Source: Bugula neritina (lineage: Eukaryota; Animalia; Bryozoa). Taken from it: a DNA stretch of 64,000 bases. Below are positions 1-64,000 of the stretch, piece after piece. The stretch spans positions 2,294,001-2,358,000 of the forward strand of contig OZ037770.1 in assembly GCA_964035545.1 (NCBI GenBank), in the 5' to 3' direction. The notes under the pieces were generated by a model, which searched no databases, was not told the origin of the DNA, and saw nothing but the letters and a program-made list of their open reading frames with translations. Positions within the stretch are counted from its first letter, which is position 1. Each line of letters opens with the position of its first letter. The translations under genes were made by a program, and so were the position numbers.

Positions 1-151
1 AAAAACTAAATTTTGCTAATTGTAAGTAGTAAATTTCATTTTTTGGAAAAACACAATAAGCCAACATTTTGCCCATTGTGTTAAAACAATTGAACAATAC
101 ATAGAAAGTAAGGCAAAGATTTTTGCTACAGTAAAAAAATTCTTTTTCTAG

Positions 152-3100
152 GTATCACACAAGAACTCCAGCACAGAAGATTACAAGAAAAAAATTACAC
201 AGCTAGAGAAAGAGGTAATATGATGTTGATACTGAAAACTAAAATAGCAACGCTACAACGGGGTTCCTGCGACACTTGAATATACCGCAAATATTATTGT
301 AATAATATTATTTAACACAATTTAATATAGTGCAGATTTCTTTTTTCTTTCCACTTAGTTATAGTATGTATGTACATGTTTGACATACTATATCTAGGAA
401 GAGAGAAATGAAAACAGGTTTTTAGCAGAGTATTTTGAGAGTTATCTTAATATAGCAATTCGATGATTTTTTCAGTTAGAGAGACAGAGTTTAGAAGCAA
501 AGCACAAAGGAGAGCGACTATTCATTTTAGAAGCAGAGGTAAAAGCTTTGACCTCTTTGTAGACAGCAGAGTCTGCTAGTTGTTCATTAATAATATTATT
601 ATTATGTCTACAGTTGGGAGCTAATTGACTCCATAATTACATTAGCTCCCAACTGTTTGCAAATGGCATTCTGGTTCATATTCAATTGTTTGCTTAGTTA
701 TGATGTCAGTTATTAAACCTGTGTAGTGCATATATACTCATCATACTACAGTGTCACAAATATACACAACACATTTGTGTTTTTAGATAAAGCACAAGAA
801 TCCTGAACTGGCAGCTAGAGAAGAAACGATTTTAGAGCTAGAAGAAAAAGTAATATAATTTTGATAATAATAGTTTTTAATATTCATTTAATGTTTAATA
901 CTTTCTATTACATTAGGTACAGGGTGTTTAATACTCTCTATTACATTAGGTACAGGGTGTTTAATAGTAACTGAAGTTAACTGAGATTTTCAAATGTTAG
1001 CATATCCATGGGTCTATGGGTTCACGACAAATATGCTTACTACTGTGCAAAAAATATTAATTACAAAGTAGTGCAATTAGTATATACAATAATACATTAC
1101 ATGAATATTTAGTTATTTAATATAAAAATTGTTATAGGTTTATCTCTGAAAGCTGAAACAGTATAATACATGTAGCAAAAGCACAAAATAAAACCTGCAT
1201 GAAATAAACAGAATATAGAAATTATTTCTATATGTTTTAATCTTTGCGTATGAATGGCGTTTATATGCATATGTTATCAAAACTACTAATTGAGTAATTT
1301 ATTTAGTCAATTACTATTTTAACCTAACTTTTTCAAAGTACGATGTCCCTCAACGCGGTCTTCAGTTTTTATGGAGTTTGCATTTATTTTATGGCAAATT
1401 GACTAATCGAATACAATTTTTTTAAAAAAAAAGAAATTGTGCATAGCAAACAGTTTCCCTGCTTGAGCACAATTACCTAAATATGAGTACTTATGATAAC
1501 CAAGGTAAACAATGTTTAGTTTGAGCCTTTACATACATTGTATATAAGACGTCTATATAGTGGAATGACAACTCTTGTAATAGTAATATACTACCAGGTA
1601 TGAAATATCTTATTGCAAAAATTAGCTTTTGAATAAGCTGCTAATAATTTTATGAGTGACTTTGAAAGTAAGCAAGTTGGTAGAATAAAAAAATGACAGA
1701 TAAAAACTAAAGGTTTGATAATATGCATTCTTATTTGTAGATAAAAGAAGTTACCACCGAGTTTGAGAGTGTAAAGAGGGACTACTCAGTTGTAAAAATT
1801 CAGGTAATGTTATTTAAAACAATATGTAAATGCTATTCATTCAATTACATTCAGGTACATTAATTCTAGCATATTTTATTGTCTAATTCCTCTATGCCAG
1901 TTTCAATTAATTTGCCGTTTGGATTTAGCTTCATGCTATTGTCAGATACTCCATGTTAAAAATATAATGCAGATGGGAAGAATTTTGTTTCTGTGTAAAT
2001 TGTAGTCCTACAGGTTTAAAGTAATGTACCCTCAGCATCAAAATTTTATTTTGATTCAGCTAATTCCAGTTTTTATTTCATTTAATGTTTTATATTTCTT
2101 TAACAGTCAAAAGGTTTTCTCATTTTTGCTGAAAATTAATAAAGAATTTGCAAGTAACATAAATCAATAAATCAATAAATTTCTCCATTACGTTTGCATT
2201 TTACTAGATCAAGCAGTCCTTACATTATACACTTTTAGGTATGGTACAGAACTTAGTTAATGATTTATGTTTTAATTACATTGTTAGCCTGATACCTACG
2301 CAGTTGGATGAAAATAACAAATAATGTTTTTATAAAATAGGAAATTGTTAATTCAAATGAAAACCTATGTATTTTAGACGGATTATAAAGATGCAGAGAT
2401 AACTAGAATGAAATCAGAGGTATGATTGTTTCTTCACACATCTAGTAGTTTTTATCGGTTTATCAAATGCTTTATTTAACACTGACTGTAACTGACAACA
2501 TTGATAAAGCAACATAATTAAATGAATAACTGCATACTGACAGCATGCCATTGTATTGCAAAAATAATTCAGCAAGGATACTGTGAAGTGAGATTAAATA
2601 TAACAAGAGCTTGGCCTAATATAATGAATGCAAATACCCATAAATATTCTAAAACAATCAAACTGTAATGATATCTATTTTGTCTGGCTAAATTTGACGA
2701 TTATCATATAATATACTAGTTATTGTTAGCTTTTATAGCTCGCACAAGTTTCAAGGCTATAATATAATAATTTCACAAAACTAGCTAAAATTTCCGTTGC
2801 TGCAGCCAATTAATTAATATTAATAATAATTCAAACTATTACATGCAAAATATTTAGCTCATATCTAATAGGTAGTTACAGTTGAACAACTTGTTTTTTT
2901 GAAAAGAGTGCCATTGTCAGCCGTAAATCTAAAACATTGAAAGAAGCATGAAAAACTTTATAATATATGAATTTTAAATGATTGATAAACAAAATATACC
3001 AGAAAAAAAAGACAAATATTGTTGAAATACGGAGAGGGAAATAAATACAATACTGAACCGAAATAGTGTAAGTTTAGATTGAACTCAAACAATTACGTAT

Positions 3101-5465
3101 ATCGGCATCAATGTGTGATTCCTCAAGCTAGCCAACATGTTTTTCTAAAGTTTAGTATTTGTTATGCTATAGCAACAACACTTTTTTAAGTACTAATATA
3201 ACAGTAATCCACTTTTTCTGTTACCATTGTTTCTACATAGATTTGTTAGCAGTTTAAATTATAACACTTTATCTGCTCTTTGTCAATAATAAAGGTGATG
3301 CAGTGCACAGGTTGAAAAATATGGTGATGCATATGCATAACCAACATGTAATTTTTCAGATCGAACAAAAGAATTATGAAATGGCAACAAAAGAAGAAAA
3401 ACTTGAAAAGCTAGCGGAAAAGGTAATATACATATATAGATATTTACACAAACATATACACACATGCATGCACACACAGACACACACTCTTGCTTTTCCT
3501 ACTCTGTTCCATAGCTATTTATTTATTTTTTTCGTACATGGGAAACAGTGCATCTTATAGTTAGGTGAAGTTTGAGGCAATGACAGATGATTCTTGATTT
3601 ATTAGACAACATCAGGTTTAGGTGGAGGGTGAATGAGTTTGATTGGCTGTTACATGTATTCTGTCTTTTTAATGTTGATTTTGAAGCTAATCTGAGGCAT
3701 GCACCGCTTTTGTAAAATTCTTTACTGGCACTTGCATATCTGCAGCGTCATGTGCCACTAAAGGTATTGTTGTTTACAAACAACATCTCTCTGACTAGCT
3801 GTTTGGTAAAGCGAGTATTGGACTTGAACGGATCACATCAAACGGACCAGCTGCATGTCATATTTGAACATAATTCTCTTCATTTACATCCTTAAATGCC
3901 ACTTCAAGCATAGCAATCAGGTATAATGGAAATACACATGCCTGCTTGACAACATTGGTTACTGAAAACTCACTTGAAACTTTTCTACCTTGAACTACCT
4001 TGGGCCTGCGTAGCTGCAGAAAGAATTTTAATAAAGTTGGTGACTTTCTCAGTTAAACCAAACTTCTTTAGTACAGTCTAGAAATCGTTTCTTGATACTG
4101 TATGGAAGGTTTTTGTAAAGTCTATAAATACTGCATATAGCTCCATGTTCTGTTTAGCACATTTCTCTTGAGTTTAGTACAAGCTAATTATCATATCAAT
4201 AGTGTTCTTGTTGTTCCGAGAACCACACTGTGTCTCTGTAAATATTCCTAAAGTTATTTCATATATTGATTCTGTTGAGGATGATACAGGCTAAAATCTT
4301 TGGTCAAGCATTTGAGCGGTTCCCCTGTTCTGTGACCCATACACTTCTTCAAGGCCATTGTAAAATGCAATTTGGCCGATTTGAAATTTCTTTGAGACGT
4401 ATTGAATTGTAAAAGCAACTCTTAAAATTTTTTTGTATTGTGATGACTTGATCAGCCAATGTCAGTATGATACTCATAAGAAGTAATAACTCCTTGTAGA
4501 CATTTTTATTTAGTTATGAATTTGGCGATTAAATGACAGACTTATATGTTAATAATTATATCGTCTACGTCTTCTCAATTATTGCTTTTATGCTGTCAAC
4601 TTCACTAAGTCACAACATTGTCAAAGTGAATCAAATAGGGCTGAGATGAATCAGATTTGACCTTTTAAAAGTAAGCTTCCGCACCGATTTGATTTCAACA
4701 AGTTTCAGTTTGACTATAAAAGGGTAACTGGGCAATTAAGCGTCTGTAACTGAAACTCGGAACTTTTTTCAACAGAGTTATAAACGCAACTTGACACAGC
4801 CTAATTTTGCAGTTTTTCCATATTCAGTTTGCATGCTGAGTTGTCTCTTGTCTTGCTTCGTCCTTTCCTCAATGCAAATGCTAGCTTGAACGTAATCATG
4901 ATATGGTCAGTTGGGCAATCAGCACCTCTCATTGCTCTGGTATCTAGCACATCATTCTGGTCTTTTCGTCTTGTAATCACATAAACCAGAAAGTGACAAT
5001 GCTGAGAACGAGGGTGGCTCCAGGTAACTTAATGATGCTGCCCATACTTGTATGCTGTGTTATTGATAACATACTAGTATTCAAAACAAAATTCCGGTAG
5101 CAGCTCTTCATTTGCATACATTCTCCAATTTTTCGATTACCAATTTTGAAATTGACCCCACACTCTAGCATTAAAGTCACCAGCTAAAATCAGTTTGTCC
5201 GAGGTGGATATATCATTCTTCCCTGTTACCATTATTTTTACATACATGTACGTTAGCAGATCAAATTATAATTATGTACTGTTTTAGGTCGAACAAAAGA
5301 TTGTTGAAATGGCAACTAAAGATAGAAAACTCGAAAAACTGGAAGAAACGGTAACATACATGCATTTATACATGTTTACCTATACATATAATTATATCCA
5401 CACGCATACACTCGCACACACACGCACACACGTGCACGCGCACACACGCGCGTGTGTGCGCGTGC

Positions 5466-5502
<37 letters not shown>

Positions 5503-5865
5503 CATTATGTCTACATAGATTTATTAGCAGTTTATTTGCTAATAAATATATTTACTTGCTCTATGCTATTAAGAAAAGGCAGTGCACAGGTTGAAAATAT
5601 GATGATGATGCATAATCCACGTGTAATTTTTTAGATCAAACAAAAAACTTCTGAAATGATAACTAAAGATAGAAAACTTGAACAACTAGAGAAAACGGTA
5701 ATATGCATATATTCATGTTTAGACACACATATATGTCTTTGCATAGTATAACATATATAAATATATACATGTATATAGTATGGTATATAGTATGGTATAT
5801 AGTATGGTATATAGTATGGTATATAGTATGGTATATAGTATGGTATATAGTATGGTATATAGTAT

Positions 5866-5950
<85 letters not shown>

Positions 5951-6503
5951 TTTCATAGTATATTATATCTAAGAAAGGAATATATATAAAAGCCTCTTAT
6001 AGCTGTATGTCGTTTCTTTATTATATTTAGTTAGAATTGTTCCCCCTGTTTATAGATAAGTATCACAATTATTTTAGGCACACGCTAGCGTGCTATAATG
6101 GCCGTAAACTGTTCAATAACAAAGTACCAGATATGAAAAAATATGTATTTAAAAGTTAGTCTTAAAATTACAACTTCTACATTTAATTCTCAGTCTGTTG
6201 TTACCGCTTCATGGTTTTAGTCAACCTACATTAGATTTGATCTATGTTTGCTTTTATTGGCAGTATTGAATTAAATACATAGTTGTTTCAAATCTATGCA
6301 TTCTTCAAAGTTTTCAAAAGTTATGCAATGTAATCTTATATATTTTATAGGTGGATAAAAACACTTTTCAACTTTCAACGCTCAAGATAGCTGCAGCAGC
6401 ATTCAGAAAAGAACATGGGGGCGCTGGAATATTTGGAGGCCGCTCGGCAATAGCCGAGAAATATTTTTCTAAATTTGATGAGATTTTCAATAATTTAAAA
6501 TAG
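152..6503 (+). CDS. 3' part of a multi-exon coiled-coil protein gene (locus A); probable atlastin/GBP-like GTPase paralog; 5' exons lie before the window
   Basis: AG/GT-bounded phase-0 exons: 152-214 (VSHKNSSTEDYKKKITQLEKE), 476-538 (LERQSLEAKHKGERLFILEAE), 787-849 (IKHKNPELAAREETILELEEK), 1741-1803 (IKEVTTEFESVKRDYSVVKIQ), 2378-2419 (TDYKDAEITRMKSE), 3360-3422 (IEQKNYEMATKEEKLEKLAEK), 5288-5350 (VEQKIVEMATKDRKLEKLEET), 5635-5697 (IKQKTSEMITKDRKLEQLEKT), terminal 6351-6503 (VDKNTFQLSTLK...KYFSKFDEIFNNLK*). The joined frame is open. The family link is indirect: the terminal exon is homologous to those of loci C and D. Confidence 0.85.
893..966. repeat. 33-bp tandem duplication in intron
   Basis: tgtttaatact(t/c)tctattacattaggtacaggg x2 plus a partial copy. 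Confidence 0.8.
3560..5190 (-). mobile_element. Decayed RTE-clade LINE fragment (endonuclease C-terminus plus RT N-terminus), interrupted by a MITE
   Basis: Minus strand reads, with stops and frameshifts, HPRSQH..YVITRRKDQNDVLDTRAMRGADCPTDH (end of APE domain, ~4890-5020), ETQCG..R..TIDMI...QEKC.KQNMELYAVFIDFTK.F.TVSR (RT start, ~4080-4240) and KINIKKTEYM (~3660-3685). Boundaries approximate. Confidence 0.8.
4368..4791 (+). mobile_element. 5'-truncated copy of the ~450-bp MITE family also at 28496 and 62476
   Basis: Aligns by eye to 28540-28942 and ends in TATAAACGCAACT. Confidence 0.8.
5776..5947. repeat. (TAGTATGGTATA)n 12-mer array followed by (TA)n
   Basis: About 7.5 copies of the 12-mer, then ~80 bp of TA. 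Confidence 0.95.
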
Positions 6504-7309
6504 TGACTTATAAGGCCCTCCTTCCGCTGTAAAGAATTAAAGCGAAGTTGTATTTCCTGAGAAGAACTCAAAAACATTTCACTTGCACTGATTGTATTAA
6601 TGATTAATTTTTATAAATTGTAACGTTTTAAGCGAAGAGCCCTTTTTTATCATAGCACTTTAGCTAATGTCAATTCTTGAATTATTGTAATTAAAGCAAT
6701 TTCCTTTTATTACTTTAACTTTAGTTTTTCTGTATTTTTATTACTTTGCTTATAAGTTGAATTAGTTTCTTTTTTGTAATAATTATTAGTATGCTTTAAA
6801 TCATTAGTAGAATTTCAATAATTATAAAATATTGATTTTTACATCATTATCAATAGATCATTGTTCAAAAACAATCTATGTATTCAAGTGGTCCACAAAT
6901 TAAACTTTGAACAATACTGATACTAGTGATTACATAACTCACAAGCAAAAGAACTTTCATTTATACACCAGGATGCAGTATTAATTTCCTACAGTAAAAA
7001 GTTTGTACAAATGTATTGCATTAATTGTGTATTTAGTTCTATATGTGCATAAATAATTGTAACATTATGAGAGGTTTAGGAACAGAAAAAGATCAAAACA
7101 CAAATACAATTTTATTTGTATCACAAATTGTGATGAGTGCATGTAATATTTGGCAGTTTAAAGTCTAAACTAATAAATTAGGGATCAGTAAACATCATAA
7201 TAACTGTTTTGTAATAGTTATTTTTATTTCTTAGCTTTTATACATTTCTTCACAAAGTGTACAAAGAGTTCTAAACTTTTCAATCATTTTTTTTCAACAA
7301 TTGAAAAGA

Positions 7310-7532
7310 AAGCTCATGCAACTTTATAGTCAACATTCCTTTGCATGAAAAAATATCAGATGGAAAGGGGGGTTCTGTTAAATTGGGCTAAGGACCTATT
7401 AAGATGAGGCACAAGAGCAATTATATGACTGGATGCTCTTTCTAACATCGCCAATGAGCCTTGTCAGGGGTCAAACCCATTACCTTGTGCTTATCCTAGG
7501 CAATCTCTCAAACCCCTAGACCTCTGCTGCTC
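7310..7532 (-). mobile_element. tRNA-derived SINE copy (family of 12671)
   Basis: Reverse complement aligns to 12671-12890, including the GTTAG(A/G)AAGAGCATCCAGTC core and the A/B-box head. Confidence 0.8.
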
Positions 7533-9008
7533 CCTGTTCCATACAACAATTGTTTATTGTATAACACCCTCTTCCCTTTCAAGCTATTGAAGGCTTTTTA
7601 TCAAATATATTATTGTTGTTTTTTATCATTAGTTTAAAATTCCTAAACCAAATATACATACCTGCGAGCACAAACACTAGATTATATAAAATAAACGCTG
7701 TTGTTGAAACTGCACGGATGTGTCGTAGAAAATGCAGTTCAGACTCCAAAAATGTCCACTTGTTATATAGTCCCAGATTAATCAAAACAAGCAAGAGCAT
7801 AATATATAACAGAATAAATCTAGTACCTTCACTTCTCCAGTAACTGAGTGACAGATAATCAAATGTAATATAAAAGGTGCACATTTATAGTGGAAATCAG
7901 GCATTCACATGCCGGCTTACATAGCCTGGAGAGGCTACATGACACATCATCAAAATTACCTCACACCGCTACCAATATAGACTCTCAACTATGCACCTGG
8001 ACAATCATATTCACTACTTAAATAAAAATCATCATTGTTTTGTAACAGGCAACGCACTAATATAGAAAGGGTTAAGCAGATATATAAAGTAGACTATGAG
8101 CCGTCGCCTAGTTGTTGGACAGTGGTACTAGCTTAGTATAGATTAGGTTACTAATTAGCTCTTTTATTTATGTCACCCTTTTTGTGATGTAAGTTATATT
8201 TGAAAAGATTATTAGAATCAATAAATATTATATTATACTTTCAATTAAAAGTGTATTATTACCTCTCAACTCTTCTCTAACTCTCTCATGCACAAAGAGT
8301 ACATGTTCAAGCATTAGATCTCATTGCGGTACTTATCAGCTGCATAAATTCACTGCACATTTTAAGTTCGTATGTACTAATATGTTTTATATAAAAAGCC
8401 TGTAATAATAACTCACAGCTCAGACAGTAGCAATAACTGTATTGAGGAAAATTTATTAAGCTATATCTAGAAGTTCATTGGTAGATACAAATAATCCAAA
8501 TATTTGCTAACCCATGACCAATGACAACATTCACACAATGTGTTTACTCTTTAGACGAGAATGCTGATCACTAAATGGGCTGTCAACACAGTTGATTACG
8601 TGAGGGCATAGGTTAGACAAAGTAGAGCAAAAATAATCTGGCTAGATCTGTCATCAAGAGATATTTTAGACTATATATAAGCTTTCTGTAAAGAAGCTGG
8701 TTGTCAATATATCCTCAATATGTAGCGTTAGTCAAATATACAGGCTTTTCTGCAGGTTTATATACACACAAAACGCAGACAGTGCCAATATGTGTGCGTG
8801 CCTAAATATATGTATATTAAAACTGTAGTTCTTATAATTTGTTGTTTAATAATGTCTCCTTTTTGTTTGAACGGAAAAACAAGTATTTTTTCCAAAGGCA
8901 CAGCTTGAAGCATAAAAAACTAGTTTATTTTACTAAATAGATTTGCTTGTTTCAGAAACATCTGTTTGATTGATTGTGTAACGGTATTTTTAAAGTGATC
9001 TATTTTAG

Positions 9009-9560
9009 ACATTATAAAGAAGAACTGGTTAGTCTAATGGAAACTGAGCAAATGGAAAAACTAGCCAGGTATCGAGAATTTGCAGCCAGAGAAGAAATAA
9101 AGACATTAAAAGAACTGGTTGAGAAAGAAAAACAAAAAGCAGCAGAAACAGCAATAAAATTGGAAGATGCAGAGTTAGCAAAAATGAGGCTGTCAAAAAA
9201 ATTGAGAGAACTAGAAACAGCAAGCCAGGCTGAAAAGCGAAAAGCATTGGTGGCAGTAGCAGAGAAACTTGAAGCTGAAATTATACTGAGAATATCAGAG
9301 GCAAAAAACGAGCAGATTGAAAAAGAGAAGAAGGAGCTCGAAGAGATTGCTGAACAAGCGAAAAGAAAAGCAGCAGAAGCAGCAGAAAGAGAAAGAGAAA
9401 CTGCAAATAAAGTTCGTTATCAAGAGCTAAGCAGAATTACAGCAAAAAGTAGATTGGAAGAAATAGAAAGCAGATACAGTAAACTTAAAAAGGAAAAGGT
9501 TTTGCTAGAACAAAGATTAGGAACAAGGAATCATACATTTTTACAATCAGATCTGAGAAG
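9009..9560 (+). CDS. Isolated large coiled-coil exon (locus B), paralogous to exons 13002-13308 and 27597-27906; possibly a gene fragment
   Basis: Acceptor TATTTTAG ending at 9008; phase-2 start R|HYKEELVSL like paralogs R|NYEEIL and R|CYLADL; KAAEAAERERETANKVRYQEL aligns with [20 protein letters not shown] in locus D. Frame open; 3' donor uncertain; no flanking exons found. Confidence 0.6.
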
Positions 9561-9753
9561 TATATGGCAGTTAACTTTCCGTCTTATAGCTTATTTTTTT
9601 CTGCTGCTTTTGTTACTTTTTGAATTATTTAAATGTTTGTTTTAAACTTGACTCAATGAATACATGATTGAAAAGTTTTGATTATTTCAAGATCTATCGA
9701 AAAATTTCCGACTCATTTTTCACAATCTTTGATCTGCAAGTAATACGTAATAG

Positions 9754-10061
<308 letters not shown>

Positions 10062-10183
10062 CACCTAAAAGGTTGCCCTTAACTATTCTGTGCAAATATA
10101 TTTTTGGTGGGACTTTCAGGCATGTCCTTGGTTATATTGCCAACTAGTCTAGAAGATTCCACAGGTATGTGGCAAATATAATT

Positions 10184-10246
<63 letters not shown>

Positions 10247-10252
<6 letters not shown>

Positions 10253-11057
10253 CCCCGCGACAAAACCGGGAACTTGGCGGCATTTGTATAAGACCGTAAT
10301 TGAATGATGAATTTCATTTTGTCAAATTCAAAATTAAAAAGCTAATTTTAGAAAACTAACTTTTCTAGTACAAAAAAATGCAAGGATTCCAAAAAAGTAG
10401 GTTTTGCAGTACCTTGTTATCTCCTTCACCTCTAAAATTGCTATCGAAGTTTGGTAACTAAGAAGATTTATTTTTTCAAGATGGTGGCTTATGGCCGATG
10501 TTTTTGCGGAGTTGTTGCCTCTTTAGAGATTATTAGTCATTTATTTTTTAAAACTTTTTTTCAGTCATTGTAACATAAAGTTTGATGTAATATTTGTTTT
10601 TAAAACTTTTAAAAATTGTTTGGCTTGAAATTGATTCAATAAAAATAATTTGAAATTTATAGCTTAAAAACTTAAATGCTTGCATAATTACGCGATCGCA
10701 TCTGTACGCCCATAAACTTTCTTATTTCTTCGGCTATATTATTTCGCGGGTTGATTATCTAACATGGCGGGTAGTAACTTTGCTAGCAAACTTTCGTTTC
10801 ACGAAGATGATGTAGTAGGATATTTAGATGACTATGAAAGTGATATAAGCGACTCTGATGGTGTACTTCCAGCTTTAGAAGAAGGTAATGATATTGAATA
10901 TGACATAATATCAAATAACCGGTTGCTATCTTCTCAAAATGAGAAAGAGTTGCTACTCACATCAAATTCACAGTCATTGACTGAGAGTGAGAATAAGTCA
11001 ACTCAATCAATGCCTCCGGTCTTAGCTAGTGTTTGTAGAACTGATCGTATATTATAC

Positions 11058-11058
<1 letters not shown>
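10247..11058 (+). mobile_element. Probable left end of an unclassified DNA transposon with a truncated acidic ORF start (10764-11058)
   Basis: Bounded by (TA)n on both sides; begins GTGACTCCCCGCGACAAAACCGG; CpG-rich stretch at 10680-10760 precedes AACATGG and ~98 non-repetitive codons ([32 protein letters not shown]...) that run into the microsatellite. Transposon identity is inference. Confidence 0.4.
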
Positions 11059-11367
<309 letters not shown>

Positions 11368-11370
11368 TAA

Positions 11371-11417
11371 TCTGTGGACAGCAGCTGTTTCGGGATTTGT
11401 CCCCTCATCAGCACAGA
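11371..11417 (-). ncRNA. Type I hammerhead ribozyme
   Basis: Minus strand: UCUGUG-CUGAUGA-G-GGGA caaa UCCC-GAA-ACAG cug CUGU-C^CACAGA. Complete core (CUGAUGA, GAAA, GUC cleavage triplet), 6-bp stem I, 4-bp stem II, 4-bp stem III. Confidence 0.9.
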
Positions 11418-12274
11418 ACAGAGTACCATGGCCCACACCTTCGCAATAGTAAAACTTATAGTTTTACTAAAGCATATTTAAAAGGTGTGTAAACTCAAGC
11501 CAGAGTGCTCAAGTGACTCTATGGGTCACCTAGGAGTCACGAGCATTGCAAAATGCTAGCAGCTTGAGTTTGTGACCATGGTGAGAGTGCTCAATCATTT
11601 AATGTCATTGCTGAGCATTAAATGAGAGCGTAATATCTCAATTTAATTGTATATTTCAATGTTGCTTACGTTAAAAACAATACAGTAAATACTGTGTATT
11701 AGTCAGACATTATTCTGATTATGCTATTTTACTTATTGCTATAAGTAAAGTGATTTTACTAGAATATGGAAAACTTGAATCTTTGATAATGTATAATTTG
11801 ATAATTAATGATTTGCATGAGTACTATAAATACAACCATTAGCCTTACCACAATTATTTGGTTTAAAAGCATTTAGCTGACTTAGCAAGTTTATTTGGAG
11901 GCATTTAACTCAAGCTTTATGTTCAATTACATATTCAGTTCTGTACTACTATCAGCGTAAATCTCTATTTATTTATTGATTACCCTCAATTGTCAAAACT
12001 TTAAGAAAACAAAAAATTAAAAAGATCACATTATATTACATCAGTAAACTATACATTACAAAGTGTTACTTAATTTAAAAAGAAAAAACACTAACTAAAT
12101 ATGCTATATTAGGTCATATTACTGGAAGATGTGCAATTCAAAATTGAGCAAAATAATAAAATTAAAAGAAATAGGAAACCAAATTCATTTATTAAAGAGT
12201 CTTCTGATTTTATCACCAAACTGAACACTATACGTTTGACATTTGATATTATATATATCCACTCTGTGTAAGTG

Positions 12275-12635
12275 CTAATTAGCTAAAGCATGTTCTATTA
12301 AGTTCTTTATGTTCTTTTGACATATTGTTTTATATTTTTGCCAAGAAGTATAGTCATAATCGATTATAAAGCTTTTTTTTTGCATCATTGAGTCTGGAGA
12401 GCCTCTCATTATAAGTGTATTATTTTCCACTTCAGCAACTATCATCTAAAACATGAAATTTAACAAAATGCTTCAACATGTACATATAGCTATATTGCAA
12501 TTTTTTTATTTGAATTTTAATAGTGTAGTTTTATTTAATTAAACTTATAGAACTATACAATCCAATAAGCAACGCAACAATCTCAAGTAAAAGAAGGATT
12601 GAAGTCTTATATTAAAGTAAAAAAATTCTATTTGA

Positions 12636-12673
<38 letters not shown>

Positions 12674-12897
12674 GTCTACGGGTTAGGGGTTAGGGGTCTA
12701 GGGGTTAGAGCGTTCGCTTTGTGAACACGAAGTCGTGGGTTCAAACCCCGACAAAGACCATTGGTGATGTTAGGAAGAGCATCCAGTCGTAATTGCTCCT
12801 GTGCCTCATTTGAACAAGTCCTTAGCCCGTTCTAACAAAAACCCTTTCTATCAGGGGTTTTCTCACAGGGATAGCGACTTAATACTTGCGTGAGTGA

Positions 12898-12977
<80 letters not shown>

Positions 12978-15595
12978 ATATATGTATGTATGTGTGTATA
13001 CTTGCTCTCGAAGTTTAATCAGCTCAAGCTCTTCTGCTTTTAGCTTTTCACGTTCAACTTGAAGCTGGTTTGTAACCTGTGTTGCATATTCCAATTCTTT
13101 TTGATTTTCCATATTTTGTTGCTGTATTTCTTCCCGCTTCTCATCACTTTTTTGAGCGTCTTCCTTAGCCTTATTTGCTGTTTCTTGAGCAGCTACTAAT
13201 TCTTTTTCTACTTCTTTCTTTTTTTTCTCTGTGATGTATCTTTGATATTCTATTTTGATACAGTTTTTGTCAGCTTATATTGCAGACTTTAGAATCTCCT
13301 CATAGTTTCTTACATTAAAAAATGTAGCATAATTAAATGGAACATATAGAAAATATAGCAAATATACAAGTATGCTAAATAGTGTATTGTGTTGCATTTC
13401 AACAGTTTTTTGCTGACTAATTTCATGCATTATTTTTTAGAAAATTGTTGCCAATTAAAATTAATGGTCAGTCGCAACCATATTTTTTTTAAAAAATTAG
13501 CATAATACAAAATACCAGACATTTCCCCTCACTTACTGTGGGATTGAGAAATTTGGCTTTCCATGTTAACTTGAAAGGAAGTTCCTTAATAAAAATTCTT
13601 TAAAAAGTAACTAAACACTATTTCATAATTTCAAAAGAAGTTTTTTATCCATTACAGTGCATAAGCTTCATAATTTTCATCCTGCGTAAGCTTGAAACTG
13701 CAATACGAATTAAACACTAACCATTTTATAGCACAAAATCAGGGTCCACTTTTTTTTCCAAGGTCATACTCTCTTTCAAACGCATCCAAGGCAGATTTCT
13801 CGTGGCTGTTGAGCAGCTAGGTAAGATGTTCCTCAGAAAGAAGAGTTTCAAACTTTTTTTTCTGAAACAAAAAACATTCATATATGTAACTATAAATATA
13901 TTTTTTAATGACATTTTTTGTAACAAATATAAAGACTTGCTGATATGGTTGTTTCTGCAATTATGTTTTATAATACTTTGCTAGTAGTCAATCTATTAAT
14001 GTTTTATAACAATATGTTTCTAATAGCTAAACATTTAGTTAGGTACAGTCTGATAAAATTCAAAGAATAATAAAATTTCCAGCTAAAACTTCTTTTAATC
14101 TTGACTTTTACCCCCACGCATGTTTTCTATTTTATAGCCAGCCTATACCTGCTCTTTCATTAGGGTTCCATAGTGTTGGTGAGCCGAGATATATATTTTG
14201 TTCATAGTCACATCAATTGCAACATCTCTAGTGTTTGGCAAACCATCTTTATGGTTGGCTATCCTCTTTTCAAGTTCCTGAAATTTACCAAATAGGCTAC
14301 AGTCAAATTGTGGGATTTTCCTACCCAAGTACAAGTTTAAGGTTCTGCCTATCACTTCTTTATGTAGTTGTGAGTTCGGTTTGCTGATCTTTTTCTTTTG
14401 TGCCTGTTGCTCGGTAGCATCATTTCATTTGAATTTAACAACTATCCAATTTTTCAATAATCATATATATCTATATTTATCCTTAGGATAAATTCAGAAT
14501 ATTCCATAACAACAAAGGATAGTTATTTTAAACCTGTGTGTTGAAAGATAGATAATCTATCTAAACTCATTTAGGTTGATTGATTAAACAGCCTCGGTTT
14601 TTGAAAAAATATTTGTATTAAATAAAAATGTTCCCTTGCTAAAATATAGATACAATCTATGCTAGCTTGAATAACTAAATTATAAATAGTCAGAATATGG
14701 GCTGAAATTAAAATATTTAAACACTATAACTTTTAGTGTGCTTTTGATGCTAGCAAATAAAGTAGACAATTTGCTTTTGGGAACCATGCTTTTCTCAAGC
14801 ATGTTTCTATATGGTCTGAATAGAACTCAATTAAACCACAAGCTGTTGCGTTATTGCACTTACTTCAAACAGTTTGATTGCAAAAGCCACAGTGCATTGC
14901 TTTTGACCTTTATGGTTGACCAGATAACGGAAAAGAGTTTTACAGTGCTGCAAGAAACTTTCACCAATGTCTTCAGCTGCAAAAAAAATTAAAATTCAAC
15001 AACGAAGTACATTTTATCATCTTTTGATCACTCTCAAATAATACCAAGCAATTTCTGGCCCTAAATTACTTTTTAATAGCATTTGTGTAATAACATTTAG
15101 TAAACCCAACAAGAGGTTCCACATTATGGGTTGATGGTATATTAAGAAAATAAGAATGCAAAAAATTTTTAAAGAATATATTTTGATTATAATACAATAA
15201 TACATGGCATAAGATCACATGGATCTATAGAAATATAGTTCTATGACGATTTCTATTATGTATGTTTTGAAGTTGGCAACAATTAAAATATTGAAAAATA
15301 TTAGCAGCAAGTCTACTAAAAATTATTTCTCACTTTCTATCTGAGAAATTAAATTTGAGCCATCAGACAACTCCTAACAAGTTTTTGGTAGACACTAATG
15401 CAGTGAAAACTACCAATTTGCACATCTTTTTTATGTAACTATAAAATTACCATTAAGCAGCAGTGTCCCTTCTCTAGCCTGGTGACTAGCAAGCTTTGAT
15501 GAAGGAGGAGGCAGGTTGAAGCACGTCACACTTTCAAAACACTTGGAAATTTGATCTAAGGCAGCAATTATTCCATCTTTTGTTGCACTTCCTCC
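12275..15595 (-). pseudogene. Atlastin/GBP-like (GB1/RHD3-family) GTPase pseudogene, C-terminal part (locus C)
   Basis: Six phase-compatible exons: 15595-15451 (..LDQISKCFESVTCFNLPPPSSKLA.., cf. atlastin IHSCFTNISCFLLPHP), 14976-14864 (EDIGESFLQHCKTLFRYL..), 14277-14149 (..DGLPNTRDV..SAHQHYGTLMKEQ), 13861-13722 (..SHEKSALDAFEREYDLG.., stops at 13817-19 and 13739-41), 13308-13002 (coiled coil, stop at 13275-77), terminal 12445-12275. AATAAA on the minus strand at ~12188-12193. P-loop exons not found. Confidence 0.8.
12671..12898 (+). mobile_element. tRNA-derived SINE, near full length, inside a (TA)n tract
   Basis: A-box-like GGTCTAGGGGTTAGAG, B-box GGTTCAAACC, core GGTGATGTTAGGAAGAGCATCCAGTC; at least four other copies in the window. 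Confidence 0.85.
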
Positions 15596-15961
15596 CTGTC
15601 ATTCAACATAGAACAAATTTCTTTTCAAAAGAGTTTCCTAAAGTTATTTGTAAGTGATCATCCCCCAACACTTAGGCACTTATAGTCAACTACAGTTGCA
15701 TACAAAACATTTTATGTATTAAAAAATTGCATACATTATCATGGCTTTATATAAAGGAAGCAAATATTAACACATCAACATCTTGACAGCACTCAAAAAG
15801 TATCTCTTCTATGTAAGTATTTGTAAAACATTAAAGATCAAAATAACTATTACCTATATAAAACATCATTAGTTAGCCAACATTATTTTATATTGGCAGT
15901 TTCTTCATGTTTTGTTGTACTCAAAGGCAATTTAAGTGTAGATTCATGCTGTGTGTTATAC

Positions 15962-16000
<39 letters not shown>

Positions 16001-16003
<3 letters not shown>

Positions 16004-16200
16004 GGTTTTTAGGGAATAACTCAAAGAGTTTTTGTCTTACTTTAACAACCTACACATCCATGAAATTATAGCTCGTGCATTTTTCTTTCATATATATACT
16101 GCTTTATTTTTTGAAAAATTAGTTTCTGTAAAAGTTGTTACATATAAGAGGTAAAATTTTACACCCTCTGTGTTCCAATGATACATCATACATATCGGTA
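16001..16200 (+). repeat. Interspersed repeat family Y, inverted relative to 18350-18513
   Basis: AACGGTTT...AAAGTTGTTA..GTAAAATTTTACACCCTC matches the reverse complement of 18350-18513. Confidence 0.7.
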
Positions 16201-18074
16201 TTATTGAATTTAAAGTCAAAACTTGGTATTACTTTATAGGTCTTTTTTCTTAATTCGCTTGTGTTTTAAAATTTTGTTTATGCTCTTAACATTTTGGGGA
16301 AAACCTAGAGAATTTTGTAATTTTCATATTATTTGTTCAGTTTTGATTTTTGGTGCATTTGGCTATGCTCTTGTGATCATTTGCCCCTTCCCCACTATAC
16401 TTCCTGCTATACGCAATGTCACAATAACATATTAGCTCCTTTTCATGCTTATTAGCGGTATGCTGTATTTTTTTCATTATGTTACTTTAGTACTAAAGGC
16501 ATTCGTTGTTTATCTCAACTTTTAAAAAAAAACTATCAACACAAAATAGTATTGGGTATGTTATAGTCAGTACAGCTAATTTTGACCGAGCTTAACAGAT
16601 CATGGTTTTTTAGTTAATATTGGGAGGTTTACTAATAGCTTACTACAAATTTGAAAGTTTTAGTAGAGCAAGAACGCACCAAAGTAGTCTTCTGCAATAA
16701 CTTTCTGTGCCCTAAATAGAAAGCTATAGAACAATCACAAAATTTCTTTTGATTGTACAATGATAAATTCACCATAGAATGCAAGGTATACTTTGCTATC
16801 ACAAAAATGAAGCTATAATTGCTGTATCTGATGTTTATTCATCATATAAAATTAGGCTTTTAGTTGAAAATTTATTCATCCTCTATTCTAAATAAAACTG
16901 TGAAGATGAAACAACTGCAATTTTTTACTGTTAAAATTATTGTTAAGACGAAATACTAATACACATTGAACATGTGTAATGGATTTTCTCAACGCATACA
17001 GTGGACATCTTTTCTATTTGCAGTTTAAATTTTCGCATGCAAAAATACGCACAATGTTGTCTAGGCTAACTGTGTGCGACAGTATTGTAATTACTTGATG
17101 CGTATCCTTTTGAATGCTGTAATTATAACTATAGTGAGGTACCTTTTCAATGCCTAAGTGTTGTGATTGTTGTTAAAGCTTTCAGCATAATGTAATTGCA
17201 CTGAATACACATTTGAAGTTATGTAATATTTTTCTTATACTAATGTTCTGCCCGAGATTGGCATTTCAGAATTCTGAAATGCCGAATATCGGTATTTCGA
17301 ACCTACCCGATTTCGGACAACAAAAGAAGTTTTTTTGTTCCATGTATATTAAAGCAAGCGAGTTCCAGTGCAGTTTAAAATACCACTGGAGCTCGCTTGT
17401 GAAGGACCTTTGCTTTTGATCTACGATAAAGATTGCTACTATCTACAACTACATCACCTTTTGTTCTTTCTTACAAAGATATATTTTCTACACTTAAGTT
17501 GCATTCAACCCACAAGTTTATCACACATGCCTAAAATGTATGAAGAATTCAAATTATTGAGCTATTACATTGGTTTGAAATAGTGTTGGTTATCTGAGTT
17601 TTAATATTTTAAAAAAGTTTTGTTTTTCTTTCCCAGTGCAGATAGAAAATTTGGGCATCGACTTAAGAGTCAGATGCCCGATGAGAAAAATTTTATAATT
17701 GGCATTCGGGCACCATATTTCAGGCTAAATTGCAAGGGATAATTCTAGTATTGTTTTAAATGTGTGGGTTTTGTCTACTCTCAGTTAGTTTAAGGTCATG
17801 TTTTTTTCAGTTTCTGGCTCTTTGCCAGGTGCTTTACGTCCTATATGAACAATGTTCCACTGATAGCTCAAACAGGTTGAGTGTTACAGCAATAAAAAAT
17901 ATACGAATAAATAAAGCAACTTATGTTCTCCGATATACTTTTTTTAATTTTTTCGAAAGCCCCTTCAATTTCAAGTTATAGCTTGTTGAAAAATATTGTC
18001 CCCCTTTCAAATATTTCCTAACTCATACACTCCTGACTTGTTATTGTATCTCGATATGCCTCGTATTTGAGTGC

Positions 18075-18513
18075 TCGTTAGTCACGCTTCACTAACTCCG
18101 CCTCTACTTATACTATACAAGTGCCAGCCGGCAAATGTACTAGGAAAGTTATAATTAGTCACAGGATCGTAGCTAGGACCACTATATGAAGAATGTAGAT
18201 AACTGCAATGAAATTTGCAAAATGGTGTATGTTTTGACCAAATTGTGAGGAGCATAAACTGAATTTCGAAAAACAAAGAAAGTATTTCAGAGAAAACATA
18301 CCAAGGAACGTCAAGTTTAGATTTTAGACTTAATCAAATTAATCCCTTAGCAGTGGAATATGGAGGGTGTAAAATTTTACTTATTGTATAACAACTTTAT
18401 CCAAAAATTTTACTTTGAAAAAATGAAAAAGTATATGGAAGAGGAGCTATCTCTTCATGTACAATTTGTCAATGTGAGACAAAAACTGTTCGAGCTATCC
18501 TCTGGAAACCGTT
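18075..18513 (-). repeat. Interspersed repeat family Y
   Basis: 18120-18320 is an inverted match to 46015-46210 (near-identical spurious ORFs MFFEI.FML.TIWSK..); 18350-18513 matches 16001-16200. Confidence 0.75.
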
Positions 18514-19864
18514 GATATATAACATAAAGCAGTGCCTGAATTTGGAAAGTTATGACCTTAAACTAACTGTTCTGCTGACAGTGTTAATTGAACATTGAAA
18601 TCTTTGGGAGTATGAGAAGCTAAAATAGGTAGATGTCAAGTACTTTATTGTAAACCTGCTCAGAAAAGGGGCCAAGGCATAGCCCTTTACAAGTAGAAAA
18701 TATTGCGGTTGATAAAATAGTTCCAAATAGTCTACAGGAATGTTTCTTCAAAACTGATTCGCAACAGGAAAAACCCTGTTTTTGTATACTAAAGCTTCTT
18801 TTGCACAAAGGCCCAATATGTCTCCTTGGTAAGTGTAAATTGATGTCAATTTGAACTTTTGACCTTGTTGTCTAAAAATGGTAGGCGTGGCTGTTTTTTG
18901 GCTAACCTCTGAGACCGACTTCTGCACCAGCTTCAATTTAAATTTATTCATATTATATACTCATTAGTCATGCTCATTTTATAAAATTTAATTTAGGCTA
19001 TTCAATTTAACAAATATATTATCATTAGGTTACACATATGTCTTATCAACATTAATTTTTTGTAATAATTGCATTTTTACTTTCAAACAATAAAGTTATT
19101 GTAGTGAAATTAGTGTGAGTTTGCTCAGCTATCTTTGATATATTAAGAACCTACAAAGAAAAGCTTTCTACAGCACAGCCAGTGCTAACTAAAAAACCTC
19201 TGGCACTTGGCAATAATTGGTGCTAGTGGACTAGTTGTAATTTTAGGAGAGCAAAAAAATGTTGATGGTGTCACCTAGTGTCCAATAATGCCAATCAGTG
19301 TAATGCTAGATTATTACTATTCTAGACAAATGAAGGACATCAGTGAGGATTTATTGCCTGAATCATAGCCTAGTTCACTACAGTTATCAACACACAATCT
19401 CAAACTTTCACCTATATACCATAGATGAAAAGTCTAAATAATGTCTATACAACCAAACATTTAAGTAACATTAGCTCACAACCTTTCAGCAACGTTGTCA
19501 AACATTTATGCAATGTTATGACAAAATTTGTATTATTCGTTTATGAAACGTTGGTAAAACACTTTGGAACAAACGTTTGGCAAAGCGTTGTATATACCTC
19601 GATCGTTGTATCTAAAGCAAAAATTGGGTCTACATTTAAACATAACTTTATTAAAGATTTTTAACGATGTTTATACATTATAGTGACATTTTTTGTTAGT
19701 AGGAGTTGTACACTAGTATCTTGGTAAACTTACTGTGTCCTCGAATTGTTGCGGTTGATGTTTAAGCTTTTTTCATCTTCTAAGATAAAATTTCGAGTTA
19801 GAAATATCAAAGATCCATTTATGATTTTTGGTTTATCAGACATTCCAGCATATGTAGCACAGCC

Positions 19865-20968
19865 CTAGATGTTTTAAAAACGAGGTATTATGTTTAAGTA
19901 AACTTCAAAAATAATTTTTGACTAATTCACAATCTTAGATATGGAGTACCAAATGGTAAAAAATTAGCTTATTTTTGCATCTCATATGATTATAATAAAG
20001 TATCTAACCATTATTCTCTCTCATATGCTCACAAAATGCTCTCATTGGTCTATAATTTGCTCTCATACCCTTATTATTTGTGCTCTTAGGTCTATTATTT
20101 GGTCTCACACTGTCATTATTCATTCCCATACCCTTATTTTTCTCTCTCTTATGCTCATTATTCAGTCTCATACTTCCACTATGCACTCTCATACCCCTAT
20201 AATTTGCTCTGTTATAGACATTATTCACTCTCTTATGCTTATTGTTCTCTCTCATACCCCTATTACTGTCTTGCTTTTGTGTACACGTCATAATAGTTGA
20301 GTACATGCCAGTCTATTCCGGTCACACTACTAAGCTCCACTCCATTTATCAAATCTGATTGGATAACTGCAATAATAAATGCTGGGTGGGTGCCTAGGTT
20401 TAGTTAGCCATTCTTCATTCATAAATATCAGTCTAGGAGTGCACAACTTAAGTTATACCAGCTAGATTCTTATTTCGATATCAACTTTTAAGCTAAATCA
20501 CCCTTAGAAAATTTGTTGGTTGGGCTTGCGAGTTCCTATAATATCTATTCAAACAGAATAGCATTTGCTTTAAACTTCTAGTTTGAGATAGAATTGCTCA
20601 AATTTGTATAAGTGGTGTTTAAAATGCAGCCTAGCAGTTCACAGATAATTGTAGGTAAAAAATCTTATTAAATAAATAGCTGACAAGCTAAATATGTGCT
20701 TTTTAATTCAATGCCAAAATACTAAAATTAGCAGTTGGTTATTTTCACTAACTTCAAATGCGACAAACTATTATTAAATTATGAGCTGCCAGCCAATTTT
20801 ATCACGTTCATAAGTGTAACTGCCCCCTGCCTGAAGATTCATACAGGTGTATTTTTTAACGTCGTTTATTTTCCACCAAAGTTGTTCACACCATTTCACT
20901 CTTTCTAGGAGAAAGTTAATATAAGTAAGAAATATTTTACACCATGTGGTTGTGAGAATAGCTAATAT
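19865..20968 (+). mobile_element. Interspersed repeat family X containing a 21-bp minisatellite
   Basis: About 13 units of 21 bp (e.g. CATTATTCACTCTCTTATGCT) at ~20010-20280; inverted copies at 23385-24090 and 29835-30863. Confidence 0.8.
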
Positions 20969-23384
20969 ATACGAAAGTAAAATATGTGAATATCTGAATA
21001 GAACCCTGCCACCTGAGGGTTCTTACTGTTGTGTCCTGACTAAATGTGTATATTTGTTTTACTCATTATGTGAAAAGTTAATGCATTTATTTTCTTATTC
21101 ATCATTTTGAGTGCAATATCAGAATGGGCTTGATTGTAAAGCAGTGAGCGAGTTGTCATAGTTAGTGCAGTCAGTGCAAAATAAAACATTTTACTCTTTC
21201 ACATACACGCAATCCATCTTGTTATACTTACTAGAATAGCCATGACAATAAAATGCAGTAACATTTTAATGTGAAAAGTGACAAAAAAAGTACTAAAGAT
21301 ACAAGAAAAGTTGGTGACCCATCGTTGTTGAAATATGTGACAACACAAAGGCAGCAGTGGATTTATGCTTATAGTGTGGCAATCTCTGTAAAATTTTATA
21401 ATGGCTTTAGCAAATGATGATTGAGCTAAATCAAATATTATACCAACATGTTGAATTGCTCCAGCTGCGGTTACCTTGTGGCTATCAATACATTGGCAGT
21501 AAAGTGTCAGTAAGCTAGCTAACAGAACTAAATTAGTACAGCAAATACAGCAAGTACCGCACAGCAGCCAAAAATTGTTCAAGTAGCAAGTAGCAACAGT
21601 TTTATGATTTCAGTCTGGGTTTTTAAATTACAAACAGTTGCTATATGAAATGTACCTATAATATGAAATGGTTGACTAGCTGAATTTGTGGTCCCTGTCA
21701 CTTTAAAGTGCCTTTAAAATTAGAAAATGCTGAGAAAATTTTGTTAAATAATCTAATAATGGCCGAAAGTCTTTGTAACAAATAAAAAATACAACAAAAT
21801 TAATGTCAAAAGCTAAAAAAAAATTTTATGATAAACTCCAACAGCTCAAATGTTAGGTGACTTTGAAGTTGATCAAGTAATGTTTTTCTTTGTATTTCTC
21901 GCAGCCAGTTTGAGTAACTTATAAAAAATTAGTGTTTTCAGCTGGTCATTTTTTTCAAAAGTCATAAAATACTTTTTTTGAAACTTTCTAGCAAAGTACT
22001 TTATACCTGCAGCGCATTTGGAGGTTGCCAGATTATAACTGCTCATTGGGGTAAAACTGCGTATGCCCCAGTAAATCTACAATTATCCTAATGCTTGCAT
22101 ACTGTTCTATTAATAGCCAGGTGCTATTAAGTATAATAACCAGCTATTAATAAACGTCTTTCTACTAATAGCCATTGCTTTCTTACTGATTATGTAAAAT
22201 TTACTCTGTGGGTATTTCTGATTACACAATTTTTATGAGTTGGGATTTCCCAGTGAAATGTAGGTAACTTGTAGCAAACATAATCCTGCAACACTCACCA
22301 GAATGCTTCTGGTGTGAGGCAGCTATAGAGAATTGGTTAATTCAAATATTGCATTTATTATTTCATTATTTTGCATAAAACAGTTACAACTTCTAAACTT
22401 CATTCTGTGCAATGCAGCGGTAAGCCTGTAACCAACCATTTTTTAATCATAGCACACAACAATTAAAATAAACTTATATTGAACTGGTTCCAAAAGTATG
22501 AACCAGCTATATAGGCCAAATGTATACTTGAGCTTAAGCTTTACTACCATCCAATTTTCATGGGAACCTGGTATCAGCGAAAGAAATTGTAATCCTAACT
22601 GTAAACTTGGCTGCAGCCTGTCAAAAGGTTATTGTTGATTAGTTTACAAAATATTACTATTTACTCAAATGAACCAATATTACATAATATTGTTAAGAAA
22701 ATACTTCTGTTTTCGTTGCTTCAAACATATTGTAGGATAATGCAGCAATAACCTCTGAGGCATAAAACCATTGGACTATAACCTATAGTTAAAACTTTTA
22801 AGAATAGCGTACTTAACTGTAGCTTATGTATTTAAAATTACTGATAATTTCTGGAATTGCTTCTCCTGTGATTATCTCCTAAGTATCAAGTGGCACAAAC
22901 CAAGCCCGTATTGTTTTGCTCATATAGCTAAGTTCTATAAGTTCTATATAGCTAGTTCTGTAAGTATGAATTATTCATTTTATTTACTTTCATAAATATT
23001 TGTGTTACATCTATACAGGATTGAGATAAGAATCTTATAGTGCCCACAATATCAAGTAGGTGCAGTAATGGAGATATTGAAAACCACATATAAGAATTTA
23101 CTATACAACATACAACTATAGAATCATCAAAATATAATAATTCTACGAGGTATTAGGAAATACTAGCTGTTCTTGTCTAACACTGCCAACAATACAAAGC
23201 ACTAGTCAGTCCTTGTCTAACAGCTGTATATCCTTAGCTTTCTACACTTCTAAATATGTTAATAGTCACTAGGGCTCATCTAACAAAAGCTAAGAGCTTA
23301 ACTAACAAAATGTTATTAATAAGGATTTTTTTGTTAAAATCTCTATTCCTGCACCTAACTGCACAATATTCTGGTAAAACTTAT

Positions 23385-24090
23385 TTCACTCCTAGACTGA
23401 CACTTATGAAGGAAGAATGTCTAACTAAACCTAGGCACCCACCCAGTATTTATTATTACTCTTGGTGTCATTGCAGTTATCCAATCAGATTTGATAAATG
23501 GGGTGGAGCTTAGTAGTGTGACCCGAATAGACTGGCATATATACTCAACTATTGTGACGTGTGCACAAATACTAGTGAGTCAGAATCAGGCGAAAAAGCA
23601 AGACAGTAATAGGGGTATGAGAGAGAATAATAAACATAAGAGAGTGAATAATGTCTATAACAGAGCAAATAATAGGGGTATGAGAGTGCATAGTGGAGGT
23701 ATGAGACTGAATAATGAGCATAAGAGAGTGAATAATGTCTATAACAGAGCAAATTATAGGGGTATGAGAGTGCATAGTGGAAGTATGAGACTGAATAATG
23801 AGCATAAGACAGAGAGAAATAAGGGTATGGGAATGAATAATGACAGTGTGAGACCAAATAATAGACCTAAGAGCACAAATAATAAGGGTATGAGAGCAAA
23901 TTATAGACCTGTGAGAGCGTTTTGTGAGCATATGAGGGAGAATAATGGTTAGATACTTTATTATAAGCATATGAGATGCAAAAATAAGCTAATTTTTGAC
24001 CATTTGGCACTCCATATCTAACATTGTGAATTAGTCAAAAATTATTTTTGAAGTTTAATTAAACATAATACCTCGTTTTTGAAACATCTA
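23385..24090 (-). mobile_element. Repeat family X copy with an extra 84-bp (4-unit) duplication
   Basis: Reverse complement of ~19865-20440. Confidence 0.8.
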
Positions 24091-24107
24091 AAACGGTGAG
24101 ACTTAAA

Positions 24108-24142
<35 letters not shown>

Positions 24143-25122
24143 TATATATGTATATATAACTGTGTGTGTGTGTGTGTGTGTGCGTGCGTGTAAAAACCTT
24201 ATATACGGCTTTCTTTGCTTAATAAAAACTAATTAGATTTGCGTGGTATTTGTAAATCTTAATCTCAACCCTTGACACATTAACGAAAACCTTCTAACTT
24301 GTTATAAGCAAACCAAATGATTTGGTTTTGCAATAATTATAAATTGTTTTATTTAAACTATATTTTATTTTCTATGCTTTGAATACCAGTGATTCTCATC
24401 TTATAATATATGATATGTAATCATCATAAATTGGGTAGTGAATAAAAGAATTTGAACTCATTTTTTAGTCTGAAACTCAGCCCTAATTTTGCAGGTGTTT
24501 CTGCTCTGTAGAAATAAACATATGGATTTCTGTAAAGTGTATAGACCTCATTGCAGTGGCCAGGTATATCCTAAAATTCAAGTCTCAAAACATGTGCCTA
24601 ATTCACTTTGAAGCTGTGCGTCAAGTATAAGTATTTGTGTGATATACAGTTCAAGTTATAAACATTTTCAAACAGTTTAGTTTTTGCATCAAGCATTATA
24701 TATTTAAGCTTCTAAACAACGATCCATTATTGATGATGTCAAAGTCAATTTTTTATTATTATTTGAATCCTGCTCATATTAATGGAAATTATATAAATTA
24801 TCACAACCAAAAATGCATAATAAGATAAATTGAATTAAACTAAGTTGTATAAGTAAACAGATTTTTTTCTAGAATGATTGTTATAATTATAGCAAGTTGA
24901 ATTTGGAAACACTTTAACATAATAATTAACAACGGCTCTAAGTTGCTACATTTCACACTAGCAAATGTTTTATAGAAAAGATGATAAAGAGAAAAATCAA
25001 AAATAAAATCAAAATTAAACTTTTGCCATGTGTACGTGAAAAATTCAGACTGGTAATAGTAATTAATATAAACTTTCACTTTATTTTTTAGCATTTTGAC
25101 ACAAGATGTTATGAGTTTCTAA

Positions 25123-27495
25123 TCAAAGAGCATCTTCCAATTTTCCAATGTATTTTTTACATAAATCTGAATGACTTATGAAATATCCAGAGATTTCATA
25201 CTCCAAACTAAAGTCTCTTACAACTCTACTGACTGCAGAGAGTCGTGTATTCAGGTTCGAAATTATTGTCTCTTTGCCATCTATCTAAAAACACACATTT
25301 TTATATTCTACACTTTTGAAGAAATAAGTTATGATAAGCATACTATAGTAGTTATCAAATTGGAATGAGTTGACTTGACAAAAAACTAATATATAGTAAT
25401 TTCAGAAAGCAGCGATTTCAACGATAATGAAATGGTTATAGAAAGTTAAAAAAACAAATAAACATAATAAGTGATGTCCTTGTACATGTTCACTTAGGTT
25501 TTATTCAAATTAAAATTAAGCATTAAGGTTGCCTTCAGATTTTTTACACATAGGTTCGTCAATGAGTTAACTCATTTTGCCCGCTCGAGTAGCCTTTGAT
25601 GACTTTACAAGAGGTTGCACTGTGTTCACTTACAATGCATTTGTAAACTAACAACTATTTATTACTCACAATATGTTTTATATAAACTTTTATCTAAAGT
25701 GTCTCCATAAATATTGTCAACTTATTTAATACTCTTGATGTAGCGAGAAACTAGTTTAATAGTTACAATTGTTGCGCCATTCTAAGTTTGTGCAGTAATT
25801 ACTAAAAATACTTTGCCTTAAAATAAATTCTGAATAATTTATCACCAAAATTCTCACACTCTAGAAATTATTGCAGATAGAGAAATTAGATTTAATTATA
25901 TTTTTAAGATCTGCTGTTGATTTAAAAAGAGTTTGATGCATCTGCACCACATTTAGTGTAATGAAATATTAAAACAGAGAGCTCCTGAAAAATTCACTTG
26001 AAATATCAAAATGTACATTATAAGAATGATTCTTTAACCTTTAATCTATGCTGCATAATATAAAAAAGGAAAACAGAGTCATATTTGATTTAATAAATAA
26101 ATGAGTTCTGCTCAGAGCTAATTAAGCCATGTTTTCAGAGAAAAAATTGCCCTCAGATGTCGGTCAACTTATTGTGTAAGTTGAGACACAAACTTATCCA
26201 ACTAGCACTGGCATAGCTAAACAATTATATTTTAATGACGCCAAAAGGCTAACCTAAGACCTGATATGAACCGAGAATAATTTGATGACTACAGAGCTAA
26301 ATTGAATATGCTTATATGCAGCTACTCTCAAACTCAAATATTAATATAAAATTAAGTGATATATCAAACAATTATCACACTAAATAAAAAAAGCTATCAT
26401 GGTCAATTCTCCTGTAAAAATGAAGTCTATAGAAGATAACAATTTTACTAAAGAATAGAGCAAAGATCGACTTGATGAGTGAGATCCTTAAGATGCAGAC
26501 AGATACAAGACACAATACTAATGGTGATAAATACAACAAGAAAAAGTAATTAGATGTCATTTTAAACTTTTATGTTTTCAGCATTATGGTACTAATGTGA
26601 CTTTCCAACTATTATTATTTGTGAAGTTAACTCTCTATTTGATATTATATAAAATAACATAATATTATTTTTGGTCCAATATACTTGCCATAGTTTAACA
26701 TGATGAGATATAAATAAGCAAAAATGCCAATAAACTTTTTATGCAAGCTTACTAGTTATAGGCCAAAATGGTTGTATATATAGACACTCAAACACTCGTG
26801 ATAGTTAATTGAAAGTAATGTTCTAATTGACAAGTTCTATACAACCCTAAGTATGTGATGTGTAGAAACAAATATGCTCCTTTATATACTATTGTAATGA
26901 TTTGATTATTTGTACAAACTTTTGCTCAAAAATCATTCAGTACAGCCTTTAAACTACTCAGATGTATAAGAAATCCAAAAACTTCGAGTTAAATATTTGC
27001 ACTTCAATTGCTCTGATTAAAATAAAGTCAAGCCAAGTAATGTGATTACCTTGTGGTTTAGGTTGGCTATTTGTTGATTTTTCTGGAAGACCTATAAAAA
27101 AAAGTGTATGGCAATAATTTTTAAAATTTTGGGGGAGGTGTGCTTATAACCATTGCACCACGGAGAATACTGGGTAAACTATAAACACTACATGCTGTCG
27201 ACATCTAAATGTTGAATTTCAAAAGTGAATATTACTCAAAAATGTTTAATCTATTATTATTATTACTATTATTATTATTAATATTTTATCAAATATTGAC
27301 TTATTTTTAGTTCAAACATAATTATAAGGAAATTACAATTTACTGACAAAAAGTATGATCAAATGCAAGAAACTAAAATTATGTGAATGAATAGTATAGT
27401 TCATTTCTAAAGATAAATTTCTTTAGAATCATGAGACAATAACACACAAAGAAGACATTTGTTGTTTGCGCAAATTGTTATAATCTACTGTATAG

Positions 27496-27539
<44 letters not shown>

Positions 27540-27906
27540 CCCAAACCTTTTTTTATAGCGAGATATAAATGTAACAAGAGAAATTTTTGCGATTACCTGT
27601 TCTCGTAAGGCAATCAATTCTCTTTCACTTTCTTGAATTCTTGCATCTTCTTTTTCTTTAAGCTTTGTAATTTCTTTTTCGAGTTTGTTGGCTTTGTTTT
27701 TTCTTTCTTCCAGTTCATTTTTTGCTGCAATTGCTTCTAGCTCTGTGAAGTGAAGTTTATTTGCAGTTTATTTTTCTCTTGCAGCTGCTTCTGCTGCTTT
27801 AGCTTCAAGTTCCTCTTTCATTGCTTCCGTTTTCTGAATTCGATATTCACTCTTTACTTTGTTTTTCTCCATATCCAAGAAAGCAACAAGGTCAGCTAGG
27901 TAGCAC
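25123..27906 (-). pseudogene. 3' part of an atlastin/GBP-like paralog (locus D) with a premature stop
   Basis: Exons 27906-27597 (R|[14 protein letters not shown]...AREK*TANK...ELIALREQ; TAA at 27768-70), 27091-27050 (42 nt, VFQKNQQIANLNHK) and terminal 25284-25123 (IDGKETIISNLNTRLSAVSRVVRDFSLEYEISGYFISHSDLCKKYIGKLEDAL*). All are AG/GT bounded and phase compatible. Confidence 0.8.
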
Positions 27907-27908
27907 CT

Positions 27909-28303
<395 letters not shown>

Positions 28304-28359
28304 AATAAGTATACGAGAAACATTGTTGATTTATTACTTCATTAAGTAAAGTAATTATA

Positions 28360-28399
28360 TACTGATATTTCGGGTACCACTGTACCCATCTTCAGAGTA
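28360..28399 (-). ncRNA. Minimal hammerhead ribozyme motif (inverted pLTR copy)
   Basis: Exact reverse complement of 29457-29496. Confidence 0.7.
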
Positions 28400-28495
28400 G
28401 CAATGAATGAAATTCAAAAATTATTACGTTACGTTGGACGTTATGCATGACACAAAGAATAGAGAGTGGCAGTTATTGTAAATTATTAAAACTTA

Positions 28496-28942
28496 AGTTG
28501 CGTTTATACCTTCACGATTTTCGGTCAAAATTTCAATTTGGCCGGGTTGAAATTTCTCCGAGTTTCATTGCATTGTAAAAGCCACCCGTTGAAATTTTTG
28601 TACTGTGATAACTTAATCGGCCAATTTTCAAATAGGAGTAATAACTCCTTGTAAACATCGTTATTTCGCTATTACTTTGGTTATTAGACAATGTACTTAT
28701 ACGGTTATAATTATATAGCCTACACCTTCTCAATTATCGCTTTTATGCTTTCCGCTTTACTAATTCACGACGTTTACAAAGGGCATCAAATAGCTATTAT
28801 GCGAGTCAAATTTCAATTTCGGAAAGTGAGCAACCGCATCAATATGCTTTCAACGAGTTCCAGTTTGACTATAAAGGGGTACCCAGACAAGCATTATTAA
28901 CTTGAACTCGGTACTTTTTTCAGTAGAGGTATAAACGCAACT
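28496..28942 (+). mobile_element. MITE, PIF/Harbinger (Tourist)-like, TTA TSD
   Basis: TIRs AGTTGCGTTTATACCT / AGGTATAAACGCAACT; TTA on both sides; the empty site (AAAAC-TTA-GGGAG) is preserved in the other PLE arm at ~29355-29368. Confidence 0.9.
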
Positions 28943-29456
28943 TTAGGGAGATAATCTTATTTTATATTACGCAGGTCAAAAATTATACTGATTTTCTTGT
29001 ATAAAAATAAGTTAGAGTTGACAAAAAAAATATAGATATCCAAATATAAAAACAGCAAGAATTAGTGACACTATGTGAGAGTTGAGTAGTGTGGAGCTAT
29101 TGATATATGAAATCCACTATCGAAAAGTAGCCGAAGCTCTCTACATTAAACAAATAAAACCGCAACTCAATAAACAAAATTACTCCATACCACTAAAACT
29201 ATATCAATAGCTCCACACTACTCAACTCTCACATAGTTTCACTAATTCTTGCTGTTTTTATATTTGGTTATCTATATTTTTTTGTCAACTCTAACTTATT
29301 TTTATACAAGAAAATCAGTATAATTTTTGACCTGCGTAATATAAAATAAGATTATCTCCCTAAGTTTTAATAATTTACAATAACTGCCACTCTCTATTCT
29401 TTGTGTCATGCATAACGTCTAACGTAACGTAATAATTTTTGAATTTCATTCATTGC

Positions 29457-29496
29457 TACTCTGAAGATGGGTACAGTGGTACCCGAAATATCAGTA
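29457..29496 (+). ncRNA. Minimal type I hammerhead ribozyme motif of the PLE pLTR
   Basis: UACU-CUGAAGA-U-GGGUAC agug GUACCC-GAA-AUAU-C^AGUA: 4-bp stem I, 6-bp stem II, palindromic AUAU in place of stem III. Confidence 0.75.
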
Positions 29497-29581
29497 TATA
29501 ATTACTTTACCTAATAAAGTAATAAATCAACAATGTTTCTCGTATACTTATTTATAATTAAATTGCTAGCTCGTAAAGATA

Positions 29582-29834
<253 letters not shown>

Positions 29835-30863
29835 TATTAGCTATTCTCACAACCGCAGGGTGTAAAATATTTCTTACTTATATTAACTTTCTCCTAGAAA
29901 GGGTGAAAGAGTTTCACAGTGTAAATGGTGTGCACAAGTTTGGTGGAAAATAAACTCCTTTAAAAATACACCTGTATGAAACTTCAGGCAGGCGGGCAGT
30001 TACGCTTATGAATCTGATAAAATCAGCTGGCAGCTCATAATTTAAGAATGGTTTGTTGCATTTGAAGTTAGTGAAAATAACCAACTGGTATTGAATTAAA
30101 AAGCAAATAATTAGCTTGTCAGCTATATATTTAATAGGATTTTTTTACCTACAATTATCTGTGAACTGCTAAGCTGCATTTTGAACACCACTTATAAAAA
30201 TTTGAGCAATTCTATCCCAAACTAGAAGTTTAAAGCAAACGCTATTCTGTTTGAATAGTTATTATAGGAACTCGCAAGACCAACCAACAAATTTGCTAGG
30301 GATGATTTAGCTTAAAAGTTGATATCAAGATAAAAATCTATCTGGTATAAGTCGTGCACTCTTAGACTGATACTTATAAATGAAAAATGGCTAACTAAAC
30401 CTAGACACCCACCCAGCATTTATTATTACTCTTGGTGTCGTTGCAGTTATCCAATCAGATTTGATAAATGGGGTGGAGCTTAGTAGTGTGACCCGAATAG
30501 ACTGGCATATATACTCAACTATTGTGACGTGTGCACAAATACTAGTGAGTCAGAATCAGGCGAAAAAGCAAGACAGTAATAGGGGTATGAGAGAGAATAA
30601 TAAGCATAAGAGAGTGAATAATGTCTATAACAGAGCAAATAATAAGGGTATGAGAGTGCATAGTGGAGGTATGAGACTGAATAATGAGCATAAGAGAGAT
30701 AGAAATAAGGGTATGGGAATGAATAATGACAGTGTGAGACCAAATAATAGACCTAAGAGCACAAATAATAAGGGCATGAGAGCAAATTATAGACCAATAA
30801 GAGCGTTTTTTTGAGCATATGAGAGAGAATAATGGTTAGATACTTTATTATAAGCATATGAGA
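29835..30863 (-). mobile_element. Repeat family X copy
   Basis: Reverse complement of ~19980-20968. Confidence 0.8.
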
Positions 30864-31929
30864 CAGTGCATCACACGGCTTTTACGACTGTCAGGGTCGA
30901 TCCTCATTTTGCCATTTCGCGATATTAGCCGCAATAAACAATATATTTTCGTGCGATAACATCGACTGTCTAGGGCGCTACTGTTGACGAATCAGAACAA
31001 AGAGAGCACATGAGTGCTGTAAACATGTACGTGTTGTTATGGTTACTAATGATGATCTGCTACGTAATTTTTGTAGTAGACAACTCTCACAGAAATCATT
31101 AATTTGTCTTTTTATTATTTAGCTAACAACTTTTGCCTAGAAAAAAGCAAAGGTAAGGTGGCTCAAGCAATCCTGTATTTTTTTAGAATGTTTTAGCTTA
31201 AATTCTGTTTGGTTTATCCTACTAGAATGTTACCTGCTGCAGCATCAACACTATCATTGCAAAACTATATCTACTTATAACAAAATCTTGATGCACATAG
31301 CAAAATTATCTACTTTATTGTGGCGGATGTGCAAGAGTTTGGAGTCATCTCATCAATTACACATAGCAACAGAAGAACACAATATAGAAATAACAGAAAG
31401 CCAAAGACAGTATACCTTTATTTTTAACCAAAAAAGAATTTTGTTAAACATTATATTGTTTAGTTCACCATAAAAAAACTGATTTTACAAGTGGTTACAT
31501 CTTTTCCGAAAATAAAAGTGCCATGAAGCAGCCGAAAATGAAGTCGTCCGCTCACCAGACACCTAAAAAATAATTATGCAACATGATATTTTTAAAATTA
31601 AACACAGATATGCAAAAGTCATCACCTACATAATTTTTTATAAATTTAACAAGCTTGTTTAGTGAAAGTGTATAATACAAACACTAATGTTGATAGCGAA
31701 AATGCCATGTTCATGCAAGATAGTAAATCAATATAAATAAGGAGTCATATCATATCTATGTTATATATGTATTCAATTCTGGTTTATGCTTTATGCCTTT
31801 AACTATGAGTGCACAACCACTAATCCTATTTCTACCAACACCATCTCTACCACTAACAGTACTAACGTCAGAATCAAAAGCAACTTCACCACTACTACTA
31901 ATAATGTTATTATTTTATTATTATTACTT

Positions 31930-31952
31930 CTACTACTATACTACTGCTACTA

Positions 31953-31989
<37 letters not shown>

Positions 31990-32500
31990 GCTACTGCTAC
32001 TACTACTACTGCTACTACTACTACTACTACTACTGCTACTACTACTACTACTACTACTACTGCTGCTACTGCTGCTGCTACTACTTCTACTACTGCTACT
32101 ACTACTGCTACTGCTGCTGCTACTACTTCTACTACTGCTACTACTACTGCTACTACTACTACTGCTACTACTACTTCTACTACTGCTACTACTACTACTA
32201 CTGCTGCTACTACTGCTACTGCTGCTGCTGCTGCTGCTGCTACTACTTCTACTACTGCTACTACTACTGCTACTGCTGCTGCTACTACTTCTACTACTGC
32301 TACTACTACTGCTACTACTACTACTGCTACTACTACTTCTACTACTGCTACTACTACTGCTGCTACTACTGCTACTGCTGCTGCTGCTACTACTTCTACT
32401 ACTACTACTACTACTACTAACTAGTACTACTACTGCTACTACTACCAGTACTGCTGCTACTACTACTTTTACCACTACTGCCGCCACCACCACTACTAAT
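31930..32500. repeat. Compound (CTA/CTG/CTT)n trinucleotide repeat
   Basis: ~570 bp of TAC/TGC/TTC triplets with higher-order blocks; source of the poly-T, poly-L and poly-S ORFs. Confidence 0.95.
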
Positions 32501-34309
32501 ATTGTTTCTACTACAAGTACTGTAAATCTTACCAGCAGCAAGTTATATTGGAAACTGTTTGCTCATTTTATCATTGTATTAGTGCAATAACAAAATGTTT
32601 ATATTTTAATATAGTCAAACCTTTTAAAAAACTAGGCTGCTACTTATGAACTAAGAAGTTGTGCTACCCACCTTGATATGCACTCAGCTCCAACACCAAG
32701 CAGGTGGTTATGATGCTTCTCCACAATGGCCAGGCCATCCAGCTGTCCGATTGTATGCATCTACGTAAAAATTATTGGCATATGGTGCAAGAAATGATTA
32801 AAAACCAGATAAGTGTGCTAGAATTTATACAGCATAATATAGAGTAAGGTAAAAGAGAACAGACCGTCAAGTGGTACAGCATAGAAACAATTACTAGCTA
32901 TTATATGCTTTATAGAAGTTGGCAAATTGTAGCCCACTAGATATGAACTTTGGTTAGCATTTTATTTTGGCTTTCAGCAACTGCTTTAATCAATAATCTT
33001 GGCAAAACCAATATGTTTACAAATTAACACCTCCACTAGATAGGTATACAGGTCAAAATATTCCAATTGGTGACATACTAAAAGAAAATGTATATTTATT
33101 CATCTTTGAAAGATTGCTAATAATTTATAAAACAGCGTCGAAATCACTAAAGTAACAGCGCAAATAAGTTTATTAAACAGCATTATAGGATTGCCTATTA
33201 CTAGTTTCATGATTTCTATTATTTTACTGGTTTTAAACATAATATAGGCTGAAAAAGCAATATTAGTTCTCTCACTTTTGCTAACTACATTGCTTGGAAG
33301 GCCATCATAATTAGATTAGATCAAACAAATGTGTTGACAGGTAGACTGGAACAGGCCTAAAATTTGCAAGGTATAATTTAAATTTATCTGGCCTGAAATT
33401 GCTGAAACTGACAATACAATAATATGAGAAACAAGCAGGGTTTTTTAATAAAGCTAGCAAAAATAATTCCTCTACATATAATTAACATACAGTCCATACA
33501 TATAATATATTACTATGTCCAGGCAGCAGTGCTTGTTCTAGCCAAAAGAAAACTGATTTAATGGCTGATTTTAATGGCCAACAAGAAATTTATGGCGCAC
33601 AGTGGCATTGTCATATTTTTAATATTCAAAATTACAGTTCTAATCTATCAATCATTTTATCAATACTACTATACTATGATCTACTACTGCTGCTGGTTCT
33701 ACCACTGCTACCATACTGCTGAGTAATGCAAGCTAAGTAATTTAAATTGCAATTAAAAAAATTATCGGACTTTCTTTTCTATTACCTGTCCAGTTTAGCA
33801 TTTCTTTCATCATAGCTTGCCATAGTAACTTGAAAATTCACAGGGTTTGAGTTAGACCTATGGAATATACTTACAAGTAGAATGAACCCACAGTTCTGCA
33901 ATATATCATAAAAACATTCAAAATAAAACTATAGGAAAACCAAGTAAATGCTTCTAAGTATTAGTGCAAGTAAAGATGCTATGCAATCTATCCAACAAGC
34001 AGCCAAATGTCTCAAAATAAGCTTCAGAGTTATAAATATAAAATGTTTCCAAATCAAGGCTAGCAACACTTCTGTTGTTGTGATAGCAAATTTTGCTTAA
34101 TAAAGTAAGGAAACCAGCTTCCCTTGCATGACTCAATTTCTATTAAAGAAAAATTATACTCTCCTATAATCGCTGAAACACAGGCCTGTCACAAGTACAT
34201 GAATGGTAAATCTAGATGTTTCCCTAAAACCATCATCAAAACAGTAAACACACTGCAAAATATTTATTTTTACTTTTTCTGCTCAAACATTTAAATGGGC
34301 TCTGCAGGA

Positions 34310-34800
34310 TATGACAAATACCAAAATAATTCCGCTTTGTGAACTAGCAAATATGGACAAACACCCTAATATTCACGCCAATAGAAAAGTCTACGCATTT
34401 TGTGTTCTCAGCATTCTTCCTTGTGGATGAAAAAAATGGGCAACATGTGGACTGCAAGAATCAAAGCTCAGCACTTTTCATACCTGGAGTTTAAAATGCA
34501 TGTTGAGTAAAATCTGGGAAGATAAAATGGTAAATGAAGATGTATTTGAAATCACAGACCCGGATTCTCCATCGTCAAAACTGAATTTCTTCTGTCTTCA
34601 CTGGGCTGGTCAACATGCCAAAGTATCTCATCCACCGCACTCGATTGCATGCATTAATATCAAAAGAAACTCATCCAGCTAGAAGAACTTATATCTAAGG
34701 TTTGAGGATGTCCTGAAACAAGAGCTTAAGGAATTTTACATAAAATCCAATCAATTTACCACCTCCCAAATGAAGGCAAAGCATTCATGCAGGATGGGCA
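34310..34800 (+). mobile_element. Decayed RTE-clade LINE 3' fragment
   Basis: Reads KVYAFCVLSILPCG*KKW...QESKLSTFH...L.KIWEDKMVNEDVFE...LHWAG...LRFEDVLKQELK, matching the post-RT region of RTE ORFs. Confidence 0.7.
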
Positions 34801-35884
34801 TTCAACACTGAAAACAATATAAAGGGATCCATGGCTAGATGTTCAAGACATGAATGCTAAGGGTGTCATGCATATGATCACTGAGATATTTATGACAATC
34901 TCTCAATATACCTTAGCATATTAAATATGCTTGTAGTTATAGCTATTACTATAGTTGTTATATATGCTACTAACTAAAAGCAATAACCGTATTACAAACA
35001 TAGGTGAATGAGAAAAATAATTCAATAGTGGTGATATCAGTATGGGTATTATAATTTAGCAATTGGCATAAAAATTAAAAATGATGAATGTAATGATGGT
35101 TAAAGTTATTAGATACCTAAACTTATACCTATATTAATTAAAACAGTGACTTGTTGAAATATAAATAAATTAATATTCATTAAAACTTCATTGAATTAAA
35201 AGATAATTTTGAAGCAAAATGAACAGTTAAAATAAATTTATTCACAATAATTTTAACCCTTTATGATCAACCTTAAAATTAAAACTCAAGTATTTGTAGC
35301 AAAGTTTTGAATAAAGTTGGATTTTGCAACGGTTTGAGATACTTTCACTAGCACTATGTGCATAACTGTATAAGTTTCATCATATTGATACAGTTACATA
35401 CTCATACTCAAATATATAGTAACATTCTCAATAAATCAGGTATTAGTATTGAGATTGCGTTGGTCGAGATAACATCATGGTTACTCACTTATGGTTGTAT
35501 ACTTTAGCTTATACTTCTAGTTAAATGTACTACTGCCCTATTATTAAACTTAATCTTAGTCTGTCATCACTTAGAAAACATAGTTCAGTCTTGAGGCAAA
35601 TCAGTTTGAGTGTCGTTAGTTTCATTACCAGTAGTCATTAGATTTAGTCAGTGTACTTGAAATTTATTGATCAATATTACCATCAAATTTAAGTGACTAT
35701 TATTATGAATACTATATCCATCAAATATCAAAAACTGCAAACTTAATAAGTATGATTAAGAAAATCACAGCCAACATGGCGATGATTGAATTGTATGCTC
35801 GTGCTATTGAGATTCCTAACATAAAGGTTAACCTCACATAATGATTAGATAACAATCATATTCAATTTTTCATTACTGCCATTT

Positions 35885-36010
35885 GTTAGGAAAAGCATCC
35901 AGTCATAATTGCTCCTATGCTCCAAATAAATAATTCCTTAGCCCCATTTAACAAAAAAACCTTTCCCATCAGGGGTTTCTCACAGGGATGCCAACTATAA
36001 ACTTGCACAA
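35885..36010 (+). mobile_element. SINE 3' half (family of 12671)
   Basis: GTTAGGAAAAGCATCCAGTC...TCAGGGGTTTCTCACAGGGATG. Confidence 0.75.
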
Positions 36011-36099
36011 GTTTTATTTAATAGTAAATTAATTTACTTATATAAAAATTATTACATTCACAGTGATACATTGATGGTCATAATATTTTATATATCAAT

Positions 36100-38240
36100 A
36101 TCATCATTATGATACAATTATCACTATTACTATTAGTATTACTATATGATAACTTATCAATAAAACTTCATAAAGTTCATGAAAAACATTAAATATAACA
36201 ATTTAATCAAAACTAAATCAATGCCAAAGGGCAAGGTAGAGTCAAAATTAAATAAGCTATAGGGCGTAGGCTATAAGTATAAGTATAATTATCACTATAA
36301 AACTAAGTGACTGATGAGTTGGTACTTGGTAGCATAAACATAAAATGAGCATAAACAAACATAAACTAAAACACCATTACATATATGATTTATGACCCTT
36401 AGGTTTCTACTTTTAATTTTAGCTTTACCTTGTCTTTTGGCATTGGTTATTGTATTAGTTTAGGTTACACCACTATCAATTACTATGACTATGAATATGA
36501 GTGAGTAGCCTTGCCCGTAGAACTAGGAGTAGGAGTAGATCACTAGTAGTAGAAGTATGGGTATCGGGGTATGACTATAAGTATAACTCATAGTCACAGT
36601 ATGAGTATCTTACTGAAAGTGATACTCATAAACCTAAAGTGATAATCATAATGATACTCAGCATGACATGTAAGGTGTATGATACTCAGTCTCAGTTATA
36701 CAGAGTAGAATATCAAACTTTAAGTTTAACTGCTACTTTAAAGTAGGACTTAGACATCACCATTTATGGGTATGTCATACCGTCATAGACTATAGACATA
36801 GTATAAGGTTCTAATACTATAAGCATAACTATTACTATTAGTATTACTACTATAAGTATAAGTCTTTAAGTTTAAGTATAACTATATTTACTATTGATCA
36901 ATTTCGATTTGATACTATCACTATTAGTATTAGTATTACACTTTACAGTATTACTATTAGTATTAGTTGGTCCCATACTGATAGTGATACTCATATCACT
37001 ACCATTATGATTATCATAATCATTATGATTATGATTAAGAGTACTACAGTGATAGTTATACCCACATTTATGCTGATTACTAATTTAATATCACTCTAAT
37101 CAGTAACTGTTATCACTATGACTATCAGTGAATTATTTATCATTTTATGATTTTATCATAGTCATAATGAAACTGATTGAGTGATACTTATAGTAATAGT
37201 TATAGCTATACTGGCAGTGATACTGATAGTGATACTGATAGACTTAGACTTAGAGTGAGAGTCAGAGAGAGAGTGATATTCATATTTATAAATATGATTA
37301 TTATTATTATAAGTATAACATTAACTAAGAGTAAGAGCAAATGTAATGTCTAATCGTGACATTATAACTATTACCATTAGTGCATTCGTATTAGTATTAC
37401 TATTAGTAGTAGTATTACTAATAATTATTAATCTATTTTTCAATAATAACCATGCATATGCCCTAGCCTATAAGTTTGAGTACGCCTATGGTATTCCTAA
37501 TTTAAATTGGATCTTTGGGTCATTTGATCAAAGGAGCAGCGGACTCCGATTAGGCATTGGACCTTGGGGCGAGGTTCAAGTAAAACCGATATTCGGTCAA
37601 AACAGGTCTAGTCTATCATAGTGGCCAGTAATTTATCTGCGCAAGCTTACTCGCCTCTTGTGTTCATAATAAATTCGGCCTAACTGCTCCGCAAATGGGG
37701 CGATAATCATAAGTTTCATAATAATATATTATTAGAGACTAATTTAGTATGTACAGTATACACATGTTAGTAATTACAATCTAGTTCCATTCTTCAAGAA
37801 AACCCATTACGAATCAGGTTGGTACTATTGCTATTAGGTTGATAATATTATTAGTAAAACAATGTGCTCATTTTTGATATAAATTATTATTACTACTAGT
37901 ACAGTAGACGTAGTAGTACTAGTAGTAGTAGTAGTAGTACAGTAGTACTAGTAGTAGTAGTAGTACTCTAGTTACTAGTAGTAGTACTAGTAGACCTACT
38001 AGTAGTTCTGATGTCTAATACCTTAATAGTTAGTTATTACTATTACTGATTACTCAATTAGTATTACCAGTAGGTAGTAAGAGTAAGTCTAATCTAATGC
38101 TGTAATAGATAATTTTTATGACTATCACTACGCCCTATGACTATGAGTTGGTATCAAGTTATATTTCATTATTAATTGATTATGCGTTTGTTTACTAAGA
38201 AAAATCTAATGGTAGTCTCAGTCCGTTAACTTATATTTAG
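36100..38240. repeat. Cryptic hexamer/trimer low-complexity zone around a CpG-richer core (37520-37710)
   Basis: Mosaic of TATAAG, TATGAC, GATACT, TATTAG and TAG runs; the core lacks them and has many CpG. Confidence 0.6.
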
Positions 38241-38244
38241 TTAT

Positions 38245-39042
38245 AATCCCCAAATTCTACCATCATATCGACTAGGGGGAGAAACATTGCCCTACGTAGA
38301 TGAGATTACCTACCTTGGAGTTACACTACAATCTAACCTCAAGTTTCACAGCCACATAACTAAGAAAATAAACAAAGCATACAAGGTTCTTGGCATGCTA
38401 AAGCTATCCCTCTATGGAGCTCCCAAGAAAGCAAAGCTGCTGGCATATATGACTCTCTGCAGACCTATACTAGAATACGCTGCAACCACTTGGGATCCTG
38501 TAACAAGGCAACTTGTGAAAGAAATTGAGTTAGTCCAGAACCGAGCTATTAGATTCATCTGCTGTCTCAAAGGCCGGGAGGCTAGCATCAGTGATGCAAG
38601 AGAACAACTCAACATATCATCACTGGAAGATCGTCGCAAAAGCCTACGAATAACCCTCCTTTTGAAGATCCTGTCCAAAGAAGAATGTCATCAGGCATTA
38701 TCTTCCAGCTACACTGAACTGACAAGGGACAAATCAACCGCTACCGTTACCACGAGGGCTGCCTCTAACGGAATACCAACTGCGATATCTGCCATGTGCA
38801 CAGCATATCATAACAGCTTCCTACCGCGCACTATTAGAGACCTAAGAATTGGAACTCCCCAAATACTTGATAAATGATAACCTGAAAGGTACTACAATTG
38901 CCAAATTTAAAATGCATAATGTATGCAAATACAGTTATAATTCTATGTCAAATGTATTGTAACAAGCTGCTGAGGCACGCCTCTTGCGCCTTATGGTGAT
39001 CTAGCGTGTGCTAAAGTCGAAGTATCGAAGTATCGAAGTATC
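38245..39042 (+). mobile_element. 5'-truncated CR1/L2-group LINE 3' end; RT C-terminal ORF intact to the stop at 38877
   Basis: YLGVTLQSNLKFHSHI...LAYMTLCRPILEYAATTWDP...IELVQNRAIRFI...SFLPRTIRD; short 3' UTR with a stem-loop and a (TCGAAGTA)3 tail. Confidence 0.9.
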
Positions 39043-41039
39043 ACTTACAGTACTGATTCTTTCTCTTTCAATTTGGAACTTCGTTGTTTTCTGTTCCAAT
39101 AATTATAATCATAATGCAATAAATTTAAAAGTTACCCAGTGTGAGTGACTAACTAACTACAATTTAGGTTCATTCTTGATGAAAACACTATGAGTATAAC
39201 TATAAGTATTTACTCACTTATAATCGACGCAATAGTAATAAAAAGAAGTTTTGCAATGAATTGGGATCCTAGCCTGGAGCTGGTGAAATTGCATATAGCT
39301 AATTAACACGGGGTATATTATGTTTCTGAATATTATTATATGTATTTAACTGTTAAGAATGTAGTGAACAATATTGGTGTATAGATAATTAGGGTTCACT
39401 ATTACTATGAGTGTCCTAGTCATAGTTGAAAATAAGATGTTCATAATGGTCATTCTCAAAATATAAAAATATATGCATAACCATTAACAAGTTGAAAATA
39501 TTTGTTTAAAATGATTTATAGACCATGGATAACGATGAATAAAGCTATTCAGTCTGTTTATCCCAACTTGAGGCTTTGGCAGAAAAAGGTATCGAGGAAG
39601 ATAAAATCAAAAATGGTACTGAAACAATTTGCAACTTGAAAAACGATGATTGAAAAGGCGTCAAGAAAGTAAGTGCATGTTATACTAACTATGATGAGTT
39701 TTGTAGCTTGGTTTTTAATCAGTTTTCTCCATACACAATATTGAATTTGTTCAATCTTTTAGAATTGTCACAAACCTGTTAGACCAAGCTGAAAATATAA
39801 GTGATGAGTTGAAAAAAGCTGCCTCAGAGCAATTGACAGGTTATTTTTACATCTATTCTAAAGAAAAGTTCTGGTGAATACATAAATGTTGTTTTTGTAC
39901 TGGCACAATTTTTGCTGCACAATTTTGATATGTTCATTTTAGATTTTGATAAACATAACCATCACACAATGATCCTAAATGTTGTAGTACTGTAAATGGC
40001 GAAAATGAAAAATTATTGCGTGAACGTAAAGTTTCCTACCTAATTTTGTATTTTAGCCACCTAATCAACTTGTAAAAACACGAATAAATAATATTAAGTC
40101 CAAATTAGGCTTTTTACAGCCAATAAGCACCTGATAATATTCATGTATTTATGGCTCATAGAATGTAATGAATTGTACATACAACTTCTTTATCTCACTT
40201 TCAAAATACTGTCAGACACCTATATATATGCTAACTTTTTTACTACAATTTAAGGCTGTTTATGTTTTCAGATGTTCAACAATTGTTAGAACTCCTTGAG
40301 CAGTATGCCCGACAGCCTCAAAGAGCACCAATGTATATAGAGGCTACCTCAGTTAAATGGGACAAAATCCGATCAATTCTTCATAGGAATACAATTACTG
40401 GCATGGGAACTAGGAAACTCTTGATTAGTAGGTAATTTTTAGTAACTTTTATTTTAATTAACCAGCCATCACCAATTTTAGGTGTTGTTACTATTATTTT
40501 GCATTTTTTATACCCAACAATTTATAATGTGTTGTTTTAAGCTAAAACACTGTTTTAGCTTGTAATCTATGTTTTAGGTGAAAGGCTGTCTCTACTCCCA
40601 TCAACTTGCCAATTGTGTAACAATACAATGGTTAAAAAATTTGTAGCTTACACCCTCAAAGTCATCTCTATAATCAATGGTAAATTATTCAAATTGTCCA
40701 ATCAAATTCTAAAAAATATTTGGGTCATTTGTGTTTCAAATAATCGCTAGTATTTTATATTATATTTAAGTGAAGTGAAATTATTGGTCATCTATGTTTA
40801 TTCAATCAGTTGTCAATTATGCATTTATCTGTTACATGATAACTTCTAGAGTATACATATAATTTCTTAACATTTTTGCCTTATTTAGCTATTGTTATAA
40901 TTTGCTTCTCACAATTTCATATATTGACACTATCTTTTTTCTAGGGCGCACTGAAACGGTGATTCTCCTTATTGTGAGCTATGCTCATGGACACGTGTTC
41001 AAGTGAGTGAAAATTTTCCTAAACTCAGGCTGTGGCCAC

Positions 41040-42197
41040 CAGGGTTGGGGTAATTGTAATTTGTAATTGTAATTGGTTGTAATTAATTACATTTTTTCAA
41101 GTAATTGAATGTAATTTGTAATTGATGTATAAAAATGTAATTGTAATTGTAATTGTAATTAATTACATTGCTAATGTAATTGAATTTTACAATTACTTTA
41201 TAATTACATGTCAATTACTTCAAACTTTTAAATCTTGAAAAAATCATTCTTTTCCTACCATATCTACTGTTAAATAACAAGTTCAGATTAAGTCAATATA
41301 GTATAGGGTCATTCCATGCTAACTCACCACATGGCCGGTGCCTTTGTGTCTCAGAGTTTGTTCATATTTACACCAAATAGGCCTACATATGTCCTGAGTA
41401 CTCTTCTTAAATATTTTTGGCCTGACAGAAAACTTTTTGAAAAATGACTACATTTGTGGACAAAGGTTGGGAAAAATTTTAAGGAAAGTTGGTGATTTCT
41501 ACTTTTAGAGCAATTTATAAATGTCTATATCTCAACCATTTTTCTAGACTAAGTCTTAAAATTTGCTGTGCGATTTGATAATACCTATCAACTTGCACTA
41601 GTAGCAACACATACTACAGAACAATTTGTGTGCATATATGCTAAACCATTAAATATGGGCAAATTTTTGTAAATTTTGAAAAATTTTTAAATATCCCCTA
41701 CATCAATTTTTAAGGCTCAGTCTAAAAAAATGGTTGAGATATAGACATTTATAAGTTGGTCTAAGAGTAGAAATCACAAATTTTCCTCAAAAGTTTTCCC
41801 AACCTTTGTCTACAAATGTAGTCATTTCTCAAAAAGCTTTTGTGTCATGTCAGAAATATTAACGAATAGTACACCGGACATGTGTAAATATAAGCAAAAT
41901 CTGAGAAGCAAAGGCGTGGGACCCCTTAAAATTTGGTTGATTTGGCATAGATTGACCCTATAGTATCACTATTGGGAACAAAGGAAGTTCACCACTGTCA
42001 ACATTGCCCCTGGTAGTTGGACCCTAGAAGTGACATTGTATAACTTCTATTTGTCCTTTGTGAGAACAAAAGTAATTGTAATTGTAATTAATTACATTAC
42101 CTTTTAACTGTAATTATAATTGTAATTGTAATTGACAAATCTTCATGTAATTGTAATTGTAATTAATTACATTTACATGTAATTGACCCCAACCCTG
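41040..42197. mobile_element. Non-autonomous hAT element
   Basis: TIR CAGGGTTGGGG / CCCCAACCCTG, perfect 8-bp TSD GTGGCCAC (41032-39, 42198-205), subterminal (TAATTG)n arrays. Confidence 0.92.
41306..41958. mobile_element. Foldback MITE nested in the hAT element
   Basis: Termini GGGTCATTCCATGC / GCATAGATTGACCC flanked by TATA; long internal inverted arms (~41430-41560 vs 41705-41850). Confidence 0.8.
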
Positions 42198-42492
42198 GTG
42201 GCCACTAACTCCCCAAGGAAAAGTATTCGTGACCTTCAGTTATTTGTTACACATCAGCACCTTACAGCATCATTCTCCAACTTTAAGCATGAAACGCTTG
42301 TTCTCTAGTCTAAAGTTCTTGGCAGTATTGGATGGCAGGGTTAATTTTATTAGTTTTTAATGCTTTCGAACACATTTGTTCATTTACTATTTGTTCACTG
42401 TTAAAATGTAGCATTCATTTATAAGCTTTTTATAATCGTAAATTTGCATGCTAAAAGAAGTTAGCATAATTTATTACTCCCCTGCACAGTTT

Positions 42493-42598
42493 TACTGGAT
42501 GTGGATGCTTAACATCAAAGATGGCTTTTACTGGGCAGTGAACCCATGACTACTGGCTTACTAAACCAGATTTCTAAACCCTAGGCCACAGCTGCTCC
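42493..42598 (-). mobile_element. Diverged SINE 5' half
   Basis: Reverse complement has an A/B-box-like head (GTGGCCTAGGG..GGGTTCACT) and part of the GCATCC core. Confidence 0.5.
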
Positions 42599-44904
42599 TT
42601 GTAATGAAATTTATATCTATTTGTATTATATTTTAGACCATTGGAAATGAAGATCATTTCTTTTTAGTCTGTTTGCTAACCACTAATAGACTATCAAAAG
42701 AACTATGAAACTAGAGGAAAACAAAATAATGTTGTACAAATTTGAAGCTCAGAAAGTGTGGGTAGGTGTTAAATGCTATGAAAAACCTAAAATCTCCAGT
42801 ATCTACTTGAGCAGATGTCTAATCTGTAGTGAGCACCATTGTAGTACGTAATCTATTGTTTTGTGTTCACTAAGTTTAAATTCCGATTAACTATTCCAGA
42901 GGCTATCGCAAAATGCTGCTCTCTGATGTAATGCTGAAGAGGCAACCATGCATTAAAACCAGCTGAACATATGTAGGAATAGACACATATTTTCATGTGA
43001 TGTTAGTTGAACAATTATTCAGTGTAGGTTTTGAATTATTTGAGTTCAATGCTGTAAATGTATCATGTTATGTTTCATGTATTATTTTTAGTCACTTGTT
43101 AATTTTGCATCAAATAACTTTACAAAAATAGTAGTAAATTATTATAATGGTACGCAATATCGTTAAAATGCTACAGTAGCAAGTGGCAGAGACTCGGCAT
43201 GTATAGCTAATTTTGATATTGCTAGGTCTCTCTCTGCCTCCCCCCCCCTCTCTCTAGGCCTCCCCTATTTCTTTCTTCATCTTTCAATTGAGAGTAAAGC
43301 AGCTGTCTTGGTCACCAACTATTTCCCATTCTGTACACTTGGCCTAACCATCTCAGACTCTGCAAAACTTGTTGGTCATATTGCCAGAAACTTAAAAATC
43401 TGTTTCAATGTAGAAAGCAGACCTGGCAGCCATTGGTTCATTGTTTATAGTTTGATAAAGGGCTTCATAGCTTGTTGATAATTGTTTTGACCCTAAAGGT
43501 GGCTAATTCATATTTAATGTTGGCTGATCTTGTTTGTATTTTCCCAAAACTTCATAATTCATATTTGGTATTTTTGATTGTCATTTTAATGGTTAGTGTA
43601 TAATATTCTCATGTACTATTATTTCTTTTTAGTGTTGAAGGAAAGTTGCCCGATCCATCTTTCACCAGGAAAACTAAGAGCTCCGATATTTGAATTATAG
43701 CATAGAAGAGGTTAGCACAAGGGTTTTCTACACCAGTTCAGGTAAACTGGCTACATGATAATGGTGCAAGGTTTTAAACTTACTATCATTCCATTTTGAT
43801 TTTGCATTATGGGAATGGATGCTCATACATATGGACTTGTGCTTGTGGTTTGCATTTACTTATGGTTGGGGTCTCATCTTTCCAAACATATTTTAATGAA
43901 AAATCAATTTGGAAATGCAATGCTTGGTAACTTAGTGTATAACATCAATCATATTTAGTGAAAATACTTAGTTTTTTCACATCTGCTCCAGTTTAACAAT
44001 ATGCTGCTGTGATAGACTTTTTAGTACAGGTCTGAAATCACCTATATAACCCCATTGAAAATGTAAATTAGCATTTGGAAATGAATTATTCTTTTAATAA
44101 TGTGTCACAAGCAGCCAATTATATACATTATTTTCGCTTTCTGTAAGCGTTTTATTAGGTGTTGCATTTTTGGTGTTTTAGGATTTGAGATTGACTTCAA
44201 AACTCCAATTTGCAACATTTTAGGAATGTCATGTCTAAATATTTATTTGTTAGGTTTACCAGGAACGTACCAGATCATTTCTAGGGGTTATTTAGTGCAA
44301 TTCTGCATTTAGATCATGTAAACATCCACTCAAGTTAGTGCATTGACAAATTCACAATAGTGGTAAAAACCAGGTTCATATTACGTTGTCATTATGTTGC
44401 AGCAAGTAACCTCTGATGTAAATTTATGTTTACAACCTATCAATATGCTCTGACCTACAGTCTTTATTGCCATTCAAGGTGTTCCTCACTGCTGGTCAAC
44501 CCCATTAACCCCCAACTTACTGCCTACATAGAAGACTGTCTACTCTCCCTTCATTGTACATAGCTCATACAATAATTTGGATATTTGCTTTTGCAGATTC
44601 ATTACATAAAATACCAGCCATTGTGCTAAAAAGTAAAGTTTTGTTGTAGTCTCATCTACTAGTACTCATAGTTCTACCACAAGTGTTATGTTTTTTATGA
44701 AATTTTTGTTTTGAGGTTTTTCAGTTTCACTAATTACTGCTTTAATGGTCATTGTCAATCGATTTCTGGTATAGAAACAAGTTGTTTCAGAAAAGCTGTA
44801 CATATAAATTCTTAATTCCCCATGTTATTTTTATTATTGTAGATATCTTGGTCTGCCTCCCAGTTTGCTCCTGATAAGTGGTGAAGAAATCGGCTGATAT
44901 GTAG

Positions 44905-45035
44905 ATGCATTAGTGGAGAAATTGAGATAGACTAAGGTCTTTAATTTTCCTAATTATCGCAATAACATAACTTTTCTTGCTAAGTTTATAACCTGTATAA
45001 TACATGTTTTTCTCAATTTTCATATCACTTCACTT
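44905..45035. mobile_element. Small MITE family (also 59105-59260 and a half copy at 57700-57750)
   Basis: Terminus GCA(G/T)TAGTGGAGAAATTGAGATAG with an inverted counterpart ~130-150 bp away. Confidence 0.6.
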
Positions 45036-45170
45036 GCCTCAGGAAATGACACTAACTTTGAACCTAAGCATTCTAAGTGCTTGAATCTTTCACAGCAAAT
45101 AATTATTATACAAATTATTCTCAGTCACTGAATAAAGGATTTGTGAGATTCATGCTGATTGTCTTATTTA

Positions 45171-45312
45171 ATACTTCTCTATTGCTCTTATAAAAATTAC
45201 AGCTTTTAATTGTTGAAATATTTACAGTTAATAATTAAAGGGGTGAGCCCATCATCCGTTGTTTAGCCTCAGCATCATAACTCTATAGAGGCTGCTAATT
45301 CACTGAATACCA
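45171..45312. repeat. Arm of a long-range inverted repeat paired with 48727-48869
   Basis: ~140 bp near-identical reverse complement. Confidence 0.85.
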
Positions 45313-46014
45313 GGTTATTCTAGTTTATGTTTACATAACTGGTATGACCATATCTTAGTTTAATATATGCAGCTTGAATTTTTTAAAGTCGAAGAGCTAT
45401 AATAAAGTTCTAGCTAAGATTTTATAGTTCAAAGCATAATGAATATACTGATATTATAAACTGCTGGCTCAGCCACTTGCCCAGTTTACATGTTGGTAAC
45501 CCACTGCAGCATGAACTCTGACGCTAATGTGCTTTGACATTTTAGTTTATAAAACATTGATTTGTGATGTACATTTTGATGTGCACTTGCAGAAATTGAG
45601 GAGCTGTTGATAAAGGTTGATCAATGCTTGGCCAGCCATAATATAATTGCTGTATGAAGATATACTAGTTCTCCCAGTTATAGCATGTACATACTTACTA
45701 GTAATAAGTGAATTTCCAGACAACCTATTTAATGAAGCAACCGCAAATGATAATAGCAGCAACAAGTGTTGGTAATAAAATCTGAATAGGAATTGCACAT
45801 AGCTGTTAATTAGTTCACACAATGCTCTTATCACTTGAGTAACACAAACAAGTAGCCCATGCCAGCAACTGCTAGTAGGTTTCAGAACATAAATTTGCTA
45901 TAGTGGATGGCTTTGGAATGATGAAAGTCATGAATACTCGAAGTGCTACAGTGATCAGCTTACAATTATGAAAGTTTGCACATAATATGATATCTAATTC
46001 CTATTTTAATGATG

Positions 46015-46210
46015 AAATTCAAACTTGACATTCCTTGATATGTTTTCTCTAATATCTTTCTTTGTTTTTCGAAATTATGTTTATGCTCTTCACAATTTGG
46101 TCAAAACGTACACCATTTTTCAAGTTTCACTGCAATTATCTAAATTCTTCATATAGTGGTTCTAGTTACGCTCCTGTGACTAATTATAACGTTCCTAGTA
46201 CGTTTGCTGC
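46015..46210 (+). repeat. Interspersed repeat family Y fragment
   Basis: Inverted match to 18120-18320. Confidence 0.75.
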
Positions 46211-46654
46211 TCTGTGCGCTATCACAATAACATATAGTACCCTCTCGCACAAATTGGCAATATATTGGATATCTGCCAATGTAATGTACCCTATTTTACA
46301 TTAGCAGTTAGTTGCATCTTCTCACCATGTTACAATCTGTTGAAAATGCCTCAGCAAAACATAGTTCTTCGTTTGTTTGGCAGAGTTAATTTCAGCTAAA
46401 TCACCTCACTTCACTTTGCAGTCTTGTCAGTAAAGGTCTGTCTATAGTGCAGCAGGTGCACTTTCAGTTTCTCTAACTCACATATAATTCATTTATGTAC
46501 ATTGTATTCCATAAAATCAATTTAAGGTTTAGCCCATGCAGTGTTCAGTAACTAATTAGTATGCATGTATGTTGTCCTCCTGTTGAATAATAATATTTCA
46601 AAATAGCCATATTTATTATGCATGAGTAGGATTTGCATAAGTTGACAAAAAAAT

Positions 46655-46730
46655 TTGCCACAGAGTAGGGTTGAACCACCACCAACAAACACATCACTGG
46701 CGCCTTTAACCTCTGGACCACACAGCCATC
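46655..46730 (-). mobile_element. tRNA-like SINE head (second family) or tRNA pseudogene
   Basis: Minus strand GGCTGTGTGGTCCAGAGGTTAAAGGCGCC...GGTGGTTCAACCC: A and B boxes, no clean cloverleaf. Confidence 0.45.
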
Positions 46731-48671
46731 ATGAATAGTATGAGCACTATATTAGAAACTATCATTACATAAATATTTGGAGCCTCAAAATATGGGTTTT
46801 AATTATTAGGCTGTCAATTAATGTTGACTATAGCAGTGGCTAGCTATTTTCATAAACTGTTGCAATAGTCTCGGGTTACTAGCAAAGCTAATGGTTTTGA
46901 ACAAATAACCCAAAAGTTAAAAAATAAGTATAGCTTGCATATTACTAGCTACAAAAACAGGTCTGAAATAGACTGGTAAAGCATGCTCTTGCCTATTATT
47001 GTAGAGTTTGCAGATGTGCTCCAAAATAAAACTTGAACTGTATGTTATTACATAAGTATTTGTATGCAAAAGAGTGATGGACAAAACTGAGTTTTTGGAA
47101 AACAACATACTTGAAGTAAACTTTGACAATGGTGTGTTTTTTCTTCATAGACTAGCACAGTTATAGGGCCTATAGCATAACTCTCTAATCATATGAATGT
47201 TTATGAAGCCCACAGCTCCTGTAAGGGTGGCATTGTAATTTGAAACTAAAAATTATGTTGCTGCATTGTGTTTAAGGTATATTATGGAGCAAAATTTGGT
47301 GTTGGTAGCCTACCCCAACTGGCAGTTGTATATAATAAGTACTGATAATAGCAAGGTTAGTATGACCACGTGCTGGCTCTCTGCAGTGTGTATATAACTA
47401 ACCTCTTGAATAATTGCGCCAATTTTAAACTCTTGGAAGTTGGCCAAGTTAACAGATCACAGCCAGCCACAGGAGACAAAGCATTACAGCTAGCCATATA
47501 TTATATACTGATGCACTTGGTAGCAGAGTGGCTAATCTAATATAGTTCATATTTCAACACCCTTTACTTTGGGAATACAGCCTCTTTTTTTAGGTTTACC
47601 TAACAAACTATGAAAATATTTAAACTAATATTCTGATAATTTAGAGGTACATTTTAAAAACTAGGTTAATTGCACTTGTTTGCGCAACAACAATAATAAA
47701 ATATATATTATGCGCAATATGATAAAAAACACATGATACTATATTATAATATATTATAATGATAATAATATATTATTATAGGTACCATTACTGTATTTAA
47801 TAACTCTGATGGTTGCCAAAAAAATGTATCACACCAATTCTGTAATTACATCAAAGATTATGATAAGAAAATAGAACTAGCTAGGCAGCAGGTTGGAATA
47901 TAGAGTATCAGTGGAACATTGTTCATATAGAACGTAAAGCACCTGGCAAACAGCCAGAAACTGAAAAGCACGACCTCAAACTAACTGTGAATTAAATTGA
48001 TCAACATAAGCTTTGAGCTAGAATGCTGTTAAAATTCATATACAAACTGCAATAAAAAGGATTGAATGGCCAGTTGAGATAATTTCATGCTTTGAATATA
48101 TATTATATTCTAATTGTCACCATTTAGGTGCATGCAGTAACTATATAAATAATAAAACTGAGCTTGCCTAATAAGTTCTAGTTTACGTTGCTCATATAAA
48201 TTCTTGTGAAAACATAAACTCTTTTGCTACGTTTCAACATGAACATAATATGTTCATGTATATGTTCTAGTATATTATACTAGAACACTAGAATACTCGA
48301 ACATGCTTTATCTGTTAACTTTGAAATTGCAGTAACCATCAGTCAAAAAATGCATCTATAGCAGTTCAAGGAAAAAAGTTTTAAAAATAATAAATCATGC
48401 TTATATTGTATTAGATTATTTATTAATATATTATATATATGTATATAGACGTGTGTGTGCGCGTGTATCTATAAGGACCTATAACAATAATAAACATATA
48501 GAAAACACAAAGCCAAAATTGTCTTCTTTCAATGATATATTTTTAATGATGCTGAGGAAGAAGTTGATAATGCAACTCCTAAAAGCATATGTTGCTCAAT
48601 GTTTTTTTTTGTATCTGCCAATACTTGTATGTGGTTGCCAACATGTATTTTAAGTTAAATCTTTGCAAATG

Positions 48672-48869
48672 TTGTTTAGCCTCAGCATATTACAACTCTA
48701 TTATAGGGGCAGCTAATTCTCTAAATGGTATTTAGTGAATTAGCAGCCTTTATAGAGTTGTGATGCTGAGGCTAAACAACAGATGGTGGGCTCGCCCCTT
48801 TAATTATTAACTGTAAATATTTCAACAATTGAATAAGCTGTAATTTTTATAAGAGCAATAGAGAAGTAT
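48672..48869. repeat. Local ~110-bp palindrome overlapping the arm paired with 45171-45312
   Basis: GTTGTTTAGCCTCAGCAT...ATGCTGAGGCTAAACAAC. Confidence 0.85.
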
Positions 48870-50312
48870 AATATATGCTTGCTCATGTTTATGTTCACGC
48901 ATGCGTGTGGATGTCTGTGCAAGAACACAACATGGCACATACTGAGATCGATATGTGCCATGAATTGTGTTAGTTTATATGCATGGCGTATGGCATGGCG
49001 ACATAGTCACAAGAGTTTGTTATGCAAGTGCAGGCTAAAAAATAATATTCTATATAATAAAAAAGTGTTATAAGTTATTTTATTGCAAATAAATGGTATG
49101 TGATAATAAATTGCATAGCATAGCAAAAAATGCTGCACATGTATAGTTACCACTAATCAAAAATATTAAATTATATTCATATATTTTAAATAGCATGCAT
49201 GAATGCAAGATTTTAACTCAAATGTGAAACAAATTTTACTATAGTGTTGTATTTCAATGGGTTACAGATATTTACTAAAATGTCAAAAATTATAGGTCGA
49301 CTCAATTTTCATCTGTGCCATTTGCTCATTTTCTAAATTCTACGTAATAATTTATATGTGCATCTATAGGTGTGAAATAGAATGGTTACATGTGCCTGTA
49401 CAACTGGTAAAAGTATAGTAAAACAAGAAAAGAATTAATGTTTACAAGCAAATAAATTACTATTGAAATTCAATTTTGGGCATTATAAAGCTTTCCATAT
49501 GCAATATTGTTTTACATTTATTCATATGCCAAAAATTATTTATATATATATATTTCTTAAAATTATATTTTCTCTCATCAGCTTGAAAATTGTTTTTTTA
49601 TATAAAAGAGTTTGAGAGTTTATATTAATAAACCAAAAACTGTTATAACATTTTAATTTTTTACAAGAGTGTATGAATTATGGTGGCATTCAGTCTGCAA
49701 AACTATTATTTAATGAGAAGACAATTATGTTTTAATCATGCAGATAGATTCAAGGAGTTATAAACATATATGAATTGAAATAGAGTGAGAAGACAATTAT
49801 GCTTCAAGTAAAACTATAAGACCAAGTTCCTATCCAATAGATACAGTGATATGAGCCTTTCTCTAGAACAAAGTCTAAAAGGAGTGGATTTATATCAAAA
49901 AGTCAGACCTGCATCTATTAAGATTTTTCATTCAAAAGTGATAAATTTTGTTAATTTTTATTCATAACTCATAGCTTTTGAAATATTTTGGAAGAAAATA
50001 TTTTTTCAAAATACAGTTACTGCTAAGAATATCTGTATTGATATCACCCCTAACTTTATCCACCACTTGTTCTAATTGCTATAATCATCACCTAGCCAAT
50101 GAAATTAAACTGGCTGTAGCTACAGCCAATCAATTACTCATAACGATTGCGCCTCGTTAGGCGAACATTGATGACCATTTCTATATAACTCAATACAAAG
50201 CCCATTACCACTGATTGACCCGAAGTTCTCTACGACTTCTATAGTGGTATAGGATAATAGATATACTGGAGATGAAATAATAAGGGAATTTTTGACCATT
50301 TGGCACTCCATA

Positions 50313-50359
<47 letters not shown>

Positions 50360-51651
50360 AAAATATAAATCCAAACATGCATTTTTGAGATGAAGTCATT
50401 ACAACTTGCAAAGACATGTCATATCAAAATTCAAATGCTGCTGTCATCTGTTTATGCCAATTTATTTATAATGTTTTATATGCTTTTTATTGTTAACTTT
50501 TAGTAAAAAGGTTTTAGCTTGAAAAAATATAGGTAAACGGAGTTCTAAATTTTTATGGGATGAATAGCACTATTTCAACTTGCCCCTATATACTGGATCT
50601 CATTAGGCCAAAAAACTTGCAGGCAAAAAATGGCTCTCTCTTCAAGAGGACAAAAATTCTAATGGAATTAGTTTTAATGGACAAAGACAGCAACATGTGA
50701 CTAAATGTCATGGTGCTGACTCCCAGACTGCTAATAACTTTCTTCAAAACATAATATGCTTAAAAATGCTATTCTTTTAAATAACTCCCACCCTCCTTTA
50801 TAATAATGCAACATAATATAATATGTAACTAAATATGTGGAAGTGTTTATGCTATGTTTGCTTTATAGATTCAGAGACCGGTCGAAGAGTTTAAGATAGT
50901 TTATTGCTCAAGATATTAAAGGTTCACCCTGGATAGATCTAAAAGCACAAACTGACTATTATTAATAACACGAATAACATAGTGTAAATTATAAACCTTT
51001 ACAAACAAAGACAAAGCTTATTCAGCATATATCATCAACAGCTAGGAAGAATATATATATATATATATGATAATATACCATATTAGATGATATATCATAT
51101 AATTTAACAGAAAAACTTACCTCAGATGCCATAGCTTATTGGAAGTAGGCGTGACTTCAGAGCTGATGCTTGTCATTCAGTGCCGGCCAAACTATAGATA
51201 TGAATTGGTTACTATAATATTCAGTTAACCATGTTGACCAAACTTTTACATCATGGTGTGCAAACATAATAAAAATTTGTTTGTTTTAAATACAGCTAAC
51301 TTACCAGCTTGGTGGTTTCACCAGATTATTAAATAAATAAAGAAAGGAGACATTATAATTAAACATTGACTCTTAAACCGATTCCCTGGTACAGAGATCA
51401 ATAAAATAGAGGAAAATTCAAATGATATCACTATTCTATGGCAATTATAATACATAATATCAGAAGAAATGATATTATAATTCAGATTATCTAGTGACAT
51501 ACTTGAGATTATTGGCTACTGACTGCACGTTGGGTGCTTCATATTTTGTTGAATAAAAATTGATTTGATCTTTTGGATAAATTATTATGAAAATAAATTT
51601 GTCTTTTTTAAAATAAGTCATTTATTATAGTCCAGTTAGACACGAGTTTAA

Positions 51652-52089
51652 CTCCTCATTCACACTTATACCGTACCGTAGGCTGTAACATGAAATATCA
51701 GCCATTTTTAATGTGTCCCGGCTAAAGTTTTCAAGGTCCCCTATTAGGTAGGATCTATGGCACTTCATTGGACAATTATATCCAATAAAGTAATGCAACA
51801 TTTTTTTTGTCCAATAGGAGTCTGCCACAACATTTTTGAATGAAGTAGTGCTTCATCCTAACGTACCGCAACACCGTACAGGAAGGTCAGACATTTGTAA
51901 AAATGGCCGATATTTGCTGTTACTCCTATTGGCCATAAAAAATTTTACGTTACTTTATTGGATATAATTGTCCAATGAAGTGTCATAGATTGTATGTAAT
52001 AGCTGACTTTGAAAGCTTCAGCTCGGACACATTAAAAATGGGTGATATTTGCTGTTACGGCCTACGATACGGTAAGTGTGAATGAGGGG
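51652..52089. mobile_element. Palindromic MITE, Harbinger-like, TAA TSD
   Basis: TAA-[CTCCTCATTCACACTTA...TAAGTGTGAATGAGGGG]-TAA; the arms pair over ~150 bp. Confidence 0.8.
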
Positions 52090-53199
52090 TAACAGAACAG
52101 CTTATCCTATATTATAGGTGCTATGATTTGTCGGAGGAGGGTTTGAATTGAAAGCTAATGTTTGTCATCCAGCGTTGGCCCAAGTAAACATGGCTATGTA
52201 TTGGTTTAATATTGTGAGACTATTTTATTTCAATATATTTCCATCAAGTTGAGATAACAGCTGCAGCGAGCTTACCAAACTGCACTTAGATACACCTACA
52301 GTCAAGTATTATAGTTGTAAAAATGTTTACAAACGAAAGAAATAGATAAGATCAAAATTTATTCTGCTAAAACAGCTGCCATTACACACATTGTGAGTAT
52401 GCACATATTAGAATAAGTCTATTACAATTTACACATACCTTTAAAATTTGTGTTCTTTCTATGAGAGGCCGTGAAATATGACATGCTCTTTTCTATGCTG
52501 AAGAATAAACAAAACTGGAAATATAGCTGTTATATTCATTTAGATAGGAGGGAGGTGGTGGTAGTAATGGTTGTTGTGGTGGCGGCTGTGGTAGCGGCAG
52601 TGGCAGCGAAGTGGTAATGGTAAAAGAAAATATTTTACATTGCAACTAATAATTATGAGATGATGGTAAAAAAGAAATGAAAAAAAAGTTTTATTAGATT
52701 TAGGTGTGTTCTAAATACCACCCAATGAATTAAACTTGTTAAATAATAGTTATATTGTGATGGTCCTGGGACATGCTATGTTACCCCTTTCTGTAGAACC
52801 ACGTCCATACTAAGTATTAATGTAATATGGTTATAAATGTATCCTATGGCATTCTTTCGTTCCTCATGAGCTACTCTGCAATAAATTAATACCACACTCT
52901 TTGGGGAACCTTGCAGCCGCCCAGATTCACTTGGCTCTTGGACTTACTACTAAGCTCACTAGTGTACCAATCTCTATCTTGTATTACTTTCTACCTTGAT
53001 GTAGTTTCACTTTTACAGTTTAGCACTAAAATTATAATCGTTTAACTACAACAATCGTTCGGTTCTCTCTCAGACTTATATATAGAGTTATGTTCTAGCG
53101 TTGCAGACACAAACTGTAGTATGCCCGCAAAACTACAATAAAAATTCACATTCCTCTATTATTATTGTTCGCTGCAGACACAGATCAAAGTCCAACGCC

Positions 53200-53369
53200 A
53201 ATTTCAGCAGACCAACCAATCAAAACCGATCATGTTGTTTACGCATGATTATACATGTGCTTGGAGTCACGCTCAAGTACAATGAATGAGTGCTTAGTTG
53301 CGGCTTCTTGCATTCAGTCATTATCATAGAGATAAACCTATTACTCCTCTTTGCCCAGTGAGAGTGAGT
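53200..53369 (+). promoter_or_regulatory. Putative core promoter and first non-coding exon of glutamate synthase
   Basis: Local CpG enrichment, CCAAT at 53216-20, initiator-like TCAGTC at 53314-19, donor GTGAGT at 53364-69. The ATG exon begins at an acceptor (55262), so an upstream UTR exon is expected. Inference only. Confidence 0.45.
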
Positions 53370-55313
53370 GTTGTTGAAGCTCATAAATTTCTATTAATAC
53401 AAACATCTGATATTTTGAAATTTAGCTGCAGCAATTTATCATTGAGTCTCGAATGTCGCAATTTCTTCTACTTCTAGTAGCCGTTTAAGCTTTTTCAACT
53501 TGCAACTCAAACTGAAATTGAACCCGTTAGACCTAGTCACTAAGTTGATGTTACTGTTACTGTTAGAATGTTACTGTTAGTGTTATTGTGGGTGTTGCAA
53601 ATACCAACAGTTTTCATATTTATATTGTAATTGTTTATTATTAATATAACCATATTCAATTGAATGTGAAGCCCAATTGCAAATTGTTCGCTCTCAGAGT
53701 GAGAGTCAGACTCTCAGTTTGATTTTAATTTTCATTCTGACTTTTATTTTGTAATTAATTAATACTATTAGAAGTAGTAATAATAATACTAATAGTAATT
53801 CATTTGATTTTTTTATAATCATGACCTGGTAATGATAATGAACATGATAAATTATTAAAATGATAATTATTGTTATGAGATCGTAATCACTAGAAACCAT
53901 GTAATGTTATCATTATAACAATCACAATGATGAATGAATACAATCAATAAAATATTTATGCTTACTATAACTATACTATTAGTGTAACTTAGAGTATAAG
54001 TGCTACTCTAACTATTAGTATTAACAAACAATACTCACATTGATATATTATTGCTTATATAGTTATAAGTTATAGTTACACCTACAGTAACAGTTATAGT
54101 GATAGTATTATTAAATTCACCACCATCACATTGATGATTGATGACTAATACTCTCTGATTATTATTATCATTGTGATTAGGTTTAAAAACTAGTATCACT
54201 TAATTTTATGTCAAATGGTGATAGTTATAATCTTAGTAGTTAGTAATGATATCGGCGATACCAATGATACTGATTTTAGTAATACCGATGCAATCACTAG
54301 TCATTTTATAGTAATAGTACTACAGTAAATGTAATAATAATATTAATACTAATAATAATAGTCCAAGTTGCAGATTTAAAGTTACTCTAGTAGTAGTTAA
54401 TGTTGTTAGTAAATTTGAATATCTGATACTAAGTAACACAAAATGTAAGATTTAAGTGCTATTAAATGTGACTCTAGGTCTATTGGTTGCATTGTAGTCT
54501 ATTTGCATTATGTTGGCCGGTAAAGTTAACAAATAAACATAAGGTAATGGGATCTAATTATTCATTTATAATATGAATTAATAAGCTTGTTTGTCTACAC
54601 CTATTCACTAATATTAAATTTTGTGTAGGTAGCTCAACTAAAACTAATGTGAAAAATTTGTGTAATAGTCAAATTTAAATATCAACATTTAACTCATGTA
54701 CCTTTACCTCAAAACAGATTTTTCGCTGATTTATGTTTCATATATCAATGTGCATCAGTATGATAGTTCTCTTTGATTTGGATTATGATGGTTGTGATGC
54801 CTTAGTTCACTCATCACTAGCGATGTACTGATTAACTCATCACTAGGACACAATTTGGCTCAGTCAAAGTGAAAAACAGTACATTACTCACTCCCAGTCA
54901 GTGAATGAGCATTGCATAAATTTCATTGCACCTGTACCCAGTTTTGTTAGGAAAGTGGTATTCTGCTTGTAATATTTTTTAAAATTTTAATGATTGTCAC
55001 CCTTGACATTGACGTTTAAATTGAACTATGTGAAATTTTGTGATATTGTTTTAAAGTACTGCTTGCATAAAGTTACTTTTTTCCTATCACAGCTTAGTAG
55101 ATAGCTTGGATATTTCACTCAACAGTCAACGTAATATTAAAATACTGCTAAACTAGCATTTATCAAATTGATATTCACATACTGAGGTGTTCACTTGGCT
55201 CATTCAATCATCTCTCACCAACTTATGAATCTGTTGTGAGATTCCTCCATATCTGTTGTAGGCTCTTTTGAAGAATTTTTGTATCGTCTATCAGAGCTTG
55301 ATGCAGTTTAAAG

Positions 55314-58300
55314 ATGGCCGCTGCAGCAGACACCTCGGAGAGAAGCAAATCTCCCGAGAGTCTGCTAAATGGAATAGAACTCAATGAACAGGGACTGCCC
55401 AAGTCTCAAGGGTTGTACAACCCTGACAATGAAAAAGATGCTTGCGGTGTGGGGTTTGTGGTGAACATAGATGGCGTAGCCACCCGCAAGGTACGTAGTA
55501 AATGAGCTAAGGCTACCTGGTTTCTCCATGCACTAGAAAGCCTAAGTTCATTACTTTGTTGTCATAAGTGTTAGGGCAGTTACTAGTTTCAGCTGAGCAG
55601 CTTTGAATTATTTAATCTCCTTCTAAATATTGTACTTTAGGAAATGGGTTAAAGTCAGCATTTATGTCAATATATATTCTGACTGCTAACTACTAGTTCA
55701 TGCTGCCTCACTGCCTGCGCTGCTGCCTTAATTACTTTTGTCAGCTCTGGACTAATTAGTAACGTCTAGCTAATAATCTCATTAATTGGATAATTCCGAC
55801 AGTATTTCTCTGAACCTCCTAGTTTATTGATGACTTTCTGCACTTACATGTCTAAATATAATCATCTTGTCTTATGTGTTTATTCGAATGCACAGTTTTT
55901 CAAATAGTAGGCTTCAAATTTGCTCAATCAGCAGACACAATGGAAAAGTATATTATAGAACAGAGTGTCCAACCTTTTTCAGACAGAGGTCCACTTGAAT
56001 GGGATATTTCATGGTGAGGGCCACATCGTGAAATTAGGTTTGATCTGGGGGCCACAGCATCAGTATTTGTCAAATAACTTTATTCCAAACTCCTATGAGT
56101 TATTACACAATAAAATCTGAATAATTCCTGCAGGCTGCATGTTTTAGCATATATATAAGCGAGACATCTAAAAGATGGTTTTCCCAATTTAATTCATATA
56201 CATGTGCTAAATTATTTTATTTGTTATGCTATTGAGGGCTACATAAATGCTGTCTGAGGGCCACATCCTGTCCTGGGGCCGCCTGTTGGACAGCCCTAAT
56301 CTAGAATATCGGAAGACAGGAATACCCGTAAAGTTATTCCTTAATCTCACATAATTTATTCAAATGCTGCTCTAACTGAGTTTGTAGGTGCTCTGATCTC
56401 TTTAGATTCAGTGAATATTTTCTAAATTCTGATAACATAAGAAATGCTGGCTGGGAATATGTAGATCATGCAGCTGCAATGTACCAGACTTTACCCATCA
56501 ACTTAACCTTTGACCCACCATACTCAACCTAACTAGAAGTAGCAAATCATCATGTAATTGACCTTTAGGACACTGTCCATTAGGACACTGTCCATTAGGA
56601 CACTGTCCACCATGGGGGGTAATTACCCTATGTGGATAGTGGACATGGTCAATTAATGTCTATTCAAAGGGTAGACTGATTTATCTCAACATCGCCTCTC
56701 CTGTTTTTTCTCAAATTCTGATAAACTCAAAGCATAGCCTAAGAATCTATTAACCTTAGTCACCAAGGGCAAGTCCTGTTCCACCCGGTTTTTGCTATAT
56801 AATTCTCAGTTTAAACGTTGCTCTCTCAGGTACTGGAAGACTCGAGGTTGATGCTGGAGAGAATGATGCACAGAGGTGCCTGTAGCTGTGACAATGTGAC
56901 AGGTGACGGTGCGGGGCTCATGGTAGCCACCCCTCACACGTTCTACCAAAGAATTGTTAAGTAGGTTTCAGGCTATACATTCATTCCTTTCTTCCGGTGT
57001 AAACTTGGGAATTCAAACTGCGATAAGTTGTTGTTTGTAGAAGTCAATTTTGTATTAGTATTCATGAATCTTTTGCTCTATAAGTTAAAATTTGCACATA
57101 AAATTGAACACCAGCCTGTAGGTTATTTTATATATTGTATTTCTTTCAACTCTCATCATAAACTATTGAATGCCTGCAGCCGTAGCGGTCTGTCATCATA
57201 TGATGTAACTGTATATAGATTATAGTTACATGTTTGACAGAATCTATCACTTTGTGTAACTCAACACTCTGATATTATAAACTACCCATCTCTCACGTTT
57301 TACACTCATGCCCCTTGCAGTGGTATTTTCCAACCTGCCCTGGCTAAACGAAAGTGTGGCATGAGGGTTATTGACTGGCATCTTGCCAAGTTGTAATATC
57401 ACAAACTCAACGAGTGATTACACAATGTAACAGATAAAGTGCATTTAATAGGAGTAGAATATATGCAAGTTATCTATATATAGCCTTGCTAATACCAATA
57501 TTCAAAATGCTTTCGGCATGGCATATAGTTTGTATTGACGATTGTTTTAAAATGATAATAATCTGAACTGTGAATGAAGAATGATTTTATCAATAAGAAC
57601 TAGATTGAAAATAGTTTGTATGGTTGGCTAAAAATGAAATATCAGCCCGATTTCGAAAGATTTAAGGTACACTTTTATCCTTCTGCATCATATAATCAGG
57701 AGCAGTAGTGGAGAAATTGAGATAGCCTAAGTTCTTTTATTTTAATAATAAATTGTGGATCGGCGAACCAGAATACCTTTACTACTGTACTTCAATATAT
57801 GTATGAATAATATAGACATTTGTGATCTCATGATAATCACATGCTTTGTATCAGTATATAAATACAGTAGTTGTGACACCTGTGATCACCTGTCAATATA
57901 TAAATACAATAGTTGTGACACCTGTTTGTCTGTATATAAACGCAGTAGTTGTGACACCGGTGACCACCTGTCAGTATATAAACACAGTAGTTGTGACATC
58001 TGCAATCACCTGTCAGTATATAAACACAGTATTTGTGACACCTGCAATCACCTGTCAGTATATAAACACAGTAGTTGTGACACTTGTGATCACCTGCCAG
58101 TGTCAACCTGTTTAGACTAGTCGTTACCTGTGCAGTAGAGCTACACTAAAATAGACACTTTATCTTACCAGCCGGAGATAAGCTGTAGGAAAAAAACAAC
58201 AGCAAACTTTCTTAAAATTCCACTAAGTAAGGTTCAAAGTTTTACAACACACACTTTTCAAGGCCACATATAGCCTGTGTACTCTCAGATGGTCACCACA

Positions 58301-61300
58301 GTCCCTGGTGTTTTTAGTTGTCAGCCTATTTCAAATGTTCCACTTTCAGGAGGGCAGGCTATGATTGAGTTATATATGCAAAGTTGCTAGCATCTCCATT
58401 AGTGGTAGTTTTAGCACAAGCTCTGAAATAAACAGCAAAATAAAAGCCAAAGCTAATTGAAAATTTGTGTCTCAACAAACATTTTCAAGGCATTCTGGGA
58501 AATTATCTTCTTCCTTCTGCAAACTCTGCTTGTCTGGTGACTAGAGAATATTGCGGAATATTAAGTAGAAACTGTGAGCTCATTGTGTAATATACTAGCT
58601 CTTTGATGCTGTAGAGAGGAGAGTGGAATAGAGTTACCTCCCCTGGGACAGTATGCTACTGGAATACTATTCTTAGATACAGCTACCAGACAGAAGGCAG
58701 AAATGACCTTCACAGACTTGGCCCAAGAATGTGGCGTGCAGGTAAATAGGGTGAAGGTCATACGCATAGCTAATGGAAACCTTCACCTTGATTATGAAGT
58801 GTTTCTTTACATTTACTGTAAACATTGGTTACTACTCTTGATATGTAAACACTATCGGTATAGATAAATACCCACTGCTGTGATATCTACACCTCAGGAA
58901 CATTTAAATTATCATCTTGGTGAATCAGTAAGAGGGTTTATCCTCTCTAAAGTGTTTAATTGAGTCTTTGCACTGGCTTTCTTACTAGCTTTGATCTCTC
59001 CATCGTAACCTTCTCTTACAATGATGTCTTTCCTCTGATTATTGTGTTATCTATAGTATACACTCTTATTTCTACGTATAATGAAATAAATATCTACACC
59101 ATTAGAAGCAGTAGTGGAGAAATTTAGATAGCTTAAGTTCTTTAATTTTATCATTAAATTTTGGTGTGGGACGCTGTTGAAATTCTTGCAAGAACATAAT
59201 TTCTTATGCTATATTCTAACCTTGAAATACAGCCTTTATCAATTTCTCTATCACTGCACCTAGCCCATCTACAGATATCATCTTCCATTTTTCTATTTTA
59301 GGTCATCAAATGGAGAACTATCCCAGTTCTTAACGAAGCTATTGGTGACATCGCGTCCACCAGAGAGCCCCTTCTTCGTCAGGTGAGTAGCTGAAAGAAC
59401 TCTGGCTATATAAGACAAGTAGTTGTATGTCTATCAATACATTAGGTCTCCCATTAGTGTAGTAATTACGTCTCACAGTGAGTAGCACTCTTGGGATGAG
59501 CTCTACAGCTAATCAATATTCAGTAATCCACTTAGCAAGTCAATGACATTGTTTATATCAATGATGTCTTCTAACGGTTTCTTTCAACTCTCTTTGTAGG
59601 TGTTTGTAACCTGTACTAACACAGAAGAGCTCAATAAGAAGGTAATGTTTTGAGATTCTTATAAGCTTGAAGCTCTTCCCGTCCTTTAATATATTTTGTA
59701 CCACAGGCCCTGGAAAGGGATATTGTTCTGGGGGCCATAACATCAGAATTTTTCAAATTTATTCCAAATTCCTATGAATCATTACATAATAAACTTATCA
59801 ATAACTGCAGGCTTCGAGTCTTTAGCATGTACATTTAAAAGATGGTTTTTGTTCACTCTAATTCATAATTGTGTGCAAAATAGTTTTATTTTTTAATGCC
59901 TTTGAGGGCCACATAAATGTAGTCTGGGGGTCATATTTTTAGCATTTCTTGAAAAGCATTTGACCTCTTGACCTGTATTGTGTATTCTAGGTATATTTAC
60001 TGAGGAAGAAAGCCACCCACACCTTAGGTGGGCGTGGCTTCAGATTCTACATCTGCAGCTTGTCAGCTGACACTGTTGTTTACAAGGTATGGTGTTCATT
60101 TGTCTTCTCGCTTTTCATTTGCTAATATATTATCAATCAACCAATCCGCTCACTTTTTGATTAATAAGCCAGAGATAAATTTCTAAAAAATAGTTACACT
60201 TCCTTAATGGTACTTCTTCAAGTAATTGAAATCTATCTATAATCTATAAATTATGATGTTGCTGTGTGAGTTTAGCCCTTTATTCTTGTAATTATAAATA
60301 AAACTTTAGCTAAAAGTATGATATCTTCATTTTATAATTCTGAATATTTTAAGGGTGGGTGGGAAAGGCTTCTTCTATATAGGAAACAGTCAGTTGACTT
60401 GGGCTTATTTTCTGTAATCGAGTGTTTTGTTCAATAAAAATAACCTAATGGTTCAACCTCTACCACTGAGACCGAATATGGTTTACCATGTTCCCATGGA
60501 TACCACATATAGCTTATCAAGCTTCTGTGATGGTTTTACAATGTTCGTTATTTACGCCATATGTGGTCTATTGTGTTACCATGGAAACCAAAGCTGTCTT
60601 ACAATCAACATGATGATTGACTAAGTCCACATTAACCTCTAATAATATTGCTAATGCAGGGTCTGTTTACTCCTGACCAACTGTTCACCTACTTCTGGGA
60701 CCTCCAGCAGCCAGACTTCACCACCAAGATGGCCATGGTGCACAGTAGGTTCTCCACCAACACCTTTCCTAGCTGGGAGAGAGCCCACCCTCAGAGGTAA
60801 GTAATTTTCTAGCTGGGAGAGAGCCCACCCTCAGAGGTAAGTACGTTTGCTAGCAGGGAGAGAGCCCACCCTCAGAGGTAAGTACCTTCCCTAGCTGGGC
60901 GAGAGCCCACCCTCAAAGGTAAGTATTTTGTTGATGCATTTTGTTTTCTTCATTATAAATTTGAAAATTCATCTAAGTAAAATCAGCAATCGTTTGCAAG
61001 ATTTAAGGAATTTAGAGTCTTCTAAGTGCATTATCAGGCTTTTTATGGCAAAAAGTCGAAAACCGCTTCTGTTTTTAGTTGATATTGATAATGGATGTTT
61101 GGTGGCGTTGCTTTTGTAATGCTTCAGATTTTCCAAACTAATTTTAAACACTCACACACAAGTTTATAGTCACCATCCTTGCGAGAAACCCCTGATGGGA
61201 AGGTTTTTTGGTTAAATTGGGCTAAAGACTTATTCAGATGTGGTTGCGTATGAGAAATTATTACTGGATGCTTTTCCTAACATCACCAATGGCCTTTGTC

Positions 61301-63479
61301 GGGTTTGAACCCATGACTTCGTATTTACTAATAATGTTCTACAAAACTGTTGTAAAATGGAAAAGTATGTCTTTCCTTCAGGTATTTGTGTCACAACGGG
61401 GAAATCAACACGCTACGTGGCAACGTCAACCTGATGAAAGCCAGAGAGGGAGTAATGAAGTCTAAAGTGTACGGTGAACAGCTAGCAGACCTGTACCCTG
61501 TGGTAGAAGCTGGTATGTCTGACTCTGGTAGTCTCGACAATGTGCTGGAGTTCCTCATGCATGCCGGGGAGAGGTCCTTGCCCGAGGTGTGTTTATAACA
61601 GCATTGATGTCTAATGTGTTTGCAGCTAGATATCACTGAGCATTACAAACAATAAAACATTACGTGATATTTTAAAACAAATACGCGTTAAGCAATTAAA
61701 TGTTACTTGATAAATAGAAATTAAGAAAAAAACTAAATAATTGTAAACTACGGTTAATACTTTTGTTGAATTCTTGCATAGCGTAGTATCACATTTTGGG
61801 GTATTTACAGTGACGTGTGACTATCACTACGTTTCCATTGATTCGCAATATGCGATGCTTGTACTGATGCCTTTGTGCTTGCTGTTTCATTGGATGTAAC
61901 TGTTTCCGAACATCTAATATAATTTCCACTCGCATATATTGTGATGCTTGGAAATGCTTAGACGTGTTTATGTGATATAGACTAACTAGTTATGGCTTAA
62001 CTAGTTTTACTAGTTCAGTTTTACTCCTTCCAACACCGAGCTCTAGAGTAGAAACCTTTTCTCTGTAAAAAGGTTAGTTTGTTTGGCTGTTGATTATTAA
62101 AAGAATATTTACTCATCTCTAAGATTTTGCTTCTTGTTTCTGCAGGCAATCCTCACAATGGTGCCCGAAGCCTGGCAGAATGACAACATCATGGACGCGG
62201 ACAAGAAAGCCTTCTACAGGTACAACTCCTTTGCTATGGAGCCGTGGGATGGTCCCGCCCTACTGGCCTTCTCAGATGGCAGGTACACAGGCGCCGTGCT
62301 GGACAGGAACGGCCTTAGGCCCAGCAGATACTATCTGACCAGCCAGAACTACCTGTACATGGCTAGTGAAGTCGGGGTGTGCACTGCTAGACCTGAGGAT
62401 ATAGTGCAGAAGGTACTCTTCTACTCAGTAACTAGTGTAGTATATCAGTCGTATAGTAGTATACTGGAAGCTTTGAGTTGCGTTTAAACCTATACCGAAA
62501 AAGTTCTGAGTTTCAGTAATAACAATTGTCCAGGTACCCTTTTATAGTCAACCTGAAACTCAGTAAAATCATATTGATGCGGAAGCTTACTTTCTAAAAG
62601 TGAAATTTGACTCGTCTAATTGCTATTTGATGCCTTTTGAAACGCCTTGAATTAGTGAAGTTGGCAGCATAAAAGCAATAATTGAAAAGGCGTAGGCGAT
62701 ATAATTATTAACATATAAGTACGTCATCTAATCGCCAAAGTCATAACTAAGTAACGATATTTACAAGGAGTTATTTCTCCTCTTGAGTATTATTCTGAAT
62801 TCAGCCGATTAAGTTATCACAGTGCAAAAAATTTTACGACTGGCTTTTACAATGCAATGCAACTCGGAGAAATTTTAACTCGGCCAAATTGAATTTCTGA
62901 CTGAAAATCGGGAAGGTTTAAACACAACTTTACTGTAGCAGAGTTGGAATTATGGCACCATGAAGTAGTTATTCCTCAACTGTTTAGCAACTAAAAGCTA
63001 CATACATATGTTTACAAGATAGAATAGCAGGCATTTTCTGGGCTCATAACATATGTGTTGTTTTGTTTGTTCTATTGTAATTGTATCAAGAAATTTCGAC
63101 CTAAACTGCATGCCAATATTTCATTTTAATTTCATCAATAAGTTTCATGAAAGTAGAAAATTTATGGTGTGTCACCCAAAAGAATATAATGATGGGACCC
63201 ATAAATTGGCCAATAGGAAAGCTAGAGTAGACTCAAAATGTTCAGTTTCAAGAATTAGTCTTACATTTTCACTAATATGTATATATTGTGTACAAATAAT
63301 GCTCCAGTTGTAAATGTAGACTTCACACTGCCTATCTAGTTGTTTGACCATTACAGGGGCGACTAAAACCTGGCCGAATGCTTCTAGTGGATACAGAACT
63401 GAAGCTATTTAAGACAGATGTTGAAGTAAAGAAGGAGATAGTGTCCTTACGTCCCGTACAGCAGTGGGTACAGAATCAG
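55314..63479 (+). CDS. GLT1: Glutamate synthase [NADH] (GOGAT), N-terminal class II glutamine amidotransferase domain; gene continues beyond the window
   Basis: Ten GT-AG exons in continuous frame: 55314-55490, 56830-56960, 58615-58741, 59302-59382, 59600-59641, 59991-60086, 60660-60796, 61382-61586, 62146-62412, 63357-63479. Hallmarks: EKDA|CGVGF (catalytic N-terminal Cys), [82 protein letters not shown]. Confidence 0.97.
55961..56298. mobile_element. hAT (Charlie-like) MITE; partial second copy at ~59700-59935
   Basis: Degenerate TIRs CAGAGTGTCCAAC / GTTGGACAGCCCTA; imperfect 8-bp TSD TTATAGAA / ATCTAGAA; internal GGGCCACA repeats. Confidence 0.7.
56566..56610. repeat. 15-bp tandem repeat x3
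   Basis: TAGGACACTGTCCAT. Confidence 0.9.
57848..58100. repeat. 42-bp minisatellite, ~6 copies, intronic
   Basis: TCAGTATATAAACACAGTAGTTGTGACACCTGTGATCACCTG variants. Confidence 0.9.
60769..60925 (+). repeat. 40-41-bp tandem repeat x4 spanning an exon end and 5' splice site
   Basis: CTAGCTGGGAGAGAGCCCACCCTCAGAG|GTAAGTA; units start at 60769, 60809, 60850, 60891. Confidence 0.95.
61150..61322 (-). mobile_element. SINE copy (family of 12671)
   Basis: Reverse complement aligns from the B-box to the 3' end. Confidence 0.8.
62476..62929 (-). mobile_element. Full-length copy of the ~450-bp Harbinger-like MITE
   Basis: TIRs AGTTGCGTTTAAACCT / AGGTTTAAACACAACT; inverted relative to 28496-28942; flanks TTG / TTA. 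Confidence 0.88.
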
Positions 63480-64000
63480 GTACACAGCTATCTCCTCAGA
63501 ATGCTGCATTGTAGCTTTCGTGTTTTCTTTTTAAATTGACAAATCATTAGATAGTTTTACGGGTAATCACATATCTAACTTATGAGCAATAATCTCACGT
63601 TTGGGACAGAATTTCACACATTGCATACCTATTCAGTCATGGTGGTGTTTGAGTAACCAAGTAAGCTCTGGAACAGTGATCTTCTTTTCTCCCTTCATGT
63701 ATTTTAATCCAATAGTCATTGGAGACTTTACAGTTCCTGATCTGACCCGATATATCCCTTCTCACATGTATATTGTCAGTCACAGCCGTGTACTATGTTT
63801 TCCTTTGTTAAGGAACAAGTGTTGGCAAAAATCAACTTATATATTCTAACTACCTCTAATACACTCTATTTATCCTGATTTATCTATCCTATTGTCTCAC
63901 CACCATATAACCTGCCCTGTGCTATGTGATTATTCAGTGCCTGAAAACCAACTAGTCAAATATTCTAGTTGGTTCTCTTTCCCGGGCTGCATCCTTGCTG

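What the first reader, a model, noticed from the sequence alone, without database searches (positions are those of the whole stretch)
152..6503. Coiled-coil tail assembled from heptad-quantised, phase-0 exons
Seen: all eight internal exons are 63 nt (21 aa) or 42 nt (14 aa), all phase 0 and in one register, with hydrophobic residues at exon positions 1, 8, 15 and 18 and often Lys at 4. Locus D has a 42-nt exon of the same kind and locus C has none, so paralogs differ in module number. Inference: adding or skipping any exon preserves both frame and heptad register, giving a rod whose length can be tuned in ~2-3 nm steps by exon duplication or alternative splicing. That would be a molecular-ruler tail on a putative large GTPase.
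Basis: partly seen in the sequence, partly recalled or inferred. Interest (0 to 1): 0.78.

Follow-up and report, generated by a model that had tools for sequence, protein, structure and literature searches.

The report
Coiled-coil tail built from heptad exons
Eight small exons, each exactly two or three seven-residue repeats long, encode a predicted helical rod at the end of a gene that is likely a GBP/atlastin-like GTPase; RNA contigs, likely from sister copies, confirm five of the eight splice joints and the rod likely grew by exon copying, but tuning of its length by splicing is not shown and a similar design is known from chicken BG genes.

Summary
Eight exons (seven of 63 nt, one of 42 nt) and a 50-codon last exon have GT-AG introns, phase 0 and one heptad register: 20 of 23 'a' positions are hydrophobic, 'd' is half Leu-type and half Lys/Arg. 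RNA contigs of one public run join exons 1-6 in register (5 of 8 junctions), but they are diverged and likely come from paralogs. Exons 6-8 are tandem copies that include their intron flanks, so growth by exon duplication is shown. One RNA contig continues after an exon-6-like module into a module absent from this copy, so module content likely differs between paralogs. No exon skipping was shown; one joint is ambiguous. The GTPase head lies outside the window and was not seen. It is inferred from three decayed neighbours with only weak GBP/atlastin hits (E 0.11-0.25, within the range of chance hits). Heptad-sized exons with variable number are known from chicken BG genes. New here are the phase-0, 2-3-heptad modules and the likely large-GTPase host. 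The ruler function is untested. New variant of a known kind; interest 0.45.

The parts
152..214 (+). module exon 1, 63 nt, phase 0-0
   Evidence: joined to exon 2 in RNA contigs
476..538 (+). module exon 2, 63 nt
   Evidence: joints to exons 1 and 3
787..849 (+). module exon 3, 63 nt; 70% nt identity to exon 6, likely an older duplicate
1741..1803 (+). module exon 4, 63 nt; least like the other modules in composition (leave-one-out score -0.73) but strongest a/d contrast
2378..2419 (+). module exon 5, 42 nt (two heptads)
   Evidence: a 36/42-identical version fills the exon 4-6 joint of an RNA contig
3360..3422 (+). module exon 6, 63 nt; tandem duplicate family with exons 7 and 8
5288..5350 (+). 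module exon 7, 63 nt; copy of the exon 6 unit with intron flanks; no RNA support obtained
6351..6503 (+). predicted last exon: helix, Gly-rich linker, amphipathic helix, stop; no CaaX, no transmembrane segment
   Evidence: 82% identical relative P0001
3600..5200 (.). dispersed repeat(s) inside the intron between exons 6 and 7 (approximate limits)
   Evidence: self-match to 28528-28943 and 62476-62896; very deep cover in all three runs
9009..9645 (+). neighbour B: long coiled-coil exon with an internal duplication, homologous to D's long exon; the candidate exon before it carries stops
13002..13308 (-). neighbour C: long coiled-coil exon with an in-frame stop, ending phase 0 in the module register; no module candidate after it in the top list
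15449..15580 (-). neighbour C: piece with a weak match to the GBP/atlastin GTPase domain
   Evidence: Pfam GBP E 0.16; 13 of 13 PDB hits are atlastins, best E 0.11
27597..27906 (-). neighbour D: long coiled-coil exon with an in-frame stop, ending phase 0 in the module register
27050..27091 (-). neighbour D: 42-nt module-like exon candidate
   Evidence: best of 63 non-A candidates, score 0.45
25222..25284 (-). neighbour D: possible 63-nt module exon (weak)
   Evidence: second of 63 non-A candidates, score 0.09, barely above a glutamate synthase exon at 0.05

Best explanation
This is the 3' end of one member of a multi-copy gene family whose predicted coiled-coil tail is written in phase-0 exons of two or three heptads and has grown by tandem exon duplication, likely behind a GBP/atlastin-like GTPase head and likely differing in module content between copies in the DNA rather than by regulated splicing. 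Shown: the exons, their common register, five junctions in RNA contigs, and the duplication of the exon 6-8 unit. Inferred: because every module starts at heptad position 'a' and has phase 0 at both ends, a copied or lost exon leaves frame and helix register intact, so such changes survive and rod length drifts or is selected in steps of 2.1 or 3.1 nm (about 24 nm for the 161 residues seen). Inferred: the rod acts as a spacer between the head and a conserved C-terminal cap whose last helix is amphipathic and would bind a membrane or a partner, as the extended C-terminal helices of GBP1 hold its GTPase domain away from the membrane.
For: Exons, register and controls. RNA run X2 covers 10 of 30 bins, mostly over exons, and one 278-nt contig runs exon 2-3-4-5-6 with spacings of 63, 63 and 42 nt; its changes at module starts keep 'a' hydrophobic (L to V, I to L, T to M, I to M; read). 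Duplication: exons 6/7/8 are 76-79% identical and their flanks 73-83%. Paralogs: DNA run X3 holds a near-identical copy (2 differences in 816, 10 in 2063) plus diverged contigs over exons 4 and 5, which share several of the RNA contigs' differences; P0001 is 82% identical to the last exon with 7 of its 8 visible differences in the first 24 residues. After an exon-6-like module one RNA contig continues into a module not found in this copy (at most 16 of 28 letters match any exon start), while two others continue into an exon 7/8-like one. GTPase link: C's weak GBP/atlastin hits; B-D and C-D long exons are homologous (p 0.001 each) and C and D end phase 0 in the module register; D is followed by the two best module candidates outside A; 18 of 19 letters of that RNA continuation match the end of B's long exon (p 0.001 against B, 0.007 against the + strand).
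Against: The exon upstream of base 152 was never seen, so no head domain is tied to this gene. The GBP hits (E 0.11-0.25) are no better than chance: 17 of 101 ORFs scanned had a Pfam hit with E 0.016-0.25, only one of them GBP, and four other C queries and a B/C/D profile found no GBP or atlastin in the PDB. B-C homology is not significant (p 0.12). A's exons show little direct similarity to the B/C/D long exons (2 of 27 pairs at p<0.02, where C's and D's limits were slightly off). The RNA contigs differ from the window by 3-16% per exon, so this copy's expression is not shown; B, C and D look decayed. Among exons 6-8 changed codons are mostly non-synonymous (7:4, 10:2, 7:4) and exons are no better kept than their flanks. 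The last exon has no CaaX or transmembrane anchor, and its hydrophobic moment (0.47) is below the best window in the rod (0.57).
Confidence: 0.55

Rival explanations
1. Splice-tuned ruler: one gene makes rods of several lengths by skipping modules, and the length sets a working distance such as the thickness of a GTPase coat on a membrane.
For: Any subset of exons keeps frame and register. Donors of exons 3, 7 and 8 score low against a small matrix trained on 10 glutamate synthase donors. One RNA joint (1791 to 3377) has unknown letters between and could lack exon 5. Human GBP1 forms a coat of 29.6 +/- 3.1 nm (PMC11746146, section 9 read).
Against: None of the other 5 listed joints skips an exon, and the apparent exon 4-6 skip is filled by a diverged exon 5. 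Contigs drop rare variants, so this is weak. No function was tested.
Confidence: 0.15
2. The modules belong to a different gene (for example a receptor or scaffold with a BG-like coiled-coil tail) that merely lies beside decayed GBP-like copies.
For: The head was not seen; the last exon has no counterpart in B, C or D; GBP evidence is at chance level; BG genes show that such tails sit on non-GTPase proteins (PMC5938342, passages).
Against: D's long exon is followed by the two best module candidates outside A, C and D end in the same phase and register, and an RNA continuation matches B.
Confidence: 0.2
3. This copy is a decaying duplicate, and module number is a neutral by-product: register-keeping duplications are simply the ones that do no harm.
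For: Neighbours carry stops; RNA contigs match other copies better; near-neutral codon change among exons 6-8; a repeat element sits in intron 6.
Against: 211 codons without a stop and 8 of 8 canonical introns; 5 of 6 core positions but only 5 of 15 others are invariant across exons 6-8 (read; one-sided Fisher p about 0.055 by hand); the last 26 residues differ at 1 place from P0001.
Confidence: 0.1

Closest known systems
Chicken BG (B-G) genes, butyrophilin family (PMC5938342 and PMC4046983, passages read)
   Same: Multigene cluster; predicted coiled-coil tail encoded by heptad-sized exons; exon number varies between paralogs (13 to 36 in one haplotype) and alleles, including a four-exon insertion.
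   Different: BG exons are 21 nt (some 18 or 24) with a split first codon, so the true heptad straddles exons; here they are 42 or 63 nt, phase 0, and start at 'a'. BG tails follow an Ig-V domain and a transmembrane helix, and intron read-through is documented; here the head is unseen (likely a GTPase) and no alternative splicing is shown.
Guanylate-binding proteins and atlastins (GBP1: PMC11746146, passages and section 9 read)
   Same: Neighbour C has weak GBP/atlastin matches in the expected order (GTPase piece, then long helical exon); GBP1 uses an outstretched C-terminal helical region to bind membranes and form a coat about 30 nm thick.
   Different: No CaaX or transmembrane anchor at this gene's end; a tail of tandem heptad exons was not found described for this family; membership of this gene is untested.
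Brown algal ROCO GTPases (PMC11378527, abstract read)
   Same: A GTPase family with one repeat per exon, exon shuffling and a proposed immune role.
   Different: The repeats are LRRs that vary a binding surface, not heptads that set a length; alternative splicing is reported there.
Schistosome micro-exon genes (search listing only) and the CD23 stalk (exon structure recalled, not confirmed)
   Same: Short exons in series (MEG: 3-81 bp per the listing); CD23 has a heptad coiled-coil stalk (PMC6791321, passages) whose 21-residue repeats are, from memory, one per exon and differ in number between mouse and human.
   Different: MEG products are secreted and not heptad-sized; CD23 is a C-type lectin receptor. 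No sequence relation to either was found or sought.

Membership tests
GBP/atlastin large GTPases | N-terminal GTPase domain (PF02263) with G1-G4 motifs in the same transcript | not testable with these tools
   Upstream exons lie outside the window; no genome is held; the RNA contig over exon 1 reaches only 5 letters upstream.
GBP/atlastin large GTPases | Helical middle/GBP_C domain contiguous with the tail | tested here: inconclusive
   Only indirect: C's long exon hits GBP_C at E 0.25 but not when trimmed; C and D end in the module phase and register; 18/19-letter RNA link to B.
GBP/atlastin large GTPases | Neighbouring paralogs score as family members | tested here: inconclusive
   One C piece: Pfam GBP E 0.15-0.16, atlastin E 0.11, below the curated cut-off and inside the chance range. 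My reading of other C pieces as GBP-like rests on recalled motifs and got no hits.
GBP/atlastin large GTPases | C-terminal CaaX (some GBPs) or transmembrane anchor (atlastins) | tested here: not met
   The last exon ends NNLK-stop with no hydrophobic segment; not all GBPs carry CaaX (PMC11746146: three human GBPs do).
Chicken BG / butyrophilin | Tail encoded by 21-nt exons with a split first codon | tested here: not met
   Exons are 42 or 63 nt and phase 0.
Chicken BG / butyrophilin | Ig-V domain and transmembrane helix before the tail | not testable with these tools
   5' part outside the window.
Chicken BG / butyrophilin | B30.2 domain after the heptads (butyrophilins) | tested here: not met
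   Last exon is 50 residues with no Pfam family, no meaningful PDB sequence hit and no fold match.
Two-stranded or trimeric coiled coil | Continuous hydrophobic a/d heptad stripe | tested here: met
   Period 3.5, one register, 1 Pro and 1 Gly in 161 residues; 'd' is Lys/Arg in 11 of 23. Folding and oligomer state were not modelled.

The most novel reading that the evidence does not exclude
An invertebrate family of GBP/atlastin-like immune GTPases carries a tail whose length is set digitally by gain, loss and skipping of 2-3-heptad exons, so that paralogs and isoforms hold the GTPase head at different distances (2-3 nm steps, up to about 24 nm extra) from the membrane they coat: a natural series of molecular rulers for reaching through microbial surface layers of different thickness.
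Probability: 0.12. Interest if true: 0.8.

Novelty: new variant of a known kind. Interest (0 to 1): 0.45.

Why it matters
How the length of the helical stalk affects coating, tethering or membrane remodelling by dynamin-like GTPases is usually probed with engineered proteins. If the head is a GBP/atlastin-type GTPase, this family would be a natural length series with a built-in 7-residue quantum, and would make the question directly testable. If not, it is still a clean, RNA-supported, probably independent case of the heptad-exon design known from chicken BG genes, with the exon boundary placed exactly at position 'a'.

Tried and rejected
No whole genome is held, so upstream exons and paralog counts could not be read. 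Three word-based protein searches for longer relatives found none: last exon, B's long exon, module profile; the tool calls such blanks weak evidence. The HMMER search of representatives gave one real relative (P0001) and one likely chance hit, P0002 at E 2.5e-4 over 21 residues of a repetitive protein. Cluster look-up could not be made. ESM Atlas: nothing usable for the last exon, generic coiled-coil clusters for B. Locus scans of metagenome contigs and prokaryote genomes found nothing. Run search: no RNA holder on record was listed; X1 and X2 are guessed RNA. X1 laid nothing on the exons. No run covered the exon 7 bin, DNA run X3 included; the tool says a hole proves nothing, so I do not read it as a copy-number difference. 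Summed contig depth was not used as a copy number. The AlphaFold model of the last exon (pLDDT 69, pTM 0.32) found no Foldseek match. A tblastn hint that 16719-16672 is a paralog of the last exon was dropped as chance. B's hydrophobic C-terminus was considered as a tail anchor; it may instead be T-rich intron read-through after a decayed donor (inference). The joined rod could not be folded, since the folding tools take only unbroken stretches.

Full report
Setting. The window is AT-rich eukaryotic DNA (GC 0.24-0.38) with spliceosomal introns and an intron-rich glutamate synthase gene at 55314-63479 (Pfam GATase_2 E 9e-41; 462 codons without a stop when joined). I take it for an invertebrate animal; this is inference, and no call established the taxon. 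No whole genome is held.

The observation. Seven are 63 nt and one is 42 nt, all open in frame 0, and 8 of 8 introns are GT-AG. A blind scan for AG...GT segments found no other 42- or 63-nt candidate on the + strand of 1-10000. Read in sevens from each exon start, position 'a' is hydrophobic in 20 of 23 heptads, 'd' in 11 of 23 with 11 Lys/Arg, and 'e' and 'g' are mostly charged. The strongest period is 3.5, and 0 of 20000 joins with random register reach the observed contrast (p 0.0001-0.0002 when duplicated exons are dropped). Seven of 8 exons prefer this register when taken alone. As a control, 5 of 9 internal glutamate synthase exons are phase 0-0 but only 1 of 9 is a multiple of 21. Phase 0 is therefore ordinary here, and the 21-nt quantum with a fixed start at 'a' is the real signal.

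RNA evidence. Three runs were listed and all three were laid on 1-5395 and 1-3590. X2, an RNA-seq library by its description, gave 14 records with cover in 10 of 30 bins, mostly over exons. Its joints match introns 1 (261 nt), 2 (248 nt) and 3, and one 278-nt contig runs from exon 2 to exon 6 with spacings of 63, 63 and 42 nt, the 42 being a version of exon 5 identical at 36 of 42 letters. So 5 of 8 junctions are supported; the three downstream of exon 6 were not tested. The contigs differ from the window by 2 to 9 letters per exon. Six of their differences (187, 524, 1752, 1756, 1780, 1782) also stand in secondary contigs of the DNA-like run X3, whose main contigs match the window closely (2 differences in 816, 0 in 133, 2 in 636, 10 in 2063). 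The transcripts therefore likely come from paralogs, and expression of this copy is not shown. Of 6 listed joints none is a clear skip. One (1791 to 3377) has unknown letters between and stays open.

Variation in modules. Exons 6, 7 and 8 are 76-79% identical, and the similarity extends into both flanking introns, so the exon was copied with its splice sites. Exon 3 is 70% identical to exon 6 and is likely an older copy. In X2, two contigs continue after an exon-6-like module into an exon 7/8-like sequence (a mixed consensus, agreement 0.63; 19-20 of 30 letters match). A third continues into an in-register module that matches no exon start of this copy by more than 16 of 28 letters. Module content thus likely differs between copies. 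All 256 subsets of the eight exons keep the frame to the natural stop; the 161 residues would span about 24 nm, in steps of 3.1 and 2.1 nm at 0.1485 nm per residue, a standard value. Against strong selection on module sequence: changed codons among exons 6-8 are mostly non-synonymous and the exons are no better kept than their alignable flanks. Core positions are better kept (5 of 6 invariant against 5 of 15, read). This fits a spacer in which length and core matter more than surface, and it also fits relaxed selection.

The C-terminal cap. The last exon is predicted as helix 3-23, a Gly-rich linker and helix 33-49 (pLDDT 69, pTM 0.32, single sequence). It has no Pfam, meaningful PDB or fold match. 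One relative, P0001, is 82% identical, with 1 difference in the last 26 residues. The last helix is amphipathic (moment 0.47), though less so than the best window of the rod (0.57). There is no CaaX or transmembrane segment. Membrane binding by this helix is a guess.

The GTPase question. The head was not seen. Three neighbours carry long coiled-coil exons: B (9009-9645, +), C (13308-13002, -) and D (27906-27597, -). B-D and C-D are homologous (p 0.001 each); B-C is not significant (p 0.12). C and D contain stops and end phase 0 in the module register. D is followed by the two best module-like candidates among 63 outside locus A, though the second scores barely above a glutamate synthase exon. 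One piece of C matches Pfam GBP at E 0.16, and 13 of 13 PDB hits are atlastins at best E 0.11; C's long exon matched GBP_C at E 0.25. These are weak: 17 of 101 ORFs scanned had Pfam hits of similar strength, only one to GBP, and five further PDB searches of C pieces or a B/C/D profile found no family member. I picked the C piece beforehand from recalled GBP motifs, which counts for something but is not a test. The one sequence link from the module family to these loci is the third RNA continuation, which matches the end of B's long exon at 18 of 19 letters, the only match in the window with up to 3 mismatches (0.06 expected; shuffle p 0.001 against B, 0.007 against the + strand), in a frame shifted from B's ORF. 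I put a GBP/atlastin-like head at about 0.7.

Comparison with what is known. Chicken BG genes encode a coiled-coil tail in 21-nt exons whose number varies between genes (13 to 36 in one haplotype) and alleles, with intron read-through shortening it (PMC5938342, PMC4046983; passages read; their supplements were not opened). [quoted passage not shown] The design is therefore known and this is a variant of it. Brown algal ROCO GTPases have one LRR per exon with shuffling and alternative splicing (PMC11378527, abstract). Human GBP1 binds membranes in an outstretched form and builds a coat of 29.6 +/- 3.1 nm (PMC11746146, passages and section 9), which is why a variable tail on such a protein would matter. 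Searches (listings only) showed no paper on heptad-exon tails in GBP/atlastin-like genes; the library lacks most subscription papers. The CD23 precedent is recalled and was not confirmed. Earlier notes of this scan list similar heptad-exon rods in other genomes; they are unchecked and only suggest that the design recurs.

Verdict. Growth by exon duplication is shown. Splice tuning, the GTPase head and the ruler role are not. New variant of a known kind, interest 0.45. The bold reading, a length-graded family of immune GTPases, has a probability of about 0.12 and would deserve 0.8.

Noticed in passing
window:9009-9645 (+): B's long exon holds two similar halves of about 87 residues, an intra-exon duplication and so a second way of lengthening the rod; its ORF ends in a Leu/Phe-rich stretch that may be a tail anchor or intron read-through.
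   Followed up: partly
window:19866-20970, 23371-24090, 29832-30863: Three copies of a repeated element (86-97% identical, the first inverted) with an internal 21/42/63/84-nt tandem array that reads as an ORF of 7-residue repeats rich in R, G, M and N; unrelated to the exon modules as far as seen.
   Followed up: no
window:28028-29837: Near-perfect inverted duplication (28028-28495 with 29837-29361; 28943-29107 with 29363-29200) just upstream of D's long exon; it may have truncated D or be an assembly fold-back.
   Followed up: no
window:31741-32587: About 550 bases of TAC/TGC trinucleotide repeat giving a long Thr/Ala ORF on the + strand.
   Followed up: no
window:38230-38874 (+): 215-residue ORF that looks, from memory, like the C-terminal part of a LINE reverse transcriptase; not scanned.
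   Followed up: no
window:39500-45000 (+): Several exon-like segments of an unidentified gene; the one piece scanned (40235-40432) has no Pfam hit.
   Followed up: partly
window:55314-63479 (+): 5' part of an intron-rich glutamate synthase gene, used as control; at 60765-60925 a 41-nt tandem repeat in four copies duplicates an exon end together with its donor site, giving extra candidate donors.
   Followed up: partly
window:5221-5395: No contig of any of the three runs covered the exon 7 bin, although DNA run X3 covers 29 of 30 bins; either a filter effect next to the CA/GT repeat or absence of this copy in that individual.
   Followed up: no
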